DNA from: an uncultured Anaerolineae bacterium
GTDB taxonomy: Bacteria; Chloroflexota; Anaerolineae; Fen-1058
Length of the DNA: 64,000 nucleotides
Reading direction: 5' to 3'
Assembly (NCBI GenBank): GCA_964353405.1
Contig: CAYGWJ010000121.1
Location: 2,421-66,420 of the forward strand
Part shown: one piece after another, positions 1-64,000 of the stretch
Position numbering within the stretch: position 1 is the stretch's first letter
How the letters are laid out: each line of letters begins with the position of its first letter
Position numbers and translations under genes: made by a program
The notes under the pieces: model-generated
Databases searched by the model: none
The model's input: the letters and a program-made list of their open reading frames with translations, nothing else
Told to the model about the DNA's origin: nothing

Positions 1-856
1 CTACCATCTCCATCACACTGCGTTGAGCGCCCGGATGCAAATGGGCTTCGGGTTCTTCAAAATAGACATCCAACGCAACAAGTGTTCCTGACTGGAGACC
101 CGCTTCTACGACTGCCCAAAAGGGCCATATTTCCATTTGCCCGGCGGCAATATTGACCGGACGCAAATGCGCCTTCTCTGTTTCAAGCACGATCGTGTCA
201 GGGCCATATTGAATTCGCCCCTTGAAGATAGATTGGATCTGCTGCTTCAGACGTAACAGAGAATCAACGTCAGAAAATTGGTTGACTTGAATTCCCTCCC
301 GCGCGAGCCTTTCCAATGCCTTCCCTAAAGTCTCATAAAACGTAATAATGTAGCCAGGCCATTGCTGTTCAGGACGAGCGCGAGAAACAAAGCGAAGAGC
401 AGAAGAGGGTGTAAGAAAAGAGTAAAGAGTGCGTCCCGCCGGTATGTACACCTGTGTCTTTGGAGAATCGCCACGTTCCTTCCGTTGTGACGTAGTTATC
501 CGCTTCTTCAATGCTCCGCTCAGCCTGACACCCTCTTGGGTCCATCGAATCTCCTGCTTGGATCCTTTGAATAGTTTGGCAGAACTCCAACACAACACGG
601 TACCTGGGTCAGCATACACGGAAGGCGCATTGCCTAACCACCATTCCAAGGCCGATAAAGCAATTGCGGCCGGCGTCTCGACGCTTGTTGGCACACTTAC
701 AAGGAGGTCTTCTATGCCACGCAAGAAATAGAGGGCTTGGGCTGCCAGAGATTTGCCAGTCGCTTGTGGCCCAACAAAAACTGTCAGGTCACTCAACTCG
801 ATGCTTGCCTCATGAACTGGACCGAAGCTACGGATCAGTAGCTGTTCTTTCATCAT
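1..856 (-). CDS. Partial (5' end) ABC/OLD-family AAA ATPase (AAA_15/AAA_21-like); it runs off the left edge and is absent from the ORF track because there is no stop in the window
   Basis: My translation of the minus strand from ATGATG at 856-851 reads MMKEQLLIRSFGPVHEASIELSDLTVFVGPQATGKSLAAQALYFL... It has a Walker A motif (GPQATGKS). The window sequence ends at ...VALDVYFEEPEAHLHPGAQRSVMEMV, which matches the D/E-EPE-x-HLHP signature typical of OLD/Gabija-type ABC ATPases. I saw no stop codon down to position 1. Confidence 0.55.
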   Translation of the reverse strand, partial: MMKEQLLIRSFGPVHEASIELSDLTVFVGPQATGKSLAAQALYFLRGIEDLLVSVPTSVETPAAIALSALEWWLGNAPSVYADPGTVLCWSSAKLFKGSKQEIRWTQEGVRLSGALKKRITTSQRKERGDSPKTQVYIPAGRTLYSFLTPSSALRFVSRARPEQQWPGYIITFYETLGKALERLAREGIQVNQFSDVDSLLRLKQQIQSIFKGRIQYGPDTIVLETEKAHLRPVNIAAGQMEIWPFWAVVEAGLQSGTLVALDVYFEEPEAHLHPGAQRSVMEMV

Positions 857-910
857 GCCCTCATTTCTATACTGGCAGACTGTCAGCGCTGTTGGATTCC
901 AGGGAGCGAA

Positions 911-1708
911 TTAACGCAATCCCAAAATAACTCCAAATCGTCCCGTCTTCTTTTCCACGCGATGAGAGAACCACTCGTCGGTGTAGCAGGCCGTGCAGAT
1001 GCCGCTGTCTTCTATCTCCTGGATGCCGGCCGCGTTCAGTTGTGACTTGACTGCGGCGATGAGGTCAAGGTAAAGTGCGCCATCGAGCTGCGGGACAAGA
1101 ATAGAAGCGCCTGTCGGACAGGCGCCGGCGACGCGCTGCGCCAGGTCAGGCCCAAACTGGTAACACTCGGCGCGAATGGCCGGGCCGATGCCCGCCCACA
1201 CATCCGTCGGACGGCTGCCGAACCCGTCGCGCATCGCGCGCACCGTCGCGCCAAGGATGCCCACCACAATGCCCGGCCAGCCCGCGTGAGCAATCGCCAT
1301 CACACCGCGCCGGGCATCGTGAAAGAGCACCGGCACGCAATCGGCAAAGCGCATCGAAAGAGCCAGCCCGGGCGTGGCCGACACCAGCGCATCCGTCTCT
1401 TGCAGAGCTGCTCCGGAATGCTGCGGCCCAACGAGGGCGACATGACAGCCGTGACTCAACCACGCGCTCACCGTCTGGCCTTGCACCAGGCTCAGCGCAT
1501 TCAACAAACGACGATTGTTCTCCGTCACCGCTTCAAGGCTGTCGCCCGTCGAGCGGCTGAGGTTGAGCGACGCCCACGGCGCAACGCTCACACCGCCCTG
1601 ACGCGTAAAGATTCCATGTGTCACATCGGTCCGCGCCGCTAAATGCTCAAACTGATAGAATGTCAAACCATCAACACAGATTCGCTGCACTCGGGCCTCA
1701 CTCGTCAA
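911..1708 (-). CDS. pgeF: Peptidoglycan editing factor PgeF (YfiH/DUF152 polyphenol-oxidase-like family)
   Basis: 265 aa. It carries the IAHAGWPG motif and a C-terminal GICTACYTDEWFSHR metal-binding signature characteristic of the YfiH family. Confidence 0.8.
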   Translation of the reverse strand: MTSEARVQRICVDGLTFYQFEHLAARTDVTHGIFTRQGGVSVAPWASLNLSRSTGDSLEAVTENNRRLLNALSLVQGQTVSAWLSHGCHVALVGPQHSGAALQETDALVSATPGLALSMRFADCVPVLFHDARRGVMAIAHAGWPGIVVGILGATVRAMRDGFGSRPTDVWAGIGPAIRAECYQFGPDLAQRVAGACPTGASILVPQLDGALYLDLIAAVKSQLNAAGIQEIEDSGICTACYTDEWFSHRVEKKTGRFGVILGLR

Positions 1709-1712
1709 CGGA

Positions 1713-2819
1713 TCAGGCGCCCACGTTCATGTCGCCCAACAGACCGCGCGCCATCGCCTCCTCCCACGTGAGGGTCTGAACGGAATCAGCCAGACCGGTG
1801 CCGGCGGCCAACATTTCCTCGCTGAACAACATGTCAAAATCGGCAGCGGGTTCTGGCCGGGTTACCGCCGGCTCAGGCTGAACGGAAGCCAGCTCGGGCC
1901 GAGGCTGAGGCAGAGTCGGCTGAGCCACGTGGGTCAAGACAACCGGTTCCACGGGCGCCACGGGCGCAACCCGCTGAACGGCTCGGGCGCCGATCTTTTC
2001 AATCTCGGCCACGGTTTTCTTGGCATACATCCACACTGCGCCTTGCTTGACCGACTTGGGCACGACGGCAACCAGGATCATCGTCGGACTGATTTCGGCT
2101 GCGTAAACGGCCACGCGCTGACCTTCCAGGTAGTGAAGCGGGAATGATTTCTCTTCGCCCAAGAGCGAAGCGACCTGCGCCGTCGTCGAGCGGCAATTCA
2201 ACACCAGCGCGCACAGCGACGGCAGGTTGCTGCCGTTCAACATTCCCTTAGACGAGATCACGCAGCCGGTCTCTTCGATGAGCAGCACCGATTCAGCTGT
2301 GGTCTGCGCGCGCAGTTCGGACAGCACCCCGTCCATGCGCTCCAGGTCTTTGGGGGAAAAGCTGAGGGATGGAGCTGAGCCGGCCGGGGCCGAGGTCGCA
2401 GAGAGCGGCGACGCAGCAGCGACGGTCACGGCCTGAATCTGTCTCGACCGCTTGAGCTCGCGCTCGGTCACTTGCAGCACCTGGTTGATGGAGAATGGCT
2501 TTTTGAGGTAATCGGCCACGCCGGCCCGCATGGCCTCGATGACGCTGTCCATGTCGCCAAAGCCGGTGAGCATGATTACGGGCAACAAGGGATTTTTCTC
2601 TTTGACCTTTTTGAGAAGCTGAATGCCACTCATGCCACTCATCTTGAGATCAGTAATGACAAGGTCCATCAGGGCGGTTTCCATGATCTGCATCGCCCGC
2701 TCGCCGCTGGGCGCGGTGCGCACCGCATAACCGGACGTGGTCAGCACATCACGCAGCGCCTTGCAGACCGCTTCCGAATCGTCCACGACCAGAATATTGG
2801 CCAAAGGCTCACCGGCCAT
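1713..2819 (-). CDS. Response regulator receiver protein with an uncharacterised C-terminal domain
   Basis: The N-terminal REC domain reads ILVVDDSEAVCKALRDVL...ITDLKMSGMSG...VIMLTGFGD, with the conserved Asp, Thr and Lys positions. The C-terminal ~240 aa contain no recognisable HTH. Confidence 0.7.
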   Translation of the reverse strand: MAGEPLANILVVDDSEAVCKALRDVLTTSGYAVRTAPSGERAMQIMETALMDLVITDLKMSGMSGIQLLKKVKEKNPLLPVIMLTGFGDMDSVIEAMRAGVADYLKKPFSINQVLQVTERELKRSRQIQAVTVAAASPLSATSAPAGSAPSLSFSPKDLERMDGVLSELRAQTTAESVLLIEETGCVISSKGMLNGSNLPSLCALVLNCRSTTAQVASLLGEEKSFPLHYLEGQRVAVYAAEISPTMILVAVVPKSVKQGAVWMYAKKTVAEIEKIGARAVQRVAPVAPVEPVVLTHVAQPTLPQPRPELASVQPEPAVTRPEPAADFDMLFSEEMLAAGTGLADSVQTLTWEEAMARGLLGDMNVGA

Positions 2820-2863
2820 CGCAACCTCCTAAGGGGTGTAGGATGAATGCAAACTGGCGCGTG

Positions 2864-3190
2864 CTACTCGCTTTCAGTTCCGCCACGGCAGATCGAACAA
2901 CGACACATCTTGCGGAGCAGGTCCCAGGGGTAAAGCCCAAAACTATGGCCGTCTTCCCAAACAAACTGGATAGCATAATTGCCGACATAATTCATGTCGC
3001 GCACTTCGATGCTCGGCATGGTCGTCACCTTGAGCGGGTCAGGCTTGGCGCGGTAAGCATTGCAATCGGCGCACGGGCAGGCCGCGCGCACGTCACCCAG
3101 CGCATACTCGCCGTGGTGTCCGTCAGGCCAGTCAATCACCAGCCGGCCCGCCTCACGTTCAAGCTTGACCGTGGGATAGCGGCGTTTCAT
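2864..3190 (-). CDS. DUF971 family protein (gamma-butyrobetaine hydroxylase-like N-terminal domain)
   Basis: 108 aa. The cysteine and histidine pattern (CPCADC ... CRCSIC) and the EVRDMNYVGNYAIQFVWEDGH region match DUF971. Confidence 0.6.
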   Translation of the reverse strand: MKRRYPTVKLEREAGRLVIDWPDGHHGEYALGDVRAACPCADCNAYRAKPDPLKVTTMPSIEVRDMNYVGNYAIQFVWEDGHSFGLYPWDLLRKMCRCSICRGGTESE

Positions 3191-3308
3191 AAATTCTCCT
3201 TTGGATCGCTGACGACTACATTATGCCCCAAGCTTGGACACAACGCAAATCTCTTCACAGACAACAAGCCGCCCACCCGGAGCGGCTTGACCAACAAGAA
3301 CATCACGG

Positions 3309-4028
3309 TTACTTTTGCGCCGGATGGCGCAGGCGCCCCTCGGCGGGCCCGGGCGGGACCAGCCGCTCGCTGGACTTTTCGCCAATCTCCGCAAAAGCGA
3401 CCTGAAGGTGCGGGAACACCAGCCACGCCGAGGCCCAGCCGAACGCCCCGCCCGTGATGGTGCGAAGCACCCAGGTGCTTTCACGCGGCACGCCGCCGGG
3501 GAACAGGCCCGGCACGATATAACTGACCAGCTGGCTACCGCCGTCCAGCGCCATCGGCAGGATGCCGATAAGGATATAGATCCAAAACGAAATAGGCCTG
3601 GCCCGTGAGCGAACCCATCCGAACGCCAGACCGCTCAGCAGCAATGTGCCATAGATCGCCAGGTCACGCTGGCATAGCGCCACTTTGTAGCCAACCTGCT
3701 CGTTGCCGTTGAACGGGCTGGGCCAGGGATAGAGCGGCAAGTTGTCCTGGCCCACTCGTTCTACCAGCTCCGGGAGCGAGTAGACCGCTTTGTCCCCGAA
3801 CAAAAAGTATGACCGCTGCGGCAGCTCGTGGCACAAGGCGCGATACGTTGAGTAAATGATTTGCGCCGCAAAGGGATGGCCCGCCTTTTCCAGCACCGGA
3901 GCCAGGAACGGCAGGCCGATATACACCGCCAGTGCGGCATTGATAACCGCCAACCAGTGCCTGGACAGCCACACCGAAAGACGATCCGCCGCCGCAGTCA
4001 CGCGGCTCGATCCGTTAATAGGCGGCAA
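3309..4028 (-). CDS. DUF2085 family membrane protein
   Basis: Multi-TM protein with a CHELPQRSYF motif, a variant of the CHQxPERSF motif of DUF2085. Confidence 0.55.
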   Translation of the reverse strand: MPPINGSSRVTAAADRLSVWLSRHWLAVINAALAVYIGLPFLAPVLEKAGHPFAAQIIYSTYRALCHELPQRSYFLFGDKAVYSLPELVERVGQDNLPLYPWPSPFNGNEQVGYKVALCQRDLAIYGTLLLSGLAFGWVRSRARPISFWIYILIGILPMALDGGSQLVSYIVPGLFPGGVPRESTWVLRTITGGAFGWASAWLVFPHLQVAFAEIGEKSSERLVPPGPAEGRLRHPAQK

Positions 4029-4254
4029 GTTGCTCTCCCAACGCGCGCCTCACATCGGCGCGCGTGATGGGCGCGCACAACACCTCGTGCCCATCCACCT
4101 CTATGACCGGGATGCGATAGCGATACTGCTCGAACAGCGCCGCATCAGCCGTGATGTCAGCCGATTGCCACGACACACCCACTTCCAAGAGCCAGCTCTC
4201 CGCCTCTTGGCACAGATGACAGCCCGGCCTGGTGTAAAGTACAATGTGCCTCAC
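4015..4254 (-). CDS. Glutaredoxin-like small redox protein (CxxC thioredoxin fold)
   Basis: The sequence VRHIVLYTRPGCHLCQEAESWLLE...YRIPVIEVDG fits the glutaredoxin/NrdH-like fold. The likely GTG start at 4254 overlaps the ccdA stop (GTGA), suggesting translational coupling. The ORF-track ATG at 4326 lies inside ccdA. Confidence 0.55.
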   Translation of the reverse strand: MRHIVLYTRPGCHLCQEAESWLLEVGVSWQSADITADAALFEQYRYRIPVIEVDGHEVLCAPITRADVRRALGEQLAAY

Positions 4255-5096
4255 AGAGACGCAACCTGGTTGACCGCGCGGCCGCCAAGATAGCCTATGT
4301 ACGCCGGGACGAGCGGCAGGACGCACGGCGAGAGGAACGACAGCAATCCCGCCAGGAACGCGACGAAAAACGTCGGCGTGATGGACGCGCCGCCCGTGGA
4401 CACATCCAGGAACAAGCCTCGACTAAGCGCCCACCGGCTAAAGGCCTGCAGCGAAGGCGCCCATGACGGAATCGTCAGTGTCCAGTTTGCGCCGAACCAT
4501 TCGCCCACTTGCGGCACGACGCGGGGCAGCGCATCCACGAGGAGCAACAGGCCGACGATGATCAGCAGCACCGCTGTGATCGTTTTGACCATGGGCATGT
4601 AGCGGCGCATCCGGCGCAGGAGCGCCGTCGCGCGATCCACTGCCAGACCTGTCAGTAGAAAGGGGATGCCCAGGCCAAGCGAATAGCCAACGAGCAGGAA
4701 CACTCCCCGCCCCACCGTCTGCTCGTTCAGCCCTAGCGTCAAGATCGCGCCGAGCGTCGGGCCAACGCAAGGCGTCCATCCGGCGGAAAAGAACACGCCC
4801 ATCAAGAACGATGAGACATAGCCCAGGTCGCGTCCGCTCGTACCTTGATAGCGCGTGTCATATTCCAGGAACGGGAGGTTGAGCACGCCCGCCGTCGCCA
4901 ATCCAAAGATCACAACGACGACGCCGCCGAGGAGGGCAAGCCAACTGCGCAAGTCGTACAACAGTTGACCGACCGCCGTCACCGCCGCACCCAGTGCGAC
5001 AAACACCGCCGAAAAGCCCAGCACGAACGCGACGGCGTGAGTGAAAGTGGCAAAGCGGGCCGTTGCCGGCGTTCGCGCTTGACCCGAGACCGTCAT
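4251..5096 (-). CDS. ccdA: Cytochrome c biogenesis thiol-disulfide transporter CcdA (DsbD transmembrane-domain family)
   Basis: 281 aa polytopic membrane protein containing ...FSAGWTPCVGPTLGAIL..., typical of CcdA. Confidence 0.8.
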   Translation of the reverse strand: MTVSGQARTPATARFATFTHAVAFVLGFSAVFVALGAAVTAVGQLLYDLRSWLALLGGVVVVIFGLATAGVLNLPFLEYDTRYQGTSGRDLGYVSSFLMGVFFSAGWTPCVGPTLGAILTLGLNEQTVGRGVFLLVGYSLGLGIPFLLTGLAVDRATALLRRMRRYMPMVKTITAVLLIIVGLLLLVDALPRVVPQVGEWFGANWTLTIPSWAPSLQAFSRWALSRGLFLDVSTGGASITPTFFVAFLAGLLSFLSPCVLPLVPAYIGYLGGRAVNQVASL

Positions 5097-5260
5097 CTCT
5101 CGTTATCCTTCTTGACCAGCGACTCGAGCGCCTCCAAGTCCTTCTCCAGGTTGCGCTGGCGCTGGCTCATGGTGAGAATGTAAAGGAACGTGCCTATCCA
5201 GAACACGCCGTAAGCGACCACCAAAAAGATGGCGTTCTTAAAGCCCATCAAGTCTGACAT
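5093..5260 (-). CDS. ccmD: Haem exporter protein CcmD (small single-TM protein)
   Basis: The sequence MSDLMGFKNAIFLVVAYGVFWIGTFLYIL... is a short single-TM protein positioned directly after ccmC. An AGGAGG Shine-Dalgarno lies upstream of the ATG at 5260. Confidence 0.7.
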   Translation of the reverse strand: MSDLMGFKNAIFLVVAYGVFWIGTFLYILTMSQRQRNLEKDLEALESLVKKDNER

Positions 5261-5326
5261 AGATTCCTCCTGACAAGTCACAGGTCGCAGGTCGCAGGTC
5301 ACATCGCCCGCGGCACACTCTACGGT

Positions 5327-6082
5327 CTATGCGACAAGTTCTTGCTGCAACCGCGCGACACGATCCGCCGTGTGTTCCAGTCGGATGCGCTGGCGCAGCA
5401 ACGTGATATAGACGACGGTGAACGCGATGACGCAAAACGTGAGCGTCATGCCCATCTTGGCCGAGCCAAGCCCGGTCTCGAACTGCATCTTGCCCTGTGC
5501 CGCGCTGCTGGCGGCTAACAGCGCCGGGTGAATCGTCCGCAGGAAAAAGACTGAGGCAAACGTCAGTGGGACGGTGACAAAGCTGACGATGCCATACACG
5601 GCCGAAAAACGCGCGCGCCGCTGCGGGTCGTCCATCGCGCCGCGCAACATGAGATAGGCCAGGTACACCAACCAGGTGATCGCCACCGTCGTCAGCCGCG
5701 CATCCCACGTCCACCAGGTGTTCCACACGGGCCGCGCCCATAGGCTGCCTGTCATCGCGCCCATCGTCAGGAACAGCGCACCCAATTCCACGGACGACAT
5801 GCCCACAATGTCCCACTTGCGGTCATTCGTCCGCAGGTACATCACCGAAGCGACCAGCGTGACAAAGAACGCCAAAAAGCCCACCCAGTCCACCGCCACG
5901 TGGAAGTAGAAAATGCGCTGGACTTCTTTCATCGTCAGTTCGGTCGGCGCCCACAGGAACACCAACACGAGCGACGTGACCACCAGCACGGCGCTGGCAA
6001 CGGCCAGTACGGTTCCGGTTGTATCCTTTGCCTGTTTCATGCTCCTCCTTCCTTCGACGTCACTCCTCCACGACGTACTCAA
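5327..6082 (-). CDS. ccmC: Haem exporter protein CcmC
   Basis: Carries the tryptophan-rich WWD motif (VWNTWWTWDARLTT), has 6 TM helices, and lies adjacent to ccmB and ccmA. Confidence 0.85.
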   Translation of the reverse strand: MSTSWRSDVEGRRSMKQAKDTTGTVLAVASAVLVVTSLVLVFLWAPTELTMKEVQRIFYFHVAVDWVGFLAFFVTLVASVMYLRTNDRKWDIVGMSSVELGALFLTMGAMTGSLWARPVWNTWWTWDARLTTVAITWLVYLAYLMLRGAMDDPQRRARFSAVYGIVSFVTVPLTFASVFFLRTIHPALLAASSAAQGKMQFETGLGSAKMGMTLTFCVIAFTVVYITLLRQRIRLEHTADRVARLQQELVA

Positions 6083-6734
6083 ACACCATGAACGACACTG
6101 CCACGAGAATCACGTCAAACACGATCAGCAAATTGAGCCACTGCTGCCACTCGGACACCGGCAGGCCCATCATCGCGCCGGACGTGGCCTTGACGGCGGC
6201 AATCAGTTCCGGCATCGCCACCGGGAACAGCAAAATGGGCAGCATCACCTCCCGAGCGCGCGTGTTGACCGCCATCGAGCTGAGCAGCGTGCCCACACCC
6301 GCAAAACCGAGCGTCCCCAGCACGACGACGAGGATCACCCAAGGCTGAACGAGCGGCACATTGAAAAACACTACAAACAGTGGCAGGACGATCACTTCGA
6401 CGATGAGCATGAACAACGCATTGCCCAACGCCTTGCCGAAAAAGATGGCGCTGCGATCCACCGGCGTCAATAGTAAACCATCCAGGCAGCCCTTGTCCAA
6501 CTCGACCGACAGCGAGCGATTCAGACCCAGCATTCCGGCAAAGACGATCGTCACCCATAGCGCGCCCGGCGTGGCTGTCTCGATAATGTTGCGCTCCGTC
6601 AGCTCCAACGCAAAGTTGAAAACGATGATGACCAGAATGCTGAACACGCCCATCGAGCTGAGCATCTCGCGCGTGCGGAGTTCAGCCGCGATGTCTTTGG
6701 CAATGATGGCGGCGACTTGTCTCAGATACGTCAT
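6060..6734 (-). CDS. ccmB: Haem exporter protein CcmB
   Basis: 224 aa, 6-TM ABC permease-like protein lying between ccmA and ccmC. Confidence 0.8.
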   Translation of the reverse strand: MTYLRQVAAIIAKDIAAELRTREMLSSMGVFSILVIIVFNFALELTERNIIETATPGALWVTIVFAGMLGLNRSLSVELDKGCLDGLLLTPVDRSAIFFGKALGNALFMLIVEVIVLPLFVVFFNVPLVQPWVILVVVLGTLGFAGVGTLLSSMAVNTRAREVMLPILLFPVAMPELIAAVKATSGAMMGLPVSEWQQWLNLLIVFDVILVAVSFMVFEYVVEE

Positions 6735-7426
6735 AGAGTGTGCTGACGATACGCTTGCAGAAACGCCGCGGTGTTCAACTCGCTTCGATTGGCCTCAAAC
6801 ACCACCCGGCCCTTGGCCAGAATCACCACGCGGTCGGCCACGGCCAGGCCACGCTCCAGGTCGTGCGTCGTCATGACGACGGTGCGCCCTTCGGTGCCGA
6901 CGCTGGACATGACCGCTTCCAGCCGTGCGGCGGCATCCTGGTCGAGACCCGTATACGGCTCGTCGAGCAGCATCAGTGACGGACGATGGAGCACAGCCCG
7001 TGCGATGGCGAGCCGTTGCTGCATTCCGCGCGATAAAGTCCGCACCGGGTCGCGGCGGCGCTGCGCCAGCCCGACCATCTCCAGCACCTCCGTGATGCGA
7101 GCGTCGAGGCCGGCCACGTCATACATGCGTCCATAAAAGCGCAAGTTCTCTTCGGCGGAAAGGTCGCCATACAGCAGCGTCTGATGGCTGACCAGGCCGA
7201 TGCTCCGGCGCGCATCCGCCGCGCCCTTGGGCAGCTCGTGCCCGGCGATCTTGACGTGACCCAATGTCGGGCGCGAGAGCGTCGCCAGGATGCGCAACAA
7301 CGTCGTCTTGCCCGCGCCGTTCGGACCGACGAGCGTGACGAACTGCCCCTCCGGCACGGACAGGTTCACACCGCGCAGCGCCGTGGTCGGTCCAAAGGAT
7401 TTGACGAGACTATTGACTTTTATCAC
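6731..7426 (-). CDS. ccmA: Cytochrome c biogenesis ABC transporter ATP-binding protein CcmA
   Basis: Walker A motif GPNGAGKTTLLRIL, ABC signature LSRGMQQRLAIA, and Walker B motif LMLLDEP. Confidence 0.85.
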   Translation of the reverse strand: MIKVNSLVKSFGPTTALRGVNLSVPEGQFVTLVGPNGAGKTTLLRILATLSRPTLGHVKIAGHELPKGAADARRSIGLVSHQTLLYGDLSAEENLRFYGRMYDVAGLDARITEVLEMVGLAQRRRDPVRTLSRGMQQRLAIARAVLHRPSLMLLDEPYTGLDQDAAARLEAVMSSVGTEGRTVVMTTHDLERGLAVADRVVILAKGRVVFEANRSELNTAAFLQAYRQHTL

Positions 7427-7489
7427 CAGCCGGTATCCATCAGACGAATGACCAGGGACAAGGGGCCTATACTCGTCCGTCGTCTTGCG

Positions 7490-9433
7490 TCATTCGGTCA
7501 TCAACTCTTGCAGTTCCGCCTTGAGTGTGGCACGCTGCTGGCGGTATTCCTTGTCCTGGATGCGGCCCGCTTCAAAGTCATCATCCAATTGGGCAATGGC
7601 GTCCAGCAATTCATCTTGTTCTGCTTCCACATCTTGTACTTCTTCTTCGACCCCTTCCGCTTGCCGACGTTGCCTCAACCAGACAAAGGCGACAATCGCC
7701 ACAGCCACCAGCAACAAAGCCGCGGCAACGATGAGAATAGGCGAAGCTGTCTGGCTGGTAGGGGCCGTCGTGCCAGACGCAGAAGCGCTCGGCGCGCCAC
7801 TGAGTTGAAGCGCAAGGCTCGCTCCGGCAGCCAGGTCGCTGCCGACAAAATTGACCATGTTGCCGCCCTGTGTGGGGCGCGTGCCTGACTCGGTCAACTG
7901 CGGGCTGGTCAGCTTGGCGCCACCTTCGGGCACCAAGACGTTGATACTTTTCACCGGATACGCCATGGGCACTTGCAGGTCAAGCTTTTTGGCATCGTAA
8001 GGCAAATCATACGAAACGAGAACCTGCGTCGTGCCGGCGCCGGGCGCAACCGCTTCCGTGTCCGCAAAGCCGTTATCCAGCGACTTGTAGCGTCCACCTA
8101 GTTCGCCATCCATAAAGCGGAGGCCTGTCGCGCCGGCAGGCAGTTGGAAGCGCGCTGAAAGCCCATCCGAGCCGATGTAGGCGCGGTCGCCTGTGTTGGA
8201 CACGACGTACACCACTCCAACGGTCGTGCTGCCCGGCGACACAAAATCAAAGAACATGTGCATCTGTGCGATGCTGATAGTGGCGGCATCCGCCGTCGTC
8301 TCGTAAACCGTGATCGGCGCCGTCAGCGTCAGGCCGCCGTGAGCAAACGACAGCGCCTCACTCGTATAGATCGCCTTCAGGTATTCAGCCTGGAGGCCAT
8401 ACATGATCGGCGTCGAGGCGTCGAGCTTGTCGAACACAAACTGGCCCTTTGCGTCTGCGGCAAGCGTACGCGTGAACATGAGGCTTGAGCCATCGGGCGA
8501 AAGCGCGTACAACGTCACCGGCAAATTGCCTGGCGGCTTGCCGCCCGGCGTGCCATTCACAAACGAACCCATGATAGTCGCTTCGCCTTTGGGCGCGGCG
8601 ATCTTGACCAAGTCCATCGAAAGCGAACGAACGTAATCGGCGGCAGCCTGCCGATCGGCCTGACTCACACCGGCCAAGCCCGGCATCGCACCCTTACCAT
8701 TCGCGATGGCGCGATGTACGGCATCGACGGCATCGAGATCAGACTGCGATTTGCTTACCATCTTGCTCGCATCCGAGATATCCGGCGTGGCCGTGTTGTC
8801 GGACTTGCCCGTCGCGCCGTGGCATGAGGCACATTTGTCCGTGTAAACGGCTTTGCCCCGGTCCAGTTGATCTTGCGGAATGGACAGCGTGTAGAGATAC
8901 GCCACCACATCCCAACGATCCTCCGCCGTGAGACTGGTGAAAGGCGGCATTCCCCTTTGGAGCCGGCCGTTCGAAATCACATTGAACCAATCGGTCGGTT
9001 TGACCGTGCGCACAAAAGCCACATCGGCCAGGTCTGGAAACTTGCCTCCCATGTTTGCGACGATCTGCTGGCTCTGAGGGCCATCGCCCTTGCCCGCTGC
9101 GCCGTGGCAGGCCAGGCAACGCGCTTCATATACGCCCTGCCCTCTTTGCGCGGCAGGCTGCCGTTGAGGGAGTGCCACCGGCACAGGTGCGCCGGCTGTC
9201 GGGATATCCACAGGCGGCAGCGTGCCCACGGGCTGTGCAGCGGCAGAGGTCGGTTGTGCTGCCCGCGTCGCGGCCGCGCCCGGCGGCGGAACGATCGGCG
9301 TGACGGGGCCTTGAGGCAACTCGCCGGCGGTGTTGCAGGACGAGAGAACAAAGAGCGCCACAAGAGCGAATACAACCAGGGTCAAACGCAGATTTTTCAA
9401 CGAGTTGCCTCCACGGTCAACGCTGCGCCGCAC
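7490..9433 (-). CDS. Membrane-anchored dihaem cytochrome c lipoprotein
   Basis: Built from two class-I cytochrome c domains, a ~350-aa beta-rich domain, one TM helix and a cytoplasmic coiled tail. The N-terminus has a lipobox (LSSC). Two CXXCH motifs (CLACHG, CASCHG) are each followed by a Met-containing GMPPF or GAMPGL segment. A TM helix (ILIVAAALLLVAVAIVAFVWL) precedes a tail reading LDDDFEAGRIQDKEYRQQRATL. Confidence 0.7.
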   Translation of the reverse strand: MRRSVDRGGNSLKNLRLTLVVFALVALFVLSSCNTAGELPQGPVTPIVPPPGAAATRAAQPTSAAAQPVGTLPPVDIPTAGAPVPVALPQRQPAAQRGQGVYEARCLACHGAAGKGDGPQSQQIVANMGGKFPDLADVAFVRTVKPTDWFNVISNGRLQRGMPPFTSLTAEDRWDVVAYLYTLSIPQDQLDRGKAVYTDKCASCHGATGKSDNTATPDISDASKMVSKSQSDLDAVDAVHRAIANGKGAMPGLAGVSQADRQAAADYVRSLSMDLVKIAAPKGEATIMGSFVNGTPGGKPPGNLPVTLYALSPDGSSLMFTRTLAADAKGQFVFDKLDASTPIMYGLQAEYLKAIYTSEALSFAHGGLTLTAPITVYETTADAATISIAQMHMFFDFVSPGSTTVGVVYVVSNTGDRAYIGSDGLSARFQLPAGATGLRFMDGELGGRYKSLDNGFADTEAVAPGAGTTQVLVSYDLPYDAKKLDLQVPMAYPVKSINVLVPEGGAKLTSPQLTESGTRPTQGGNMVNFVGSDLAAGASLALQLSGAPSASASGTTAPTSQTASPILIVAAALLLVAVAIVAFVWLRQRRQAEGVEEEVQDVEAEQDELLDAIAQLDDDFEAGRIQDKEYRQQRATLKAELQELMTE

Positions 9434-9933
9434 CTGGCGCAGAATCGGTCAGATGGGTCAATGGGCCGACCACACTTGGGACATTGTGGATTACGGAACG
9501 CGGATTGCGGCGCACCGCTGGCCGATTGACGACGAGCGCGAACAGCGACTTCGATGTCGTCTTCTTTCGGCGCGGACGGCGCAGTCTTGGCCTTGCGCCT
9601 TGCCTGCACGGCCGCTTCGATTTCATCTGCGACCGCCGCTGGCGTTTTGCGGTCATCGCCCAGCGCATCCAACTCTTTCAGAATCTCGACACCGCGCGCC
9701 GCGTACTTTTCCCGCGTCGCACGATAATCCACTTCACGCAGCTTGCCGGTCTGAAAATCAAAGTCCAGGTCACGCAGCGCAGTGAGCACCGTATTGCGTT
9801 CAGCCTGCAGTTTCTCTCGCAAAGATTCTTCCGACACGGCGATCACGCGCGACCTGGCAGTGAACGGCGCGGCGACATAGACCGCCACAATCACCACCAT
9901 CGTCAAACCAATCAATGCTACGACGATTTCCAT
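9397..9933 (-). CDS. Membrane protein with an N-terminal TM, a CcmH-like juxtamembrane motif and a C-terminal zinc ribbon
   Basis: TM helix MEIVVALIGLTMVVIVAVYVAA, then the tail DLDFDFQTGKLREVDYRATREKY, and a zinc ribbon CPKCGRPIDPSDRFCARCG at the C-terminus. It is embedded in the ccm operon. Confidence 0.5.
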   Translation of the reverse strand: MEIVVALIGLTMVVIVAVYVAAPFTARSRVIAVSEESLREKLQAERNTVLTALRDLDFDFQTGKLREVDYRATREKYAARGVEILKELDALGDDRKTPAAVADEIEAAVQARRKAKTAPSAPKEDDIEVAVRARRQSASGAPQSAFRNPQCPKCGRPIDPSDRFCARCGAALTVEATR

Positions 9934-9940
9934 AGAGCCT

Positions 9941-10510
9941 CTACTTTGCCAGCGCCTTGTCCAGTTCGGCCACCAGTTCGGCTTCGCTCATCGGCGCGAT
10001 CTTGAACAATACAATGTTGCCCTGGCGATCCACCAAAAAAGATTCCGGCACGCCCTGGATGTGATACTTGGGCGAAATCTTGGTGCCCAAGTCAGGGCCA
10101 TTCAGGTACGTTACGCCAAACTTTTTGAGATAGTCGAGTGCTGCCGGTTCGGTGTCCACATAGTCAATACCCAGGAACACAACGCCCTTGTCGCGATATT
10201 GCCGCCAGACCTTTTCCAGTGCGGGCTGTTCTTCAGCACACGGCACGCACCAACTGGCCCAAAAGTTGATAAACACCACCTTGCCGCGCAAGACAGACAA
10301 CTTGACCTCCGGCTGGCCCGAACCGCCATCGTAGCCAGGATACACCTTGAGCGTAAAATCGGGCGCGATGCCGGACTTGGGCTGCGAGGCATTCCGCGCG
10401 CGCAGTTGGAGTGCCAGCACAATCACCAGGCCGACGACGCCCAACAACGCAACGGCGCGCCAGATCGAGCTGACTGTCTTTCTAGATGTAATCACGGCTG
10501 TTCCACTCAT
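9941..10510 (-). CDS. ccmG: Thiol:disulfide interchange protein CcmG/ResA/TlpA family (thioredoxin-like)
   Basis: WASWCVPCAEE active site, an N-terminal membrane anchor, and the TlpA-like fold sequence. Confidence 0.8.
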   Translation of the reverse strand: MSGTAVITSRKTVSSIWRAVALLGVVGLVIVLALQLRARNASQPKSGIAPDFTLKVYPGYDGGSGQPEVKLSVLRGKVVFINFWASWCVPCAEEQPALEKVWRQYRDKGVVFLGIDYVDTEPAALDYLKKFGVTYLNGPDLGTKISPKYHIQGVPESFLVDRQGNIVLFKIAPMSEAELVAELDKALAK

Positions 10511-10980
10511 CGCATTTCCTCAAGCTCGCGTTCCAATCGCTGGCGGTATTCATCCGCCGAATCGGGCACGGCCGGCGTTTCTACTTTCACCCTGGAAGGT
10601 TGAGCCGTCATGCGCCGCAAGACGACGACCAGAATCGCCACGCCCGCGATCAGCCCCACGATGGGCAAAATCCACACCAGCCCGGTAAAGCCTCCGCGCG
10701 GAGGCTCTTGCAGCACGCGGTCGCCATAGGTGGCCTGAAAGTAATTGATGATCTGCTGCGGCGTTTCACCGGTCGAGAGTTTTTGCCGGATCAGGTCACG
10801 CCACTGCGAGCACGCCTGCGTCTCGCACACGTCCAGCGGCACGTTCTCGCACACCGGGCAGTTGAGCTTTTTGGCGACCGCGTTCACCTGGTCATCCGTC
10901 ACCTGCCGGCCCTGCGCGGCGGCGATGCCGGCGACGAGCAAACTCGTCAACACGGCTGCCAGCAAAACGAACCCCCACAC
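10507..10980 (-). CDS. ccmH: Cytochrome c-type biogenesis protein CcmH (CycL/NrfF family)
   Basis: Signal peptide, an LNCPVCENVPLDVCETQAC motif corresponding to the CcmH LRCxxC thiol motif, a C-terminal TM helix and a tail reading ADEYRQRLERELEEM. Confidence 0.7.
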   Translation of the reverse strand: MWGFVLLAAVLTSLLVAGIAAAQGRQVTDDQVNAVAKKLNCPVCENVPLDVCETQACSQWRDLIRQKLSTGETPQQIINYFQATYGDRVLQEPPRGGFTGLVWILPIVGLIAGVAILVVVLRRMTAQPSRVKVETPAVPDSADEYRQRLERELEEMR

Positions 10981-11092
10981 TGTTTTGCGTGATGCGTGCC
11001 ATGTGCTGCGTGCTACGTGATGCGCGCTTCTCGTGTGACCTGGGCTCTGCGACTTGCATCCTGCCTCTTGCCTCTTGCATCTTGCTACCTCG

Positions 11093-13216
11093 TTATGCCT
11101 GTGCGGCTTTTAACGCTCTGCGCTCCACACTCAACGCTTTGCGCTCTTCGGCGGCATCCGGCCATGCGGCTACCAGCGTGCCCAGGATAAACACCAGCCC
11201 ACCCAGCCACAGCCAGTTGACCAACGGATTGATGAACACCTTGAACGTCGCCAGCGAACCGTCACTTTCCCAACCGCCCAACAGAACGTACAGGTCTTCT
11301 TTCATCGAGCTGAGCAGCGCGGGCGGCGTCATCCGCTCTCCGTTTGTGTATTGCTCCTGGTAGGGACGCATCGTCGTCAGGAGCTTGCCATTCTGCGAAA
11401 CCTCCACGCGCGCCGAGACAATGATCTTGTCCGCCTGGCCCGAAGGCACCAACTCTAACTGCCGAAACGTGATCTGGTACCCGCCGATGGACAGCGACCG
11501 GCCGACGGACAGCGCCTGTTGCGTCTCTTGCTGATACAGATGCGTCCCAAGGATGCCCACACCCATCAGTACGATGCCGGCATGCACCAGGTAACCTCCA
11601 TAGCGCCGCCGATTGCGCCCGATGAGATTCCACAGCGCAACCGGCCAGCTTTCACCCGTGGACTTGTGCCGCGCGCGCACGCCGCGCGCGTACTCTGCCA
11701 CGATGATCACGCCCGCATAGATCACCAGCGCAAAGCCCAACAAAGCCGCCCAGTTGTGAATGCCCAGCACATAGATGATGACCACGGCCACCAGCGTGGC
11801 CGGGCCGGGGAGGTAAAGCGCGCTCTTGCCCAGCGCCTGAGGCGAAGCCGCTCGCCACGAAATGAGCGGCGCAATCCCCATCAGCAGCACAAGCGGAACG
11901 AGCAATGGACCCACCACGCTCTGATAGTACGGCGCGCCCACCGTGATCTTGTTGTCGGTGAACAACTCGGAGAAAATCGGAAAGTACGTGCCGATGGCAA
12001 CCGCCAGATTGACGATGAGGAACAAGGCATTCTGCGCGATAAAGGCCGCCTCGCGCGAAAGCAGACTATCGAGCTTGTTCTCGCTCTTGAGATCGTCCAG
12101 CCGAGCCAGCAGCAAACCGATCGAGCCGACCAGCATCACGCCCGTGAAGGCGAGGAACGGCACGCCGATGGACGAGCGGGCGAACGAGTGCACCGACGAG
12201 ATGACACCCGTGCGGGTGATGAACGTGCCGAGGATAACCTGCGCGAAGGTGAGAATGATGAGGAACATGTTCCACGTCTTGAACATCCCGCGCTTTTCCT
12301 GGATCATCACCGAATGCAAAAACGCCGTGCCGGAAATCCACGGCATGAGCGCGGCATTTTCGACCGCGTCCCAGCCCCAATAGCCGCCCCAGCCCAACAC
12401 GTCATACGCCCAACGCATTCCCAGCAAAAGACCGATGCCGAGAAACAACCAGGCCATCAATGTCCAGCGGCGCGTGGTGCGAATCCAGGCATCATTCGTC
12501 TTGCCGGTGATGAGCGCCGCCATTGCAAACGAATACGGGATCGTGAATCCGACAAATCCGAGGTACAGGAAGGGCGGGTGCGCGATCATGCCAGGATGAC
12601 GCAAGAGTGGAGCAAGTCCTTGTCCATCCAGAGGCGTATACGGCAGTGAGCCAAGCGGCGCGAACAAAGTCTGTGCGATACCCGAAAAGCCGATGCTGCT
12701 CAAAGTGCTGAACAAGCCGCTGGCGCCCAAGACGGCGCCGACAATGTCGCCCGTTGGCGTTTGCCACAACTTGGCAAAGGGATTCGCAAACAACACGACC
12801 AACGCGATAAAGAACGCTTGCGTGATTTCGGCGACGGCGATGACGTAAGCCATCAGGTCGCGGTTCTTGTCCCACTTGCGCGCCATCACACCCGCGACGA
12901 ACATTGACATCAACCACGACCAGAACAACAGCGATCCATTTTGTCCGCCCCATAAAGCCGTGATCTTTAATATCGCGGGCGTAGAAATACTGGTCACATG
13001 CGCGGTGTACTCGAGGCGGAAATTATTGGTGAGATTAGAGTAGATGATCAACAGTGCGGACAGCGTCAACAATGGAGTGATCACCAGCACTGCGTTGCGT
13101 GCGCTCTTGACCCAATCTTCCCGATGGCTCCGCGCGCCGTGTATCGCCGCCGCGATGGCGTAAACGCTTGCCACCAAAGCCAACAAGAGCGAAATCAATC
13201 CAATGTCGGTTATCAT
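11093..13216 (-). CDS. ccmF: Cytochrome c haem lyase subunit CcmF
   Basis: 707 aa polytopic protein with the WWD motif WGGYWGWDAVENAALMPW and conserved His residues. Confidence 0.9.
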   Translation of the reverse strand: MITDIGLISLLLALVASVYAIAAAIHGARSHREDWVKSARNAVLVITPLLTLSALLIIYSNLTNNFRLEYTAHVTSISTPAILKITALWGGQNGSLLFWSWLMSMFVAGVMARKWDKNRDLMAYVIAVAEITQAFFIALVVLFANPFAKLWQTPTGDIVGAVLGASGLFSTLSSIGFSGIAQTLFAPLGSLPYTPLDGQGLAPLLRHPGMIAHPPFLYLGFVGFTIPYSFAMAALITGKTNDAWIRTTRRWTLMAWLFLGIGLLLGMRWAYDVLGWGGYWGWDAVENAALMPWISGTAFLHSVMIQEKRGMFKTWNMFLIILTFAQVILGTFITRTGVISSVHSFARSSIGVPFLAFTGVMLVGSIGLLLARLDDLKSENKLDSLLSREAAFIAQNALFLIVNLAVAIGTYFPIFSELFTDNKITVGAPYYQSVVGPLLVPLVLLMGIAPLISWRAASPQALGKSALYLPGPATLVAVVIIYVLGIHNWAALLGFALVIYAGVIIVAEYARGVRARHKSTGESWPVALWNLIGRNRRRYGGYLVHAGIVLMGVGILGTHLYQQETQQALSVGRSLSIGGYQITFRQLELVPSGQADKIIVSARVEVSQNGKLLTTMRPYQEQYTNGERMTPPALLSSMKEDLYVLLGGWESDGSLATFKVFINPLVNWLWLGGLVFILGTLVAAWPDAAEERKALSVERRALKAAQA

Positions 13217-13298
13217 TCACAGCCTCCACACAAACAAAAACGTAAAACGCCAAGAGCTGACCCTTGCGTTTTACGCTCCACATCGTACGGTTCTACAC

Positions 13299-13733
13299 TT
13301 ATTTGCTGGCCGGTGTCGGAGTGGGGAGTTGGTCTTCGTAACGAGTAGGACACTTGAGCAGCAAGTTGCTGGCGACAAAGGTCCCATCAGAGTTGAGCTT
13401 GCCCTCGGCAATCGCCTGGGCCTCGTGCTGCAACAGGTCCGGCTTGGGGCCGGTGTAGAGAATCTTGAGCGAGTCCACCTTGACCGTTGAGTTCAGCTCT
13501 TCGTGAGTGTCCACGATATTGAAGGACAGTCTGGAAGCCTGCGGGTTGTAGGCAATCGTGTCGCCCATCACAAAGCCGGATACGCGCAAGCTGCGGCCCG
13601 TCATGGCCTGCCCCTTGTCGCGTACCTCTTTGACTGTGAGGTAATACTGGGCCGAGCTGGAAATACTTGACACAATCAAATAGACTACCGCGGCTGCCAC
13701 CACAATTCCACCGATCCAAAACTTGGCGCGCAT
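13299..13733 (-). CDS. ccmE: Cytochrome c haem chaperone CcmE, Cys variant (CxxxY instead of HxxxY)
   Basis: The likely start is MRAKFW at 13733, preceded by an AGGAGG Shine-Dalgarno. The protein has a single N-terminal TM and an OB-fold sequence. The haem-binding motif reads LLLKCPTRYEDQ. Confidence 0.8.
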   Translation of the reverse strand: MRAKFWIGGIVVAAAVVYLIVSSISSSAQYYLTVKEVRDKGQAMTGRSLRVSGFVMGDTIAYNPQASRLSFNIVDTHEELNSTVKVDSLKILYTGPKPDLLQHEAQAIAEGKLNSDGTFVASNLLLKCPTRYEDQLPTPTPASK

Positions 13734-13862
13734 AAGCCTCCTGCTAATGTGACCCATCACTTGCCGCAAGTTGCGGAAATCACATTGACTATACCACATC
13801 GGCAAACCTGTGTCAAAATGCTATTGTGACGGTTGACATCCCGGCCAATCTGCCTAGTTCAA

Positions 13863-13975
13863 ATGGGGGAACACCCCCATAAACTACGCATAAACATGAT
13901 ATATGTCACATCTTGTCACGTCAAATGTCACTTGGAATAGTGAATTCCGGTGCTATAATGGGGGCATTCCCCCAT
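13863..13975. promoter_or_regulatory. Divergent control region with two palindromes and a sigma70-like promoter driving rightward transcription
   Basis: Palindrome ATGGGGGAACACCCCCAT at 13863-13880 and ATGGGGGCATTCCCCCAT at 13958-13975. The promoter is TTGGAA (13932-13937), a 16-nt spacer, then TATAAT (13954-13959). The second palindrome overlaps the -10 box. Three TGTCAC direct repeats lie at 13904, 13914 and 13926. Confidence 0.5.
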
Positions 13976-14241
13976 AGGCATGGGGGTAAACCACGTACGC
14001 ACACGTAGTTTACTCGGTTAGATTCCCTGCAAACTGGGGAAAGCAACCGGTCTGGTGGACGCGGGTTGCAAATTGATGATAAAGGTGGCAAAACGTATGA
14101 CAAGAGGTTTGCCAGTCGTATGTCATGTTGGCGACTAGCAAACCAAAGGCAAGCCGAGTTTCTACGTTTCGGGGCGAAAGTCGCCCCCCTTTGTCTTCCG
14201 CACCAAACTATTGATTCAACCTGAAAAGGAAGGAAAGAAAA

Positions 14242-16536
14242 ATGAGACGCTATGCACTACCAGTGGGGATCGCCCTGTGCGTCGTCGGCCTGCTCGTCGT
14301 CCTGGCGGCCTGCGCCACGCCCACGCCCCCCCCTCCGCAAATCGTCAAAGAGACGGTCGTCGTCACCAAGGTCGTCGAGCCGACCAAGGCGCCGGCCGTC
14401 GCCGCAACGCTCGACCTGACAGCAAGCAAAAAGTCGCCCACGCTGCCATTCCTGGCTGACTGGCAGAAAGCGGGCCACTCTGATCCCACCGCAGAAGCCT
14501 TCAACCACTGGCCAACGGGTGGCGTGCCCACTGACTGCGCCAAGTGCCATACCTCTGAGGGATACCGCGAATTCGTCACCACCGGCAAGATCGAGAAGCC
14601 GATCCAGAACAGCGGCAGCTTGATCGACTGTGTCGCCTGCCACAACAGCGGCACGATGGATAAGACCAGTGTAAAGTTCCCCTCTGGCGCGACACTCAAG
14701 AACCTTGGCGCCGAAGCCCGCTGTATGGAATGCCACCAGGGCCGCGAGTCCACAGTCAGCGTGAACAACGTCATCTCCAACACCTTCAAGCTCAAGGATG
14801 CGGACGATGACACGGTTGTGAAACCGCTCGTGACAACGGACGCCGCTGGCAAAACCGTCACCACGACCTTCGGCTTCCGCAACATCCACTATTTCGCGGC
14901 TGCAGCCACGCAATATGGCACCCTGGCCAAGGGCGGTTACGAATACAAAGGCCAGTCGTATGACAGCAAGTTCCAACATCCTGAGCCGTATGACACCTGT
15001 GTGGGCTGCCACAACCAGCACACGTTGGAGTTGAAGCTGAAGGAATGCGCCACCTGCCATACTGGCGTCACCAAAGTCGAGGACATCGCCAAGATCCGCA
15101 TGAACGGCTCGCTAATGGACTATGACGGCGACGGCAATGCGAAGGAAGGGATCGCCGAGGAGTTGGCGGGCCTGCAGGAAAAACTGCTCGCCGCCATCCA
15201 GGCGTATGCCAAGGAAGTCGGCAAGGCCGACATCGCCTACAGCTCAACGGCTTACCCGTACTTTTTGGCGGACAAGAATGGCAACGGCAAGGCCGATGCT
15301 GATGAGACGGGAGTGTACACCGCCTGGACCCCGCGTCTGCTGAAGGCTACCTACAACTACCAGGTCGCCAGCAAGGATCCTGGCAAGCTGGCGCACAACG
15401 CCAAGTACGTCATCCAGTTGATGCACGATTCGATCGCGGATCTGAACACCAAGCTGGCCAAGCCGGTGGACATCGCGAAGGCAGTACGCAATGATGCCGG
15501 CCACTTTGATGGCACCGCTATGGCGTTCCGCGATTGGGATGCGGAGGGCGAGGTTCCGGCGGGCTGCGCCAAGTGCCACAGCGCCAAGGGCCTGCCTGAA
15601 TTCCTGGAGAGCGGCGGCACAGTCGCTGTGACGGCCGCCGGCTCGATCGTGACGACCGGCGTCGGCCCACAGGAAACCGCCAACGGTTTCGCCTGCACCA
15701 CCTGCCACAGCGACCTGACCAAGTTCACGGTGCGCCCGGTGGTGAATGTGCCGTTCCCCAGCGGCAAGAGCCTCACCTTCAGCAAGGAGAAGGATGACAA
15801 GGGCGCGCTCAAGCCAGTGGCTGCCAACCTGTGCCTGGAATGCCACCAGGGCCGCCAGTCCACGGCCGCCGTCAATACCAGGATCAAGGGCATTGACGAA
15901 GACAAAGTGGATGCCAAGGCCGCCTTCGCCAATGTGCACTACTTTGCCGCGGGCGCCACGCTCTTCGGCGATGCTGCGCAGGTCGCCTACCAGTATGATG
16001 GCAAAAAGTACGCCGGCCAGAATGCGCATGCGCCTGGCTTCGACACCTGCACCGGCTGCCACAGCACGCACGAACTCGGGGTCAAGATGGACAAGTGCGT
16101 GACCTGCCATGCCGGCGTCAAGACGCCCCAAGACATCCGCATGAACGCCAAGGATTTCGATGGCGACAAGGATGTGAAAGAAGGCATCTCGGCCGAGGTG
16201 ATGGCGCTAGAAGACAAGCTGTACGCGGCGATCATTGACTACAGCAAGACACTCACCAAGACAGCGATCGCCTACAACTCGGGCGCCAATCCGTACTTCT
16301 TCGTTGACACGAATGGCGATGGCAAGGCCGATGCGAAGGAGGCCGTGAGCGCCAATCGCTGGGCGGATTGGACGCCGCGCCTTCTCAAGGCCGCCTACAA
16401 CTACCAGTACGTCCAGAAGGATCCGGGCGCCTTTGCGCACAACCCCAAGTACGCCATCCAGATCCTCTACGATGCGCTGGAGGATCTCGGCAAGAAGGTC
16501 AAGGTGAACATGACGGGCCTGGCGCGGCCAGAGTAA
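14242..16536 (+). CDS. Decahaem c-type cytochrome lipoprotein with internal two-fold duplication
   Basis: Lipobox LAAC. Ten CXXCH motifs: CAKCH, CVACH, CMECH, CVGCH, CATCH, CAKCH, CTTCH, CLECH, CTGCH and CVTCH. The two halves align (...NGNGKADADETGVYTAWTPRLLKATYNYQ... against ...NGDGKADAKEAVSANRWADWTPRLLKAAYNYQ...). Confidence 0.85.
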   Translation: MRRYALPVGIALCVVGLLVVLAACATPTPPPPQIVKETVVVTKVVEPTKAPAVAATLDLTASKKSPTLPFLADWQKAGHSDPTAEAFNHWPTGGVPTDCAKCHTSEGYREFVTTGKIEKPIQNSGSLIDCVACHNSGTMDKTSVKFPSGATLKNLGAEARCMECHQGRESTVSVNNVISNTFKLKDADDDTVVKPLVTTDAAGKTVTTTFGFRNIHYFAAAATQYGTLAKGGYEYKGQSYDSKFQHPEPYDTCVGCHNQHTLELKLKECATCHTGVTKVEDIAKIRMNGSLMDYDGDGNAKEGIAEELAGLQEKLLAAIQAYAKEVGKADIAYSSTAYPYFLADKNGNGKADADETGVYTAWTPRLLKATYNYQVASKDPGKLAHNAKYVIQLMHDSIADLNTKLAKPVDIAKAVRNDAGHFDGTAMAFRDWDAEGEVPAGCAKCHSAKGLPEFLESGGTVAVTAAGSIVTTGVGPQETANGFACTTCHSDLTKFTVRPVVNVPFPSGKSLTFSKEKDDKGALKPVAANLCLECHQGRQSTAAVNTRIKGIDEDKVDAKAAFANVHYFAAGATLFGDAAQVAYQYDGKKYAGQNAHAPGFDTCTGCHSTHELGVKMDKCVTCHAGVKTPQDIRMNAKDFDGDKDVKEGISAEVMALEDKLYAAIIDYSKTLTKTAIAYNSGANPYFFVDTNGDGKADAKEAVSANRWADWTPRLLKAAYNYQYVQKDPGAFAHNPKYAIQILYDALEDLGKKVKVNMTGLARPE

Positions 16537-16848
16537 CTATCTGGAGTCTCGCTAGGGGGTAGACACCCGCTTTCCAGAGACACGGCTGCTCTCGCTCAAG
16601 GACCTCACCGGTAGCCTGGCGGTGGGCGCAACCGAGATGAAGTAAGTTCGTTTTTCGGGTGGTAAGGCAAGACGGGCCGGGGCTTTGTCCGGCCCGTCTT
16701 CCGGCAAGTCAGTCGTAATCGGGCGACAAGGTCGGCGCAGTGTCGCCTACAACATTCATCCCAGTTCGGATCACGCACTCATCTTGGGCCAGAGACTCTT
16801 GTTCTCTCTTTCACTCTGGCGAATCAAACCGAACGTAAGGAGACCAAC

Positions 16849-18000
16849 ATGATGGGACGCACTCGACGTCACATCCCAATCAGTCTGCTCGTCGCACTGA
16901 TGGCATTGGCTATCGCCGCACTCGTGTTCAGCACGGCCTCGGCCAGCGGGGCGAACGGCCCGGTCGCTTTGCCGACCATGCCGCCCACGCCGACGGGCGC
17001 GGATAACCAAAAGTGCCTGGCCTGCCACTCCAATCCGGCCCAGCAGATGAAGGCCGCCAACGGAGAGATCATCTCGCTCTACGTTGATCCAGACGCTCTC
17101 AAGAGCTCGGTGCATGGCGCCAAGAATGTGGCCTGTGTCCAGTGCCATAGCAACCTCTCAGGCTATCCGCACCCGGAGTACAAGCCAGCCGACCGGCGGC
17201 AAGTAACACTTGATCTCTACCAAGCCTGTAAACAATGCCACGGCGACAACTATCAAAAGACGTTGGACAGCGTTCACCAGAAAGCACTCGCTTCGGGCAA
17301 CCGCCTGGGCGCGACCTGCGCCGACTGCCACGGCGCGCACGACGTCCGCCCGCCCGATCAGCCGCGCTGGCGCATCGCTCTGACGTGCAGCAAGTGCCAC
17401 GGTGCGATTTTTAACCAGTACAAGGACAGCGTGCATGGCTCGGCACTGCAACAGGACAACCCCGATGTGCCCAGTTGCGTGGACTGTCACGGCGTGCACA
17501 ACATTCCTGACCCGATGACGCAGGCCTTCCGATTAAAGTCACCCACAGAGATGTGCGGCAAGTGCCACACCGATGCCAAACGCATGAGCAAATACAACAT
17601 CTCCACCGCCGTGCTCAATACCTACGTGGCCGACTTTCATGGCACCACCACCACGCTCTTCAAGAAGCAATCGCCTGACCAGGTTACAAACAAGCCCGTC
17701 TGTTTTGACTGCCACGGCGTGCACGAGATTGCCAACACCAAAGACCCCAAGGGCGGCCTGGCCATCAAGACCAACATGCTCAAAGCCTGCCAAAAATGCC
17801 ACCCGGACGCCACGACCGAAACCTTTGCCGCTTCGTGGACGAGCCATTACGAGCCTTCCCCGACCAGGTACCCGGTCGTCTACTATATTGACCTGTTCTA
17901 CAAGATTCTGATTCCGGCCGTGCTGGGCTTTATGATCTTGATGGTGCTCCTGGATGCTTTCTGGCGCATTCGCAATCGTTTTGCGGGGAAGGAGATCTAG
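16849..18000 (+). CDS. Nonahaem c-type cytochrome with a C-terminal membrane anchor
   Basis: Signal peptide. Nine CXXCH motifs (CLACH, CVQCH, CKQCH, CADCH, CSKCH, CVDCH, CGKCH, CFDCH, CQKCH). C-terminal TM helix ILIPAVLGFMILMVLL. Confidence 0.85.
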   Translation: MMGRTRRHIPISLLVALMALAIAALVFSTASASGANGPVALPTMPPTPTGADNQKCLACHSNPAQQMKAANGEIISLYVDPDALKSSVHGAKNVACVQCHSNLSGYPHPEYKPADRRQVTLDLYQACKQCHGDNYQKTLDSVHQKALASGNRLGATCADCHGAHDVRPPDQPRWRIALTCSKCHGAIFNQYKDSVHGSALQQDNPDVPSCVDCHGVHNIPDPMTQAFRLKSPTEMCGKCHTDAKRMSKYNISTAVLNTYVADFHGTTTTLFKKQSPDQVTNKPVCFDCHGVHEIANTKDPKGGLAIKTNMLKACQKCHPDATTETFAASWTSHYEPSPTRYPVVYYIDLFYKILIPAVLGFMILMVLLDAFWRIRNRFAGKEI

Positions 18001-18001
18001 C

Positions 18002-19525
18002 ATGGCCACCGAATCTCGAAAAATCTCGAGCCAAATCGCTCGTGGACAATATATCCGCTTTGATGTGCTGCAGCGAATAGAGCACATTCTTCTGCTGGTA
18101 TCGTTCACACTGTTGGGCATTACGGGCTTGATCCAGAAATTCGCGGCTTGGCCTGTCTCGGATGCGACCATCCAGTTCTTGGGCGGCATCGAAATGACGC
18201 GCCAGATACACCATATCAACGCCGCCATCATGATCATCCTGTCGGCCTACCACTTTGTGGAGGCGGGCTATCGGGTCTTTGTGCTGCGCGCGCGCATGAG
18301 CATGCTGCCCATGCTGAGCGACTTTACCGAGTGGTGGCAAGACACGACTTACAAGCTTGGGCTGACCAAGGCGCCGGCCAAGTTCGGGCGCTACAACTAT
18401 GGCGAAAAGATGGAATACTGGGCCTTGATCTGGGGCACAGTCGTCATGGGCATCACGGGCTTTATGCTGTGGAATCCCATCACCACGGCCAGGTTGGTTC
18501 CAGGCGAGTGGATTCCGGCCGCCAAAGCCGCGCACGGCGCCGAAGCGATCCTGGCGGTGCTCGCCATCATCATCTGGCACTTTTACAATGTGCACATCAA
18601 GATGTTCAACAAAGCCATGCTCACGGGCAAGCTGGATGAACACCAGATGGCGCACGAGCATGGCCGCGAGCTGGAAGCCATCGCTCGCGGCACGGCCGGC
18701 CGCAAGATTGACGCGCTGGTGCTGCGCCGCCGCCAGGTGATCTACTTTCCCCTCGCCACGGTGCTGGGAGTTGTGATGGCTTTCGGCATCTTTAAATTCC
18801 TCACCCTCGAGAATACTGCACCGATCAAGACCGTGCCGCCTGCGGTCAACGTCGCAGTACTAGTCACGGCAACGCCGCAACCCACGCCGACGCGCGCTCC
18901 GACCGCCGTGCCGACGACCGCTCCGACCCAAGCCCCATCGGCTGGCCAGGCACCGGCAACAGGCGGCGGCACCGCATTTGCAGATGTGCAAGCCATCCTC
19001 AAAGCCAAGTGCGGCGCCTGTCATGGCGATGCGGCGACCGCAGGTTTGAGCGTCAATACCTACGCCTCGCTGATGAAGGGAGGCGCGAGCGGAGCCGTCA
19101 TTGTCGCCAAAGATGCTGAAGGCAGCCCGTTGATCAAGAAGGTCACCGGCGCCCACCCCGGTCAATTCTCAGCGGACGAGCTGGCCGCTATCAAAGCCTG
19201 GATTGCAGCGGGCGCAGCCGAAGGTGGAGCACCCGCTGCTGCGCCCGCTCCGGCAGCCGGCGGCAAAGTGACCTTTGTCAAAGACATCCAGCCCATCTTT
19301 ACCGCCAAGTGCGCGGCCTGTCACGGCGTCATGGGCGGATTGACCTTGACCTCGTTTGAAAGTGTGATGCACGGGGGCACGTCCGGCCCGGCCGTTACAC
19401 CCAAGGACCCCGCCAAGAGTTCCATCATCACGAAACAAATCGCAGGCGGCCACCCCGGCCAACTCACAGCGGAGGAAATCGATTTGGTTCGCAAGTGGAT
19501 TGCGGACGGCGCAGCCGAGCAGTAA
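18002..19525 (+). CDS. Dihaem cytochrome b (FdnI/hydrogenase b-type family) fused to two monohaem cytochrome c (PSCyt-like) domains
   Basis: The N-terminus RFDVLQRIEHILLLVSFTLLGITGL followed by His-bearing helices matches b-type cytochrome PF01292. A PT-rich linker follows. Two repeats, FADVQAILKAKCGACHG... and FVKDIQPIFTAKCAACHG..., each end in ...GAHPGQ. The ATG at 18002 abuts the upstream stop. Confidence 0.8.
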   Translation: MATESRKISSQIARGQYIRFDVLQRIEHILLLVSFTLLGITGLIQKFAAWPVSDATIQFLGGIEMTRQIHHINAAIMIILSAYHFVEAGYRVFVLRARMSMLPMLSDFTEWWQDTTYKLGLTKAPAKFGRYNYGEKMEYWALIWGTVVMGITGFMLWNPITTARLVPGEWIPAAKAAHGAEAILAVLAIIIWHFYNVHIKMFNKAMLTGKLDEHQMAHEHGRELEAIARGTAGRKIDALVLRRRQVIYFPLATVLGVVMAFGIFKFLTLENTAPIKTVPPAVNVAVLVTATPQPTPTRAPTAVPTTAPTQAPSAGQAPATGGGTAFADVQAILKAKCGACHGDAATAGLSVNTYASLMKGGASGAVIVAKDAEGSPLIKKVTGAHPGQFSADELAAIKAWIAAGAAEGGAPAAAPAPAAGGKVTFVKDIQPIFTAKCAACHGVMGGLTLTSFESVMHGGTSGPAVTPKDPAKSSIITKQIAGGHPGQLTAEEIDLVRKWIADGAAEQ

Positions 19526-19649
19526 TTCTTTGTGATGGGTTTCAGCCGATCCCAGGCAACGCAGCCCTACACGACGTTGAGGGGCCGCTAGGACAAAGAC
19601 CGGGGGTTTTGAGGTATGGGCAACTGATTGCCCAACAAAGGAGATACGC

Positions 19650-21731
19650 ATGTCAGATGATCCCAAGTCAAACGTTCCACATTCATCCTCTGAGGCCACC
19701 CCAGTCGCCGGCGCGGTGACAAACAAGCCTCGCTCTTTTGGGTCGAGGTTCTGGTCCAGGGTCAGCACCAACAAATGGCTGATGACCGGCACGATCGTCG
19801 TCACGCTGCTGATCCTGTTTGGGCTTTTCTTGGGCGGGATAGCTGTTTTTGACTGGAGTGAATCCACGGCGTTTTGTTCACTCTGTCACGTGATGAAGCC
19901 CGAGTACACGGCGTATCAAAGCTCGCCGCACTCTCGCGTGGAGTGCGGCACCTGCCACGTCGGCCCAGGCCCCACTGCCGCCGTCAAGGCCAAACTGGCC
20001 AACGTCCGATACCTGTGGGTGGCTCCCACCGGCTGGCATGAAAGGCCCATCCCTTCTCCCATCACCAGCCTACGCCCGGTCGAAGTGGTTTGCGAACAAT
20101 GCCACTGGCCGGAAAAGTTTTATCAGGATCGCCTGGCGACCGTCCCGCACTATGCAGAGGATGAGAACAACCGCCTGACGCAAATCAAGTTGCTCCTCAA
20201 GACTGGCGGCGGAACGCAAAACGCTGGCCAGGGACGCGGCATCCACTGGCACATCGCCAATCCCGTTTACTATATCGCGACCGACAAGCAGCGGCAGGAG
20301 ATAGACTGGGTTCAGGCTACTTTTGGCGGCAAGACAACCGAGTACCTCGCGACAGACAGCAAGCTGACGCCGGAGCAAATCGCCAAAGCCGAAAAGCGCA
20401 AGATGGACTGCGTTGACTGCCACAACCGCGCGACGCACGTCTTCCAGCGGCCAGGCGAGGCGCTCGACGCCGCCCTGGCAGCGGGCACCATCCCTGCCAA
20501 CTTGCCCTTCATCAAGCGCGAAGGGACCCAAGTACTGGAAAAGACCTACACGACCGAAGACCAAGCCGCCCAAGCGATCGCCGCTGTGGAAGACTTTTAT
20601 CGGACACAGTACCCCATGGTCTATAACAACCGCAAGGCGGATGTCCAGAAAGCCGTCGCCGGATTGCAGGCCATTTTTGACAGCACCCAGTTCCCCTTTA
20701 TGCGAGTGACCTGGGAGTCGCATCCGACGAACATCGGCCACAAGGATTTTGCAGGCTGCTTCCGCTGCCACGATGGCAAGCACCTGAGCCGAGACAACCA
20801 GGCCATCCGGCTCGAGTGCAATATCTGCCACAGCATCCCGCAGGTCATCACCCCGGACAAGACCACTGCGGCGCTGCCTCTGACCATCGGCATCGAACCG
20901 GATTCGCACAGAAGCACGACCTGGCTTGCGGAGCATCGTACCCGTTTCGATGCCACCTGCGCCAATTGCCACACAACCGGCAATGCCGGGGGCAATGACA
21001 ACAGTAGTTTTTGCAGCAATAGCGCCTGTCATGGCGCGAACTGGAAATTTGTCGGGCTGAACGCGCCCGGGGTGCGCCAACCGGGTCAACCTGCTCAACC
21101 TGCCCAACCGGCTCAGGGCAAGCCGCCTGCGATTCCGCATGATTTGGCCGGGCGCGACAACTGCCTGACGTGCCACAATCCTGATGGCGGCATCAAGCCC
21201 GCGCCCAAGGATCATGCCGGGCGCACGATTGACACATGCCAGGCATGTCACAAACCGACGACGGCTGCCCGTCCAACCGCAGCACCGACGGCGGCCGCCC
21301 CGACCACTGCGCCTTCAGAGGCGCCGACCAAGACAGCGGCCACGGCAACACCCGCCGCGCCGGCTGGAGGCGGCGCGCCGCCTGCCATTCCGCATGATTT
21401 GGCCGGGCGCGACAACTGCCTGACGTGTCACAATCCCGAGGGCGGCCTCAAGCCCGCACCGAAGGATCACGCCGGGCGCGCGAACGACACGTGCCTGGCG
21501 TGCCACAAGCCGTCAACGACCGCGCCTGCAGCTGCACCCACCAAGGCGGTAACTGCCACACCGGCTGCACCGTCAGGCGGCGAAGCGCCGCCGGCCATTC
21601 CGCATGACCTGGCCGGGCGCGACAACTGCCTGACGTGTCACAATCCCGAGGGCGGCCTCAAGCCCGCGCCCAAGGATCACGCCGGGCGTACGAACGATGC
21701 TTGCCAGGCCTGCCACAAGCAAAAGTCGTGA
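19650..21731 (+). CDS. NapC/NirT-family membrane multihaem cytochrome ending in three paired-CXXCH repeats
   Basis: N-terminal TM, then CSLCHVM, CGTCHVG, CEQCHW and CVDCHN, which match the NapC/NirT/NrfH quinol dehydrogenase fold. Further on are CFRCH, CNICH, CANCH and the variant CSNSACH. The protein ends in a three-fold repeat of PAIPHDLAGRDNCLTCHNPEGGLKPAPKDHAGRTNDxCxACHK separated by Ala/Pro/Thr linkers, about 14 haems in total. Confidence 0.8.
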   Translation: MSDDPKSNVPHSSSEATPVAGAVTNKPRSFGSRFWSRVSTNKWLMTGTIVVTLLILFGLFLGGIAVFDWSESTAFCSLCHVMKPEYTAYQSSPHSRVECGTCHVGPGPTAAVKAKLANVRYLWVAPTGWHERPIPSPITSLRPVEVVCEQCHWPEKFYQDRLATVPHYAEDENNRLTQIKLLLKTGGGTQNAGQGRGIHWHIANPVYYIATDKQRQEIDWVQATFGGKTTEYLATDSKLTPEQIAKAEKRKMDCVDCHNRATHVFQRPGEALDAALAAGTIPANLPFIKREGTQVLEKTYTTEDQAAQAIAAVEDFYRTQYPMVYNNRKADVQKAVAGLQAIFDSTQFPFMRVTWESHPTNIGHKDFAGCFRCHDGKHLSRDNQAIRLECNICHSIPQVITPDKTTAALPLTIGIEPDSHRSTTWLAEHRTRFDATCANCHTTGNAGGNDNSSFCSNSACHGANWKFVGLNAPGVRQPGQPAQPAQPAQGKPPAIPHDLAGRDNCLTCHNPDGGIKPAPKDHAGRTIDTCQACHKPTTAARPTAAPTAAAPTTAPSEAPTKTAATATPAAPAGGGAPPAIPHDLAGRDNCLTCHNPEGGLKPAPKDHAGRANDTCLACHKPSTTAPAAAPTKAVTATPAAPSGGEAPPAIPHDLAGRDNCLTCHNPEGGLKPAPKDHAGRTNDACQACHKQKS
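21118..21731 (+). repeat. Three near-identical tandem DNA repeats (~240 bp unit) encoding paired-CXXCH dihaem modules
   Basis: The run ccgcatgatttggccgggcgcgacaactgcctgacgtg(c/t)cacaatcc... occurs three times, starting at ~21136, ~21379 and ~21598. The repeats generate spurious alternate-frame ORFs. Confidence 0.85.
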
Positions 21732-21745
21732 TCGAACCGCCTTGC

Positions 21746-21763
21746 AACAGCGAATTCGTTGTT
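21746..21763. promoter_or_regulatory. 18-bp palindromic element AACAGCGAATTCGTTGTT, copy 1, upstream of the sensor kinase
   Basis: Imperfect palindrome with an internal GAATTC. It is the reverse complement of copies 2 and 3. Confidence 0.5.
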
Positions 21764-21781
21764 CTGGACGAATTGAATCGA

Positions 21782-23743
21782 ATGAGCACTACCGCCCTGG
21801 GATACATCTACTTTTTCTACGGCCTCGCGTTTTTTGCGATGGGGCTGGCGGTGGTGCTGGAAGCGGGCCGGACCAGCGAGTTGCGGTTCGCGCACTCGAT
21901 GCCGTGGCTGGCGGCCTTTGGCCTGACCCATGGCTTGCACGAGTGGTTTGAAATGTTTGAGGTGATGGGGCAATTGCCCCCTGGCCTGCCGCTGGGAGCA
22001 ATTCACCTCATCCTCCTGGTTGTCTCGTTTGCCTGCCTGGCAGCGTTCGGAATCAGCCTGGGCCGGACCGAGAGCGCGGCGCCGTTGGGCGCCATGTGGC
22101 GAACGCTGGCGCTCATCGGGTTCAGCCTGGGCGGCATGATCGTGTTGCGGCTCTGGCTGCCGCAGTCCGATTGGTGGGGAGCCGCCAGCGTCTGGGCGCG
22201 TTACAGCCTGGGGATCGTCGGCGCCATCGTTACCAGTTGGTCGCTCATTTCTCAAGGGCAAGTCTTTGCCAGGCTGGGCATGGCGCATTTTGGGCGCGAC
22301 CTGATCTGGGCAGCGCTGGCCTTTGCCCTGTATGGCATCGTCGGCCAGATGTTTGTGTCCAAGAGCGCGCTGCCGCCTTCGAACTTTATCAACTCTGATT
22401 TGTTCCTGCGGCTGTTCGGTGCGCCTGTTCAGTTGTTCCGAGGCGCGATCGCGATGGTGCTGGCCGTCACCATCATCCGCGCGCTGCGCGTGTTCGAGAT
22501 CGAACGCACACAGCGACTGCGCGCAGCGGAGCTGACGGCCCAGGAAGCTGAGCGGCGCGTCCAACAGGAAACGGCGCACCTGAACCGCCAATTGCAGGAA
22601 GCGGTCAACGAGCTATCCATCCTGTTTGAAATGTCGCGCATCCTGGCGGCCACGCTGGACTGGCAGGCTGTGCTTCAACAAGCCGTCGTCAAGGTCGTTG
22701 ACCTGCTGCCCGCTCGCGCGGCGATGATCCTGCTGGAAACGGATCCGCCGGGAAGCTGCGCCGCGAGCACAGGCTTTTGCCGCGCAGAGTTGGCTGGCGC
22801 CGCCCAGAGCATAGGTCGGGCCGTCATCACCGCCAACGCCGATAACAACGAATTCGCTGTTCCGCCCGAGATGCGCGTGCTGGCTCCGATGATGGCCGTG
22901 CCTTTGCACCTTTCGGGCAAGCGCGGTCTCATCGGCAGCCTGGTCATTTGCGTGAGCGACGTGCACATCTTTGAACCCAAGCGGTCGCTATTGCTCACGC
23001 TGGGCCGTGAGCTGGCCATCGCCATCGAAAACGCCCGGCTTTACCAGCAAGTCCAAGAGCGCGAGATGGTGCGCGGCGAACTGCTGCGGCGTTCGGTGCA
23101 GGTTCAGGAAGAAGAGCGCAAGCGCATCGCCCGCGAGCTGCACGACGGCATCGGCCAGATCTTTACCGCGCTGGCGCTGGGGCTTTCGGGTGTAGAAGAA
23201 ACCATGCCGCGTGACCCGGCGCTGGCGCGCAAGCAAATCGGCAATCTCAAAGACTTGGCCGTTCGCGCCATCTCTGAGCTGCGTCAACTGGTGGCCGATC
23301 TGCGGCCCGCGCAGTTGGACGACCTGGGCCTGGCGCCCGCGCTCCACTGGCTGACCGACGAGTGGCGCGACCGGCTTCACATGGATGTGCGCGTTCAAAT
23401 TCTAGGCCAGCGCCGTCGCCTGTCGTCGGAAATGGAAACCGTGCTGTTTCGCATCACGCAAGAAGCGTTGACCAACGTCGCCAAGCACGCCAACGCGCAG
23501 CGCACCGCCGTCAAGCTGGCTTTTGGCGATGACCAGGTCGAGCTGGTCATCGAGGATAATGGCATCGGCATGACGCCGGAACAAATGTACCGCCGCCAGG
23601 TTCGCCATCAAGGCTGGGGACTGGCTGGCATCCAGGAACGCGCCGCTCTCGTCGGCGGCACATTCGATATTGACTCGGCGCCGGGGCGAGGCACCCGGTT
23701 GACCGTCCACATCCCACTTGGTGGCGAGGAGGCCGTTGCATGA
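21782..23743 (+). CDS. Polytopic sensor histidine kinase with GAF, HisKA_3 and HATPase_c domains (NarX/LiaS-type)
   Basis: The ATG at 21782 (MSTTALGYIYFFYG) opens a ~7-TM N-terminal sensor domain. A GAF-like region and the HisKA_3 H-box (RIARELHDGIGQ) follow. G-box: DNGIGM...GWGLAGIQERAALVGG. The ORF-track start at 21635 is a repeat artefact. Confidence 0.85.
   Translation: MSTTALGYIYFFYGLAFFAMGLAVVLEAGRTSELRFAHSMPWLAAFGLTHGLHEWFEMFEVMGQLPPGLPLGAIHLILLVVSFACLAAFGISLGRTESAAPLGAMWRTLALIGFSLGGMIVLRLWLPQSDWWGAASVWARYSLGIVGAIVTSWSLISQGQVFARLGMAHFGRDLIWAALAFALYGIVGQMFVSKSALPPSNFINSDLFLRLFGAPVQLFRGAIAMVLAVTIIRALRVFEIERTQRLRAAELTAQEAERRVQQETAHLNRQLQEAVNELSILFEMSRILAATLDWQAVLQQAVVKVVDLLPARAAMILLETDPPGSCAASTGFCRAELAGAAQSIGRAVITANADNNEFAVPPEMRVLAPMMAVPLHLSGKRGLIGSLVICVSDVHIFEPKRSLLLTLGRELAIAIENARLYQQVQEREMVRGELLRRSVQVQEEERKRIARELHDGIGQIFTALALGLSGVEETMPRDPALARKQIGNLKDLAVRAISELRQLVADLRPAQLDDLGLAPALHWLTDEWRDRLHMDVRVQILGQRRRLSSEMETVLFRITQEALTNVAKHANAQRTAVKLAFGDDQVELVIEDNGIGMTPEQMYRRQVRHQGWGLAGIQERAALVGGTFDIDSAPGRGTRLTVHIPLGGEEAVA
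22844..22861. promoter_or_regulatory. 18-bp element AACAACGAATTCGCTGTT, copy 2, inside the kinase coding sequence
   Basis: Exact match to copy 3. It encodes NNEFAV in the GAF region. Confidence 0.35.
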
Positions 23744-24411
23744 CGATCAAGATTGTGCTCGTGGACGATCACGAGATCGTGCGGGCGGGCCTGAGGATGC
23801 TGCTCAGCTCGCACTCGGACATTGAGATCATCGGCGAGGCTGAAAACGGCCAGCAGGCCTTGCAGCTCTGCCAAAAGAACCCGCCCGATGTCGTCATTAT
23901 GGACATCACCATGCCGGGCCTCAGTGGGCTTGAAGTCACGCGCCAGATCAAGCAGCAATGCCCCAACACGGCCGTGCTGGCGCTCACCATCCACGAAGGC
24001 GAGCAATACTTTTTCGAGATGCTCAACGCGGGCGCTTCCGGTTACGTCCCTAAACGCGCCGCGCCCACCGACCTGGTGAATGCCATCCACGCTGTGTATT
24101 CCGGCGAAGTGTACCTGCATCCAAGCGTCGCCAAGGCGCTCGTCAACGATTACATCCAACGTGTTCAGATGGGCTGGGAGCGCGCCAGCTACGACGGACT
24201 GACCGACCGCGAGCAGCAGGTCCTCAAGATGATTGCCGAAGGCATGATGAACAAAGAGATCGCCGAAAAGCTCTCGATCAGCGTGCGGACGGTGGAGCGG
24301 CATCGAGAGAACATTATGGCCAAGCTCAACCTGCACACGCGGGCCGAGCTGGTGCGCTATGCGGTAGACAAGGGACTGATTGACATCAGCAACAAGCCGC
24401 CTTCAGAGTAG
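23740..24411 (+). CDS. NarL/FixJ-family response regulator (REC plus LuxR-type HTH)
   Basis: REC domain sequence IVLVDDHEIVRAGLRMLL...VVIMDITMPGLSG...LALTIHEGEQ. LuxR HTH LTDREQQVLKMIAEGMMNKEIAEKLSISVRTVERHRENIMAKL. The gene overlaps the kinase stop. Confidence 0.9.
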   Translation: MTIKIVLVDDHEIVRAGLRMLLSSHSDIEIIGEAENGQQALQLCQKNPPDVVIMDITMPGLSGLEVTRQIKQQCPNTAVLALTIHEGEQYFFEMLNAGASGYVPKRAAPTDLVNAIHAVYSGEVYLHPSVAKALVNDYIQRVQMGWERASYDGLTDREQQVLKMIAEGMMNKEIAEKLSISVRTVERHRENIMAKLNLHTRAELVRYAVDKGLIDISNKPPSE

Positions 24412-24538
24412 CCCCTGGGAAGTCCCAGGGGTAGCACCGCACAAATCCAGGCGTCCCCACCCCACTCTAGGGATTTTCCCACATAGCGCGTTCGACCCGA
24501 TGTCGGCGGGATGGGTGGAAACACGCATCCCGGCCCCC

Positions 24539-24556
24539 AACAACGAATTCGCTGTT
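24539..24556. promoter_or_regulatory. 18-bp element AACAACGAATTCGCTGTT, copy 3, in the intergenic region between the two response regulators
   Basis: Exact 18/18 match to copy 2. Confidence 0.5.
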
Positions 24557-24602
24557 CAAATCACCCTATCTCTCATCCAAATTGGTATGCCACCACATGC
24601 TG

Positions 24603-24633
24603 AAGTTGGGACGTGTGCCCAATTGACGTGTCA
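24603..24633 (+). promoter_or_regulatory. 31-bp promoter-like element, copy 1, upstream of the second response regulator
   Basis: Sequence AAGTTGGG-N5-TGCCCAATTGACGTGTCA. It contains a TTGAC -35-like hexamer and a TGAC-NN-GTCA palindrome. Confidence 0.45.
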
Positions 24634-24806
24634 GACTCTTGCATGGTAGTCTGGTATCAGAGGAAAGCGGTTCGCCCTTTGATGCTGGACCTCGTCAAAG
24701 GAAACTTTGTAGGGCGGCTTTCCATAGCCGCCGCGCTGGGGGCAGGTATGGACGCGAAGCGTGCCCTACAAGGGGCTCTCCGACAGGGTTCTAGATCGAA
24801 TTTGGT

Positions 24807-25404
24807 ATGATGATCCGAGTCGTTCTGGTGGATGACCAGGAGATTGTGCGCGCCGGGCTGCGCCTGCTGCTCCAATCTCAGACAGACATGGACATCGTAG
24901 GCGAGGCCGGCGATGGCGCCGAGGCGCTCGCACTTTGCCGCCAGGTTTCTCCCCACGTTGTGATCACCACCATCGAACTGCCGGGCCTCAATGGTTTCGA
25001 GCTCGCGCGCAAGCTCAAAGCGCAAAGACCCACAGCACTTTTTCGAGATGATCAGTGCGGGCGCATCCGGCTACCTCCCCAAGCGCACTGCCACCGCTGA
25101 CCTGGTGACCGCCATCCGCACCGTCCATGCGGGTCAAATGTACATACATCCCACGGGTTATCACCAGCGCACCTACGCAAGCCATGAACGCCCCCGCCCC
25201 AACGACCTGGAGCCGCATGAACAGCTCGTCCTCGTCATGATTGCCCAAGGAGCGCAAAACAAGCAAATCGCGCTGCGGCTTGGGGTCAATGTGAGAACCG
25301 TGGCGCGCTATCGAGCGAATATCGAGAACAAGCTCAACCTGCACAGCCGGGCCGACCTGGTGCGCTATGCGGTGGACAAGGGCCTGGTGAGCGCGGCCCC
25401 CTAG
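24807..25404 (+). pseudogene. NarL-family response regulator paralog disrupted by an internal deletion and frameshift
   Basis: ORFs 24807..25100 and 24991..25404 lie in two different frames, and both align to the upstream regulator. The segment equivalent to NTAVLALTIHEGE is missing (about 41 nt; the conserved Thr of the REC domain is lost). The C-terminal LuxR HTH is intact. Confidence 0.55.
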
Positions 25405-25566
25405 AGCGCTGGCGACCAGGCAAAAATGCATCGTCCTGCTCGCACTCCCTCATTGCGCATGGGTTTCCCCCCCCCACACACCCCCTCATTCATTGACGGT
25501 TGCCCCACTTGAATCGTGCGTGACTACCCTCTAGGGTGATCAGAATATTGGGGATATGGGCGCAAC

Positions 25567-25597
25567 AAGTTGGGTGGCCTGCCCAATTGACCTGTCA
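25567..25597 (+). promoter_or_regulatory. 31-bp promoter-like element, copy 2, upstream of the octahaem cytochrome operon
   Basis: AAGTTGGG-N5-TGCCCAATTGACCTGTCA. It is 26/31 identical to copy 1, with identical spacing. Confidence 0.45.
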
Positions 25598-25663
25598 TGG
25601 GGCAATGTGATACCTTTGTGTCAGCAGAACCAGGTGAATGGCCTACACACAAAGGAGAAGAAA

Positions 25664-26446
25664 ATGTCCACTACACGCGTTGTCTTTGCCGTCTTTCTCA
25701 TGACCGTTGTGACGGCGTTCGTGGTGAGTGTGTGCGCGGCAGGAGTGGCGTATGCCGCTGGCCCTGAGCCACAGCAACAACCAGACTGCGCCACTTGCCA
25801 CTCGGAAGTCGCCAAGACGTGGGGAGGGGGCAAACATGCTATCAAAGGTATTGCCTGCACGGCATGTCACCAGCCCGGCCCCAATGCCCACCCTGGCAGC
25901 CCGATAGGTGTTGACAAGTCGGCCGCGTTTTGCAGCACTTGCCATTCCGCCGCGGGCACAGAGTGGCAAACGAGCGGTCATGGCAAGGCCAACGTCGCGT
26001 GCACTTCGTGCCACGACATGCACTCAGCCTCGCTCAAGTTCAAGGCGCCGACTGACCTGTGCGCAAGCTGCCACAAGGAGCGCGAAGACCAAAGCAACAT
26101 GCCGATGGACAGCTCGACCAACGCGTGCATCAACTGCCATATGCACAGCACGGCTTCCGGCACAACCGCCACCAACCCCACTCCCTCCAACCACTCTTTC
26201 GTCATGGGAGCGGACGCCTGCCAGCGCTGCCACAAGGATAATGTCCACACAGCGCATCAAATCATTTCTACGGTTTTGCCCCAGCCTGGCGCCGACAAGC
26301 CCGTCCAACAACTTGTGCCCACCGCAACGCTTGCCGCCGCGAGTGCCGCATCGAACGGCGTCTCGGCCTGGCCCAACATCATGGGCGGCGTGATCGGAGG
26401 GCTTTTGCTTGGCTTTATTTCGGCTGTCGTCGTGGTAAGGAGATAG
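25664..26446 (+). CDS. Octahaem c-type cytochrome with a C-terminal TM anchor (NrfB/QrcA-like electron-transfer subunit)
   Basis: AAGGAG Shine-Dalgarno before the ATG at 25664. Signal peptide. CXXCH motifs: CATCH, CTACH, CSTCH, CTSCH, CASCH, CINCH and CQRCH. C-terminal TM helix IMGGVIGGLLLGFISAVVVV. Confidence 0.8.
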   Translation: MSTTRVVFAVFLMTVVTAFVVSVCAAGVAYAAGPEPQQQPDCATCHSEVAKTWGGGKHAIKGIACTACHQPGPNAHPGSPIGVDKSAAFCSTCHSAAGTEWQTSGHGKANVACTSCHDMHSASLKFKAPTDLCASCHKEREDQSNMPMDSSTNACINCHMHSTASGTTATNPTPSNHSFVMGADACQRCHKDNVHTAHQIISTVLPQPGADKPVQQLVPTATLAAASAASNGVSAWPNIMGGVIGGLLLGFISAVVVVRR

Positions 26447-26448
26447 GA

Positions 26449-27240
26449 ATGAGCGATACGAAACTCTCTCGGCGTGATTTTTTGAAATACGCCGGTCTGG
26501 CCGGAGGCGGTTTGCTCGTCGTCGAATTGTTCGGCACGGGCGCAGTCTCGCCGCTCAATCCATCCAACGCCGTCGCGGGCGACAGGGTCAAAGAAGCGCA
26601 AAGCAAGCACAAGTGGGTTATGGTCATTGACCAGAGCAAGTGCATCGGCTGCAACTATTGCACCTATGCCTGCAAAGCGTTCAACGATATCCCCGGCGAT
26701 GCGCAATGGAACACGGTCAGCGTGGAAGGCTCAACCGACAAAGGCCCGGCTTATCTGCCGCGCCCGTGCCAGCATTGCGAAAACGCGCCGTGCGTGGAGG
26801 CCTGCCCGGTCGGAGCGACGTATCACCGCGCCGATGGGCTGGTCGAGATGGATTACGACAAGTGCATCGGCTGCCGCTACTGTCAAGTGGCCTGCCCATA
26901 TAATGCGCGCGTGTTCAACTGGCAAGACCCGGCCAAGCTCGCCAACTCCTATGTGCCCGAGTGGGGCACGCCGGACATTCCGCGCCGTAAGCGCGGCGTG
27001 GTAGAAAAATGCACTTTTTGCGCGCAGCGCATTGACCGTGGGCTGGCACAGGGATTGACCCCCGGCGTGGACCGCGACGCAACGCCCGCGTGTGTGAATG
27101 TCTGCCCGGTGCGTGCGCGGTTGTTCGGCGACTTTTACGATCCCACAAGCCCCGCGAGCCGCGCGCTGGCTCAGCACCGCAGTTTCCGCCTGCGCGAGGA
27201 TCTGGGCACCAATCCGCGCGTGTACTATCTGCCCGCGTGA
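26449..27240 (+). CDS. TAT-exported 4Fe-4S ferredoxin-type subunit (NrfC/PsrB/DmsB family)
   Basis: Twin-arginine signal SRRDFLKYAGLAGGG. Four Cys clusters: CIGCNYCTYAC, CQHCENAPCVEACP, CIGCRYCQVACP and CTFCAQR...CVNVCP. Confidence 0.85.
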   Translation: MSDTKLSRRDFLKYAGLAGGGLLVVELFGTGAVSPLNPSNAVAGDRVKEAQSKHKWVMVIDQSKCIGCNYCTYACKAFNDIPGDAQWNTVSVEGSTDKGPAYLPRPCQHCENAPCVEACPVGATYHRADGLVEMDYDKCIGCRYCQVACPYNARVFNWQDPAKLANSYVPEWGTPDIPRRKRGVVEKCTFCAQRIDRGLAQGLTPGVDRDATPACVNVCPVRARLFGDFYDPTSPASRALAQHRSFRLREDLGTNPRVYYLPA

Positions 27241-27260
27241 GACATTCGACGCCAAAGGAT

Positions 27261-28520
27261 ATGACGATGACAACCTTTGCACAACATTTTCGGTTCAAGC
27301 TCACACCTTTTAGAATATGGATCATCATCCTCGCTCTGATGTGTGCCTTTGGACTGTACGCCGGGATCCTGGTCTTTATCAACGGTCTGTCCATCACGGG
27401 GATGTCTGATCGCGTGCCGTGGGGATTGTGGATCACGATTGACATTTCCTCTATCGGGCTGGGGGCTGGCGCGTTCCTGCTCTCGGCTGCCGTTTACTTG
27501 CTCGGGCTGAAAAAGTACGAACCCATCGCTCGCGTGGCCGTCTTTGTCGGCCTGCTGGGATACACCAGCGCCCTGCTCACGCTATTGCTCGACATTGGCC
27601 GCCCGGATCGCTTTTGGCATGGTCTGGCGTTCTGGAACACACACTCGCTCCTGTGGGAAATCATCATGTGTATCACGCTTTACCTCACAGTGCTCATGGT
27701 CGAGTTTGCGACGATTGTGGCCGAGCATCGCTTCTTTGCGCGCTGGCCCTGGGTCGGCAAGCTGGCTCATCAAGCGCACAAGCTGATGCCGGTGCTGGCT
27801 GTGGTGGGCATGGGTCTCTCGCTCTTGCACCAGTCCTCGCTGGGCGCGGCCTACGGCATCATCAAAGCGAGACCCGTGTGGTACAAGCCTACCATGCCGC
27901 TGATGTTCATCGCACAGGCCATCGCCACCAGCCCGCTGCTTGTCGTGGCGCTGTCCATCATCGTGAGCCGGCTGCGGGGCCGCGAGTTGGTCCGTCAAGA
28001 ACTGCTGTCGGCCGTCGCCCGGTTCAGCGGCTTTGCGCTGCTCGTGTATGCCTACATGCGCTTTTGGGATTTCCTGGCGATGGACTATTCGTATCTGCCG
28101 GTCCGCGCCGAGTCCATGGAACTGCTGACCAGCGGCCCACTGGCCTACAATTTCTGGACCTTTGAAGTGTTCCTGGGCATGGTGATTCCGCTTGTGATCC
28201 TGTTCGACAACAAACTGCGGCACCAAAAAGCGGCTCTGATCGTGGCCGGCTTTCTGGTAGCGTTCGCCCTCATCGTCAACCGCTGGGATACCAACCTGAT
28301 GGGTTTGCTGGTGCCGTTGGCCTATACCACTGCCGTCCTACCTAAAGCTGAGATCAGCTATTCGCCGACTTGGATAGAATGGGCCACGGCGGGCGGCATA
28401 TTGGGCTACTGGTTGATGGCATTCTCGCTGGGCGTCAAGTATTTGCCCATCTTCAAGCAAGAACCGGGGACCAAGGACGAACACGTTGTTGCTCAGGCGC
28501 CCGCACTGGCGCAAGCTTGA
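27261..28520 (+). CDS. NrfD/PsrC-family polytopic membrane quinol-interacting subunit
   Basis: ATG at 27261 (MTMTTFAQHF). About 10 TM helices, including the conserved NrfD-family region ...LLLDIGRPDRFWHGL... Confidence 0.85.
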   Translation: MTMTTFAQHFRFKLTPFRIWIIILALMCAFGLYAGILVFINGLSITGMSDRVPWGLWITIDISSIGLGAGAFLLSAAVYLLGLKKYEPIARVAVFVGLLGYTSALLTLLLDIGRPDRFWHGLAFWNTHSLLWEIIMCITLYLTVLMVEFATIVAEHRFFARWPWVGKLAHQAHKLMPVLAVVGMGLSLLHQSSLGAAYGIIKARPVWYKPTMPLMFIAQAIATSPLLVVALSIIVSRLRGRELVRQELLSAVARFSGFALLVYAYMRFWDFLAMDYSYLPVRAESMELLTSGPLAYNFWTFEVFLGMVIPLVILFDNKLRHQKAALIVAGFLVAFALIVNRWDTNLMGLLVPLAYTTAVLPKAEISYSPTWIEWATAGGILGYWLMAFSLGVKYLPIFKQEPGTKDEHVVAQAPALAQA

Positions 28521-28665
28521 GCAAAGCGCACATCACCCACTCGAAGCAGGCCCGGCTGACACAAACTGGCAGCTAGAAATGGGGCAGTCACCCAATAGAC
28601 CTGACACACAGTTTGGTGTAAACTGCAATCAAAAGGGTTGGCAAGAGTGGAAAGGAGAATGAAAA

Positions 28666-29040
28666 ATGAACGCGCAAACAATCCAAGATATCTTTATAGT
28701 TGCTGGGATGTTCTTTCTGCGCATTGGTCTGCCGCTTCTCGTCGTCATGGGCCTGGGGTATCTGATTCAACGCTGGCTGGAGCCTAAAGCCGTGCATGAG
28801 CAATTCGAGGGAATTGTACGCAGCACACACGAACGAGCGGCGGCTCCGGTGACGCGACAGTACGCCCTATCGGGCGAGGCGGCCAACAAGTATGCAGTCT
28901 GCACGACCAACCTGCAAACGGATATTCCGTGTTGGCTCGCCCGCCAGATCGCCGGTCAGACATTGCCGGAAGGCTGCGCCACTTGTAAAGTGCGCACGCA
29001 GATCAACGCCGACGCGATGGACGTGAAACGCGCCAGCTAA
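28666..29040 (+). CDS. Hypothetical small membrane-anchored protein with 4 Cys
   Basis: N-terminal TM, then Cys residues in CTTN...PCW...GCATCK. It is the last gene of the NrfD-type operon, immediately before the terminator. Confidence 0.4.
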   Translation: MNAQTIQDIFIVAGMFFLRIGLPLLVVMGLGYLIQRWLEPKAVHEQFEGIVRSTHERAAAPVTRQYALSGEAANKYAVCTTNLQTDIPCWLARQIAGQTLPEGCATCKVRTQINADAMDVKRAS

Positions 29041-29061
29041 CAACACTTTTATTGCCCTCCA

Positions 29062-29093
29062 GGCCCGAAGAGTCACTTTGGGCCTTTTTTTTT
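29062..29093 (+). terminator. Rho-independent terminator
   Basis: Stem GGCCCGAAG / CTTTGGGCC (one G-U pair) with loop AGTCA, followed by nine T residues. Confidence 0.75.
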
Positions 29094-29252
29094 GTCAGTC
29101 ACGCAACCGTAACAGACCTGTTACTCTGGAACTATTGATTTGCGATATACTCTGGCGTATACTTGTTAGAATGACGTCATGTCCCGCCTGAATCAGCGGG
29201 CCGGCCCCAGACCCTTGTCGCTTGCCAGACAGTCAAGATACGGAGGCAGCCG

Positions 29253-30980
29253 ATGGAGCGCGAGTTGCATAGCCTGCTCACGGACGACAACCCGGACGGC
29301 CGCTCATCACTGGAGCGTGCAAGCCAGCGTCAATCGTTGCAGAGAGCTGAAAGCCTCTACCACGCCCTCTTTGACAGCATTCCCGTTGGCCTGTACCGCG
29401 CTGCGCCGGACGGGCGCATCACAGACGCCAACCTGACCCTGGCGCGCATGGTCGGTTATCCCGACCGCGAGTCTTTGCTGTCCAGCCATGCGCTCGACAA
29501 GTACATCTCCTCGGAAGACCTCGAGAGTATGCAGACTCTCCTGGAAAGCCAGGGGACCGTCCGTGAATTCCAAACGCGAATGCAGCTTCCGGATGGAACG
29601 GCGCAGTGGCTGGAGCACAACGTGCAGGCCATTCGGGATGCCAATGGCAGGGTACTGTATTACGATGGGACCGTTGAGGACATTACAGCGCGAAAACGGG
29701 CGGAAGAAGCCCTTCAGCGGCGCAACCGCGACCTGGCCCTGTTCAATCAAATAGGACAGACGCTCACCGCCACGCTGGACCTGCGCCAGGTCATGAAGCA
29801 GGTACTCGTCACAGTCACACAAACTCTCGGCGCGGAGGGCAGTTCAGTTTGGTTGTGGGACGAACAGCGTGAAGGTTATTTGATTTGCCGGGCCGCTTCT
29901 CACCCTGTCCCCAATGAAGCCTTGATCAACATGCGCCTGCAACCCGGCCAGGGTATTGCGGGCTGGGTGGCGCAGAGCGGGCAGAGAGCCAATGTGCCAT
30001 CCGCCCCCAACGATCCGCGCTTTGCCGAAGCCATTGACGCCAAGACCGGCTTTCGCACCCTGTCACTGCTGGCCACACCGCTGCGCGTGCGGGAGACCGT
30101 CATCGGTGTGCTGGAAGTGGTCAACAAGTTGGGCGGCGAGTTTGACGCGAACGACGGCGCGCTGCTCGAAACGCTGGCGACCTGGGCCGCGATTGCCATT
30201 GATAACGCGCAGTTGGTCGAAACACTCCGCCAGCGCACCGTGGAGCTTCAGGAACGCAACGAAGAACTGGACGCCTTTGCCCACACGGTGGCCCACGATC
30301 TCAAGAACCCCTTGGGCCTCATCCTCGGTTATTCGGAGCTTTTGGAGCATGACTTTACCAGCCTGCCGGAGGTAGATCAGCAGCGTTGCCTGCAGACCGT
30401 TCTGCAATGCTCCTTCAAGATACAAAACATCGTGGACGAGCTGCTTTTGCTTTCAGAAGCACGCAAGGCTGAAGCGATACATCACCCGCTGGATATGGCG
30501 AGCATCGTGGCCGAAGCTCGGCGACGCTTGTCGCGCATGACGGAAGAGTATCATGCGGAGATGATCGTCCCGCCCGCTTCGGCATGGCCGGTGGCTATGG
30601 GACACGCCCCGTGGATAGAGCAGGTGTGGGTCAACTATATCAGCAACGCGCTCAAGTATGGCGGGCGTCCTCCGCGCGTGGAGCTGGGCGCGGACCCACC
30701 TTCGGACGGCACGGTGCGCTTCTGGGTGCGCGACAATGGCCCCGGCTTTACCCCAGAGGAGCAGGCCCGCCTGTTCACGCCGTTCACGCGGCTGGCTCAG
30801 ATGAGTGTCGAGGGGCATGGCCTGGGGCTATCCATCGTCCAGCGCATTGTGGACAAGCTCGGCGGGCAAGTGAGCGCGGAGAGCCGGGTCGGCCAGGGCA
30901 GCGTCTTTAGCTTTACCCTGCTCGCCGCACTGCCCTCGTCCGAGGTGCCCGACTGGGTAGTTTTCACCAGTCAGCCGTGA
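29253..30980 (+). CDS. Cytoplasmic PAS-GAF sensor histidine kinase
   Basis: No TM helix. PAS region LFDSIPVGLYRAAPDGRITDAN. GAF region ...GQGIAGWVAQSGQRANV...VIGVLEVVNK. HisKA H-box FAHTVAHDLKNPL. HATPase G-box GHGLGLSIVQRIVDKLGGQV. Confidence 0.85.
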   Translation: MERELHSLLTDDNPDGRSSLERASQRQSLQRAESLYHALFDSIPVGLYRAAPDGRITDANLTLARMVGYPDRESLLSSHALDKYISSEDLESMQTLLESQGTVREFQTRMQLPDGTAQWLEHNVQAIRDANGRVLYYDGTVEDITARKRAEEALQRRNRDLALFNQIGQTLTATLDLRQVMKQVLVTVTQTLGAEGSSVWLWDEQREGYLICRAASHPVPNEALINMRLQPGQGIAGWVAQSGQRANVPSAPNDPRFAEAIDAKTGFRTLSLLATPLRVRETVIGVLEVVNKLGGEFDANDGALLETLATWAAIAIDNAQLVETLRQRTVELQERNEELDAFAHTVAHDLKNPLGLILGYSELLEHDFTSLPEVDQQRCLQTVLQCSFKIQNIVDELLLLSEARKAEAIHHPLDMASIVAEARRRLSRMTEEYHAEMIVPPASAWPVAMGHAPWIEQVWVNYISNALKYGGRPPRVELGADPPSDGTVRFWVRDNGPGFTPEEQARLFTPFTRLAQMSVEGHGLGLSIVQRIVDKLGGQVSAESRVGQGSVFSFTLLAALPSSEVPDWVVFTSQP

Positions 30981-31264
30981 AAAAAAAGTCCGACCCTCAT
31001 CGCCCCGACCTAACACGCCGGGGCGATTTTGCTGGTGATTACCCACATTTTATCGGACTCCCGAACTTGTTCGGGCCACTGCCTCAACAAGTTGAGGACT
31101 CTACGTAGTTGTGGACTCTACGTAGTTGTGGGTAGTCACCAGAATTCTGTTGTTGAATCTGCGCGCGTTTGATGCTATACTATAGCCACGGGTTGGCCGC
31201 GGTCGGCCAAACACGACAGGACCGACCGCGCCATCAGCCAATTGCACGCAGGAGGTGATGCGTT

Positions 31265-32713
31265 ATGGACACCACGAATTTTCTGTCCTCGCTGGCTCAA
31301 CTCTATCCGCCGGAGCGATTGCTGGTCCAGGCCGCGCAGCTTGCGGCTTACGAGTCCGATGCGCTGACGGCGTATCACATCCGGCCCGCTGCCGCCGTCC
31401 TGCCTGAGACGCAAGAACAAGTCATAGAGACCGTCAAGCTGTGCCATCGCTTTGGCGTGCCATTCGTCGCGCGCGGCAGCGGCACGAGTCTCTCCGGTGG
31501 TTCACTGCCCATCAAAGATGGCCTACTCATCGCGCTCAACCGGCTCAATCGCATCGTGCGGATTGACCCAAAGGAGCGCATCGCCGTCGTCGAGCCGGGC
31601 GTGATCAACCTCGACGTGAGCAAAGCGGCGGCTCCCTATGGCTTGTACTATGCGCCCGACCCTTCGAGCCAGGCCATTTGCACGATCGGCGGCAACGTGG
31701 CCTTCAACGCGGGCGGAGCGCACTGCCTCAAATACGGCATGACGAGCAATCACGTGCTGGCGATGAAAGCCGTCTTGCCCGACGGTGAGGTCGTTCAAGT
31801 GGGCAGCGAAAGCATGGAAAGCGTCGGGCCAGATTATGTCGGCCTGCTCGTCGGCTCGGAAGGATTGTTCGGCGTGGCGCTCGAAATCACCTTGAGGCTT
31901 TTGCCCAAACCGGAAAAATTCCGCACAGTGCTGGCCGCGTATCACAGCCTGGAAGCCGCGGGCGAGGCCGTGGCGCGAGTGGTCGCTTCCGGTTTGCTGC
32001 CCGGCGCAATGGAAATTATGGATCGGCTCGCTATTCAGGCAGCCGAGGCGGCGGTTCACGCCCACTATCCGCAAGGCGCGGCGGCGCTCCTCATCGTCGA
32101 GTTAGACGGCGAGGCGCTGCAGGTCGAAGAAGAATTCAAACTCCTCAAGAGCGTCATCGAAGCTTCAGGCGCGTATGAAATTCGAGTCGCCCAGGACGAC
32201 GCCGACCGCCTTCGAATTTGGAAAGGACGCAAGAGCGCGTTCTCGGCCGTAGGGCGGTTGAGTCCCGACTATATCGTGCAGGATGGCGTCGTACCACGCA
32301 GCCGCCTGGGCGCGGCGCTGGCCGAAATCGAGCGAATGAGCGCGGCCTACAACCTCCGCGTGGCGAACGTCTTTCACGCCGGCGACGGCAACTTGCACCC
32401 CCTCATCCTTTACAACGGACGCGAAGCCGGTGCGCTTGAGCGAGCCAAGAAACTAGCCGGCGAGATTTTGCAGTTGTGCATCCAATACGGCGGCTCTATC
32501 ACCGGCGAGCACGGCGTGGGCGTTGAGAAACGCGAGTACCTGCCGCAGATGTTTGGCGAGTTGGACGTGGAGACCATGCGCCGATTGCGACGTGCTATTG
32601 ACCCGCACGAGATTTCGAACCGCGGCAAAATGTTCCCGGACGGCCAAGCGCCTGCGCTCGCCTTTACCGGGCCGCATCCGCTGGAAATCGCCGGTATTAT
32701 TTCACGCGAGTAA
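31265..32713 (+). CDS. glcD: Glycolate oxidase FAD-linked subunit GlcD
   Basis: FAD-binding PCMH-type domain ([15 protein letters not shown]). Adjacent to glcE and glcF. Confidence 0.85.
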
Positions 32714-32718
32714 AGACC

Positions 32719-33795
32719 ATGCAACCCAATACAATCCAAGAACTGCAGGCCATGGTACGCGACGCCGCCGCGCGTCGCGTACTGCCGCGCGGCGGCGGCA
32801 CCAAGCCCGCCCTCTCCACGCCGCCCGATGACGCAACGCCGCTCGACCTGATGGACATCACGGGAGTGGTTGAATATGAGCCGGGCGAATTCACTTTCAC
32901 GGCGCGGGCCGGGACGCGCATCGTGGACGTGAACAAGCTGCTCCAAGAGCACGGGCAATACCTGCCCTTTGACCCGCTCCTCGTCGAGCGGGGCGCGACG
33001 CTGGGTGGGACCGTGGCGGCGGGCATGAGCGGGCCGGGCCGCTATCGCTACGGCGGCGTGCGTGATTTTCTGCTCGGCGTGCGTCACGTAGACGGCGAGG
33101 GTCAGCTCATCCGCAGCGGCGGTAAGGTCGTCAAGAACGCGGCCGGCTTTGACATTCCCAAACTGATGGTCGGCAGCCTGGGCCAACTGGGCGTGCTGGT
33201 CGAGTTGACCTTCAAGGTGTTCCCGGAGCCGGAAGCTTATCGCACACTCGAGCTGGTCTGCCCCAAATTGGAAGACGCACTGCAGGCGCTGTATCGCCTC
33301 AGCGCTTCACAACTCGACCTCATCGCACTTGACCTTGAGCCGACTCTATACCGCTCGACACTCTGGGTCCGCATCGGCGGATTGGCAGACGCCTTGGCTG
33401 CGCGAATAGAGCGCGTGCGCAGCTTGATGGGCGGTGAAATCGTCAACGGCGCCGAGGAAGAAACGCTGTGGCGCAAAGCTCGTGAACTGGAATGGGTGCC
33501 CTCGGGCTGGTCGCTGGTCAAAGTGCCCCTCACCCCGGGCCGCATCGCCGCGCTGGAGCACAGCTTATCCAGCCAGCCCTCACTGCGCCGGTATAGCGGC
33601 GGCGGTCAAGTCGGATGGATTGCCTTGCCGGGATCGTCACAGGTGCTCGATGGCTTGCTGGCTTCGCAAGGTCTATCCGGGCTGACGATCTGGGGGACAC
33701 CCGGTCATTCCCGCCTCGGAGTCCGTGCGGGCGAGCCGCTCGCGCGCCGCGTCAAAGACGCACTCGATCCTGTCAAGCGATTCGTGGAGGTCTAG
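32719..33795 (+). CDS. glcE: Glycolate oxidase FAD-binding subunit GlcE
   Basis: FAD-binding domain ([17 protein letters not shown]). Positioned between glcD and glcF. Confidence 0.8.
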
Positions 33796-33796
33796 C

Positions 33797-35059
33797 GTGC
33801 AGCACACCATTCCACTCGATCAACTGGGCGCGCAGGGACCGGCGATGGCGCACGCCGTCGAGGCGTGCGTGCATTGCGGCTTTTGCCTGCCCGCCTGCCC
33901 CACGTACAAAATCCTGGGCGAAGAAATGGACTCGCCGCGTGGCCGCATCGTGTTGATCAAGTCGGCGCTCGAAGGTCAACTGAACATCGAGGAAACGGCG
34001 CCGTTCATTGATCACTGCCTGGGCTGCCTGGCTTGCGCGCCGGTCTGCCCTTCGGGCGTGCCGTATGGCGAGCTGGTCATGCCCTTCCGGACGTACGCCG
34101 AAAAGCGCCGCCAGCGCAAGCCGATGGACAAACTCCAGCGGACCCTGGTGAACGAGACGCTACCCTATCCGGGCCGCTTCCGTTTGGCGGCGACGATGGG
34201 CAAACTGGCGCAGCCGTTCAGCGGGCTCCTTCCGCAAGAGTTGCGCGGGATGCTGGCAATGTTGCCCGATCATCTGCCGCCCTCACAACCGCTTCCCAGG
34301 CTTTATCCTGCACAAGGCCAACGCCGCGCGCGCGTCGCTCTATTGGCGGGCTGCGTCCAGCAAGTGTTGGCGCCGGAAATCAACTGGGCTACGCTGCGCG
34401 TGCTGGCCCAGAACGGCGTCGAGGTCGTCATCCCGCCAGGTCAGGGCTGCTGCGGCGCGTTGCCGATGCACCAGGGAGAGCAAGAGCGGGGACGCGGGCT
34501 TGCGCTCAAGAATCTGCGTGTGTTTCCAAAGGATGTGGACGCGGTCGTGACCAATGCAGCCGGCTGCGGATCGGGCATCCAAGAGTACGGGCTGCTCTTC
34601 AAAGGTCATCCCGCGCAGAGTGAGGCCGAAGCGTTCGCCCAGCAAGTCAAGGACGTGAGCGTGTTTCTAGCCGAGTTGGGGCTTGAGGGCCCACCGCCGC
34701 TACGTCAACCGCTCAAGCTGGCTTATCACGATGCCTGTCACCTGTCGAACGCACAGGGCATCACGGAGCCTCCGCGCCGATTGCTCAAGAGTATCCCGAA
34801 CTTGACGCTGCTCGAAGTGCCGGAAGGCGACATGTGCTGCGGGTCGGCTGGCGTCTACAACCTGGAACAGCCCGAGATCGCTAACCAGCTCGGCCAGCGC
34901 AAAGCGGAAAACATTTTGCGAACGGGCGGCGAAGGGGTGGCGGCAGGCAACATTGGCTGCCTGGTCCAAATCCGCACACACCTGCAAAGGCTCAACAAGC
35001 CTCTGCCCGTGTATCATACGGTGCAGGTCCTCGACCTGGCTTATGCACAGGCTGTTTGA
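33797..35059 (+). CDS. glcF: Glycolate oxidase iron-sulfur subunit GlcF
   Basis: GTG at 33797 after a GGAGG Shine-Dalgarno. Two Cys-rich ferredoxin-like motifs ([24 protein letters not shown]) plus two CCG domains. Confidence 0.8.
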
Positions 35060-35101
35060 GCAGAACCGCAGAATTGTGCGGGCGACTAGACACAGTCGCT
35101 C

Positions 35102-35866
35102 CTACTTGAGCTCAAAGCCTTGACTCATTAAAACCGCGTGCAAGAAGGTGCGCGTGGGTTGAGAGACGCGCCGGGCCGAGTGCTCCAGCCAGCCATAGTC
35201 CTCCACCTGCTCCGGCTTGCCCGGCACAGGCGCCTGGCGTCCCTCGTAAATGCCGGTCTCGATCATCGCGCGGTCATAATCCCGCAAGGCCTGGTCTTGA
35301 TCGCGGTTGTACGTTTCCCAATGCAACACCGCCTTGGTCGCCAATCGAGGCCGGAGGCGCGGCGCGGCGGCCGGCCAGCCCACCGTCATGCCGGTGACAG
35401 GCAAGACAAGGTGGGGCAGAGCCAAAAGCTCAATCACCGCTCGCGGGTTGTTGCGGATCGAGCCGATGTAGCAGATGCCCAACCCCAACGATTCGGCCGC
35501 CAGCGCCGCAGTCTGCGACGCGATGGCCGTGTCCACCGTGGCGAGCAGGAAATTCTCTACGTACTCGGCCACCTGCTCGTAGCCACGCAACTGGCAGACG
35601 CGATCCAGCCGATTGAGGTCGGCGCACCAGGCCATAAAGACAGGGGCCTCGGCAATGTGCGATTGGTTGCCGCACAACTCGGCCAGCCGCTTGCGCTTCT
35701 CAGCGTCGGTCACGGCGACGACGCTCATCATCTGCAAATTGGACGAGGTCGAGCTGCGCTGCGCCGCCGCGACAAGGGTCTCGACCATTTCAGCTGGAAC
35801 GGGGTCGGGCTTGTAATGCCGGACAGAGCCGTGACGATGAATCAATGCGATGGTAGATGTGCTCAC
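35102..35866 (-). CDS. NADPH-dependent nitroreductase-family oxidoreductase (NfsA-like)
   Basis: N-terminus HRHGSVRHYKPDPVP, characteristic of the NfsA/FRP family. Confidence 0.75.
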   Translation of the reverse strand: MSTSTIALIHRHGSVRHYKPDPVPAEMVETLVAAAQRSSTSSNLQMMSVVAVTDAEKRKRLAELCGNQSHIAEAPVFMAWCADLNRLDRVCQLRGYEQVAEYVENFLLATVDTAIASQTAALAAESLGLGICYIGSIRNNPRAVIELLALPHLVLPVTGMTVGWPAAAPRLRPRLATKAVLHWETYNRDQDQALRDYDRAMIETGIYEGRQAPVPGKPEQVEDYGWLEHSARRVSQPTRTFLHAVLMSQGFELK

Positions 35867-35993
35867 AGGTTCACTCCGTTATCGTGATGTTGTGCGTATG
35901 AATTATATCACTTGGCAGAAAAGACAATTCTGCGCTAAAATCAAGCTGATTTCAACGCCAACTTCCAGGATATACACCGAGGTCAATCCATCT

Positions 35994-37430
35994 ATGTGGA
36001 GAACGTATTTTACTCCGACTTCCCTAGAGACCGCGCTTCAAATCCTCGCCCAGTACCGCGGGCAGGCCCGCATCATTGCCGGAGGCACGGACCTTCTCAT
36101 TGAACTGGAGCGCAAGGTCAGGACACCGCACGTCCTGATTGACATCACACGCATCCCCGGCCTGGACGAGATCACGTCGAGTGACAGGCAGATCCACCTG
36201 GGCCCCCTTGTCACGCATAACCAGGTGGCCGGCTCGGCGCTATGCGTGGAGCAGGCTTATCCCTTGGCGCGCGCATGCTGGGAGGTCGGCGCACCGCAGA
36301 TTCGCAATCGCGGCACGGTGTCGGGCAACCTCATCACCGCCAGCCCCGCCAACGACACCATCACGCCGCTGTGGGCGCTCGGCGCAAGCGTGACACTGAC
36401 CAGCGTCCGGGGCGAGCGCACGTTGAGCTTTCCCGAGTTCTTTAGAGGCGTGCGCAAGACGGCGATGGAGCCGGACGAAATCCTCACCCGCATTGGTCTG
36501 CCAGCGATGAAGCCGACCGAGCGCGGGACATTCATCAAGCTGGCGCTGCGGCGGGCGCAGGCCATCTCGGTCGTCAACGTCGCCGCTGTGGTCGGCCTCG
36601 CCGATGGGCACGTGACCGAAGCACGCATCACGCTGGGCAGCGTTGCGCCGACGATTGTCCACGCCGTTCACGCGGAAAGCTTCTTGGGAGGCAAGCCGCT
36701 CACCGGTGACATTATTGCGGAAGCGGGCCAGTTGGCCGCGTCAGATTCGCGGCCCATTGACGACATTCGCGGCAGCGCCGATTATCGCCGCGAGATGGTG
36801 CGCGTGATGACGATGCGAGCCTTGACTCAACTGCGCGATGGCACACAGCGCAATGGATACCCGCACCAGCCGGTGATGCTCGCGTCAAATCTCGAACACC
36901 TGCACTGCGCGCAGGCGCAAGTGTCTCGAATCTCAAATAGCATGGGAACATTGATTCACGAGGAAACGGGCCACCAGCCGATCGTGACGACCGTCAACGG
37001 GAAACAGTCTACAGTACGCGGCGCGAACGACAAGACGCTCCTGCGGATGCTGCGCGAAGACATTGGCCTGACGGGGACGAAGGAAGGCTGTGCCGAGGGC
37101 GAGTGCGGCGCGTGCACCGTGTTTCTTGACGGCGTCGCGGTCATGTCGTGCATGGTGGCCGCGCCGCGCGCGCATGGCTCCGAGATTGTCACGGTCGAAG
37201 GGCTGGCGCGCGACGGTCAGCTGCACCCGGTGCAGCAAGCGTTTATCGAAGAAGGCGCGGTACAGTGCGGCTATTGCACGCCAGGCTTTTTGATGGCGGG
37301 CGCCAAGCTGCTGGAAGAAAAGCCTTTACCTTCGCGCTGGGAAATTGAGCATGCCATCACGGGCAACCTGTGCCGCTGCACAGGTTATTACAAGATCATT
37401 CGCGCCATCGAAAAGGCAGCGCAAAAATAG
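35994..37430 (+). CDS. Xanthine-dehydrogenase-family fused FAD-binding (CoxM-like) and [2Fe-2S] (CoxS-like) subunit
   Basis: N-terminal FAD_binding_5 domain (IIAGGTDLLIELERKVRTPHVLIDITRIPGL). C-terminal 2Fe-2S motifs GCAEGECGACTV and QCGYCTPGF...NLCRCTGY. Confidence 0.8.
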   Translation: MWRTYFTPTSLETALQILAQYRGQARIIAGGTDLLIELERKVRTPHVLIDITRIPGLDEITSSDRQIHLGPLVTHNQVAGSALCVEQAYPLARACWEVGAPQIRNRGTVSGNLITASPANDTITPLWALGASVTLTSVRGERTLSFPEFFRGVRKTAMEPDEILTRIGLPAMKPTERGTFIKLALRRAQAISVVNVAAVVGLADGHVTEARITLGSVAPTIVHAVHAESFLGGKPLTGDIIAEAGQLAASDSRPIDDIRGSADYRREMVRVMTMRALTQLRDGTQRNGYPHQPVMLASNLEHLHCAQAQVSRISNSMGTLIHEETGHQPIVTTVNGKQSTVRGANDKTLLRMLREDIGLTGTKEGCAEGECGACTVFLDGVAVMSCMVAAPRAHGSEIVTVEGLARDGQLHPVQQAFIEEGAVQCGYCTPGFLMAGAKLLEEKPLPSRWEIEHAITGNLCRCTGYYKIIRAIEKAAQK

Positions 37431-37488
37431 ACACTTGCGCCTGCGCGCAGTGCAGGTGACGGGCTGCGAGTTGAACAAGGAGAATAGC

Positions 37489-37812
37489 ATGGGTTTCAGA
37501 ATCGAGTCCGGCCGACAACGCCACAACAAGAACGCGTCGCAAAAGGCCAGCGGCATCGGCATGATCCTGATCTTTATCGTGCTGGGTGTTTCGGTCGCAC
37601 TGGGCTGGTGGATTCCATTGAACTATGACGTGCGCGGCTATTTGCCCTTCACCGCTGCCTGGAGTACCCTCGCCATCCAGCTCGTCACGGGCGTGGTGGC
37701 ATTCATTCTTCTGCAGTTCATGATCGTGCTGATTCAGGGGATTCTGTTTCCCCCTCAGCCTGAAGATCAATACAACCAAGACGGCTTGTACATCGGGAAG
37801 AGAGAAAAATGA
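37489..37812 (+). CDS. Small two-TM membrane protein between the molybdoenzyme subunits
   Basis: AAGGAG Shine-Dalgarno before the ATG at 37489. Two hydrophobic helices. The stop overlaps the next gene's start (ATGA). Confidence 0.45.
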
Positions 37813-40004
37813 TGACAAACCTGGTAGGCCAATCCCTCACCCGTGTTGACGCCGTAGGCAAAGTCACAGGCGCAACACTCTACCCCGGCGACCTGACGAT
37901 GCCGGGGATGCTTCACATGAAGGTGCTCTTTGCGCGTCGGCCGCATGCTCGCATCAAGCGGCTGGACGTATCGAAGGCCGAGGCCGCGCCGGGCGTGGTG
38001 GCAGTGTTCACCGCCAAGGATGTGCCGGTCAACGAGTTTGGGCTGATCATGTTCGACGCGCCTGTGCTTGCTATGGACACCGTGCGCTGGATCGGCGAAA
38101 AGGTGGCGCTCGTCGTGGCGGAAACTGAAAAGCAGGCCGCTCGCGCGCTCGACCTGATCGAGGTCGAGTACGAGGATTTGCCGGCCGTGACCGATCCCCG
38201 CGAGGCAATGCAGCCAGGCGTACCGCAGCTTCACCCTGAACCAGCGAATAACGTCCTGGTGCATTACCGCATCCGTCAGGGTGATGTGGAGGCTGCCTTT
38301 CAGCATGCCGATGTGATCGTGGAGGGCACGTATCACACACCCTTCCAGGAACACGCCTTCCTACAGCCCGAAGCAGGACTGGCCTACATGGATGAAGAGG
38401 GCCGCGTCACGGTGCAGGTCGCCGGTCAATGGACACACGAAGACCAGGAGCAGATCGCGCACGCGCTCCAGCTCCCGCACGACCAGGTGCGTGTGATCTA
38501 TCCCGCCATCGGCGGCGCATTCGGCGGACGCGAGGATATGACTGTGCAGATCATCCTGGCGCTAGCCGCGTGGCGGCTTGCGCAGCGTGGCGTGAAGCGA
38601 CCGGTCAAGATTGTGTGGAGCCGCGAAGAGTCCATGCTCGGCCATCACAAACGCCACCCGATGTTCTTCAGGACCCGCTGGGGCGCAACGAAAGAAGGCA
38701 AGCTCGTCGCCGCCGAGGTCGAGGCCATCAGCGACGCGGGCGCCTATGCGTATACCAGCACCAAGGTGCTGGGCAACACCACGCTCATGTGCACTGGCGC
38801 GTATGAAATCCCCAACGTCAAGGTGGACACGTACGCGGTTTACACGAACAATATTCCCACCGGGGCATTCCGAGGCTTTGGCGGGCCGCAGGGTCTGTTT
38901 GCCGCCGAAATGCAGATGAACAAGCTGGCAGAAAAGCTGGGGATGGACCCGGTCGAGCTGCGAACAAAGAACCTCGTGCACGAAGGCTCGCTTCTGTCTG
39001 TCGGCACGCCTCTTCCGCGCGGCGTCTCGATGCCGCAAGTGGCCGAAAAGGCCGCGCTGGCGGGCGGCTGGAAGCTCAAAGACGCCAAGTGGCAGCGGCC
39101 ACACGCCCCGTCTTGTATATCAAAGAACAAGCGCTACGGCACCGGCTACGCCTGCGGATTCAAGAACGTAGGCTTTTCCTTTGGCGCGCCGGAGCAATGC
39201 ACAGCCAGGATTGAGCTGCGCGGCACGACTGAAATTGACGAGGCGATTGTGTATCACTCGGGCGCGGACTGCGGCCAAGGCGCGCATACCGTTTTTGCGC
39301 AGATGGCCGCCGAGGCGCTCGAATTGCCCATCGAAAAGATCAGGCTCGTCGTTTCCGACACAGCCTACACAGCCAACTCGGGCAGCGCTTCAGCCAGCCG
39401 CATGACGTTCATGGCGGGCAACTCGATCCTGGGCGCGGTGGAGCTGGCGCTCAAGAAATGGCGGGGCGAAGAACGCCCGGCGATTGGCGTTTACCAATAT
39501 CGCCCGCCCAAGACCACGCCCTATGACCCCGAGACCGGCAAAAGCGAGCCGAACTTTGCCTATGGCTATGTGGCGCAAGTGGCCGAGGTGGAGGTGGACA
39601 TCGAGACGGGTCACGTGCGGCTGCTACGCGTGTGGTGCGCCGACGACGTGGGCACGGCCGTCAATCCACAGTTGGTTCAAGGACAAATCGAAGGCGCAGT
39701 CGTGCAGGCGCAGGGCTATGCCATCCTGGAGAATTTTGTCGTCGGCAAAGACGGCCAGGTGCAAACGCCTCACCTGAGCACCTACCTTATCCCGACCGTG
39801 CTCGACGTGCCGCAAGAGGTGCATTCGCTCATCCTGGAATATCCCGACCCCATCGGCCCGTTCGGCGCGCGTGGCATGGGCGAGATGCCCTTCCTGCCCA
39901 TGGCGCCGGCGATCACGGCTGCCGTCCACGATGCGATCGGCGTGTGGTTCGACGATTTTCCGCTCACGCCGGATCGAGTGCTAAAAGCGCTAAGAGGAGA
40001 ATAA
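37809..40004 (+). CDS. Xanthine-dehydrogenase/aldehyde-oxidoreductase-family molybdopterin-binding large subunit
   Basis: 731 aa with Ald_Xan_dh_C/C2 family signatures ([26 protein letters not shown]). Confidence 0.85.
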
Positions 40005-40007
40005 CCG

Positions 40008-40751
40008 ATGAGCATTCCTGATCTTCCTACCGTTCCAGAAGTGAGCGGACAATCGCGCAGCGGGATCAAGTATCATATCCTGGGCACCGTCCAGCAGACG
40101 CTGGCGGTCGAGTTGCAGCCGGGGCAGGTCATCTATTCCGATACGGGCGCCATGTCGTGGATGACGGCTGCGGTGACGATGAACACCAAATCCGGCGGCG
40201 GGTTGGGCGGCATGCTCAAGCGCGCAGTTTCCGGCGCGACGGCCTTCATCATTGATTTCGAGGCCGCCGGACAGCCCGGACAGGTGGCGTTTACCACCGA
40301 CTTTCCGGGCAAAATCCTGGCGATTGAACTGGACGCGGGGCAGACGGTCATCATGCACAAGCACGCCTTCCTGTGCGCGGAAAAGACCGTTGCGCTGGAC
40401 GTGTTCTTTACACGCAAACTGGGCGCAGGGTTGTTTGGCGGCGAGGGTTTTGTCCTGCAAAAGCTGACCGGGCCGGGCCTGACATTTGCCGAATTGGACG
40501 GCGATGCCGTCGAATATCGGTTGCAGCCCAATCAGGTGATGCGCGTTGAGCCGGGGCACGTGGCGATGTTTGAAAGCAGCGTGGCTTTTGACATCGAGAT
40601 GATCAAAGGCATGGCGAACATTTTGCTGGGGGGCGAGGGGTTGTTCCTCGCCACACTCAAAGGGCCGGGGCGTATCTGGCTGCACTCGATGACCGAGAGC
40701 AAGATGGCACAGCGGCTGATCCAGTACATGCCGGCCAAGTCGAGCGGATAA
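40008..40751 (+). CDS. AIM24/TIGR00266 (DUF124) family protein
   Basis: Gly-rich beta-repeat sequence (GEGFVLQKLTGPG...GEGLFLATLKGPG) typical of AIM24. Confidence 0.65.
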   Translation: MSIPDLPTVPEVSGQSRSGIKYHILGTVQQTLAVELQPGQVIYSDTGAMSWMTAAVTMNTKSGGGLGGMLKRAVSGATAFIIDFEAAGQPGQVAFTTDFPGKILAIELDAGQTVIMHKHAFLCAEKTVALDVFFTRKLGAGLFGGEGFVLQKLTGPGLTFAELDGDAVEYRLQPNQVMRVEPGHVAMFESSVAFDIEMIKGMANILLGGEGLFLATLKGPGRIWLHSMTESKMAQRLIQYMPAKSSG

Positions 40752-40753
40752 AC

Positions 40754-41494
40754 TTGAACGAGTCCCCCGCCTGGTCACGCGGCTCACTGTGGGCAACTGC
40801 ATCGCTGATACTCTTGATTCCGTTGATGTGGTCCTCGCCTTCTCTGGCTCAAACTGCACTGCCGGCAACGCGGGCCGAGGCCAATCCCAAGTTTCTCACT
40901 CTGCCATTCAACGACCCCAGTGTGCGTATCTCGCAGGGCTGGATCTGCCATTGGGGCGCGGGCGAATGCGCCGAGCTATACGGGTCATTGATTCATGGCG
41001 GGATTGACTATGTGAAAAGAACCTGGCCGGGTGATAGCTTTGAGGTGGTGGCCGCCGCAGACGGCCATGCTTACTATCGTCCCAACCATTCCATTCTGGG
41101 CAACACTGTCATCATCGAGCATCAAGTGAACGGCAGAGCTTTGTACACGCTCTATGGTCACTTGCAAAGCAGCGACCTTCCACCCGAACCAGCCTGGACC
41201 CATGTGCAACGCGGTCAAAAGATCGGCATGGCGGGAGATAGCGGCTCGGCGATGGGACGGGGCATCCACTTGCACTTTGCGTTGTGCGTGGGCGATTGGC
41301 GCACCAAGTGCAAAGCGCCCTACCCGGATTGGACAGTAGACCCTTATGATGTTTATAGCACCTGGGGAGGCTATCCACCTGATGGGGCATTAGGCGTCAA
41401 TCACTTTTTCACAACAGATCCGCCTCAGATCCCCTTTTCCCGAGCCATACATACGCGGCAGAGCAATTTATCTCTCGGTTTGGCGATGGACTAG
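40754..41494 (+). CDS. Secreted M23-family metallopeptidase
   Basis: Signal peptide. The HxxxD motif is represented by the His in LIHGGIDY. GMAGDSGSAMGRGIHLHF carries the M23 HxH motif. Confidence 0.7.
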   Translation: MNESPAWSRGSLWATASLILLIPLMWSSPSLAQTALPATRAEANPKFLTLPFNDPSVRISQGWICHWGAGECAELYGSLIHGGIDYVKRTWPGDSFEVVAAADGHAYYRPNHSILGNTVIIEHQVNGRALYTLYGHLQSSDLPPEPAWTHVQRGQKIGMAGDSGSAMGRGIHLHFALCVGDWRTKCKAPYPDWTVDPYDVYSTWGGYPPDGALGVNHFFTTDPPQIPFSRAIHTRQSNLSLGLAMD

Positions 41495-41545
41495 AGAGAA
41501 ACATCGGGCCTCACTCCGATAAGGAGCACCGTAGCAAACCGCCAC

Positions 41546-41929
41546 TCAGCGCAGCGCGCCGTGTTCCTTCGCCAACCGAGCAAAATCATTCTGCGATCCG
41601 GCATCCGGCAGTACAGACTGGGCATTGATCAACTCTTGCCCGGTCGCCTTGAGCGCCATCAGCGCAAAACCTGTCAGCACTTCGGCAGCCTTAAAGTTAC
41701 AGTGACCGTAGCGCAAGATGGGAATACCGCTGTATCGCACAGCCGAGCCGGTGCCCCAAACCTTCATGCGGTAAAGCGTCTCGTGCCAGTAGGGCACAAC
41801 AGGATCACCCGTCGTGTGGAGGGTGACCAGCGGTGAGGTGAGCCGCCCGGTGGTCTGATAGTGCAGCGTGATCTCGTTCAGCGCGCCCTGATCGGCCTGG
41901 AAGTGCGCCACCTTAATGAGATATTCCAC
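41546..41929 (-). CDS. Truncated alpha/beta-hydrolase-fold protein, C-terminal part only (possible gene remnant)
   Basis: Contains the Asp and His regions of the triad (LHTTGDPVVPYW, RYGHCNFK) but has no nucleophile-elbow domain. A paralogous remnant lies at 45282-45443. Confidence 0.4.
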   Translation of the reverse strand: MEYLIKVAHFQADQGALNEITLHYQTTGRLTSPLVTLHTTGDPVVPYWHETLYRMKVWGTGSAVRYSGIPILRYGHCNFKAAEVLTGFALMALKATGQELINAQSVLPDAGSQNDFARLAKEHGALR

Positions 41930-42048
41930 CTCGATGATACTACCACTGTCAAATCACCAGCAGGCCAGTGACAAGGTTTCGGCGCTCTATCGGCGAACGC
42001 GAGTGACGAACCCGCCGCGGGCACCGGAATCGGAACGCGACCCGTGTG

Positions 42049-44961
42049 TCACGGTTCCTGGCGCAACACCATGGGCAGATAGACTTTCAGAGGCGAGACG
42101 GCCACTGGAGCCATCTGCACGTCCGAGTAGCCGCAGCCATCGGTCACCGCCAGCCGCACGGTGAACACTCCCTCGCGAGTGTAGACGTGCGATGCGTTGA
42201 CGGTGAACGCGTGGGCCGTCCCGTCTCCCCAATCCCAATCGTGGCTCAGCGGCGAGCCGTTAGTAGAACTGGTGCTGGTGAACCACACCGTGCGGCCAGT
42301 AGTGGGCGCGCTCGGCCCATAGTCGAAGGCGGCGTTGAACGTGGGCGATAGCACAGTCAAGGTCATGGGCGCACCGACCGAGTTCCGCACGCCCTGGTCG
42401 TTCCGGCGCACGCCATAATCTTGGTTGACGACGTTTGTCCCCGCCGCGCAGGTGAGCGTGCCGTAGAACCAGCCGGAAGTAGTGCCGCCGTTCGGTGCGA
42501 CCGTCCACAAGGGCCACGAGACGATGCCGTTGTTGAACGCACCGTTCCCGCCGCCGTAACTCAGACCGGACGGGAGTGTGTCCGTGACGTAGACGCCGCT
42601 GCCTTCCTCGTTGCCTGCGTTCGTCACCGTCACCGTATAGGTGACGACGGTTCCCGCCGCGCGGTTGCCCGCAACCACCTTGCCAATCTGGAAGATGGAT
42701 GTGGGAACCATGACGGTATAGGTGAAGATGTTGTTGTTATAGAACGGCTCCCTATCGCTGATCGGATTGTCACTGGCAATCCTGACCGTGTTGGTGAACA
42801 GGTCGCCGCGCTTGGCCGTGTCAGTCACGCGAACGGTGACCACGTAATCATTCCAGTCGCCGCTCCCCATCTGCCCATAGTTCCAGGCCAATGTCCTGCC
42901 GTTGTTATAGTTGGGAGTGCGCGGGCACAAATACGTCCCGCTGCCGCACTGGTACAATGTCGAAGTGATAAACTCTAGCCCGACAGGCAACACATCGGTG
43001 ATCCAGACATGGCCCATCGTGGACCAGGCGTCGCTGTCGCGGAAATACAACGTGTAGGTGATCAGTTGTCCCGGCTTGGGCGTCCCGCCAATCAAGTATT
43101 TTTGGATGTTCAGATCCGGCCCGGCGCCGTGGAGATACACCTGGCGATTGTCGTCCGGGTACACGTCGCCAAGCGGCGTTGTGATCTCGACGGTGTTGGT
43201 CAGCATGGCGCCATTGGGCAGGGAGGGCACGCTCAGATCCATGGTCAGGTCGTAAGGTTCGCCTATGTCCAGCCTTCCAAGGGTCACGACAAGTTGGTTA
43301 CCCGACACGTTGCCCGACACGTCGCCCAAGTCTCCACCATAAGAGTCAATCCACCAATCATTCAACGTCATCGAGAGCGGAAAAGTGTCGGTGATCACCA
43401 CGTTGTACTCGGTTGTCGTGCCGATGTTCTGGAAGTGTATATAGTAATGGATACGATCCGGTCCGCCCCACCACTCGTGAGACTTGGTCACGCGCAGGTT
43501 GGGGCCGGCCGGGCGAACTAGGTCGGTCACGCACATGTCGTTATTGTGTGGGTTGGCGTCAAACTCGCGAATAGCGCCTGTAGCGCAGTTGGTGAGGACA
43601 GTGCCAGGCGGTGTGTCGTCATTGATCCGCAGGTAAAGCCTGATGTGGGGTGCGGAGTTAACCCGATCCACATCACCCAGGTCCCATGCCAGTTGATTCC
43701 CGACGGTGCGGCTCGGCGGAAAAGAGGGAATCCGACCACGCGGATATAGGCTCCCCTCGGCCCGGACAAAAGTGACCCCGGCGGGCAGGGTATCGGTGAA
43801 CACCGTGTCGTGCATGAGCGAGTTGCCAGCGTTTCCAATTTGTATCTCATACTCGATCTCGCTGCCTGGCGTCGAGACCACCCGGTTGCCCCACCAGCCC
43901 ACTTCGACATCATAGCGTGGCGGGCTAGCCGAGTTCCAACTTGTCGAGATGTTATTGGTCGTGTTGGTGTCGCCGGTTGTCGTGATTTCAACCGTGTTGC
44001 TAAGCTGGGTGCCATAGGTGACCACATCGCTCAGGCGCAGGTCCAGGTAAATGCGATCATCATAGCGGCCTGGCAGCGCCGGAGCATACAGCACGAATTT
44101 GCCGCCTGTGGTGATAACCGCCGTCCACAGGCTGTAGCCGCTCGACCCCACCTGCCAAGTGACAAAAGTGGTGGAGAGGGGCAATGTATCCGTCAGCCAG
44201 ACGGGGCCGCTGGCAACCTGGCCGCTGTTGCCATAGCTTATGATGTAGCGCAAGAGCTGACCGGGAGAGGGGTCGTAGGGTCGGGTATAAAGGTTAACCA
44301 CGTATGGGTCGGGCGACTGGCCTGCGACGACCGAGACGCTGGCTTCGGCGTGGTTGTCGCCCCAGTTGGTCTCTTGCGATGTGCCAATGTCAACAGCATT
44401 GAGTAGTGTATCGCTGACATTCGCAGTATTGGTCAGCACCAAACGGAACTGATAGTCTGGCGAGTTTGCTCCCAGAGTGCCCAGGTTCCAGGTGATGGTG
44501 CGTCCGCTGACAAAGGCTGGAAAGCCGCTGCTATCGGCGATGTAGGTGGTGCTGAGTGGCAGTGTATCGGTGAGCATGGCCGGGGCTGCATCGTCGCCAT
44601 TGTTGCGGTAGCGGATGCCGAACACGACTGACCCGCCCGGCGCGACCTGACCTTTGCCCTCGCGCCACTTTTCGACATACAGGTTGGGCGCGGCGGTTTT
44701 GAAGGTGTACTGTGTGCTATGGTTGTGGTATTGCTGCGCATACACATTGTCGGCCTGGGTTGAGCCGTAGGTCGTCCCGCGTGCCACGGTCACGGTCGCG
44801 CCGGGCGACACCTGGCCCCAGAGGGCATCGTAGGCTAGGTCCACCACGAACTGACCTATGCTGCTTTGTGCTTGAGCCGGAGCGCGGGCCAGCACAAGTG
44901 TCAGCGCTGCGGCGAGTCCCAGTCCAAGGAACAGGGTGAAGAGAACCTTGAGTGATCTCAT
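42049..44961 (-). CDS. Large secreted DUF11-repeat surface protein with a C-terminal PKD domain
   Basis: Probable start MRSLKVLFTLFLGLGLAAALTLVLA at 44961, after a GGAGGA Shine-Dalgarno. Repeated DUF11-type blocks (LTNTVEITT, LTDTLPLSTT, VTDTLPSGL). PKD signature WDWGDGTAHAF...VYTREGVFTVRLAVTD. Confidence 0.8.
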   Translation of the reverse strand: MRSLKVLFTLFLGLGLAAALTLVLARAPAQAQSSIGQFVVDLAYDALWGQVSPGATVTVARGTTYGSTQADNVYAQQYHNHSTQYTFKTAAPNLYVEKWREGKGQVAPGGSVVFGIRYRNNGDDAAPAMLTDTLPLSTTYIADSSGFPAFVSGRTITWNLGTLGANSPDYQFRLVLTNTANVSDTLLNAVDIGTSQETNWGDNHAEASVSVVAGQSPDPYVVNLYTRPYDPSPGQLLRYIISYGNSGQVASGPVWLTDTLPLSTTFVTWQVGSSGYSLWTAVITTGGKFVLYAPALPGRYDDRIYLDLRLSDVVTYGTQLSNTVEITTTGDTNTTNNISTSWNSASPPRYDVEVGWWGNRVVSTPGSEIEYEIQIGNAGNSLMHDTVFTDTLPAGVTFVRAEGSLYPRGRIPSFPPSRTVGNQLAWDLGDVDRVNSAPHIRLYLRINDDTPPGTVLTNCATGAIREFDANPHNNDMCVTDLVRPAGPNLRVTKSHEWWGGPDRIHYYIHFQNIGTTTEYNVVITDTFPLSMTLNDWWIDSYGGDLGDVSGNVSGNQLVVTLGRLDIGEPYDLTMDLSVPSLPNGAMLTNTVEITTPLGDVYPDDNRQVYLHGAGPDLNIQKYLIGGTPKPGQLITYTLYFRDSDAWSTMGHVWITDVLPVGLEFITSTLYQCGSGTYLCPRTPNYNNGRTLAWNYGQMGSGDWNDYVVTVRVTDTAKRGDLFTNTVRIASDNPISDREPFYNNNIFTYTVMVPTSIFQIGKVVAGNRAAGTVVTYTVTVTNAGNEEGSGVYVTDTLPSGLSYGGGNGAFNNGIVSWPLWTVAPNGGTTSGWFYGTLTCAAGTNVVNQDYGVRRNDQGVRNSVGAPMTLTVLSPTFNAAFDYGPSAPTTGRTVWFTSTSSTNGSPLSHDWDWGDGTAHAFTVNASHVYTREGVFTVRLAVTDGCGYSDVQMAPVAVSPLKVYLPMVLRQEP

Positions 44962-45281
44962 AGCACTCCTCCTAATGTCTGACACTCGAGAGGCAAATGA
45001 GAAGACGCTGCGGCGAGCTGATTCAGGCCAACAAAGTGAGACTGAAAGGGAAGTGGAAGAAAGACAAGATAAACCTGGGGAAAGTGCATGGCCTGCCACA
45101 CCGGGCGCACAGCAACGCGTGTGACCCAACTCGCAAAATTAGAGAATGGGTTTCCTGGTCACCAATCCTTCTAGAAGGATGCGCCTCTCTACTCTCATTA
45201 TATACCCGATGTCAAGTGTCTTTTTGGCCACTTTGACGGCTTGCAACCGGCTTACAGGGCTTTTTTCCTAACGCAATTCTA

Positions 45282-45443
45282 ACCATGAACAGGGAACAGA
45301 AGTGAACCGTACAATAGTACAAAACCTGTCAATACTTCGCTGGCCTTAAAGCTACAGTGGCCTTGGCTCGAGATCGGAAGACGACCGCCGGAATGGAGGT
45401 GCCAGCGGGCCAAGTCAGTTGATGTTTCCACTTTTCCGGTGTA
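45282..45443 (-). pseudogene. Decayed paralogous remnant of the alpha/beta-hydrolase C-terminal fragment
   Basis: Minus-strand translation ...ARWHLHSGGRLPISSQGHCSFKASEVLTGF aligns to ...AVRYSGIPILRYGHCNFKAAEVLTGF of 41546..41929. About 75% nucleotide identity over ~100 bp, with in-frame stops on both sides. Confidence 0.45.
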
Positions 45444-45578
45444 TCATTTCGCTCGTCGTACACTCTGTTGGTCCGCACATGACCGCGAGCACGTCTTGAG
45501 GGCACACTGCTCTCAGTTTTGACTTACACAACGGCGCGAGTGCCCATAGGCCGTTTAATCAGATGACAATGGAGGTAA

Positions 45579-46310
45579 TTGATGGCAACGACGAATGACC
45601 GCGATACCAACCACAGCCGAAAGATCGTGGTGCAAGAGAACGGCCCCTACGTGGTTCACGGTGGGATCCCTTTGGTGCGCAAGACCCAGGTCGTCTCTGA
45701 ACATGGCGAGCCACTGACGTGGAAAAGAGAAGAGACGCTTGAAACGGGGGAAGCCTACGACCTCTGTCGTTGCGGGCAGTCCAGCGAAAAACCATTCTGC
45801 GATATGACGCATTTAGACGTTGACTTTGACGGGACGGAAACGGCCGATACCCGTGTGACGGCAGAACGCCAGGTGACCTATGCGGGCGGCGCCAAGATCG
45901 TCGTCAAGCGCGATCATTCCCTCTGCACAGAATCGGGTTTTTGCGCGAATCGGATCACCAACATCGAAAAGATGGTTTCCGAGACCGGGGACACCCAAGT
46001 GCGGGCACAGGTCATGGCGATGATCGAACGCTGCCCGTCTGGCTCCTATGTATATGCCCTCGAAGAAAGCGGGCCGGACATTGAGCCTAACCTGCCTCAG
46101 CAGATTGCGGTGACAACCGAGATCACATCAGATGGCCCCATCGCCGGCCCGCTGTGGGTGACTGGGAATATCCCGATCGAGAGGGCCGATGGGCAGCCTT
46201 TTGAGACGCGCAATCGGGTTACGTTGTGCTGTTGCGGGCGCTCAAAAATCAAACCCCTATGCGATGGCGCACATCGGGCCATGGGCACCACCAAGACGGG
46301 CAGCCGGTAG
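45579..46310 (+). CDS. Two-domain CDGSH iron-sulfur protein
   Basis: CRCGQSSEKPFCDMTH is a CDGSH variant, and CCCGRSKIKPLCDGAH is canonical. Confidence 0.75.
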   Translation: MMATTNDRDTNHSRKIVVQENGPYVVHGGIPLVRKTQVVSEHGEPLTWKREETLETGEAYDLCRCGQSSEKPFCDMTHLDVDFDGTETADTRVTAERQVTYAGGAKIVVKRDHSLCTESGFCANRITNIEKMVSETGDTQVRAQVMAMIERCPSGSYVYALEESGPDIEPNLPQQIAVTTEITSDGPIAGPLWVTGNIPIERADGQPFETRNRVTLCCCGRSKIKPLCDGAHRAMGTTKTGSR

Positions 46311-46326
46311 GCCCGGTGCTGTCTAC

Positions 46327-49059
46327 TCACCCAGTTGTCTTTTTGCGTCTGGCGAGCCAGAGAGCAAGAGCGCACCCTGTCAACGTCACCACGCTGATCC
46401 CCAAGCCGACCCAGGGTGATGCTGGCGCAAACTCGAACTCGACTCGATGTCGCCCGGCCGGGACCGGCACGGCGCGAAAAAGAATGTCCGCCCGCGCAAT
46501 TTCGACCGGCTGGCCGTCCACCGTCGCGCGCCAGCCTGGATACCAGGCGTCCGTCAACACCAGCCAGCCCGCGCCTGCTCCATTCGTTTCGACTACGACA
46601 CGCTCGGGCTCATAGGTGACAATTCTAGTCTCGTAGGGCACGCTCCGCGTGGCAGCTTGCCCTACATTCGACTGCGAACCCTTCAACACCGCCGTCTGCG
46701 CAAGATCGAAGGACGTGGCACGCATCGCCGCGAGTGCCGTCGCATCATCCGGAGCGCTCACCGTTTGCGCCACCATAAAGGCGCGCGGCAGTGCGTCCAG
46801 GTTCTCGTAGATTTTGACATCGCCAGAGTGAACAAGCCGGAAACGCCCGCGCCCGGAGATGACGAGCGATTGAAAGCCGCCCGTCCGCTCGTCAATCAGC
46901 GAAGCGCCGCGCATGACGATTTGGCCGCTTGTCATCAGCGGCCTCACAGTGACGGACGTGACCACGCGCGGTTCGCCGAACTGCAGGCGCGTCACATAAT
47001 CATTGAATTCGGGATGGTCACGCACGAAATGCCCCCCTACCCGCGCAGCCTTGTGCTGCACTGCGTTCGTATAAACTCCCTCGGCGGTGTCAACGCCCGC
47101 GCGCAGGGTGAATGTCTGCGTGAGGCCATCCGCAAAACCGACCGCCACCTCGGCCGCCGGCGTGCCATCCGGCAGACTGCCTCCCCCCTGCAAGTAGGAC
47201 ACCACGCCCAGCGCCGTCGCTTCAAAGCGCGGGACGAACACGACACTCGCTTCGCCTAGAGGCGTGGTGAATTGCAAATCATAAAACACATCGTCAAGCC
47301 ATGCGTCGAGCGTCTTGTCGGTGATGACGTAGCGAACGTTCATCAATGACAGCCACCGGGCATCCGGCACATCGCGCAGATTCTCGCGCAAGCGTCCATC
47401 GGGCGAAACCTTGTCTGACGGAACAAACAACGCTTCGAGTGTCACGTAATTTCGCAGCGGCAGCACGCCGCCATCGTAACCGTCGGCGGCAGACAAGCGA
47501 TAATAGAGCGAGAGGTTCGGCCCGATGATTTCCTTTTGCTTGGTCGCAACCAACAGATCGTAAAACGCATCCTTCGGAAGTTGATCGGCAAAGATGCTCC
47601 CGAGCTCGGCCTTGTCGCCCGGGTCAAATTCGATGGGTGAAATCGAAAGAAAGCGCGAGGGCGGCTGATCGGCGCTGGCAGCCAGGAGATGCGCCACGGA
47701 AGGCCGCAGGCTCGTCAAGGCGTCCGGCGCGGTGGGATGGTTGTACCCCAGTGGGCGGCTGGCAAGGAACAATTCGGCAACGAGCAGGAAAAACATCAAA
47801 GACCCAATCTCAAACCCCCTAAAGAGGGAGATTCTCGAATGACAGCGCAACCAATTCGAGATTTGATCCACGCCGATGCCGGCCAGCATCGCCGCGCCAA
47901 AGGCATACAGGACCAGCCAGCGAGCCGGAACGCGAAAGAGATTGAACCCCGGCGCGAGCTTGATGAGCAATGAATACAGTGGGTTGTACCCGCCGAGCGC
48001 GAGCACCAGTCCAAGCAATGCCAGAATGCTCATCGCTCGACAAAAGACAAGGGACGACGGACTGACATGGGGCGTTTGTCCCCCAAAGCGATCCTGCGTT
48101 ACTCTCCAGGAGACCCATATTCCAACCGAGCTAAACGCGAGCCCGGTCACGCCAATGTATGCTACGTATTCGCTCAAGATCGTTTGGCGAAAGTTGGGTA
48201 ACAATGCCGGAAGGAGCAGCGCCGGACTGAGCGAAAACGATACCGCCTCGCGCCAGGTGAGGCCGCCCGCTCGCATGGACTGGCGAGCCAGCTCCAGCGT
48301 CGGCACAAGCTGCGCTGCCGCCAGCAAAGCGCCTAGCATCACCGCGCCGAGCCACACACCCAGCCGTTGCGCAAGGTGGCGTGCATTCCCTCGCCGAGCC
48401 GCTGCATTTTCAATGGCAGGCCACAACGCATAGACGCCCAACCCCACGAGCGAGATGAACACCGATTGCGAATGGCCGGCGAGCAACTGAATCGTCACGA
48501 CGGCTGCCAACGCAAATGCCCATTGCCAGCGTCCGAGCGCCAGATCGAAAAACGTGAACAGAAACGGCAGCCACGACAGCGCCTGGAACTGGTTCACGTG
48601 CTCGACCTGTGCGCTCAGGTAGCCTCCCAATGCAAACGTCACCGCGCCCAGCCATGCCGCCCAGCGGCCAAGCCCCAGGCTGCGCCGCGCAAAAATGTAT
48701 GCCCCGGCCCCGGCCAGCCACACGTGCAAAATGATCGTGAGGTTAATCGCGCGCGTTGTGGACAGCCACGCCAGCGCTAGGTTGAGCGGATACAAGACAC
48801 CGGTCTGGCTGTTGGCAAAGAACGGCACGCCCATGAACAGGTAAGGGTTCCACAGCGGGAGACGACCCTGGCGAATAGCAGCGGCGGCATAATTCCAGTT
48901 GGGGTAGAAATACAGGAACACGTCGCCGCGCGCGAGGATGAGATTGGTAAAGGTTAGCTTCCAGTAGAATACAAAACAAACAGTCAGCAACCCAAGATAG
49001 GGCACAACGCTGACCGACAGGGGAGCAAGCCTCTGAACTGCGCGAGATAGCTTTGCCAA
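46327..49059 (-). CDS. YfhO-family polytopic membrane glycosyltransferase-like protein
   Basis: 910 aa, more than 12 TM helices, with a large C-terminal extracytoplasmic domain. The N-terminal region resembles YfhO (PF09586). Confidence 0.7.
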   Translation of the reverse strand: MAKLSRAVQRLAPLSVSVVPYLGLLTVCFVFYWKLTFTNLILARGDVFLYFYPNWNYAAAAIRQGRLPLWNPYLFMGVPFFANSQTGVLYPLNLALAWLSTTRAINLTIILHVWLAGAGAYIFARRSLGLGRWAAWLGAVTFALGGYLSAQVEHVNQFQALSWLPFLFTFFDLALGRWQWAFALAAVVTIQLLAGHSQSVFISLVGLGVYALWPAIENAAARRGNARHLAQRLGVWLGAVMLGALLAAAQLVPTLELARQSMRAGGLTWREAVSFSLSPALLLPALLPNFRQTILSEYVAYIGVTGLAFSSVGIWVSWRVTQDRFGGQTPHVSPSSLVFCRAMSILALLGLVLALGGYNPLYSLLIKLAPGFNLFRVPARWLVLYAFGAAMLAGIGVDQISNWLRCHSRISLFRGFEIGSLMFFLLVAELFLASRPLGYNHPTAPDALTSLRPSVAHLLAASADQPPSRFLSISPIEFDPGDKAELGSIFADQLPKDAFYDLLVATKQKEIIGPNLSLYYRLSAADGYDGGVLPLRNYVTLEALFVPSDKVSPDGRLRENLRDVPDARWLSLMNVRYVITDKTLDAWLDDVFYDLQFTTPLGEASVVFVPRFEATALGVVSYLQGGGSLPDGTPAAEVAVGFADGLTQTFTLRAGVDTAEGVYTNAVQHKAARVGGHFVRDHPEFNDYVTRLQFGEPRVVTSVTVRPLMTSGQIVMRGASLIDERTGGFQSLVISGRGRFRLVHSGDVKIYENLDALPRAFMVAQTVSAPDDATALAAMRATSFDLAQTAVLKGSQSNVGQAATRSVPYETRIVTYEPERVVVETNGAGAGWLVLTDAWYPGWRATVDGQPVEIARADILFRAVPVPAGRHRVEFEFAPASPWVGLGISVVTLTGCALALWLARRKKTTG

Positions 49060-49063
49060 GAAA

Positions 49064-50578
49064 TCAGCCCTCGCTGCTTACAATGCGATACACAGTGAAC
49101 GTCGGCTGGCCGCGACGGTCTTGCGTGGTCAGCACAGGCGACAACGCAGCCCCCTCGGCGGCAAGGGCACGCTGGATGCGCGTGGTGGATTCGCTGGCCG
49201 GGAAGACGATAAAGCGCGGCGAGGTCCGTCCAAAGACGTGCACGTCCTCCGCCAGGGCCTGCGGCGTAGCAAAGTAGGCCACATAGACCCGGGCATCCCA
49301 CAGGTAATAGCGCAGCGTCCAGCCCAGCCAGTGATCGTACACGACCGTGCCATACGGAAAGCCGTGCAGGTAATCAGCCACGTCGTCAATGCCATCGTGC
49401 GGCCCGTGGTCGCCGCCGACGGGAAGCTGGCTTTGCGCAGCCTGCACTGCCGGGAAAACCATCAGGGCAAGGACAAGCGCTACAGCCACACAGGCAGCCG
49501 CGCGCGGCGAACGCACCCACACCGCCAGCCCACTGACGAACAAACCCGCTAACCTTCCCACCAGCAAGCACATGACTGGCACAAGCCCAAAGATGTAACG
49601 ATCCCACACCGGGAATGCCAGCAGCCAGTGCAAAAACAAGTAGCCCAACGCGAATGCTATCAAGACCAAATCGAGCGCAGCCGCCCAGGTCCGTGCTGCA
49701 AGCGTCAAGTCGTAGATCAACAGCAACGGCAGGCCCATTGCCAGCACGGCGAGCAGCGGCCACCCGAAAAAGTGCGGCAGAAAACTCGCCCAGCCCATCA
49801 GGCGCGGCATCGCCTCGCCGGCATAGATGGTGCGGATGCCGCCATAGTTGATCGTCTGCTGAATCCAGAACGGCGTGCCGCCGCGCACTCGATCCCACGC
49901 GACAACACCGACGAGCGGAACCGTCAGCCCGAGCACGAATTTAACCGCCACGGCCCACAGACACTGGGATTCTTGAAAGGTTTTTGTCTGTGTATCTTGG
50001 CGAGAAAGATCAGCGATTATTCCGCAGGTCAAGACCAGCGGCAAAAAGATGAGCGCCTGAATTTTGGTCGCCGCCGCCAGCCCCAGAAACATGCCCGCCC
50101 AACCTGGCCGCCTGCGCGTCACGGCGACCAGCGACGCCAACGCGAACATTACCATCAGCGGGTCGAGGAACGCCGTCGGCGAGAATAGAATCGCCATCGG
50201 CGAAAGCGACGTCGCCATCGCGGCAAGACCAGACCTGACAGGCTTGAGAGGCCTGTCAGGTCTCAATTGCCACATCAACGCCACACTGAGCACGCCCGCC
50301 ATCAAACCGATCAGCCGGGCGGCGACCTCGGTATGCCCCAAAATAAAGAACGCCACTGCCATCAGGTAAAACAGCAGCGGCGGTTTATCCGGCGCGGCCC
50401 AAGCCAGCAGCCTGTCGCGCCCGTAGGCAATCGCCAGCGCCCACGACGCATACAGCGCCTCGTCGGAGTGAAAGCGATTCGCCCACAGCGGCCCCAGCCG
50501 CAGGCCAAACGCCACCCAGCACAACAGAAGGGGCATTATCCAGGACAGCCGGTGTTTTCTGCCCTGTGCGTCCTGCAT
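49064..50578 (-). CDS. GT39/GT83 ArnT/PMT-family membrane glycosyltransferase
   Basis: 504 aa polytopic protein. The N-terminal ...RFHSDEALYA... matches the DE motif region of ArnT/PMT-type enzymes. Confidence 0.7.
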   Translation of the reverse strand: MQDAQGRKHRLSWIMPLLLCWVAFGLRLGPLWANRFHSDEALYASWALAIAYGRDRLLAWAAPDKPPLLFYLMAVAFFILGHTEVAARLIGLMAGVLSVALMWQLRPDRPLKPVRSGLAAMATSLSPMAILFSPTAFLDPLMVMFALASLVAVTRRRPGWAGMFLGLAAATKIQALIFLPLVLTCGIIADLSRQDTQTKTFQESQCLWAVAVKFVLGLTVPLVGVVAWDRVRGGTPFWIQQTINYGGIRTIYAGEAMPRLMGWASFLPHFFGWPLLAVLAMGLPLLLIYDLTLAARTWAAALDLVLIAFALGYLFLHWLLAFPVWDRYIFGLVPVMCLLVGRLAGLFVSGLAVWVRSPRAAACVAVALVLALMVFPAVQAAQSQLPVGGDHGPHDGIDDVADYLHGFPYGTVVYDHWLGWTLRYYLWDARVYVAYFATPQALAEDVHVFGRTSPRFIVFPASESTTRIQRALAAEGAALSPVLTTQDRRGQPTFTVYRIVSSEG

Positions 50579-50597
50579 CTTGCCTCTTGCTTCTTGC

Positions 50598-51278
50598 TCA
50601 ATCTACACAGCGATACTTGAGCAGCGTCCACAGCACCACGAACCCATCGTGCCAGGAGATCTTTTTGCCTTCGTAAAACTCGCGGCCATAATACGAAATG
50701 GGCACCTCAAAGATGCGATTGCCACGCTTGAGCACCTTGGCCGTGATCTCAGGGTCAATTCCCCAACGGTCCGATTTGATGTTCAGGCCTTTAGCTATGT
50801 CGGCACATAGCACCTTGTAGCCGGTCTCCATGTCGCTCAAGGTGGTATCGAACAGGATGTTGGTGACAAGCGTGAGAAATTGATTGCCAAGCCAGTGTGT
50901 GAACAGCATATCCTTGCGCGGGCCGATAAAGCGCGATCCATAGACGACTTTGACACGGCCCTCCACGATAGGGCGAATCAGAGTCGGGTAATCACGAGGA
51001 TCGTACTCAAGGTCGGCGTCTTGAATGATGACAATATCGCCCGTAAAGCGCTCCAGACCGCTCCGTACTGCCGCGCCTTTGCCTCGATTGCGGTCGTGCA
51101 AGACGAGCGTCACATCGCCTTTTTGCTCTTCTTCCTTCAAAATCTCGCGCGTGCCGTCGGTCGAAAAATCATCCACCACGATGATCTCGTTCACCAGGTT
51201 CACCGAACGCACCTGCGCCAGAATCTGGCGGGTGGTCTCCTTCTCGTTGAATACCGGCATGATGATGGACAGTCTCAC
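50598..51278 (-). CDS. GT2 polyprenyl-phosphate sugar transferase (Dpm1/GtrB/ArnC-like)
   Basis: LSIIMPVFNEKETT...VVDDFSTDGT...IQDADLEYDP, giving the DxD motif and GT-A fold signatures. Confidence 0.85.
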   Translation of the reverse strand: MRLSIIMPVFNEKETTRQILAQVRSVNLVNEIIVVDDFSTDGTREILKEEEQKGDVTLVLHDRNRGKGAAVRSGLERFTGDIVIIQDADLEYDPRDYPTLIRPIVEGRVKVVYGSRFIGPRKDMLFTHWLGNQFLTLVTNILFDTTLSDMETGYKVLCADIAKGLNIKSDRWGIDPEITAKVLKRGNRIFEVPISYYGREFYEGKKISWHDGFVVLWTLLKYRCVD

Positions 51279-51364
51279 GCTGTAAGCCTCCAGGCTTTAG
51301 CCGGATTATACAAGTCAACCCATCAACTAGCAAACCCGGTCACTTTCTGTTACAATGGCCCGCG

Positions 51365-52156
51365 ATGGAACTTGGCGAAGCACTGGGCATCCAACCGGGC
51401 GATATGGCCGCGTTCGTCGGCGCGGGTGGCAAGACCACGTCCATCTGGCGCATTCAAGGCGAGCTCGCCACACAAGGCTTGCGCTCTATCCTGACGACGA
51501 CGACCAAGATCATGGAGCCGGTCATGCCACCTGACGGCGCGTTGATGCTAACAGCCCGGCCCGACGCCGGCCGCGTAGGCGCTCTACTTGACCGCGCGCC
51601 GCGCCTGGCATTGGCCTCGCGCCGGTTGGACGAGCCGTATCCTTGCCACGCCGACCACCCCGTTCCATCGCGTCCGTACAAAGTGGATGGCCTGCCAACC
51701 GAGACGCTGAACGAGCTTGTCAGGCAATGGCCGGGCGTTACCTGGCTGGTCGAAGCCGATGGCGCCAAGGGCTGCGGCCTCAAGCTGCCCGCCGCTCACG
51801 AGCCTGTCATTCCAGGTTGCGCGACCATCGTCGTGGTCATGGCGCACCTCGATGTGCTAGGCTGTCCTCTCGATGAGACGACCGTGCATCGAGTGACTGA
51901 TGCAACGCGTGCACTGGGCGTGCCCGTCGGAACGCCGCTCGCGCCTGCGATGTTTGCCCGCGTGCTGACGGATGATACGCTGGGATTCAAGGGCATTCCC
52001 CACCGAGCGCGCGCCGTCGCATTGCTCACACAGCGAGGCCCAACACTACATGCGGATGCCCTCGCGCTGGCCGAGGCGCTTGGCGCGCGCTACAGTCGTG
52101 TCGTCATCGCCGCGTTGCGCGCGGACAAGCCAGTCTTGCAGGTCAGGATACAATGA
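51365..52156 (+). CDS. yqeC: Putative selenium-dependent molybdenum hydroxylase accessory protein YqeC
   Basis: N-terminus AFVGAGGKTTSIWRI plus the WLVEADGAKG pattern of the YqeC (TIGR03172) family. Confidence 0.65.
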   Translation: MELGEALGIQPGDMAAFVGAGGKTTSIWRIQGELATQGLRSILTTTTKIMEPVMPPDGALMLTARPDAGRVGALLDRAPRLALASRRLDEPYPCHADHPVPSRPYKVDGLPTETLNELVRQWPGVTWLVEADGAKGCGLKLPAAHEPVIPGCATIVVVMAHLDVLGCPLDETTVHRVTDATRALGVPVGTPLAPAMFARVLTDDTLGFKGIPHRARAVALLTQRGPTLHADALALAEALGARYSRVVIAALRADKPVLQVRIQ

Positions 52157-53553
52157 GCGAGCAACCGGTCGCCGCGATGATCCTGGCCGCTGGCGCATCC
52201 GAGCGGTATGGCCAGCCCAAGGCCCTGCTTGACTGGAACGGCCAGCCGCTCATTGCGCACATCGCGCGAGCGGTGCTGGCCTCACCCGCGCGGCCTGTTG
52301 TCGTCGTGCTGGGCGCGCACGCGGAAGAGATTCGCCCGGCGCTGAATGGCTTGCCGGTTCACATCGTCGTCAATCCAAACTGGCGCGATGGCATGAGCGC
52401 GTCCATTCGCGCAGGACTGGCTGCGCTGCCCAACGGAGCTCGCGCTGTGTTGTTCGTCATGGGCGATCAACCGGGCATCACGCCTGACCTGGTCGAGTCG
52501 CTCATCGCCCAGTTCCGCGAGACGGGCGCGCTCATCGTCGAGCCGCGCTTCCGCGACCAGCCCGGCACGCCGACGCTGTTCGCTTGCCAGATGTTCCCAG
52601 AATTGATGCAACTCACGGGCGACCGGGGCGGACGTCCGCTCATCAACAAATATTCTGACCGCGTGGCCGTTGTTCAAGTGGGCGACCTCGCCACGCTGAA
52701 AGATATTGACACTCCTGAGGATTACAAAGAACAAATGTCAAATTTCAAATCCCAAAAAGAAGAGTTGAACAAGATTCGCGCCGTCGTGAGCGATATGGAT
52801 GGCGTGCTGTGGCGCGGCGACAAGCCGATGCCGGGGCTGATCGAGTTCTTTGCGTTCCTGCGCGAGCGGGACATTCACTTTATCCTGGCAACGAACAATG
52901 CCACGCGCACCGCCAGGCAATACGCCGACAAGCTCGCCAGTCACGGCGTGACGGTATCAGAGGCCGAGATTCTGCCGTCGTGCGATGTGGTTTCAGATTA
53001 TCTCGTCACGATCGCCAAGCCGGGCGCGCGTGTGTTCGTCGTGGGCGAAGCCGCCTTGGCCGATAGCCTTGCGGCGCGCGGCTTTGTCATCAGCCAAGAC
53101 GAAGCCGAGTTTGTTGTGGCCGGGCTGGATCGCCAGGTCACCTACGCCAAGGTTGCGCACGCCACGCGCCTGATTCGCAACGGCGCACAATTCATCGGTA
53201 CCAATCCCGACAAGACCTGGCCAAGCGAGACCGGCGTGACGCCCGGCGCGGGTGCAGTTCTGGCCTTTATAGAAGCCGCCACCGATGTCAAGCCCTTCAT
53301 CGTCGCCAAGCCGGAGCCGGTGATGTTCCAGCAGGCGCTCGCGCGGTTGGGCACTCGGCCCGAAGAAACAGTCATGATCGGCGACCGGCTAGAGACCGAC
53401 ATCGAGGGCGGCCATCGCGCCGGGCTCAAGACCCTCCTGGTGCTTTCGGGCATCAGCACTGAGGGGGACGTCGAACAGACTGGCATCCGCCCGGATTGGA
53501 CCTTCCGCGACATTGGTGAATTGACGCTGGTGTGGCGAAAGCTAGTTGGATGA
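52153..53553 (+). CDS. Fusion of molybdenum cofactor cytidylyltransferase MocA (N-terminal) and a HAD-IIA NagD-like phosphatase (C-terminal)
   Basis: N-terminal MobA-like nucleotidyltransferase region (AMILAAGASERYGQPKALLDW...VMGDQPGITPD). C-terminal HAD motifs (VVSDMDGVLWRG, ...GDRLETDIEGG...). Confidence 0.75.
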   Translation: MSEQPVAAMILAAGASERYGQPKALLDWNGQPLIAHIARAVLASPARPVVVVLGAHAEEIRPALNGLPVHIVVNPNWRDGMSASIRAGLAALPNGARAVLFVMGDQPGITPDLVESLIAQFRETGALIVEPRFRDQPGTPTLFACQMFPELMQLTGDRGGRPLINKYSDRVAVVQVGDLATLKDIDTPEDYKEQMSNFKSQKEELNKIRAVVSDMDGVLWRGDKPMPGLIEFFAFLRERDIHFILATNNATRTARQYADKLASHGVTVSEAEILPSCDVVSDYLVTIAKPGARVFVVGEAALADSLAARGFVISQDEAEFVVAGLDRQVTYAKVAHATRLIRNGAQFIGTNPDKTWPSETGVTPGAGAVLAFIEAATDVKPFIVAKPEPVMFQQALARLGTRPEETVMIGDRLETDIEGGHRAGLKTLLVLSGISTEGDVEQTGIRPDWTFRDIGELTLVWRKLVG

Positions 53554-54626
53554 ACAAGCCCGCAGCTTTACTTGATTTGAGCTTGGACGAACTGCAGAAC
53601 CTGTTTCAATCCTGGGGCGAGCCGCCTTATCGCGCCAAACAAGTCTGGAGCAGGCTCTACCAAAAGCTGGCCGCGTCCTATGATGAGATGACAGAGCTTT
53701 CCAGAGCGCTGCGCGAAAAGCTGGCGCAAGAGACCGTCATCGGTCGGCTCACGCCGCGCGCCGAGCAGCGCTCGTCGGACGGGCAGACGCGCAAGCTTCT
53801 CTTTGTCCTGCCCGATGGCGCGCAGGTCGAGTCAGTGCTGATGAGTTACGAGCGCCGACGCACGACGTGCATCTCCACTCAAGCGGGTTGTGCGATGAAC
53901 TGCTCGTTTTGCGCCACAGGCCAGGGCGGCTTTCAACGCAACCTCACCTCTGGTGAGATCATCGAGCAGGTTCTCTTTTTCGCCCGCGAGCTTGCCATCT
54001 CCAATCCCCAATCTCCCATCTCCAATATCGTATTCATGGGTATGGGCGAGCCGTTCGCCAATTACGATCAGGTCGTGGCCGCCGTCCGCCGACTCAACGA
54101 CCCGCAAGGGTTCAACTTGGGCGCGCGGCGGATGACCGTGTCCACCGTGGGACTGGTGCAGGGTATCCGAAAGCTGGCGAGCGAAGACATCCAGATCAAC
54201 CTGGCCGTGTCGCTCCATGCGGCAACCGACGAGTTGCGCAATCAACTGGTGCCCATCAACAAGCGGTACCCACTGAGTGAAATCATGTCCGCCGTGCGCG
54301 AGTATATCGAACGGACACATCGTCGCGTGAGTTTTGAGTGGGCCCTCATCGAAGGAGTGAACGACACGCCGGAACAGGCCCACGCGCTGGCACAACTGAT
54401 CAAGGGAATGCTGTGTCACGTCAACCTGATTCCGCTCAACCCGACGAGCGGCTACCCCGGCGCGGCTTCGACGCGTGAGCGCATCGCGGCGTTTCGTTCC
54501 ATTCTAGAGTCGGCCAACATTCCCAACACGCTCCGCCTGCGGCGCGGGATAGATATTCAAGCGGGTTGCGGACAACTTCGGCAAAGGGTCAACTCACCAA
54601 TGAGAAACGGGTCAGTTAGCAAATGA
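53550..54626 (+). CDS. rlmN: 23S rRNA / tRNA m2A methyltransferase RlmN (radical SAM)
   Basis: CAMNCSFCATGQ radical-SAM cluster motif and conserved N- and C-terminal RlmN regions. The ATG at 53550 overlaps the upstream stop (ATGA); an in-frame ATG at 53532 is an alternative start. Confidence 0.85.
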   Translation: MNKPAALLDLSLDELQNLFQSWGEPPYRAKQVWSRLYQKLAASYDEMTELSRALREKLAQETVIGRLTPRAEQRSSDGQTRKLLFVLPDGAQVESVLMSYERRRTTCISTQAGCAMNCSFCATGQGGFQRNLTSGEIIEQVLFFARELAISNPQSPISNIVFMGMGEPFANYDQVVAAVRRLNDPQGFNLGARRMTVSTVGLVQGIRKLASEDIQINLAVSLHAATDELRNQLVPINKRYPLSEIMSAVREYIERTHRRVSFEWALIEGVNDTPEQAHALAQLIKGMLCHVNLIPLNPTSGYPGAASTRERIAAFRSILESANIPNTLRLRRGIDIQAGCGQLRQRVNSPMRNGSVSK

Positions 54627-54762
54627 TCTGGCTCACGTCGCCTTCGAGGTGAAAACGCCCAAAATACGGACGAAAAGAGGCCGATTTCACCTCTGAGGCC
54701 ATATGATCTAATGATCTAAAGAGTGGAATGGTATTTCCATAACAATACGCTAATTTTATATC

Positions 54763-54792
54763 TTGACAAATGATACTATATTTGGTACTATA
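54763..54792 (+). promoter_or_regulatory. Sigma70-like promoter for hicA, with flanking 8-bp direct repeats
   Basis: TTGACA (54763-54768), an 18-nt spacer, then TACTAT (54787-54792). TACTATAT occurs twice (54774-54781 and 54787-54794). Confidence 0.5.
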
Positions 54793-54815
54793 TATCATGA
54801 AGATGGCAGCATACA

Positions 54816-55070
54816 ATGAGCAAAAAAGAGAAGCTAGTCCAAAAAATCAGGAACAACCCTAAAATAGTCTCATTTGAGGATTTGGACAGCGTCCTTACTT
54901 GGTATGGTTTTGTCAAGCGTTCATCCAGCTCGGGAACCAGCCATGTTTACTACACATTGGGTGTCTATCAAATATCGGTTCCCTACAGACGCCCGCATGT
55001 CAAAGCGACCTATGTCAGACAAGTGTTGGACATCCTTGACCAGATTGATGAAGAACAAGAGTTGCTCTAG
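54816..55070 (+). CDS. hicA: HicA-family type II toxin (mRNA interferase, YcfA-like)
   Basis: 84 aa. ...GFVKRSSSSGTSHVYYTL...VPYRRPHVKATYVRQVLDIL matches the HicA GSH motif and C-terminal pattern. It lies directly upstream of a HicB homolog in a low-GC island. Confidence 0.6.
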   Translation: MSKKEKLVQKIRNNPKIVSFEDLDSVLTWYGFVKRSSSSGTSHVYYTLGVYQISVPYRRPHVKATYVRQVLDILDQIDEEQELL

Positions 55071-55110
55071 TCTGGTGGACTTGTTCGGCATACGCTGCTC
55101 GTAAAGGTGT

Positions 55111-55977
55111 TTGAAGATGATCGAACGAAAAGATCTCTATTATTATCTCTCTTTGCCTTACACGATTCAATTGATTCGGGAAGACGAAGAAACATGGTTT
55201 GCCCGTGTGGTCGAATTACCAGGTTGCATGACAGAGGGGGATTCGGCACAAGAAGCGGCCGAGATGATTCTCGATGCAATGACAGGCTGGATCGAAATCT
55301 CTTTGGAGGATGGGCGCGCCATTCCCGAACCCCGTCCTACTGAAGACTACAGCGGCAAATTTCTAGTGCGTCTGCCGCGCTCTTTGCATCGGGAATTGGT
55401 GCAGGCGGCTGAACGCGAGAGAGTCAGCCTGAATTCATTTGTTAACGCGTCTTTGGGACGAGCAGTGGGGCAGCCACCGACTCGCAAGCCAGAGAAAACA
55501 TCAGTCGGTGATGCCAGGCCGGCATGGCCGCGGTTGAGCGAGGCGGCGCGCAAAGCGATGTTGGATGCTGGCTGCGAGGTCGAAGCGCAAGAGATCAACG
55601 AACAACTCTTTGCAAACTGGGTAGAGCGAAATATTGAAGATGTGCAAGCGACTCTGGCGAGTGGGCATTTTCAAGATGCTGCCGCGCGCCTGGAACGACA
55701 TCTGATCGAGTTACAGACCGCGGGCGAGGCCAGCCCGCTGATGGGCGTGTTTTGCCGACTGCTATCCCTATTGCGTACTCAAGTTGAACAAAACGCGCAG
55801 TTGCGCATCAGTTTGGTGAACCAGGTTCTGAATCAAGATCAAATCATGGCGCGTGCTTATGCCCAGGTATCAACCACCTTGCCGGTGCAAGAGCCAAGAG
55901 AAGTAACATACTCGGCTTTTGGACACGAGTGGGCACAATCCATGGAAGACTCGCTCAAGAAATGGGGAGCGCGATAA
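55111..55977 (+). CDS. hicB: HicB-family antitoxin with a ~170-aa C-terminal extension
   Basis: N-terminal HicB/UPF0150 fold (YTIQLIREDEETWFARVVELPGCMTEGDSAQEAAEM). RHH motif GKFLVRLPRSLHRELVQAAERERVSLNSFV. The 170-aa tail has no recognisable domain. Confidence 0.65.
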   Translation: MKMIERKDLYYYLSLPYTIQLIREDEETWFARVVELPGCMTEGDSAQEAAEMILDAMTGWIEISLEDGRAIPEPRPTEDYSGKFLVRLPRSLHRELVQAAERERVSLNSFVNASLGRAVGQPPTRKPEKTSVGDARPAWPRLSEAARKAMLDAGCEVEAQEINEQLFANWVERNIEDVQATLASGHFQDAAARLERHLIELQTAGEASPLMGVFCRLLSLLRTQVEQNAQLRISLVNQVLNQDQIMARAYAQVSTTLPVQEPREVTYSAFGHEWAQSMEDSLKKWGAR

Positions 55978-57512
55978 TGGCCGATACACCCATTCCAGTT
56001 TCGGAAAGCTTGAAGCGCGTCAATGCGGCCCTCGCGTTGCGCGAGATTCCGGATTATCCTGCGGCGTTGGCGCAACTGGCGCTTTCGCTTCAGGCTGATC
56101 CCCGCAATGCCGTGGCGCAGTTGCTTTTGGGTCTGACCTATCAGGATTTGGGTCATCCCCAACTGGCTCAGGCCTGTTTTGCCCAGGCGCTTGAGCTAGA
56201 GCCTGACTCGGCTCAAATCCGGCAAGCGTATGGCCTGTTCCTAATTCGCCATGCAGAATACCAGGAGGCGATGGCGTTAACCACTTTCCTCTTTGAGCAT
56301 GACAAGCACGAATCGGCACTGATACAGAGATTCGCCTCCGCGTTTTGGGAGGCCGATCAAGTGGATGATGCTATTGATCTCTTGTGGCAAGGTCGTGAAC
56401 AATGGCCGCAAGATGCCGAAATCGCCAGGCGTCTCGCGCACTTTTTGGCAGAAGTTGAAAAAGTTGACGAAGCAATTGCAGTCTTGGAAAACATTGCGGA
56501 ATTATCGCCCAATGTTGATGGCTTGTTTGACTTGGCTTCCCTGTATGCGCAGAAAAAAGATTATGCCTCGGCCGTCAAGCCACTCCGGCGGGCAGGGCAA
56601 CTAGAACCAAACAATGTGCGACCTTGGTTGGAATTATCTGAGTGCTATTTCAATCTGGATGATTATGAGCAAGCGATTGCTGCAGCCGATCAAGCACTTC
56701 AGCGTGATCCCAACAACTTTGCTGGCTGGATGAGCAAGTGGGGAATACTAGCCTCGCTGTCCCAAGCTGATAAGAGTTACCTTGCGAGTCTGGATGAATC
56801 GCTAGAGAATGGAATCCACGCTCTAATGTCTGTTGCTGACAGGCAAAAAGCATTGTATCGGTACAGTCTGTATCGCTGGCTTGATTTTCGTGATCGCAAT
56901 GTCAACAGTTCTGCCGCTGATTTGGCTGCCGGAGCATGGATGACGCGACACTTTAAAGATTTTGACAATTTGGGGTTCTTTCCAACTTGTGAAGAGAACT
57001 GGCAACGGGCGAAAGACCTGCTCACATTGGTCAAGCAACATGGATTAGGCGATCCGGCAATTGCCGACGCCAATTTGGGGTACATCTATCTCCGCCAGCA
57101 AGAGTATGAACTGGCCCTGGAAGCATTGCGCGCTGCAATCCAGGAGGCTCACCAGGACTCGATGGCGCTCCTCCATGAAGCCGCGTGGATCAATGGCGAT
57201 TTTTCAAGGACTAAAGTCGAGCGGTTTCCACATCGCTTGACACCAATTCGGCTAGTTGCGCTGTCGAATCTGGCAACGGCCTACTGGCTCAGTGGTAAGC
57301 CTGAAGCGGCGTTTGAGACGATTCAAGAAGCGATTTCAAGTGTGCCCCAAGATAACATCGGTTATCGTGTTTCCGGTTGCTTGCGCCTAGCGCAGGGCGA
57401 GGTCGAACTAGCCCGCTCAGAGTGGGAAAAGGCATTCAACTTGGCTGAAGACGAACAAGAGGCCGCACTGATTGAAGGCTGGTTAGCCACCTTGCCGCCT
57501 GTCCAGAAATAA
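55977..57512 (+). CDS. TPR-repeat protein
   Basis: Multiple TPR-like helical repeats (AxxxYxxALELEP...). The ATG at 55977 overlaps the hicB stop (TAATG); the ORF-track start at 55929 is the alternative. GC content is lower than the window average. Confidence 0.65.
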   Translation: MADTPIPVSESLKRVNAALALREIPDYPAALAQLALSLQADPRNAVAQLLLGLTYQDLGHPQLAQACFAQALELEPDSAQIRQAYGLFLIRHAEYQEAMALTTFLFEHDKHESALIQRFASAFWEADQVDDAIDLLWQGREQWPQDAEIARRLAHFLAEVEKVDEAIAVLENIAELSPNVDGLFDLASLYAQKKDYASAVKPLRRAGQLEPNNVRPWLELSECYFNLDDYEQAIAAADQALQRDPNNFAGWMSKWGILASLSQADKSYLASLDESLENGIHALMSVADRQKALYRYSLYRWLDFRDRNVNSSAADLAAGAWMTRHFKDFDNLGFFPTCEENWQRAKDLLTLVKQHGLGDPAIADANLGYIYLRQQEYELALEALRAAIQEAHQDSMALLHEAAWINGDFSRTKVERFPHRLTPIRLVALSNLATAYWLSGKPEAAFETIQEAISSVPQDNIGYRVSGCLRLAQGEVELARSEWEKAFNLAEDEQEAALIEGWLATLPPVQK

Positions 57513-57671
57513 GAACAAGCTGAACTTGCGCCGTTTTTGTGTATGTAGTAACGGCGCTTTTGTTTGTGGGAGAACGGTTGTACTTCACCGAATACCTGCA
57601 CGAGTCTCCTAATCACAGAGTAACTGATTGACTGATTGCTGATACCAGTGTATTATCTAGCCGGTCAGAAC

Positions 57672-57705
57672 AAAAAAGCGCCAGCCCTCGGTCAAGAGCT
57701 GGCGC
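57672..57705 (-). terminator. Rho-independent terminator of rpmB
   Basis: On the minus strand, stem GCGCCAGC / GCTGGCGC with a 12-nt loop, followed by TTTTTT. Confidence 0.7.
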
Positions 57706-57723
57706 GCGGACGCAAAAACCGGA

Positions 57724-57909
57724 TTATTTACTGACTTTGGTCAGCGTCTTGAGGCAAGACGTGCAAACGTAAACCTGGCGCGGCTGGCCCTCAACGTAGA
57801 GGGTGTGCTTTTGGATATTCGGCTTGAACATCCGATTGGTCGCGCGTTTGGAATGGCTCACGTTATGCCCAAAAGAGGGGCCTTTGCCGCAAATTTCACA
57901 CTTGGCCAT
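57724..57909 (-). CDS. rpmB: 50S ribosomal protein L28
   Basis: [34 protein letters not shown]... Confidence 0.9.
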
Positions 57910-57992
57910 TGCTGTTCACCTTCCTTTGATTTCATTAGAGCGGCAAGATGATACCACGAGAGCCGATTTGATGCAAACCGTACGAGGTTCCC

Positions 57993-58349
57993 ATGTCTGA
58001 AGAAACCCAACTGGGCAAAATCGAAATCTCGCCCACGGCGATTGCCACACTCGCCGCGCAGGCTGTCCTGCAATCCTACGGCGTGGTGGGCATGGCGCCC
58101 AAGCATCTAGGCGACGAACTGATGACGGCGCTGGGCGACGCGGCCCATCGCGGAGTACAGGTTCGAGTGGATGGCGACCATATTCAGATTGACCTGTACG
58201 TCGTCGTCGAGTACGGCACGCGCATCTCGTCGGTGGCCCACAGCATCATGAACGTCGTCAGGTACAACGTCGAGCGGGCGCTGGGAGTGCAAGTCGCGCA
58301 AGTGAACGTCCACGTGCAAGGTTTGCGCGTGAGCAATCCCGATGTTTAG
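57993..58349 (+). CDS. Asp23/Gls24-family stress protein
   Basis: 118 aa with the Asp23-family sequence pattern (GKIEISPTAIATLAAQAVLQSYGVVGM). Confidence 0.8.
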   Translation: MSEETQLGKIEISPTAIATLAAQAVLQSYGVVGMAPKHLGDELMTALGDAAHRGVQVRVDGDHIQIDLYVVVEYGTRISSVAHSIMNVVRYNVERALGVQVAQVNVHVQGLRVSNPDV

Positions 58350-58357
58350 GAGACCTG

Positions 58358-60067
58358 GTGACTGACACACAAGTACGCGACCCATCCTTGAGCACGCCCG
58401 GCCCGGGCCGGCTGCTGACCGTCAACGGCCAGGGGTTGAAGGAACTGGTTAAAGCCAGCCTGGCCTGGCTCAAGAGCAACCAACAAGCCATAAACGCCCT
58501 CAACGTGTTCCCCGTGCCCGACGGCGATACGGGCACCAACATGCTGCTGACGATGGAATCGGCTTGGGCCGAAGTAAATAGGACGCCGACCGACCGTGTG
58601 GGTCAGGTGGCGCATGCCCTCGCTCACGGCTCGCTGATGGGCGCGCGCGGCAATTCGGGAGTGATTCTTTCGCAGCTCTGGCGCGGATTCGCCCGCAGCC
58701 TCGACGACAAGGAAATCCTCACCGCCGCCGACCTGGCACCAGCGCTGCTGGAAGGCTCGCAGACAGCTTACAAAGGCGTCATCAAACCGGTGGAAGGCAC
58801 CATTCTCACTGTTGCGCGTGAAGTAGCCGAAGTGTGCGCCGAGGCCACGCGCGACGGCCCTGACCGCGACGACCTGGCGATCATCCTGGAACACATGGTG
58901 GTGCGCGGGCGCGAGTCAGTGGCGCGCACGCCCACTCTACTCCCCGTCCTCAAACAAGCCGGGGTCGTGGACAGCGGCGGGCAAGGCTACCTCGTCATCC
59001 TCGAAGGGATGCTACGTTACCTGTGCGGCGAGTCGGTGACGGTCGAAGCGATTGTCACCGCTGCGCCAGTCGCCGAGGTCAGCGAAGCCGAGATTGACTC
59101 GGGCGATGTGGCACTCGGTTACGCCTATGACGTGCAGTGCCTCGTCGTGGGCGAGAACCTGGACGTGGACCGGATGCGGGCTGACATCAGCGCGATGGGA
59201 CGCTCGGCCCTTATCGTGGGTGACGCCCAGACAGTGAAGGTGCATGTCCACGTGCCGGACTATATGGCCGTGTTCAGCTATGTTCATCAATGGGGCCGCG
59301 TGCGCGAGGCTTCGACCGAAGACATGGCCGCGCAGTATCAGGAATACGTTGCGACCCGGTCGCAGCGCGACGCGAACGCAGAGCGCATCTTTCACATCCA
59401 GCCCGATCAGGTCGCTACGGTGGCCGTGGCGCCCGGCGAAGGATTGGCGCGCGTGTTCGCAAGTCTGGGCGTCGGCGCAATTGTCCCTGGCGGGCAGACG
59501 ATGAACCCCAGCACGGAACAGTTCTTGAGGGTCATCGAGCAATTGCCCACCGACAAGGTTTTGATTCTGCCGAACAACGGCAATGTGGTGTTGGCCGCCC
59601 AACAGGCAGCCGAACTCGCAACAGCCGGCAAGCATGTCGTCGTCTTGCCGACCAAGACCGTGCCACAGGGCATTGCCGCGCAGTTGGCTTTTAACGCGCA
59701 AGCCACACTGGAAGCTAACGCAGCGACTATGGAACATGCAGCACGTCACATCCAGACCGGCGAAGTCACGACCGCCACGCGCGATGTGGAAATGAACGGC
59801 GTCCAGGTAAAGCAGGGCCGTTTCATCGGGTTGCTGAACGACGTGCTGTCAGCCTCCGGCGACACAGTCCAAGACGTCGTGTGGGCACTGCTCGAACAGA
59901 TGGGGACAGCCGATCGCGAAATTGTCACGCTATACTATGGCAACGGCGTTCAGCGTGCCGAGGCCGAGTCGCTGGCCCAGGCCATCCGGGAGCGGTATTC
60001 CTCGCAGGAAATTGAAGTCGTTGAAGGTGGGCAACCGCATTACTATTACATTTTGAGTGCAGAATAG
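58358..60067 (+). CDS. fakA: DAK2-domain fatty acid kinase FakA (YloV family)
   Basis: Dak2 motif DGDTGTNML and a C-terminal DegV-interaction domain. Sits in the conserved rpmB-Asp23-YloV neighbourhood. Confidence 0.85.
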   Translation: MTDTQVRDPSLSTPGPGRLLTVNGQGLKELVKASLAWLKSNQQAINALNVFPVPDGDTGTNMLLTMESAWAEVNRTPTDRVGQVAHALAHGSLMGARGNSGVILSQLWRGFARSLDDKEILTAADLAPALLEGSQTAYKGVIKPVEGTILTVAREVAEVCAEATRDGPDRDDLAIILEHMVVRGRESVARTPTLLPVLKQAGVVDSGGQGYLVILEGMLRYLCGESVTVEAIVTAAPVAEVSEAEIDSGDVALGYAYDVQCLVVGENLDVDRMRADISAMGRSALIVGDAQTVKVHVHVPDYMAVFSYVHQWGRVREASTEDMAAQYQEYVATRSQRDANAERIFHIQPDQVATVAVAPGEGLARVFASLGVGAIVPGGQTMNPSTEQFLRVIEQLPTDKVLILPNNGNVVLAAQQAAELATAGKHVVVLPTKTVPQGIAAQLAFNAQATLEANAATMEHAARHIQTGEVTTATRDVEMNGVQVKQGRFIGLLNDVLSASGDTVQDVVWALLEQMGTADREIVTLYYGNGVQRAEAESLAQAIRERYSSQEIEVVEGGQPHYYYILSAE

Positions 60068-60129
60068 CAAATCGCATAGCGCCTGATGAAACACGCATGC
60101 AAAGCGCGCAACACACTTGAGGGAAACTT

Positions 60130-61008
60130 ATGTCCAAAGTCCGTGTCGTCACTGATAGCACAGCGCATTTTGACGATCCAACCACACCGCAAAGGCTCGG
60201 CGTCACCGTCGTGCCGCTCGCCATCCAGTTCGGGCGGCAATACTATCGGGAAGGGATTGACCTGACACCTGACGAGTTCTTTGGTCGAATGGCGACCAGC
60301 TCTCAGCCACCCACGCTTCATGCGCCCGCCGCCGACGATTTTCGAGCGGTGTATGGCAACGTCCTGAAAAGCACCGACCAGATCCTTTCGCTGCACATTT
60401 CGAGCAAGCTCAGCCAGACGTGCGCACGCGCCAGAATCGCTGCCGAAGATTACCTGGGCCGCTGCCAGATTGTCATCCTCGATTCGTGGACGACGTCGGT
60501 CGGGCTGGGCTTTTTGGTGGAAGCCGCCGCGCAAGCCGCCAGCGAGGGCAAATCGCTGGGCGACATTGTCCGCATCGTGCGCGGGATGGTGCCGCACATC
60601 TATGCCGTGTTCTTTGTGGACACGCTCGATTACCTGGAGCACAGCGGATTGATCGGCAAGTCGCAATCCATCCTCGGCACCATGCTGGGCATCAAGCCAT
60701 TTCTCGCCATCGAGGAAGGCGAGATCATCCCCATCGAAAAAGTCCGCACTCGCGACAAGGCGATTGACAAGCTCACCGAGTTCGCGTCCGAGTTTTCCAG
60801 TATCGCCCGCGGCGTGATTCTGCAAAGCGGCACGCAAGACACGCCTACCGAAGACACGCAGCTTTTGCTGGAGGAGTTGGAGCTTGCCTGCCCCGGCCTG
60901 CACTTTCCGGTGATGCGCTACGGCCCGGCGCTGGCCTGTCAGTTGGGGCCGGACAGCGTGGGCATTTTTGTCTACGAAGGTCTGCCAGCCGGGGAGCTAG
61001 TCTTCTAG
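60130..61008 (+). CDS. DegV-family fatty-acid-binding protein (FakB), copy 1
   Basis: MSKVRVVTDSTAHFDD..., DegV fold. Confidence 0.85.
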   Translation: MSKVRVVTDSTAHFDDPTTPQRLGVTVVPLAIQFGRQYYREGIDLTPDEFFGRMATSSQPPTLHAPAADDFRAVYGNVLKSTDQILSLHISSKLSQTCARARIAAEDYLGRCQIVILDSWTTSVGLGFLVEAAAQAASEGKSLGDIVRIVRGMVPHIYAVFFVDTLDYLEHSGLIGKSQSILGTMLGIKPFLAIEEGEIIPIEKVRTRDKAIDKLTEFASEFSSIARGVILQSGTQDTPTEDTQLLLEELELACPGLHFPVMRYGPALACQLGPDSVGIFVYEGLPAGELVF

Positions 61009-61075
61009 TCTCGTGGTTGAATGGCCGAACAGTTCCCTGGTCGAACTACCTGACTACCTGACAAGTAGATAGATT

Positions 61076-61906
61076 ATGGTCAAAATTGTCACCGACAGCA
61101 CCGCTGACGTCCCACGCGACCTGGCTGCCGACATTATGGTGGTGCCGTGCTTTATCCAGTTCGGCACGACCAGCTTTCTCGACGGCGTGGACATCACGCG
61201 CGAGCAGTTCTATGCCCGGCTGGCGGTCAGCGAAGGGCTACCCAGGACGGCGTCGCCCAGCGCGGGCATGTTTGAGCAAGTGTATGGCAGCGTAGCGGGT
61301 GACCGCGACGAAGTAATCTCGCTGCACGTGGCCTCAGCGCTTTCGGGCGTGTGCAACGCTGCACGCGTGGGCGCGCAGGCAGTGGACGCGGAGCGCATTA
61401 CCATCTTTGACTCGGAAAGCGTCACGATGGGACTCGGCTGGCTGTGCTTGGCCGCTGCCCGATTTGCGCGAGTGGGCATGAGCCGTGCGCAGATCATCGC
61501 GCTGCTTGACCAGATGAAGACTCGGGTGCATGTGCTCGCCGCTCCAGACACACTGGAATTCTTGCGGCGCAGTGGGCGAGTCGGCTGGGCGAGTGCGATG
61601 GTGGGGCAGCTCTTGCACATCAAGCCCGTGGTTGGCCTAACCCGGGGCATCGTCCGCTCCATTGACCGTGTGCGCACCCGCAGCCACTCGATGCGGCGAC
61701 TCGTCGAGCTGGCGACCGAGCTGGGCAAGCTCGAATCGCTGGCGGTGTTACACACCACGGCGCAGGAAGCTGCCGCAGAACTGGCGCGCCAGGTGGCTCA
61801 CCTGGCCCCGCAACCGATTCCGGTGGTCGAAGTGACGCCCGTCATTGGGACGCACGTCGGGCCAAACGGCCTGGGGCTGGCGGCTGTCGTCGCGCCGGGA
61901 AAGTAG
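61076..61906 (+). CDS. DegV-family fatty-acid-binding protein (FakB), copy 2
   Basis: MVKIVTDSTADVPRD..., DegV fold; a paralog of copy 1. Confidence 0.85.
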   Translation: MVKIVTDSTADVPRDLAADIMVVPCFIQFGTTSFLDGVDITREQFYARLAVSEGLPRTASPSAGMFEQVYGSVAGDRDEVISLHVASALSGVCNAARVGAQAVDAERITIFDSESVTMGLGWLCLAAARFARVGMSRAQIIALLDQMKTRVHVLAAPDTLEFLRRSGRVGWASAMVGQLLHIKPVVGLTRGIVRSIDRVRTRSHSMRRLVELATELGKLESLAVLHTTAQEAAAELARQVAHLAPQPIPVVEVTPVIGTHVGPNGLGLAAVVAPGK

Positions 61907-64000
61907 ATGACACAACCTTTTATGCCTATTCCATCTTTCGATAAACTTGTCAAGATTCTAAAACTTGAAATGGAAGGCGGCTTTCGTGACAAGGCCGTGA
62001 TCGGCGGCCTCGGCAAATTCGCGGGCTTTTGGGAAAAGGAAGCCACCCGCGAAGCGCCCGCCGAGCAGGTGGCGCAAATCGTCGCGGCGCTGCGTGGCTA
62101 CGGCACATTGCCAGATCGCCCCGCGCGCGTGCAGGCCATCGAGCGCATCAAGACACTGATGTCAACGCCTATTTCGGCCGCGCCTGTGCCCGTTGCCCCG
62201 CCCAAGCCCACGCCACCTCCGCCCGTCCTACCAGCAATGCCAGGGGTCAAACCCGGGACTGCCTTACCACCGGTAAAAGCTGCCCCAGGGACAGGTCAGC
62301 CTGACGTGGAGCGTGTCGCACCTCCCGTGGACAAGCCGCCCCTGGCTGCGCCCCCCGCACCTTCTCGAGCAGCGCTCAGTCAAGGCCCGGTCATCCCGGC
62401 CATTGTGCCGCGTGCCGCGGCTCAAGCGGAGCGATTGGGTTTGAATGCGCCCGTCACGGTGATGGCGGGCATCAGCACCGCCTATGCCGAAAAATTCGGC
62501 AAGCTCGGCGTCAAAACCATTCGCGATTTGCTATTCCTGCTTCCGCGTCGGTACGACGATTATCGCAACCTCAAGCCCATCAACCGGCTCGAATACGGCG
62601 AAGAAGTTACCATTATCGCCTCGGTCTGGGACGCGGGCACGCGCCGGTCGCGTGGCGGCGCGCCGATCTTTACGGCCACGCTCAGTGACGGATCGGGCCT
62701 GGTGCAATGTACTTGGTTCAACCAGCCCTACCTGGCTGACAAGATCAGGCCCAAGACGCAAATCGTTGTCAGCGGCAAGGTGGACGAATACCTGGGCCGC
62801 CTCACGTTCCAATCGCCCGAGTGGGAGCCGCTCGAGCGCGAACAGTTGCACACTGCCCGGCTGGTTCCGATTTATCCGCTGACGGAGGGTCTTACGGGCA
62901 AGTGGCTGCGCCGACTGATAAAGCGCACGGTGGATTACTGGGCGCCTCGCGCGCTCCGTGAGGAGCACCTGCCCCAATCCATTCGCCAATCTGCCGGACT
63001 GATGGACATCTCATCAGCGCTGTCGCACATTCACTTTCCCGACGATTGGAGCGATTTGGAGCGCGCTCGCCAACGGCTTGCCTTTGACGAATTGTTCATC
63101 ATCCAGATCGGCGTGCTGCGCCAGAGGCAAGAATGGCGCTCGCAACCGGGCCGCGCGCTCGACTTTGATCCGGCCGCAGTGGACAGCTTTATCCATTCAC
63201 TCCCCTACCCGCTCACCGCCGCGCAAAAGCGCACGCTCGATCAAATCATCGCCGACCTCAAGTCGGGCGTGCCGATGAATCGCCTGTTGCAAGGCGACGT
63301 AGGCTCGGGCAAGACCGTCGTCGCCGCCGCTGCGATGATGGCAGTCGTCGCTTCGGGTGCGCAGGCTGCGTTGATGGCCCCGACCGAAATCCTGGCCGAG
63401 CAGCATTTCAAGACGCTCACCAGGTTGTTCGCCGCGCTCCGCGTGCCTCGGCCTCCCAGGGTTGAACTCTTGACAGGCAGCACCTCGGACAAGGAAGCCA
63501 TCCATGCGCGGCTTGCTTCGGGCGAGGTGAACATTGTCGTCGGCACGCACGCTCTCATTCAGCCCAACGTCACCTTCCGCGATCTGGCTTTCCTGGTGAT
63601 TGACGAGCAGCATCGCTTTGGCGTGGAGCAGCGCGCGGCGCTTCGACAAAAGGGACAATCTGGAACTCATCCGCACGTGCTGGTGATGTCGGCCACGCCC
63701 ATCCCGCGCACACTCGCGCTCACACTCTACGGCGACCTCGATCTTTCGATCATGGACGAGATGCCGCCGGGCCGCCAAAAGATCGAGACGCGCTGGCTGT
63801 TCCCCACCGAGCGCGAGCGTGCGTATGCCTTTATCCGCGCGCAGGTGGAAAAGGGTCACCAGGCCTTTATCATCTGCCCGCTCGTGCAAGAATCAGATAA
63901 GGTGGAAGCCAAGGCCGCCGTGGAAGAATACGAGCGGCTGCAAAAATACGTCTTTCCTGCCTACAAGCTGGGCCTGCTGCATGGGCGGATGAAGAGCGAC
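61907..64000 (+). CDS. recG: ATP-dependent DNA helicase RecG (partial; runs off the right edge, absent from the ORF track)
   Basis: ATG at 61907 overlaps the upstream stop (TAGATG). The frame is open to the end of the window. Wedge domain ...TWFNQPYLADKI.... Helicase motif I LQGDVGSGKTVVAAAAM. The sequence ends at ...LHGRMKSD. Confidence 0.85.
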   Translation, partial: MTQPFMPIPSFDKLVKILKLEMEGGFRDKAVIGGLGKFAGFWEKEATREAPAEQVAQIVAALRGYGTLPDRPARVQAIERIKTLMSTPISAAPVPVAPPKPTPPPPVLPAMPGVKPGTALPPVKAAPGTGQPDVERVAPPVDKPPLAAPPAPSRAALSQGPVIPAIVPRAAAQAERLGLNAPVTVMAGISTAYAEKFGKLGVKTIRDLLFLLPRRYDDYRNLKPINRLEYGEEVTIIASVWDAGTRRSRGGAPIFTATLSDGSGLVQCTWFNQPYLADKIRPKTQIVVSGKVDEYLGRLTFQSPEWEPLEREQLHTARLVPIYPLTEGLTGKWLRRLIKRTVDYWAPRALREEHLPQSIRQSAGLMDISSALSHIHFPDDWSDLERARQRLAFDELFIIQIGVLRQRQEWRSQPGRALDFDPAAVDSFIHSLPYPLTAAQKRTLDQIIADLKSGVPMNRLLQGDVGSGKTVVAAAAMMAVVASGAQAALMAPTEILAEQHFKTLTRLFAALRVPRPPRVELLTGSTSDKEAIHARLASGEVNIVVGTHALIQPNVTFRDLAFLVIDEQHRFGVEQRAALRQKGQSGTHPHVLVMSATPIPRTLALTLYGDLDLSIMDEMPPGRQKIETRWLFPTERERAYAFIRAQVEKGHQAFIICPLVQESDKVEAKAAVEEYERLQKYVFPAYKLGLLHGRMKSD

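Follow-up and report, generated by a model that had tools for sequence, protein, structure and literature searches.

The window, the 64,000-nucleotide stretch of Anaerolineae DNA that was analysed, carries a cluster of four multihaem cytochrome genes. The four open reading frames, G1 to G4, are all present on the plus strand, and each is preceded by a GGAG-type ribosome-binding site at normal spacing. Motif counting gave 35 c-type haem sites summed over G1 to G4 and no CXXCK motif in any of them, and no molybdopterin subunit or other recognised catalytic enzyme was found within the cluster. An initial annotation had described four genes with these haem counts and without a recognised catalytic subunit; the ORF list and motif counts confirmed the former, and for the latter no such subunit was found in the cluster or among its recurrent neighbours. 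Every cytochrome of the cluster is predicted to be membrane-anchored, and small haem domains sit on Pro/Thr/Ala-rich linkers in both G3 (two monohaem) and G4 (three dihaem). The gene arrangement is not an assembly artefact, since the order G1-G2-G3-G4-kinase is preserved on an independent JGI metagenome contig, L089, which comes from a different sample and has about 96% DNA identity. A consensus scan of the divergent intergenic region between ccmE and G1 picked out a promoter-like site at 13932..13959 (+), with TTGGAA, a 16 nt spacer and TG-TATAAT, which is weak alone.

G1 (14242..16536, +) encodes a decahaem lipoprotein of 764 amino acids. It has 10 CXXCH motifs by motif count, where about 0.02 would be expected by chance from its own Cys and His frequencies. 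A lipobox (LAAC, Cys24) is followed by a flexible, low-confidence linker of roughly 40 residues, and a lipobox is found in 17 of the 18 proteins in the G1 cluster, the window copy counted. The two pentahaem modules (approximately residues 66-416 and 417-764) share 41% identity (E 2e-85), which bears out the earlier suggestion that the protein is built from two pentahaem halves. Relatives of G1 from other phyla carry Big_2/Ig-like surface domains, and one relative from another phylum adjoins an apparent porin-cytochrome cluster.

The predicted fold of G1 is nearest to those of OcwA, the Thermincola surface reductase, and NrfA, and it appears to share the haem-module fold of NrfA, OcwA and OmhA. 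No sequence match to G1 was found among PDB sequences, and alignment of the G1 family with E. coli NrfA by hhalign gave only a 58-column match (probability 52%), with the first haem motif of each half aligning weakly with the catalytic CXXCK of NrfA. Ten conserved His lie outside the motifs, five per half, and would allow all-bis-His ligation without proving it. A marginal Pfam match had suggested that G1 belongs with MtrC, OmcA and UndA, and the predicted fold ruled this out: by structural similarity, G1 does not have the plan of that family, in which two pentahaem domains alternate with two beta-barrel domains. The surface multihaem reductases OcwA (Thermincola potens) and OmhA (Carboxydothermus ferrireducens), both from monoderm bacteria, are fusions of a c554-like and an NrfA-like part with 9 or 11 haems, whereas G1 is a tandem pentahaem protein with 10 haems and is a lipoprotein; the predicted folds are alike, but sequence similarity is undetectable. 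The initial annotation had counted the lack of an NrfA-like CXXCK haem against a catalytic subunit. The motif is indeed absent, but its absence does not exclude catalysis, because G1 has a predicted NrfA/OcwA fold and OcwA, whose CXXCH haems include penta-coordinated ones, is able to reduce nitrite in vitro (PMC9250108).

G2 (16849..18000, +) encodes a nonahaem cytochrome c of 383 amino acids with an N-terminal signal-like helix, predicted to be a signal peptide. It has nine CXXCH motifs by count and a C-terminal transmembrane helix, in agreement with the membrane-anchored nonahaem cytochrome proposed before. Nine further invariant His accompany the nine motifs, and the nine-haem count is kept in 79 of 87 orthologues. 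G2 resembles haem wires of the MtrA/DmsE/NrfB kind: the family profile matches MtrA of the solved Mtr complex (6r2q_A, E 6.5e-8), and DmsE-family and NrfB models match partly. We take 6r2q_A to be MtrA on the basis that entry 6r2q is the Mtr complex in the fold library, although the PDB name file says 'Cystathionine beta-synthase'. G2 nevertheless scores far under the MtrA/DmsE/NrfB family cut-offs (54.5 against 192 bits), and it differs from MtrA and DmsE in having nine haems where the known wires are decahaem, in its C-terminal helix anchor, and in lacking outer-membrane porin insertion.

G3 (18002..19525, +) encodes an FdnI/HydC-type dihaem cytochrome b joined to two monohaem c domains, and most likely starts at 18002, 1 nt past the G2 stop, rather than at 17954. 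The b part has five transmembrane helices over approximately residues 1-270, and the c domains, at approximately residues 322-403 and 422-507, are carried on Pro/Thr/Ala-rich linkers. The description of G3 as a dihaem cytochrome b fused to two monohaem c domains was confirmed by a PF01292 match, two CXXCH motifs in two PSCyt1 monohaem domains, and the FdnI histidines: G3 matches FdnI (1kqf_C) with E 8e-13, and the haem-b ligands H18, H57, H155 and H169 of E. coli FdnI align with invariant His of the G3 family. Against the FdnI equivalog model TIGR01583, G3 scores 48.3 bits, below the cut-off of 115.85 bits, and no molybdopterin or FdnH-type genes were found adjacent to it. The c domains match FoxE (5mab, E 4e-8). 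An invariant His (GGHPG) replaces the usual Met at the ligand position in these domains, which suggests that their haems are of low potential.

In 76 of 79 related loci G2 and G3 are direct neighbours, usually with a 4 nt overlap, and the number of monohaem domains tethered to G3 ranges from 0 to 5 in related loci and up to 6 in database homologues. Long homologues of G3 were considered as natural G2-G3 fusions and rejected as such: their extra length comes from four to six tethered c domains, and they have no multihaem N-terminus. Together, G2 and G3 resemble a CbcL whose architecture is split over two genes. CbcL of Geobacter sulfurreducens, compared here by architecture, has nine extracytoplasmic c haems and then a HydC/FdnI-like dihaem b, c part first, and acts as a menaquinol oxidoreductase serving low-potential extracellular acceptors (PMC6295460). 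CbcL is one polypeptide, whereas G2 and G3 are two translationally coupled genes (stop 18000, start 18002); in addition, G2 has its own C-terminal membrane helix, and G3 adds a fifth helix and tethered monohaem c domains, two in this case. A 2018 BLAST survey reported no CbcL homologue of the GSU0274 type in Chloroflexi (PMC6295460).

G4 (19650..21731, +) encodes a membrane-anchored 14-haem cytochrome of 693 amino acids, with an NrfH/ImcH-like N-terminal quinol-dehydrogenase module, a CX4CH core and a repeat tail. It contains 13 CXXCH motifs and one CX4CH (CSNSACH, residue 455) and matches PF03264 above the gathering score (34.7 bits, cut-off 24.1), so the proposal of a NapC/NirT-type cytochrome with about 14 haems stands. 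As in NrfH, a membrane helix (here a single hydrophobic helix, residues 49-67) is directly followed by haem 1 with a CH-x-M motif (CSLCH at residue 76, in the context CSLCHVM), and in NrfH the CXXCHXM motif is the quinol site (bioRxiv 10.1101/2023.05.03.539133). G4 matches NrfH 2j7a_C with E 1.1e-5, but it does not qualify as an NrfH orthologue, since it scores 44.9 bits against TIGR03153 (cut-off 134.2 bits) and has 14 haems instead of the tetrahaem complement. No NrfA partner for G4 was found in the window cluster or among the conserved neighbours. The likeness to ImcH comes from its published motif pattern, a CX3CH by the helix and six CX2CH (PMC6295460), and the same pattern of a CX3CH beside the helix followed by six CX2CH occurs in 44 of 45 G4 orthologues. 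The first motif of the window G4 and of its closest relative (L007) is CX2CH, in contrast to the CX3CH of ImcH. G4 also has 14 haems compared with 4 in NrfH and CymA or 7 in ImcH, and one helix compared with three in Geobacter ImcH, although single-helix ImcH homologues are described outside Geobacter, including one in Anaerolinea thermophila (PMC6295460). Further differences from ImcH, NrfH and CymA are an extra conserved CX4CH haem, three tethered dihaem repeats, and the lack of an encoded NrfA-type partner. The Cbc/ImcH pattern seen by the initial annotation holds for architecture and motifs, with G2 and G3 as the parts of CbcL and the CX3CH plus six CX2CH of the G4 orthologues.

The tail of G4 (21126..21719, +) consists of three 43-residue dihaem mini-domains, at 21126-21254, 21381-21509 and 21591-21719, separated by Pro/Thr/Ala-rich linkers and 85-88% identical as DNA copies. 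These repeats were seen by protein pattern and BLAST only; Tandem Repeats Finder returned no repeats over 14-29 kb. Most G4 orthologues have a single monohaem domain in place of the repeat tail, and across species G4 carries 1 to 3 tethered units.

Directly downstream of G4 is a sensor histidine kinase with a multi-pass membrane N-terminus, GAF, HisKA_3 and HATPase domains (21782..23743, +), followed by a NarL/LuxR-type response regulator (23740..24411, +) whose start overlaps the kinase stop. The two-component system that had been noted at this position is thus real and also conserved, with relatives of the kinase and the regulator nearby in 26 of the 39 related loci that have full flanks. 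Upstream and divergent lies a cytochrome c maturation operon (4251..13805, −), which contains a DsbD-like protein, CcmC, CcmB, CcmA, a 647-amino-acid dihaem cytochrome c, a zinc-ribbon protein, CcmG, CcmH, CcmF and CcmE. Roughly every second related locus has ccm genes beside its G2-G3 pair.

A second, related quinol module, which was outside the earlier four-gene finding, is found at 25556-28520. It begins with a heptahaem cytochrome c anchored at both ends (25556..26446, +), continues with a TAT-exported NrfC/DsrO-like 4Fe-4S protein (26449..27240, +; DsrO model 216.8 bits, cut-off 200), and ends with an NrfD/QrcD-like, predicted quinone-interacting membrane subunit (27261..28520, +; start estimated). 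A terminator-like hairpin is located at 29061-29085. The combination of a multihaem c, a TAT-exported 4Fe-4S protein and an NrfD-like membrane subunit is like that in NrfBCD, QrcABCD and alternative complex III, but the module has neither a molybdopterin-like QrcB/ActB nor an NrfA, and its NrfD-like subunit has a QrcD-type score of 269 against a cut-off of 570 bits.

Relatives of G3 were found in at least 556 stretches of a species-genome collection; of the 80 best loci listed, 78 bear names from the Chloroflexota lineage. The initial annotation had considered the composite unusual for its lineage. This is not so: the same parts co-occur among these relatives, and only the exact colinear order G1-G2-G3-G4 is absent from the 79 related loci. 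Neighbours were surveyed by all-against-all clustering of every ORF from 83 loci. The recurrent ones are the ccm genes, the kinase and regulator, the haem-NrfC-NrfD module, a Rieske/cytochrome b complex, a zinc-ribbon membrane protein, and collagen-repeat multihaem lipoproteins. No enzyme acting on nitrite or hydroxylamine, and none of the molybdopterin kind, was found among them. A consistently adjacent catalytic partner had been named beforehand as the finding that would speak for a conventional function, and none is recurrent in the 83 clustered loci. Only 17 of the 39 full-flank loci have G1 within 10 kb of G2-G3, and in some genomes G1 is solitary, so it is not an obligate partner of that pair. 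The Rieske/cytochrome b complex, with multi-c subunits, lies between or beside these genes in 18-20 related loci (about a quarter), which points to a link with ordinary respiratory chains. Judged by its predicted gene content, the cluster, together with the ccm genes, the NarL-type two-component system and the haem-NrfC-NrfD module, is a widespread respiratory island. No published description of this gene set was found in the literature.

The reading we favour, and hold to be somewhat better than an even bet, is that G1 to G4 form an electron-transfer cytochrome network that links the quinone pool with acceptors (or perhaps donors) beyond the cytoplasmic membrane, and all of whose parts are tethered to that membrane. 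Two predicted quinone-interacting entry modules are present, G3 (with G2) and G4. Menaquinol would be oxidised at G3 and/or G4, and electrons would run along haem wires and tethered domains to G1. G1 may be the distal or terminal reductase, handing them to an acceptor at the level of the cell wall or outside the cell, for instance Fe(III) or Mn(IV) minerals, humics or a partner cell. The tethered domains would stand in for the soluble periplasmic carriers of diderm bacteria, which would fit the presumably monoderm envelope of the Chloroflexota. The downstream haem-NrfC-NrfD module may provide a third quinol entry point, and the adjoining kinase and regulator pair would control expression. In the FdnGHI redox loop, as is usual for cytochromes b of the FdnI type, quinone is reduced at the cytoplasmic face, so inward electron flow is possible as well. 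Extracellular electron transfer by the cluster is plausible, and Ardenticatena, a cultured and presumably monoderm member of the same phylum, carries out bidirectional extracellular electron transfer (PMC5808234).

The same parts might instead serve a soluble substrate, with G1 as a catalytic NrfA/OcwA-type reductase of nitrite, hydroxylamine, NO, sulfite or similar, fed by the NrfH-like G4 and/or by G2-G3. The predicted fold that G1 shares with catalytic NrfA/OcwA enzymes would suit this role, as would the NrfH-type N-terminus of G4 and the weak alignment of the first G1 motif with the NrfA CXXCK. Moreover, OcwA and OmhA contain CXXCH haems that are penta-coordinated, the conserved His being non-bonding, and both reduce nitrite in vitro (PMC9250108), so the five conserved extra His per G1 half would fit four ligands plus one catalytic His. 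We regard such a reductase as unlikely, however, given the lack of CXXCK, the marginal match to NrfA (52%) and the lack of any PDB sequence match, and the frequent separation of G1 from G4. An extra invariant His before the first motif of each half (H79, H421), which is not known to have a counterpart in NrfA, could close the sixth coordination site. The nearest structural match, OcwA, is also physiologically an iron-oxide reductase (PMC6703420).

That Rieske/cytochrome b complexes with multi-c subunits directly adjoin G2-G3 in 18 to 20 related loci, and that their subunits also bear PSCyt1-type tethered domains, would fit a purely internal respiratory branch, in which G2-G3 and G4 are alternative, complex III-like quinol:cytochrome c oxidoreductases whose tethered c domains pass electrons to terminal oxidases or membrane reductases. 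Next to the cluster are the ccm genes and the gene of a class I cytochrome c with two haems, and the genomes of many Anaerolineae contain genes for the terminal oxidases of aerobic respiration (PMC11748557). This branch seems improbable to us: some 35 mostly His/His-type haems go far beyond the need for reaching an oxidase, the invariant His for Met in the G3 c domains suggests haems of low potential, and a decahaem lipoprotein of predicted OcwA-like fold has no obvious role there. Least probable of all is that the cluster works inward: electrons supplied outside the cell by Fe(II), a cathode or a partner cell would pass through G1 and G2, cross the membrane by the two b haems of G3 and reach menaquinone at the cytoplasmic face, conserving energy. 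The FdnI topology and haem ligands of G3 agree with such uptake, its c domains are similar, though only in domain fold, to the Rhodobacter ferrooxidans Fe(II) oxidase FoxE (E 4e-8), and in Ardenticatena extracellular electron transfer is both cathodic and anodic (PMC5808234). Against this, G4 has a module of the NrfH/ImcH type, a known quinol oxidase (bioRxiv 10.1101/2023.05.03.539133). The energetics are also unfavourable for Fe(II) as the donor. At neutral pH, by established thermodynamics, Fe(II) is too oxidising a donor for menaquinone to be reduced unless energy is supplied.

Within the favoured reading of a tethered network between the quinone pool and the outside, a more specific version is conceivable, and we put it forward tentatively, as more doubtful than not. 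The cluster would then be the core of a porin-independent, Chloroflexota-specific conduit, with carriers on the cytoplasmic membrane and a tandem NrfA-fold decahaem lipoprotein at its end. The small mono- or dihaem domains on their linkers, 'beads on a string' in copy numbers that differ between species, would span the cell envelope. The organising principle of such a conduit could differ from that of the Mtr and Pcc systems, and the tandem decahaem lipoproteins, as far as their predicted fold goes, could be a previously undescribed family.

Sediments, aquifers, digesters and activated sludge all have Anaerolineae among their most abundant bacteria, and the group has repeatedly been suspected of extracellular electron transfer. 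To our knowledge, there is no known molecular pathway of extracellular electron transfer for Chloroflexota. Multihaem cytochromes abound in Anaerolineae genomes (bioRxiv 10.1101/2021.08.23.457424), and the exchange of electrons between Ardenticatena and electrodes has been demonstrated (PMC5808234). The conserved, widespread gene set described here offers the phylum concrete pathway candidates: the split CbcL-like pair, the ImcH/NrfH-like cytochrome, the decahaem lipoprotein of predicted OcwA fold, the haem-NrfCD module and the two-component system. Surveys that seek a fused CbcL currently score Chloroflexi as being without it (PMC6295460); if the porin-independent conduit is real, it would be mainly through the split CbcL-like pair that Anaerolineae trade electrons with minerals or partner cells. 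The suggested design is one in which a cell without a closed periplasm may swap soluble carriers for tethered haem domains. If true, this would broaden the range of electron-conduit designs known so far and would improve the prediction of metal cycling and syntrophy from genes.

Four adjacent plus-strand genes of the window (G+C about 60%) encode the multihaem cytochromes proposed in the initial annotation, and their haem content is borne out by open reading frames (ORFs) and motif counts. G1, a decahaem lipoprotein, occupies 14242-16536 (10 CXXCH), G2, a nonahaem cytochrome c, 16849-18000 (9 CXXCH), G3, a dihaem cytochrome b with two c domains, 18002-19525 (2 CXXCH), and G4, a 14-haem NapC/NirT-type cytochrome, 19650-21731 (13 CXXCH and one CX4CH, CSNSACH). 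An ORF for G3 also runs from 17954; start 18002 was adopted because its homologues, 507 aa long, begin at the position matching that ATG, 1 nt past the G2 stop. A GGAG-type ribosome-binding site precedes each gene. By motif count the four hold 35 c-type haem sites, plus two b haems in G3, and no CXXCK; about 0.02 CXXCH would be expected by chance in a protein with the size and composition of G1. The order G1-G2-G3-G4-kinase is also found in L089, a contig of about 96% DNA identity from a JGI metagenome of a different sample, and the arrangement in the window is therefore real.

G2 carries a signal-like segment at its N-terminus and a membrane helix at its C-terminus, and nine CXXCH and nine further His are invariant in its family. 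A profile of this family matches MtrA (E 6.5e-8), taken from the solved Mtr complex, and also 28pb, an unnamed 278-aa cytochrome. G3 matches PF01292 and has five hydrophobic helices; His18, His57, His155 and His169 of E. coli FdnI align on invariant His of its family. Behind the fifth helix, two PSCyt1-type monohaem domains sit on Pro/Thr/Ala-rich linkers. They resemble FoxE (E 4e-8) and carry an invariant His (GGHPG) at the usual Met-ligand position of such domains. The number of tethered c domains varies: most orthologues in related loci have one, within a range of 0 to 5, and homologues in databases reach six. The suggested Cbc-like pattern holds in part: G2 and G3 together share the architecture of CbcL, but are two genes rather than a single polypeptide. 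A survey found no CbcL homologue in Chloroflexi (PMC6295460), an absence that makes sense if the b and c parts are encoded separately.

G4 matches PF03264 and NrfH (2j7a_C), and its single membrane helix is followed by CSLCHVM, which fits CXXCHXM, the signature of the NrfH quinol site (bioRxiv 10.1101/2023.05.03.539133). Nearly all G4 orthologues show the series CX3CH, six CX2CH, CX4CH and one monohaem tail domain, the CX3CH adjoining the membrane helix and followed by x-M. ImcH has been described as a CX3CH beside the membrane domain and then six CX2CH, and a single-helix ImcH homologue has been reported in Anaerolinea thermophila (PMC6295460). G4 is alike in architecture to NrfH, ImcH and CymA, although it is not an NrfH orthologue and not the three-helix form of ImcH; the NapC/NirT-type assignment of its N-terminus stands, and its likeness to ImcH is one of architecture and of motifs seen in its orthologues. 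After its conserved core, the window protein carries three almost identical dihaem units of 43 residues with Pro/Thr/Ala-rich linkers between them, a tail common only to its closest relatives. In DNA the three repeats of the window (21122-21720) are 85-88% identical, and the G4 of L089 (compared over 6408-7039) is 11 residues longer (704 vs 693 aa), which suggests that the linker/repeat region is polymorphic in length between the two strains.

Relatives of G3 were sought by scanning one genome per species, and at least 556 stretches encode one. Chloroflexota-lineage names (Chloroflexota/Chloroflexi, Anaerolineae and its orders and families, 'Chloroflexia', Chloroflexus) stand on 78 of the 80 best loci listed, the other two being labelled Actinomycetota; the best match is a Thermoflexales metagenome-assembled genome (70-80% protein identity). 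On these matches the window would most likely belong to Anaerolineae, in the vicinity of Thermoflexales. G2 adjoins G3 in 76 of 79 non-redundant loci, typically overlapping by 4 nt. Among 39 loci with full 10-kb flanks, the G2-G3 pair is accompanied by G4 in 24, G1 in 17, the kinase and regulator in 26, the haem-NrfC-NrfD module in 21-22 and the ccm genes CcmE and CcmF in 20-21; all four cytochromes occur together in 11, and the exact G1-G2-G3-G4 order only in the window and the near-identical L089. When all ORFs of 83 loci were clustered, the recurrent families included a Rieske/cytochrome b complex accompanied by multi-c subunits (in 18-20 loci), zinc-ribbon membrane proteins, and multihaem lipoproteins that bear collagen-like repeats. 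No catalytic family recurred, be it molybdopterin, NrfA, HAO or another; a conserved catalytic partner had been named as the finding that would count against the initial annotation. Its interpretation is partly supported: the lack of a catalytic family and the CbcL/ImcH-like architecture hold, but the cluster is widespread and, for its lineage, nothing exceptional.

Some related loci differ in content. In L003 (11588-14969) and L004 (12063-15355), genes for a Rieske protein, for a split cytochrome b and for a multihaem/multi-c subunit lie between G3 and G4, where the window has no such complex; one relative with this insertion has a G3 85% identical to that of the window. The lipoproteins at L056 1803-3050 and L074 7114-8151 (8 and 6 CXXCH) have N-terminal collagen-like Gly-Pro-X repeats, for example GPAGPEGSIGPVGPAGPEGPQGPPG, an unusual combination in which the repeats could act as a rigid spacer. 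In L039 and L073, both labelled Actinomycetota, G1, G2, G3 and an inverted G4 lie beside ccmF and ccmH, reflecting either horizontal transfer or mis-binned Chloroflexota contigs.

G1 has a lipobox (LAAC, Cys24) followed by a Pro/Thr-rich stretch of about 40 residues with pLDDT below 50 in AlphaFold2, which modelled the remainder confidently (mean pLDDT 85, pTM 0.82). Its two halves are 41% identical (E 2e-85), confirming that it is built from two similar parts, and its ten haem motifs, together with another ten His, are kept across 50 homologues. The family (357 clusters at 50% identity, E <= 1e-30) includes proteins of about 360 aa that match one half only, and longer forms, some with Big_2/Ig-like domains. 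By sequence G1 matched no solved structure. Foldseek with the model gave no significant match. The predicted fold is nearest to that of surface reductases of monoderm metal reducers, and by structure G1 falls in the NrfA/OcwA group, as a new tandem form without a sequence match to solved members. Membership of MtrC/OmcA/UndA, suggested by a marginal PF22113 match, was rejected, since none of the three is among the structural matches. In L088 (9001-20888), a 1268-aa relative with Big_2/Ig-like domains adjoins a lipoprotein with 24 haems, a cytochrome with 11 and a secreted protein of 480 aa that has no Pfam match, close to ResB/CcsA-type biogenesis genes; this group resembles a diderm porin-cytochrome cluster.

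Other genes surround the cluster. Divergent from G1 lies an operon with the full system I for cytochrome c maturation (4251-13805, minus strand). Among its products are a dihaem class I cytochrome c of 647 aa (7490-9433) and a zinc-ribbon protein (9397-9933); a zinc-ribbon membrane protein family is also found repeatedly in related loci. A paralogue of the NarL-type response regulator at 23740-24411, with about 54% identity to it, lies at 24807-25404 (plus) in disrupted form: its reading frame shifts near 25034, 12 residues are missing and Thr stands in place of the phospho-acceptor Asp (ITTIELPG), so that a pseudogene or a sequencing error is probable. The genes at 25556-28520 (plus) encode a heptahaem cytochrome with an anchor at either end, an NrfC/DsrO-like FeS protein exported by TAT and an NrfD/QrcD-like subunit, together an NrfBCD/Qrc-like quinol module without a catalytic partner. 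Behind it lies the hairpin that looks most like a terminator in this region (29061-29085). Downstream, 31265-40004 (plus) encodes GlcD/E/F proteins resembling glycolate oxidase and a molybdoenzyme of the xanthine-dehydrogenase/CO-dehydrogenase family (FAD, 2Fe-2S and MoCo subunits); judging by domain content, these enzymes are taken to be cytoplasmic and unrelated to the cytochromes.

The cluster appears to hold two quinone-interacting entry modules, with haem-NrfC-NrfD as a third downstream, and its proteins are predicted to combine long haem wires, a membrane anchor on every cytochrome and small haem domains on flexible tethers. Menaquinol would be oxidised at G3 and/or G4, and G2 and the tethered domains would carry the electrons to G1, which would hand them to an acceptor outside the membrane. 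Tethering may make up for a missing closed periplasm, the envelope being presumably monoderm (PMC5808234, for Ardenticatena). This in silico reading is somewhat favoured.

G1 might instead be catalytic itself. OcwA-type proteins have open CXXCH haems, and a weak alignment pairs the NrfA CXXCK with the first haem motif of G1; the five conserved extra His per half are compatible with a catalytic and a non-catalytic G1 alike. A catalytic role seems unlikely. An internal respiratory branch feeding oxidases or bc complexes, to which the Rieske/cytochrome b genes adjacent in relatives point, is rather improbable, and so is inward electron flow, as in the FdnI redox loop.

Anaerolineae are rich in multihaem cytochromes with a suspected role in extracellular electron transfer (bioRxiv 10.1101/2021.08.23.457424), and a literature search found no paper describing this gene set. 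From in silico analysis, the cluster offers a well-defined candidate pathway, open to testing, in a phylum that is both abundant and poorly understood.

Follow-up and report, generated by a model that had tools for sequence, protein, structure and literature searches.

The window, the 64-kb stretch of DNA analysed here, encodes a membrane-anchored cytochrome c with 14 haem motifs whose C-terminal tail carries a threefold direct repeat of a two-haem module. We favour, with moderate confidence, an explanation in which a NapC/NrfH-like cytochrome bears an old array, touched by gene conversion, that serves as a tethered two-haem relay. The large Chloroflexota family to which the protein belongs is an uncharacterised variant on known systems, and a literature search found no paper on it.

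A 14-haem cytochrome with a NapC/NrfH-like core

The gene and the features of its core are as follows.

19650..21731, + strand: gene for a 693-aa membrane-anchored multihaem cytochrome c (ORF list, motif count, Pfam)
19773..19847, + strand: single N-terminal transmembrane anchor, about aa 42–66, with a basic, presumably cytoplasmic stretch before it (Kyte-Doolittle, AlphaFold)
19848..20459, + strand: NrfH/NapC-like tetrahaem region, CXXCH at aa 76, 99, 148 and 254 (phmmer, homologue alignment)
20757..21032, + strand: four more core haem sites, CXXCH at aa 370, 390 and 437 and the CX4CH site CSNSACH at aa 455–461 (motif count)

The motif count comprised 13 CXXCH and one CX4CH. Pfam matches were to PF03264, PF09699 and PF14522, of which PF03264 (NapC/NirT) scored 34.7 bits (cut-off 24.1) over aa 42–124. 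The protein has more than 7,400 homologues, with source names that include 'NapC/NirT family cytochrome c [Anaerolineae bacterium]'. A single membrane helix was evident, since the 19-residue Kyte-Doolittle maximum of 2.81 fell at aa 49, hydrophobic windows above 1.6 started at aa 42–53 and nowhere else, and the AlphaFold model places a helix at aa 42–66. The basic residues that precede this helix suggest a topology with the haem domain outside.

The first haem motif of the core is CSLCHVM, that is, CXXCHXM as in NrfH, and C76, C79, H80 and M82 were invariant in 34 homologues, as were the columns of the four further core sites at aa 370–461. In phmmer searches the NrfH structure 2j7a_C matched aa 67–153 and 240–270 (E 1.1e-5), with ~100 residues inserted ahead of the fourth CXXCH of the tetrahaem region. 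The scores against the equivalog models lay far below their cut-offs for NrfH (TIGR03153, 44.9 against 134.2 bits), NapC (TIGR02161, 16.6 against 310.6) and TorC (NF011606, 22.9 against 455). Judged by these scores the protein is orthologous to none of the three, and the proposed quinol-dehydrogenase role thus rests on remote similarity together with the CXXCHXM motif. Within the explanation that we favour, the conserved core of ~480 aa would consist of one transmembrane helix, a tetrahaem NrfH/NapC-type region and four more haem sites.

Three two-haem modules on linkers predicted to be disordered

The C-terminal tail contains the following features.

21078..21115, + strand: 9-nt coding microsatellite (CAACCGGCT x4.2, QPA repeats) leading into module 1 (Tandem Repeats Finder)
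21123..21257, + strand: two-haem module 1, aa 492–536 (repeat alignment, AlphaFold)
21258..21377, + strand: linker 1, ~40 aa (41 counted from a 44-aa module), Ala/Pro/Thr-rich and predicted to be disordered
21378..21512, + strand: two-haem module 2, aa 577–621 (repeat alignment, AlphaFold)
21513..21587, + strand: linker 2, ~25 aa (26 counted from a 44-aa module), hypervariable between near-identical strains
21588..21722, + strand: two-haem module 3, aa 647–691, then Lys-Ser and the stop codon (21729–21731)

The initial annotation, made from the sequence alone, had described three in-gene units of ~240 bp, more than 90% identical, each encoding a paired-CXXCH dihaem module and an Ala/Pro/Thr linker. 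The threefold repeat is real: PPAIPHD recurs within the gene at nt 21123, 21378 and 21588 (aa 492, 577 and 647), and the peptide pattern given for the units, PAIPHDLAGRDNCLTCHNP(D/E)GG(I/L)KPAPKDHAGR(T/A)xDxCxACHK, proved exact. The assignment as paired-CXXCH modules was likewise upheld, with Paired_CXXCH_1 (PF09699) matching the modules in three stretches at 54 bits (cut-off 20.6). The size and identity of the units had to be revised. The periods are 255 and 210 nt, with the third unit shortened to 141 nt by the stop codon, and only a 135-nt core is conserved. These cores show pairwise identities of 88.1%, 85.2% and 89.6%, differ at 14–20 positions and have longest common exact runs of 28–58 nt, while the linkers between them are ~50% identical at the DNA level and complete units 48–70% identical when all alignment columns are counted. 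As protein, the three modules are 89–91% identical.

No other match to the repeat core at 70% or more was found within the 64-kb window, so the repeat is not a chance similarity, and a repeat-family search returned one family at this location (175 nt, 76–86% identity). Because the linkers are too diverged, Tandem Repeats Finder reported no module array over 19000–24000 and gave just the microsatellite, whose repeat number differs in the relatives P0006, P0008 and P0016.

The four Cys and the four His of the module (H5, H17, H30 and H42) are the same in every one of 29 diverse modules and 34 full-length homologues, and nine module positions were invariant family-wide in the 29-module alignment. 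This arrangement would leave one distal His per haem and so permit bis-His ligation of the module haems. The 257 linkers collected from the family are 63% A+P+T with a median length of 26 aa. We used the full-length AlphaFold2 model, which has a mean pLDDT of 59.8 and a pTM of 0.35 and is built without haems, just for the contrast between ordered modules (pLDDT 74–87; 74–80 at aa 500–530) and disordered linkers (below 50; aa 539–575). The low linker values are compatible with disorder without proving it, and we take the linkers to be probably flexible. The model is poor and haem-free, and docking of the modules on the core or on one another therefore cannot be shown from it; a Foldseek comparison of the model with the PDB gave chance matches only (all E >0.4).

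A candidate tethered electron relay

Upstream of the cytochrome gene lie genes for a lipoprotein decahaem cytochrome at 14242..16536, an MtrA/DmsE-like nonahaem cytochrome at 16849..18000 and a cytochrome b-c fusion. The cluster, which continues through the cytochrome to a kinase and a regulator, is conserved in the relatives L001, L002 and L087. The protein is most likely a menaquinol dehydrogenase whose two-haem modules, as 'beads on a string', would carry electrons across the envelope in the manner of PgcA. The core would draw electrons from menaquinol at the membrane, and the modules on their tethers would deliver them outward by tethered diffusion to the partner cytochromes whose genes lie upstream, namely the lipoprotein decahaem, the MtrA/DmsE-like nonahaem and the b-c fusion proteins, with a reach set by module number and linker length. 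Haem loading, localisation, quinol oxidation and the direction of electron flow are predicted features of the protein. The suggestion that the module array works as an 'electron wire' is plausible, and the flexible linkers favour a tethered relay over a rigid wire. The close homologues L084, L085 and L086 lie outside such a cytochrome cluster, so the proposed partners would not be universal.

The modules could instead be docking or adhesion elements, such as cell-wall anchors or mineral-binding beads, or a haem capacitor, and not a relay. Pro/Thr/Ala-rich repeats of secreted proteins are often tied to adhesion and mineral binding (PMC5732950, on PgcA), and six additional low-spin haems would raise electron storage. 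However, all axial His and Cys are invariant and the cytochrome frame has a dN/dS of ~0.1, with every copy under purifying selection, which argues that redox-competent haems are the conserved feature; a conduit would also suit modules that are joined to a quinol-dehydrogenase-like core and have conserved cytochrome genes next to them. We regard a docking or storage role in place of a relay as improbable, although the two kinds of function are mutually compatible.

The cytochrome shares with NrfH, NapC and CymA (2j7a/2vr0) the single N-terminal transmembrane helix, the CXXCHXM first motif and PF03264, and with NrfH ~90 aligned residues (E 1.1e-5). It differs from these four-haem proteins in its 14 haems, four of them extra core sites and six in the tail, and in the ~100 residues inserted between haems 3 and 4; no NrfA-like or NapAB-like gene adjoins it. 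TorC/DorC likewise join a NapC-type core to an added C-terminal haem domain that passes electrons to a partner, but in TorC this is one monohaem domain without low-complexity linkers, whereas here it is a variable two-haem array on long Ala/Pro/Thr linkers. The module profile found its best solved relative in the ENCVTCHNPHGS...CQQCH repeat unit of chain 6r2q_A (E 3e-4), a likeness to the MtrA/DmsE/NrfB-type cytochromes (PF09699, TIGR01905); we take 6R2Q to be the MtrCAB complex and its chain A to be MtrA. MtrA and NrfB pack their units into one continuous, linker-free haem chain, whereas 25–40 residues that are predicted to be disordered separate them here.

A functional parallel may be PgcA of Geobacter sulfurreducens, in which small haem domains are also spaced by Pro/Thr or Pro/Ala low-complexity linkers. 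Its homologues have one to six CXXCH, the number of haem domains depending on the species (PMC5732950), and PgcA, with its (PT)x-linked haem domains, is described as the first of the tethered-diffusion class (PMC11520253). PgcA itself is secreted as a lipoprotein, its domains are monohaem and its repeats strictly (PT)x, in contrast to the membrane-anchored quinol-dehydrogenase-like core, putative bis-His two-haem beads and irregular Ala-rich linkers found here. No PgcA-related family appeared among the Pfam and NCBIfam matches; the cytochrome may work like PgcA though it does not belong to the PgcA family. In the monoderm Thermincola, a membrane-associated multihaem quinol oxidase feeds cytochromes that span the thick wall (PMC7911101), and Anaerolineae relatives, Ardenticatena among them, are presumed monoderms with surface cytochromes (PMC5808234). 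The Thermincola chain ImdcA-PdcA-CwcA-OcwA splits the task among proteins, whereas part of the reach may here sit in one polypeptide. In the 'grafting and pruning' model, haem modules are gained and lost at the end of a conserved core (PMC9250108; bioRxiv 10.1101/2025.05.29.656830). The grafted unit here is a tandem module-plus-linker with DNA-level signs of gene conversion and of duplications that postdate the origin of the family.

Turnover and homogenisation of the modules

Module number varied among the best 120 of the more than 7,400 homologues: 25 have two modules, 50 have three, 32 have four and nine have five. P0016 has a single module, on a 2-kb contig where near-identical repeats could be collapsed, and some other copy numbers also come from short-read metagenome contigs that are open to the same collapse; module counts of such genes in short-read MAGs need checking. 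The number ranges from one to five in close relatives and from none to ~5 in distant ones, and the tails of GTDB relatives contain between 0 and 11 CXXCH. A variable module number is thus supported at the level of the family, across which the tail would be a variable appendage of none to ~5 modules.

A pooled comparison of modules (55.6% identity within against 52.2% between proteins) was uninformative, since at least three types of module occur together in the family, and DNA-level analysis of the closest subclade was used in its place. Modules 2 and 3 of the window are identical over a stretch of 58 nt (permutation P = 0.003) and modules 1 and 2 over one of 41 nt (P = 0.03), and the L168 modules are 93–94% alike, against at most 92.5% to their positional orthologues in the window. 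Identical stretches of this length, together with the homogenisation seen within genes, suggest that gene conversion takes place occasionally. Conversion within the gene would now and then partly homogenise the module cores, while the linkers drift and take indels. The first two units of L084 have 95% identity over modules and linkers together, and the units of L002 have modules 95% and linkers 86% identical; bootstrap values for within-gene module pairs were 98, 100 and 87%. Some lineages thus hold more recently duplicated units.

We considered whether the DNA similarity might reflect protein constraint and codon bias on three ancient modules, with no conversion and no younger duplication. 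The high protein identity of the modules and their nine invariant positions agree with this, and residues that are identical between copies use the same codon in 69–80% of cases, only modestly above the saturated baseline of 56–68% between diverged orthologues. Yet the 58- and 41-nt runs span many synonymous sites and are unlikely by chance, the L168 modules resemble one another more closely than they do their positional orthologues, even the weakly constrained linkers of L084 and L002 are 95% and 86% identical, and within-gene pairs have 87–100% bootstrap support. Constraint as the whole cause is accordingly unlikely, and we retain an old array with occasional conversion.

A broader reading, which we put forward tentatively and think has well under an even chance, is that the Chloroflexota family is a second, independent class of tethered-diffusion carrier, in which duplication, loss and conversion of module-plus-linker units tune the reach to envelope thickness or acceptor distance. 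The same tentative reading would take in the range of none to ~5 beads, the linkers of 10–85 aa and a linker length that varies even between 99%-identical strains. If the relay mechanism is true, the family offers a natural series of one quinol-oxidising core with none to ~5 tethered two-haem modules, in which the effects of tether length and bead number on cross-envelope electron transfer could be tested directly. To our knowledge, this question has so far been studied with PgcA only. The family is abundant in Anaerolineae of sediments, soils and reactors, as judged from the more than 7,400 database matches, and the basis of extracellular electron transfer in Anaerolineae of these habitats is poorly known.

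Age of the three-unit array

The explanation that we favour holds the three-unit array of this genome to be old and stable, not recent. Between the copies dS is 0.42–0.81 and dN ~0.05, with wide errors for cores of 135 nt and ~30 synonymous sites, and the dS of the cytochrome gene is 0.03 to L001 and 0.75 to L002, an 87%-identical orthologue. L001, an independent JGI assembly with 99.2% nucleotide identity in the N-terminal part, also has three copies, with copy-specific substitutions that match those in the window; its linker 2 carries a 33-nt insertion and ~75 diverged nucleotides relative to the window. Three units are again present in L168 (87% nucleotide identity), at a spacing of 271/222 nt, and its linkers are more similar to the window linkers at the corresponding positions (63% and 66%) than to those off-position (57% and 46%). 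The array is common to lineages 13–15% apart at the DNA level. Copy number varies across the family and is three in the window and in the two close relatives compared, L001 (99%) and L168 (87%).

The initial annotation had instead proposed recent slipped-strand or recombinational expansion. As a rival account, a recent triplication in this genome by slipped strands or unequal recombination would make a contingency-like locus with a strain-variable copy number. Cores 85–90% identical in DNA, relatives that differ in copy number, the younger duplicated units of L084 and L002 and the linker 2 indel between two 99%-identical strains would all suit it. But the inter-copy dS is more than ten times the L001 value and comparable to that of L002, the linkers are just ~50% identical, L001 agrees in copy number and copy-specific substitutions, the more distant L168 has the same three-unit layout, and the window modules do not group together as a clade in the module tree. 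With such cores and linkers, and no array in Tandem Repeats Finder, the locus does not have the form of a contingency-type expanded repeat. We consider recent triplication largely refuted for this genome, and very unlikely.

Repeats are a classic cause of misassembly. An inflated or collapsed repeat number made by a metagenome assembler is nonetheless hardly credible, even though the window apparently comes from a metagenome-assembled genome and the relative P0020 and the L168 contig have frameshifts inside modules, as the copies differ at 14–20 of 135 positions with exact runs of 28–58 nt, so that normal reads resolve them, L001 independently reproduces three copies and their private substitutions, the ENA and JGI sequences L002 and L003 are consistent with one another, and three units also occur in L168, probably a long-read assembly to judge from its contig name and many frameshifted genes.

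Alternate-frame ORFs and the kinase start

The repeat also affects gene calling in and beyond the tail.

21184..21423 and 21425..21607, + strand: two alternate-frame ORFs that arise from the repeat and are not genes
21635..21781, + strand: spurious 49-codon extension of the kinase ORF, made up of the module 3 alternate frame and the intergenic spacer
21782..23743, + strand: sensor histidine kinase, 653 aa, with its true start at ATG 21782 (Pfam, alignments)

ORFs 21184..21423 and 21425..21607 and the first 49 codons of 21635..23743 all read one alternate frame of the three modules, and ORFs 21425..21607 and 21635..23743 open with the identical peptide MSQSRGRPQAR. This peptide start comes back at each module, and it is the cytochrome frame that shows purifying selection (dN/dS ~0.1). 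We therefore agree with the earlier view that 21425..21607 and the kinase leader are repeat artefacts, and with its placing of the kinase start at ATG 21782. In an alignment of the kinase with those of L001, L002 and L087, conservation starts exactly at this codon; kinase homologues are annotated with a length of 650 aa; and in L001 the extended ORF is put out of frame by a 17-bp duplication within the spacer. The repeat-internal ORFs should thus be annotated as non-genes and the kinase from 21782. Pfam assigns to the kinase a membrane N-terminal domain, GAF, HisKA_3 and HATPase_c.

Scanning for consensus motifs between the cytochrome and kinase genes revealed neither a promoter nor a terminator. 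The spacer between the two genes contains an 18-nt palindrome, which also occurs in-frame within the kinase and the L001 linker, and which is absent from L002 and L087. Because it lies in-frame inside coding DNA and is missing from these two relatives, a small insertion sequence motif fits better than an operator of the adjacent regulator.

Architecture of the multihaem cytochrome

We examined the tail of a multihaem cytochrome gene in which the initial annotation had placed a repeat. The features concerned are:
19650..21731, forward strand: multihaem cytochrome ORF, 693 aa
21123, forward strand: start of module 1, from the peptide pattern
21378, forward strand: start of module 2, from the peptide pattern
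21588, forward strand: start of module 3, from the peptide pattern
21078-21115, forward strand: coding 9-nt microsatellite (QPA repeats), CAACCGGCT x4.2, directly before module 1

By motif count, the protein carries 13 CXXCH and one CX4CH haem motif (CSNSACH, aa 455-461). It matches the Pfam families NapC/NirT (PF03264, aa 42-124), cytochrome c7, cytochrome c3 and, in three stretches, Paired_CXXCH_1 (PF09699), so that the paired-CXXCH nature given to the modules holds. An NCBIfam search returned only sub-threshold matches to NrfH, TorC and NapC. By sequence, the core has a single solved relative, the quinol dehydrogenase NrfH (2j7a_C, E 1.1e-5), the alignment covering aa 67-153 and resuming near the fourth haem motif. 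A single hydrophobic helix spans aa 42-66, and haem motif 1, CSLCHVM, has the CXXCHXM form of NrfH, its Met being invariant across 34 homologues.

The final 200 residues contain three copies of the peptide PPAIPHDLAGRDNCLTCHNP(D/E)GG(I/L)KPAPKDHAGR(T/A)xDxCxACHK, each conforming to the pattern first described. Within 45 residues, every module holds two CXXCH motifs and two more invariant His, which would be enough for two bis-His haems. A profile built from 29 diverse modules found its best solved relative in the repeat unit of chain 6r2q_A (E 3e-4); that entry is the MtrCAB complex, with MtrA as its chain A. AlphaFold2 gave pLDDT values of 74-87 for the modules and below 50 for the Ala/Pro/Thr-rich linkers between them; the model is otherwise poor (whole-protein mean 59.8), and a fold search with it returned nothing informative.

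The copies are spaced by 255 and 210 nt, and the stop codon shortens the third unit. The repeat and its motif are real, but the ~240-bp units of more than 90% identity in the initial annotation were overstated in size and identity: conservation is confined to a 135-nt core (88.1%, 85.2% and 89.6% for copies 1-2, 1-3 and 2-3), while whole units share 48-70% over all columns and linkers about 50%. A general repeat search found one family of 175 nt at 76-86% identity. Searching the core across the 64-kb window gave no further match at >=70%, and the repeat is thus genuine. Tandem Repeats Finder reported no array at the module locus, its sole report being the microsatellite just upstream, whose repeat number differs in three homologous proteins (P0006, P0008 and P0016).

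ORFs 21184..21423, 21425..21607 and the first 49 codons of 21635..23743 lie in one shared alternate frame of modules 1, 2 and 3, and the latter two ORFs open with the identical peptide MSQSRGRPQAR. Purifying selection acts on the cytochrome frame (dN about 0.05, dS 0.4-0.8), which confirms that the alternate-frame ORFs are artefacts. The proposed kinase start, ATG 21782, is likewise upheld because protein conservation with the kinases of the homologous loci L001 and L002 begins exactly there, the homologues in L002 and L087 are called at 650 aa, and a 17-bp duplication in the L001 spacer shifts the upstream extension out of frame.

Age of the three-module array

The initial annotation had read the array as a recent expansion, a reading that does not hold for this genome. 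Nei-Gojobori dS is 0.48 (1-2), 0.81 (1-3) and 0.42 (2-3), with dN about 0.05. The N-terminal domain gives a dS of 0.03 against L001, which comes from an independently assembled JGI metagenome and is 99.2% identical to the window gene in this part, 0.75 against L002 and 0.85-1.05 against a further four relatives. Identical residues use the same codon in 69-80% of cases between copies, 56-68% between diverged orthologues and 98% against L001. L001 also has three copies, with the copy-specific substitutions of the window. L168 (about 87% identical), apparently a long-read assembly by its name and its many frameshifted genes, has three units spaced by 271 and 222 nt, its linkers matching those of the window at 63% and 66% by position and 57% and 46% off-position. 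Module number is thus unchanged among these near relatives. Together, the dS values, codon use and the L001 and L168 layouts indicate that the three-unit array is older than the split of the three lineages. An assembly artefact is disposed of by the same data, the L001 copies being independent and L168 agreeing, and the longest exact runs common to two copies are 28, 41 and 58 nt.

Turnover of modules and linkers

Over longer times module number does vary, as had been suggested. Among the best 120 homologues, those with parsable tails have two modules in 25 cases, three in 50, four in 32 and five in nine. P0016 (82% identical) has one, on a 2-kb short-read contig where repeat collapse is possible; near relatives thus range from one to five. 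Tails of more distant GTDB relatives have 0 to 11 CXXCH. Tail architectures include A-C, A-C-C-C-C, A-B-B-C, C-C and C-C-C, so B-type and C-type modules occur in differing numbers.

In the homologous locus L084, the first two units show 95% identity, module and linker alike, and cluster with unit 3 and the orthologous unit 2 of L086 rather than with unit 1 of that locus (97-98% bootstrap). The first two units of L002 pair with 100% bootstrap support, at 95% identity for the module and 86% for the linker. Sequence comparison identifies both as lineages with recent unit duplications. In the window, modules 2-3 have an identical stretch of 58 nt in common (permutation P = 0.003) and modules 1-2 one of 41 nt (P = 0.03). 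L168 modules are 93-94% alike, above any match to a positional orthologue, while its linkers retain positional identity. The identical runs, the homogenised L168 modules and the variation in number suggest that the cores now and then undergo intragenic gene conversion and that units are gained and lost.

The linkers are quickest to change. Linker 2 (21513-21587) is set apart from L001 6790-6900 by an insertion of 33 nt that keeps the frame and by about 75 heavily diverged nt in a gene otherwise 99% identical, which suggests either that a diverged allele has recombined into this site or that constraint is very relaxed. The third unit of the homologous protein P0020 is read in the alternate frame, and L168 2117-4300 has several frameshifts across the operon; those in the arrays most likely reflect errors of sequencing or assembly within the repeat, although a module may be decaying.

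Homologues and gene neighbourhood

The cytochrome has more than 7,400 database homologues, with source names including 'NapC/NirT family cytochrome c [Anaerolineae bacterium]'. Among the matches listed, nearly every GTDB species representative that carries the gene is a Chloroflexota MAG (Anaerolineales, Caldilineales, Ardenticatenaceae), and the bins of a few carriers are assigned to Acidobacteriota, Binatia or other phyla. The region from 7 to 29 kb is all given over to c-type cytochromes plus regulation, and includes:
7490..9433, reverse strand: dihaem class I cytochrome c, upstream of the cytochrome cluster
11093..13216, reverse strand: CcmF-type cytochrome c maturation gene, upstream of the cluster
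14242-16536: decahaem cytochrome, 764 aa, with lipoprotein signal (…VLAAC) and internal duplication
17954-19525: fusion of cytochrome b (FdnI/Ni_hydr_CYTB type) and two monohaem c domains (PSCyt1), overlapping the preceding gene as listed
24807-25404: second LuxR-type response regulator, split over two frames (ORFs 24807..25100 and 24991..25404)
25556-26446: heptahaem cytochrome, an inflated ORF of 296 aa

L001, L002 and L087 keep the order decahaem lipoprotein, nonahaem MtrA/DmsE-like cytochrome, cytochrome b with two c-type domains, cytochrome gene, HisKA_3 kinase and LuxR-type regulator; the window and L002 then continue with a multihaem cytochrome / 4Fe-4S / NrfD trio. The cytochrome gene stands alone in three other near homologues, L084-L086. 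The decahaem halves have five CXXCH apiece (aa 99-269 and 442-619), and the protein is weakly similar to HmcA and MtrC/MtrF domains. The fusion probably starts at ATG 18002 (MATESRK..., 507 aa), matching the L001 call. The heptahaem cytochrome probably starts at an internal Met (MSTTRVV..., about 260 aa), since its L002 homologue has 262 aa and the first 14 listed codons contain a conserved 31-nt motif. The split regulator, intact in L002 (223 aa), is frameshifted, being either a pseudogene or an assembly error.

Proposed mechanism

We propose that the NrfH-like core would oxidise menaquinol at the outer face of the membrane and pass electrons through its eight haems to the three tethered two-haem modules. 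Because about 40 and about 25 disordered residues separate them, the modules would form no single fixed haem chain and would hand electrons to neighbouring cytochromes, or farther out via the envelope, by tethered diffusion. Such delivery seems most likely, and the 'wire' would be better termed a 'tethered relay'. PgcA provides a precedent for the diffusion step, with haem domains on (PT)x linkers, a span of up to 180 Å and tethered diffusion (PMC11520253); its haem-motif number also varies by species (PMC5732950). In the monoderm Thermincola a comparable task is split among separate cytochromes (PMC7911101), and Ardenticatena, of the Chloroflexota, has surface cytochromes and a presumed monoderm envelope (PMC5808234). 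That haem modules are gained and lost agrees with the 'grafting and pruning' view of how multihaem cytochromes evolve (PMC9250108). We regard the cytochrome as an uncharacterised variant that unites two known kinds: its core is of the NapC/NirT type, and its Paired_CXXCH modules are tethered in the manner of PgcA.

Short DNA motifs near the kinase and regulators

Two short motifs recur in this region:
21746-21763, 22844-22861 and 24539-24556 (L001 6804-6821 and 7082-7099): 18-nt imperfect palindrome AACAGCGAATTCGTTGTT (7-4-7 around GAATTC)
24603-24633 and 25567-25597 (L002 8976-9007 and 10044-10075): 31-nt motif AAGTTGGGACGTGTGCCCAATTGACGTGTCA (TTGGG-N7-CCCAA plus TTGAC)

The three window copies of the palindrome are exact and lie within 2.8 kb (chance expectation 0.06 matches at up to 3 mismatches): 19-36 nt 5' of the kinase ATG, in frame in the kinase GAF region, and between both regulator genes. 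The kinase copy is within a 7-residue insertion (NADNNEF) that L002 and L087 lack. L001 has an extra copy inside the 33-nt insertion of linker 2, and its spacer copy is partly duplicated. Flanks of the copies showed no similarity, and the motif was not found in the other 86 loci. The palindrome may serve as an operator or represent a very small insertion motif. The 31-nt motif, kept in the 79%-identical L002, lies 5' of the second response-regulator gene and 5' of the multihaem / 4Fe-4S / NrfD operon, and is probably a shared promoter or operator. In the 76%-identical L087, the cytochrome-kinase spacer holds a 15-nt tandem repeat, TAACCGATCACCGAG x5 (4817-4891), at the site of the window's palindrome and of the 17-bp duplication in L001.

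Follow-up and report, generated by a model that had tools for sequence, protein, structure and literature searches.

A 31-bp box that occurs twice in the 64,000-nucleotide stretch of Anaerolineae DNA analysed here (the window, to which coordinates refer unless a locus of a relative is named) is a real, conserved and probably functional cis-element, and comparison with relatives makes it reasonably likely that the box represents a sigma-70-type promoter core with a built-in operator, controlled by RR1, the response regulator of a neighbouring two-component system. Box 1 (AAGTTGGGACGTGTGCCCAATTGACGTGTCA; 24603-24633, + strand) has the form AAGTTGGG-N5-TGCCCAATTGACGTGTCA and lies before the remains of a paralogous regulator gene, RR2, while box 2 (AAGTTGGGTGGCCTGCCCAATTGACCTGTCA; 25567-25597, + strand) has the form AAGTTGGG-N5-TGCCCAATTGACCTGTCA and precedes a multihaem cytochrome operon. 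The initial annotation of this DNA had reported the two copies at these positions with 26/31 identity and equal internal spacing, and all of this was reproduced. The TTGAC -35-like hexamer and the TGAC-NN-GTCA palindrome that it described inside the box are both present as well, the hexamer reading TTGACG in box 1 (24623-24628) and TTGACC in box 2 (25587-25592). In addition, the box contains an inverted repeat, TTGGG-N7-CCCAA, which abuts TTGAC and had gone unmentioned. A degenerate box pattern allowing up to three mismatches found boxes 1 and 2 and no other site in the 64-kb window (expected number 0.00 from 100 shuffles), and a weight matrix built from relatives gave them 49-50 bits, with the next-best site in the window at -3. 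This gap, together with the shuffle expectation of 0.00, ruled out a chance repeat as the origin of the boxes. When the two window units were compared, the intergenic DNA around boxes 1 and 2 was unalignable apart from the box itself.

The cytochrome behind box 2 belongs to a rare family, with 34 matches in 5.8 billion proteins, and contigs with homologues at 44-78% identity carry the same box just upstream. Altogether the box was found in about 25 independent relatives from uncultured Anaerolineae. A pattern scan of representative genomes returned one site in one Anaerolineae MAG, and a relaxed pattern scan of metagenomes returned 23 contigs; the conservation alignment, drawn from metagenomes and one Anaerolineae MAG, held 26 boxes after removal of near-duplicates. 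One relaxed-pattern match among the 23 contigs (L013, 1073-1102) was rejected as chance, being on a low-GC contig without flanking conservation and with a leucine-rich-repeat-like ORF downstream. The contig with a cytochrome 82% identical to that of the window (L001) is uninformative on the box, as it begins 181 nt upstream, inside a small leader ORF. Box 2 and its orthologues agree at 29-31 of 31 positions in seven loci (L002, L004, L016, L017, L019, L026, L030), and orthologues of box 1 precede RR2 in nine (L009, L012, L017, L020, L021, L023, L025, L026, L029). Every box in the relatives is oriented toward its downstream gene. Conservation in orthologous promoters had been named by the initial annotation as a check on its proposal that one factor co-regulates the cytochrome module and the regulator paralogue. 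The box proved near-invariant before both units: before cytochrome operons, even though the encoded cytochromes share only 43-48% identity, and before RR2 in at least four diverged clades. The putative co-regulation is well supported by this comparison.

The geometry of the conserved positions is that of a promoter. Across the 26 non-redundant boxes TTGAC is invariant, with G, C or T as the sixth -35 base, and TG.TA...T follows without exception exactly 18 nt after TTGACS, with zero indels between the blocks. Also invariant is T.CC..ATTGAC.TGTCA, and the AAGTTGGG block is nearly so, with rare changes at its third and fifth bases. In the window the extended -10 elements are TGgTAGTCT for promoter 1 (24644-24652, + strand) and TGaTACCTT for promoter 2 (25608-25616, + strand), each 18 nt past the -35, with predicted transcription start sites at about 24659 and 25623, respectively. 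From the latter the 5' UTR would be about 41 nt long, with AAGGAGA as Shine-Dalgarno sequence. The second box had been said to end about 67 bp before the cytochrome start codon; its position stands, and the measured distance to the ATG at 25664 is 66 nt. Counted from the start of the box, relatives have their first start codon with a strong Shine-Dalgarno sequence at 76-109 nt. The proposal that TTGAC acts as a -35 is borne out by the invariant TGnTAnnnT at its fixed 18-nt spacing and by the Shine-Dalgarno sequence and start codon beyond. The box thus has the anatomy of a sigma-70-type promoter, in which a TTGAC -35 and an extended -10 are held 18 nt apart, upstream DNA is conserved as well, and a start site can be predicted. 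A consensus promoter scan of 24300-25800 called nothing, because the -10 hexamers (TACCTT and TAGTCT) match TATAAT at only 3/6 positions. To our knowledge, the promoter consensus of Chloroflexota is itself poorly known.

Upstream of the -35, the putative operator comprises two parts. The AAGTTGGG-N5-TGCCYRA block, at about -56 to -37, is the predicted site of a dedicated regulator. A distal element, RAAWTGGGG, at about -79 to -70 and two helical turns upstream, is predicted as a second site for it. In the relatives' alignment a tGGGG block stands 21-22 nt 5' of AAGTTGGG and the rest of the intergenic DNA is unconserved; in most boxes RAAWTGGGG and AAGTTGGG repeat one another directly at a distance of 21-22 nt. 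Promoter 2 carries this distal element as AATATTGGGG (25544-25553, + strand), which includes the conserved tGGGG block and, at about -79 to -70, sits 22 nt 5' of AAGTTGGG. Promoter 1 has a weak counterpart, AAATTGG (24579-24585, + strand), 24 nt 5' of AAGTTGGG. Only the window clade, with 8 of the 26 boxes, has the perfect inverted arm CCCAA, and most others read CCTGA or CCCGA; a symmetric dimer site, as far as the alignment tells, is not generally conserved in the box. Further downstream, promoter 2 carries a dyad, TGATAC-N4-GTATCA, over its -10 and predicted +1 (25608-25624); the dyad recurs at the same place in other boxes, with symmetric variants such as TGCTAC...GTAGCA (L012, L022), and 8 of the 26 sequences break the symmetry there. 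This dyad may be a second operator or may have no significance. Both it and the invariant TGTCA in the spacer fall outside a model with an upstream activator, and may be marks of a second factor or a repressor.

Three classes of genes only are found behind the box: the cytochrome-NrfC-NrfD operon, RR2 (with a second box and then the cytochrome operon after it) and a small protein, P124. The first gene of the operon (25664-26446, + strand), identified by Pfam and by its homologues, encodes a membrane-anchored multihaem c-type cytochrome. The initial annotation had called it an octahaem protein; it has seven canonical CXXCH motifs, not eight. Besides a signal peptide it has a C-terminal hydrophobic anchor. 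It is followed by genes for a NrfC/DsrO-like, TAT-exported 4Fe-4S protein (26449-27240, + strand; Pfam, with NCBIfam DsrO scoring 216.8 bits, above its cut-off of 200) and for a NrfD/QrcD-like integral membrane, quinone-interacting subunit (27264-28520, + strand; Pfam NrfD, with QrcD as the best NCBIfam model, below its cut-off). Behind these genes lies a third, diverged box, GAAATGGGGCAGTCACCCAATAGACCTGACA (28576-28606, with the promoter extending to 28624, + strand), which matches box 2 in register at 19/31 positions and is the third-best weight-matrix match in the window. Its -35-like hexamer is TAGACC (28596-28601), and a 17-nt spacer separates this from the -10 TAAACT (28619-28624). This diverged variant is also conserved before P124 in L009 (twice), L018, L007 and L028, and a full box precedes P124 in L010, L014, L028 and L032.

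P124 itself (28666-29040, + strand) is a protein of 124 aa that starts with a TM helix and ends in a Cys-rich tail; it is conserved, and belongs to the gene set that the box is predicted to control. Pfam and NCBIfam searches gave zero matches for it. Its motif is PCWE.KNC...C...DIPCW...EGC..C.V, with seven Cys in most members; the first two Cys are missing in the window copy and in L009b. P124 always accompanies the cytochrome/NrfCD cluster or carries a box of its own. The first cistron after almost every box is a conserved hydrophobic peptide of 29-43 aa, in most clades of 40-43 aa (e.g. MTTETLTLISLLVIRVIVPVSLTLAIGITLGQLEERRGGQAG), which resembles the N-terminal TM segment of P124 (BLAST, 35-41% over about 34 aa). 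Genes for such leader peptides lie at 7850-7978 in L004, at 2433-2522 and 3467-3595 in L009, at 4802-4924 (- strand) in L010 and in many other loci. In the window clade the leader peptide before the cytochrome is lost, and a degenerate remnant persists after box 1, at about 24683-24811. Beyond P124, the window encodes a second kinase, a soluble PAS-GAF-HisKA protein (29253-30980), and in L010 P124 is followed by a GAF-HisKA_3 kinase and a receiver-only regulator.

The gene pair that probably serves the box lies upstream of box 1. A sensor histidine kinase with a multi-TM N-terminus and HisKA_3 and HATPase_c domains by Pfam (21782-23743, + strand; start uncertain, with the longest ORF beginning at 21635) is followed by RR1 (23740-24411, + strand), a NarL/LuxR-family response regulator (Pfam Response_reg and GerE) with an intact phospho-acceptor Asp (VVIMDITMPG). 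The closest solved relatives of RR1 are VraR, NarL and DevR, and NCBIfam offered no equivalog for either RR1 or the kinase. Orthologues of the kinase, 65-96% identical, adjoin RR1 in L004, L011, L021, L025, L028 and L030. The kinase-RR1 pair is found upstream of the box in nine loci and is non-adjacent in four (L009, L010, L022, L033). RR1, unlike RR2, always retains its Asp. Its HTH region (NKEIAEKLSISVRTVERHRENIM.KLNLHTRAELVRYAVDKGLID) differs by no more than a single A/S change across loci in which cytochrome identity has dropped to about 45%. This invariance mirrors that of the box. All non-chance occurrences of the box sit in one gene cluster, which fits a dedicated local regulator over a global one. 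Based on this association, RR1 is most probably the factor that binds the box, and the position of the site makes it probably an activator. The best matches to the consensus sites of NarL (TACYYMT, 7-2-7), DosR and NreC were no better than those of 14-98% of random window segments; by this comparison the box is a new motif that matches no described consensus.

Transcription from promoter 1 may be separate from that of RR1. One base past the RR1 stop codon lies a perfect 8-bp GC-rich hairpin with a 4-nt loop, CCCCTGGG AAGT CCCAGGGG (24412-24431, + strand), with a folding energy of -21.2 kcal/mol (z = -4.2) and no T-run, which may act as a terminator of the kind that lacks one. A scan of 24300-25800 for T-run terminators left this hairpin uncalled and called none between box 1 and the cytochrome gene. 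The strong hairpin behind RR1 and the lack of a called terminator before the cytochrome together suggest that promoter 1 starts a separate transcript.

Upstream of the kinase, the window also encodes a NapC/NirT-type multihaem protein (19650-21731) that ends in three tandem modules of about 60 aa (PPAIPHDLAGRDNCLTCHNPEGGLKPAPKDHAGR...C.ACHK; about 21200-21730), whose repeat DNA yields identical weak matrix matches at 21413 and 21623. Still further upstream, 14242-19525 holds multihaem cytochromes of 764 and 383 aa and a cytochrome b561/c fusion, so that the whole is a large electron-transfer island. A search before these upstream cytochromes (14242-19525) found no boxes.

RR2 (24810-25404, + strand) is a NarL-type paralogue of RR1 and a pseudogene in the window, with stops in its translation; where RR1 has its phospho-acceptor Asp, RR2 carries Thr (VVITTIELPG). 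The initial annotation had described a degenerate regulator, and this is a decayed gene: against the intact orthologues of L002 and L026 it shows a frameshifting deletion of 38 nt and a further deletion of 21 nt. The Asp position is occupied by Thr, Ala, Gly or His in all 12 readable copies, from 11 loci (the window, L002, L009, L012, L015, L019, L022, L023, L026, L027, L029 and L030), by which RR2 is classed as an aspartate-less (pseudo-)receiver response regulator, i.e. one whose REC domain lacks the phospho-acceptor Asp. RR1 with its downstream spacer is collinear with RR2 and its downstream spacer; the coding regions are about 74% identical, and the spacers align only at the box. Intact copies of RR2 occur in L002, L026 and L030. 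The lesions elsewhere differ from strain to strain: two frameshifts (+1 and -1) and a 78-nt deletion in L020 (485-1105), a loss of 570 nt between boxes at 2384 and 2777 in L021, and a 141-nt in-frame deletion in L017 (451-966), the latter two in box-oriented coordinates. Such different lesions in four strain variants indicate, at the level of sequence, ongoing loss of the gene in the window clade. Both boxes are intact in every strain in which RR2 is damaged (the window, L020, L021 and L017), and L004 has the box with no RR2 between RR1 and the cytochrome operon. As the box is kept where RR2 is deleted (L021) or absent (L004), RR2 is not needed for its maintenance.

These observations bear on other explanations of the box. 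The lead given by the initial annotation was a global regulator of the CRP/FNR type that would bind the TGAC-NN-GTCA dyad, and this is very improbable. TTGAC.TGTCA is indeed invariant in all boxes, and the genes behind them are respiratory, the typical target class of FNR. But the motif comparison that had been suggested turned out negative, with at least 4/10 mismatches to TTGAT-N4-ATCAA and TGTGA-N6-TCACA at either box, as in 76-81% of random window segments. The dyad is moreover of 4-2-4 form and centred at about -31, inside and after the -35, rather than a 5-4-5 or 5-6-5 dyad at -41.5, and it is lost in the diverged variant before P124 (TAGACCTGACA). The grouping of all non-chance boxes in one gene cluster again points to a dedicated local regulator, and RR1 is the likelier binding factor of the two. 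Scarcely more credible is an RNA reading, in which the conserved block would be transcribed and fold into a structured leader ahead of the small ORFs and cytochrome genes, its hairpins formed by UUGGG/CCYRA and UGAUAC/GUAUCA. In the first dyad almost every right-arm change is a transition that preserves a G-U or G-C pair (97.8% of cells pair), two cases of U-A to C-G occur there, the second dyad has A-U, C-G and G-U variants, and only 10 of 500 shuffles matched the covariation score. Only one pair is changed on both sides, however, and 8 of the 26 sequences break that pair, while the left arms hardly vary. An Rfam search gave no family, its sole match at E<5 being a chance miRNA on the opposite strand. 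Hairpins do not account for the invariant columns, which coincide with TTGAC and TGnTAnnnT set apart as in a promoter, and the strong hairpin behind RR1 speaks against read-through into box 1.

Alternatively, box 1 of the window could be a functionless relic of a tandem duplication of regulator and promoter, left before a dead gene. The two units, RR1 and RR2 each with its intergenic DNA, are collinear paralogues, and RR2 and the leader ORF are decayed in the window, with RR2 otherwise damaged in L020, L021 and L017. This reading is unlikely, if less so than those above. Box, RR2, box and cytochrome follow one another in L009, L012/L023/L029, L017/L026 and the window clade alike, and because these clades are distant this layout is taken as ancestral rather than as the relic of a recent duplication. 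A recent tandem duplication as the whole explanation was rejected for the same reason. The duplication is old, with the layout kept between clades at a cytochrome identity of about 45% and with RR2 as a distinct Asp-less lineage, and box 1 and its -10 are intact in all strains with damaged RR2, including L021 with its 570 nt deleted. Still, the decay of RR2 may be too recent for box 1 to have eroded. A further question is whether the factor is RR2, regulating itself, or an RR1-RR2 heterodimer, instead of RR1 alone. RR2 stands under a box and between both boxes in at least four clades, its recognition helix (VRTVARYR) is akin to that of RR1 (VRTVERHR), and a heterodimer within the NarL family has a precedent in BldM/WhiI (PMC4125116). 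Since frameshifts in RR2, its large deletion (L021) and its absence (L004) all leave the boxes intact, we regard this with considerable doubt.

Under the preferred reading, in which RR1 controls a promoter core with a built-in operator, the HisKA_3 kinase would partner RR1, and RR1 would activate the box promoters. The result would be a small local regulon with three members, namely RR2, the quinone-linked complex of multihaem cytochrome, NrfC and NrfD, and the Cys-rich membrane protein P124. In this strain, with RR2 decayed, promoter 1 would now either reach the cytochrome operon by read-through of the dead gene or be vestigial. A more elaborate circuit can be envisaged and is offered as speculation with a small chance of being right: RR1 would switch on RR2, both would act jointly on the same box, e.g. 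as a heterodimer, and the 40-aa TM peptides that come first in the operons, as paralogues of the P124 anchor, would feed back on the multi-TM kinase and so tune the quinone-linked multihaem complex. If true, this would be a previously undescribed, self-contained form of regulation in uncultured Anaerolineae. We know of no work on transcriptional control in this Anaerolineae lineage. For it, the box offers a precise cis-element with predicted start sites for the regulation of multihaem cytochrome/NrfCD genes, and would tie one candidate two-component system to a three-member regulon that can be traced in metatranscriptomes. The strains of the window clade form a natural series in the loss of an Asp-less paralogue, RR2. 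No general principle is altered by the box.

Among known systems, class II sites of FNR and CRP share with the box a short dyad near the -35 of a respiratory operon, but the length, spacing and position of the dyad are wrong and the match to their consensus is not above background. With the extended -10 (TGn) promoters of sigma-70 the box shares TTGAC, the fixed 18-nt spacer, a TG one base before TAnnnT, a predicted leader of 35-50 nt and a strong Shine-Dalgarno sequence. Its -10 is weak (TACCTT, TAGTCT) in comparison, and the five bases that follow the -35, TGTCA, are invariant in the box, whereas ordinary promoters do not require them. The nrf operon of E. coli is controlled by NarL and NarP, and promoters that depend on NarL/FixJ response regulators with a LuxR-type HTH (pnrf and narG of E. 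coli with their NarL/NarP heptamers, the boxes of LiaR/VraR and DosR) likewise involve a HisKA_3 kinase and a NarL-family regulator beside the target. In addition, short repeats that may be half-sites lie upstream of and abutting the -35, and the target is a respiratory one with an Nrf-like cytochrome and NrfCD. In contrast, the box is unrelated to TACYYMT, the 7-2-7 arrangement, and the sites of DosR and NreC, its candidate half-sites are two direct AAnTTGGG repeats at a distance of 22 nt with a partly inverted CCYRA, and binding by RR1 is inferred. Finally, in BldM-WhiI of Streptomyces, a typical and an atypical NarL-family regulator act as a heterodimer (PMC4125116). RR2 differs in that its gene lies in the locus itself and, like the target operon, stands behind the box, and in being dispensable in several strains; an RR1-RR2 heterodimer is putative. 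The likeness lies in the pairing of a regulator with a paralogue that lacks the canonical phosphorylation residues, both of them tied to one set of promoters.
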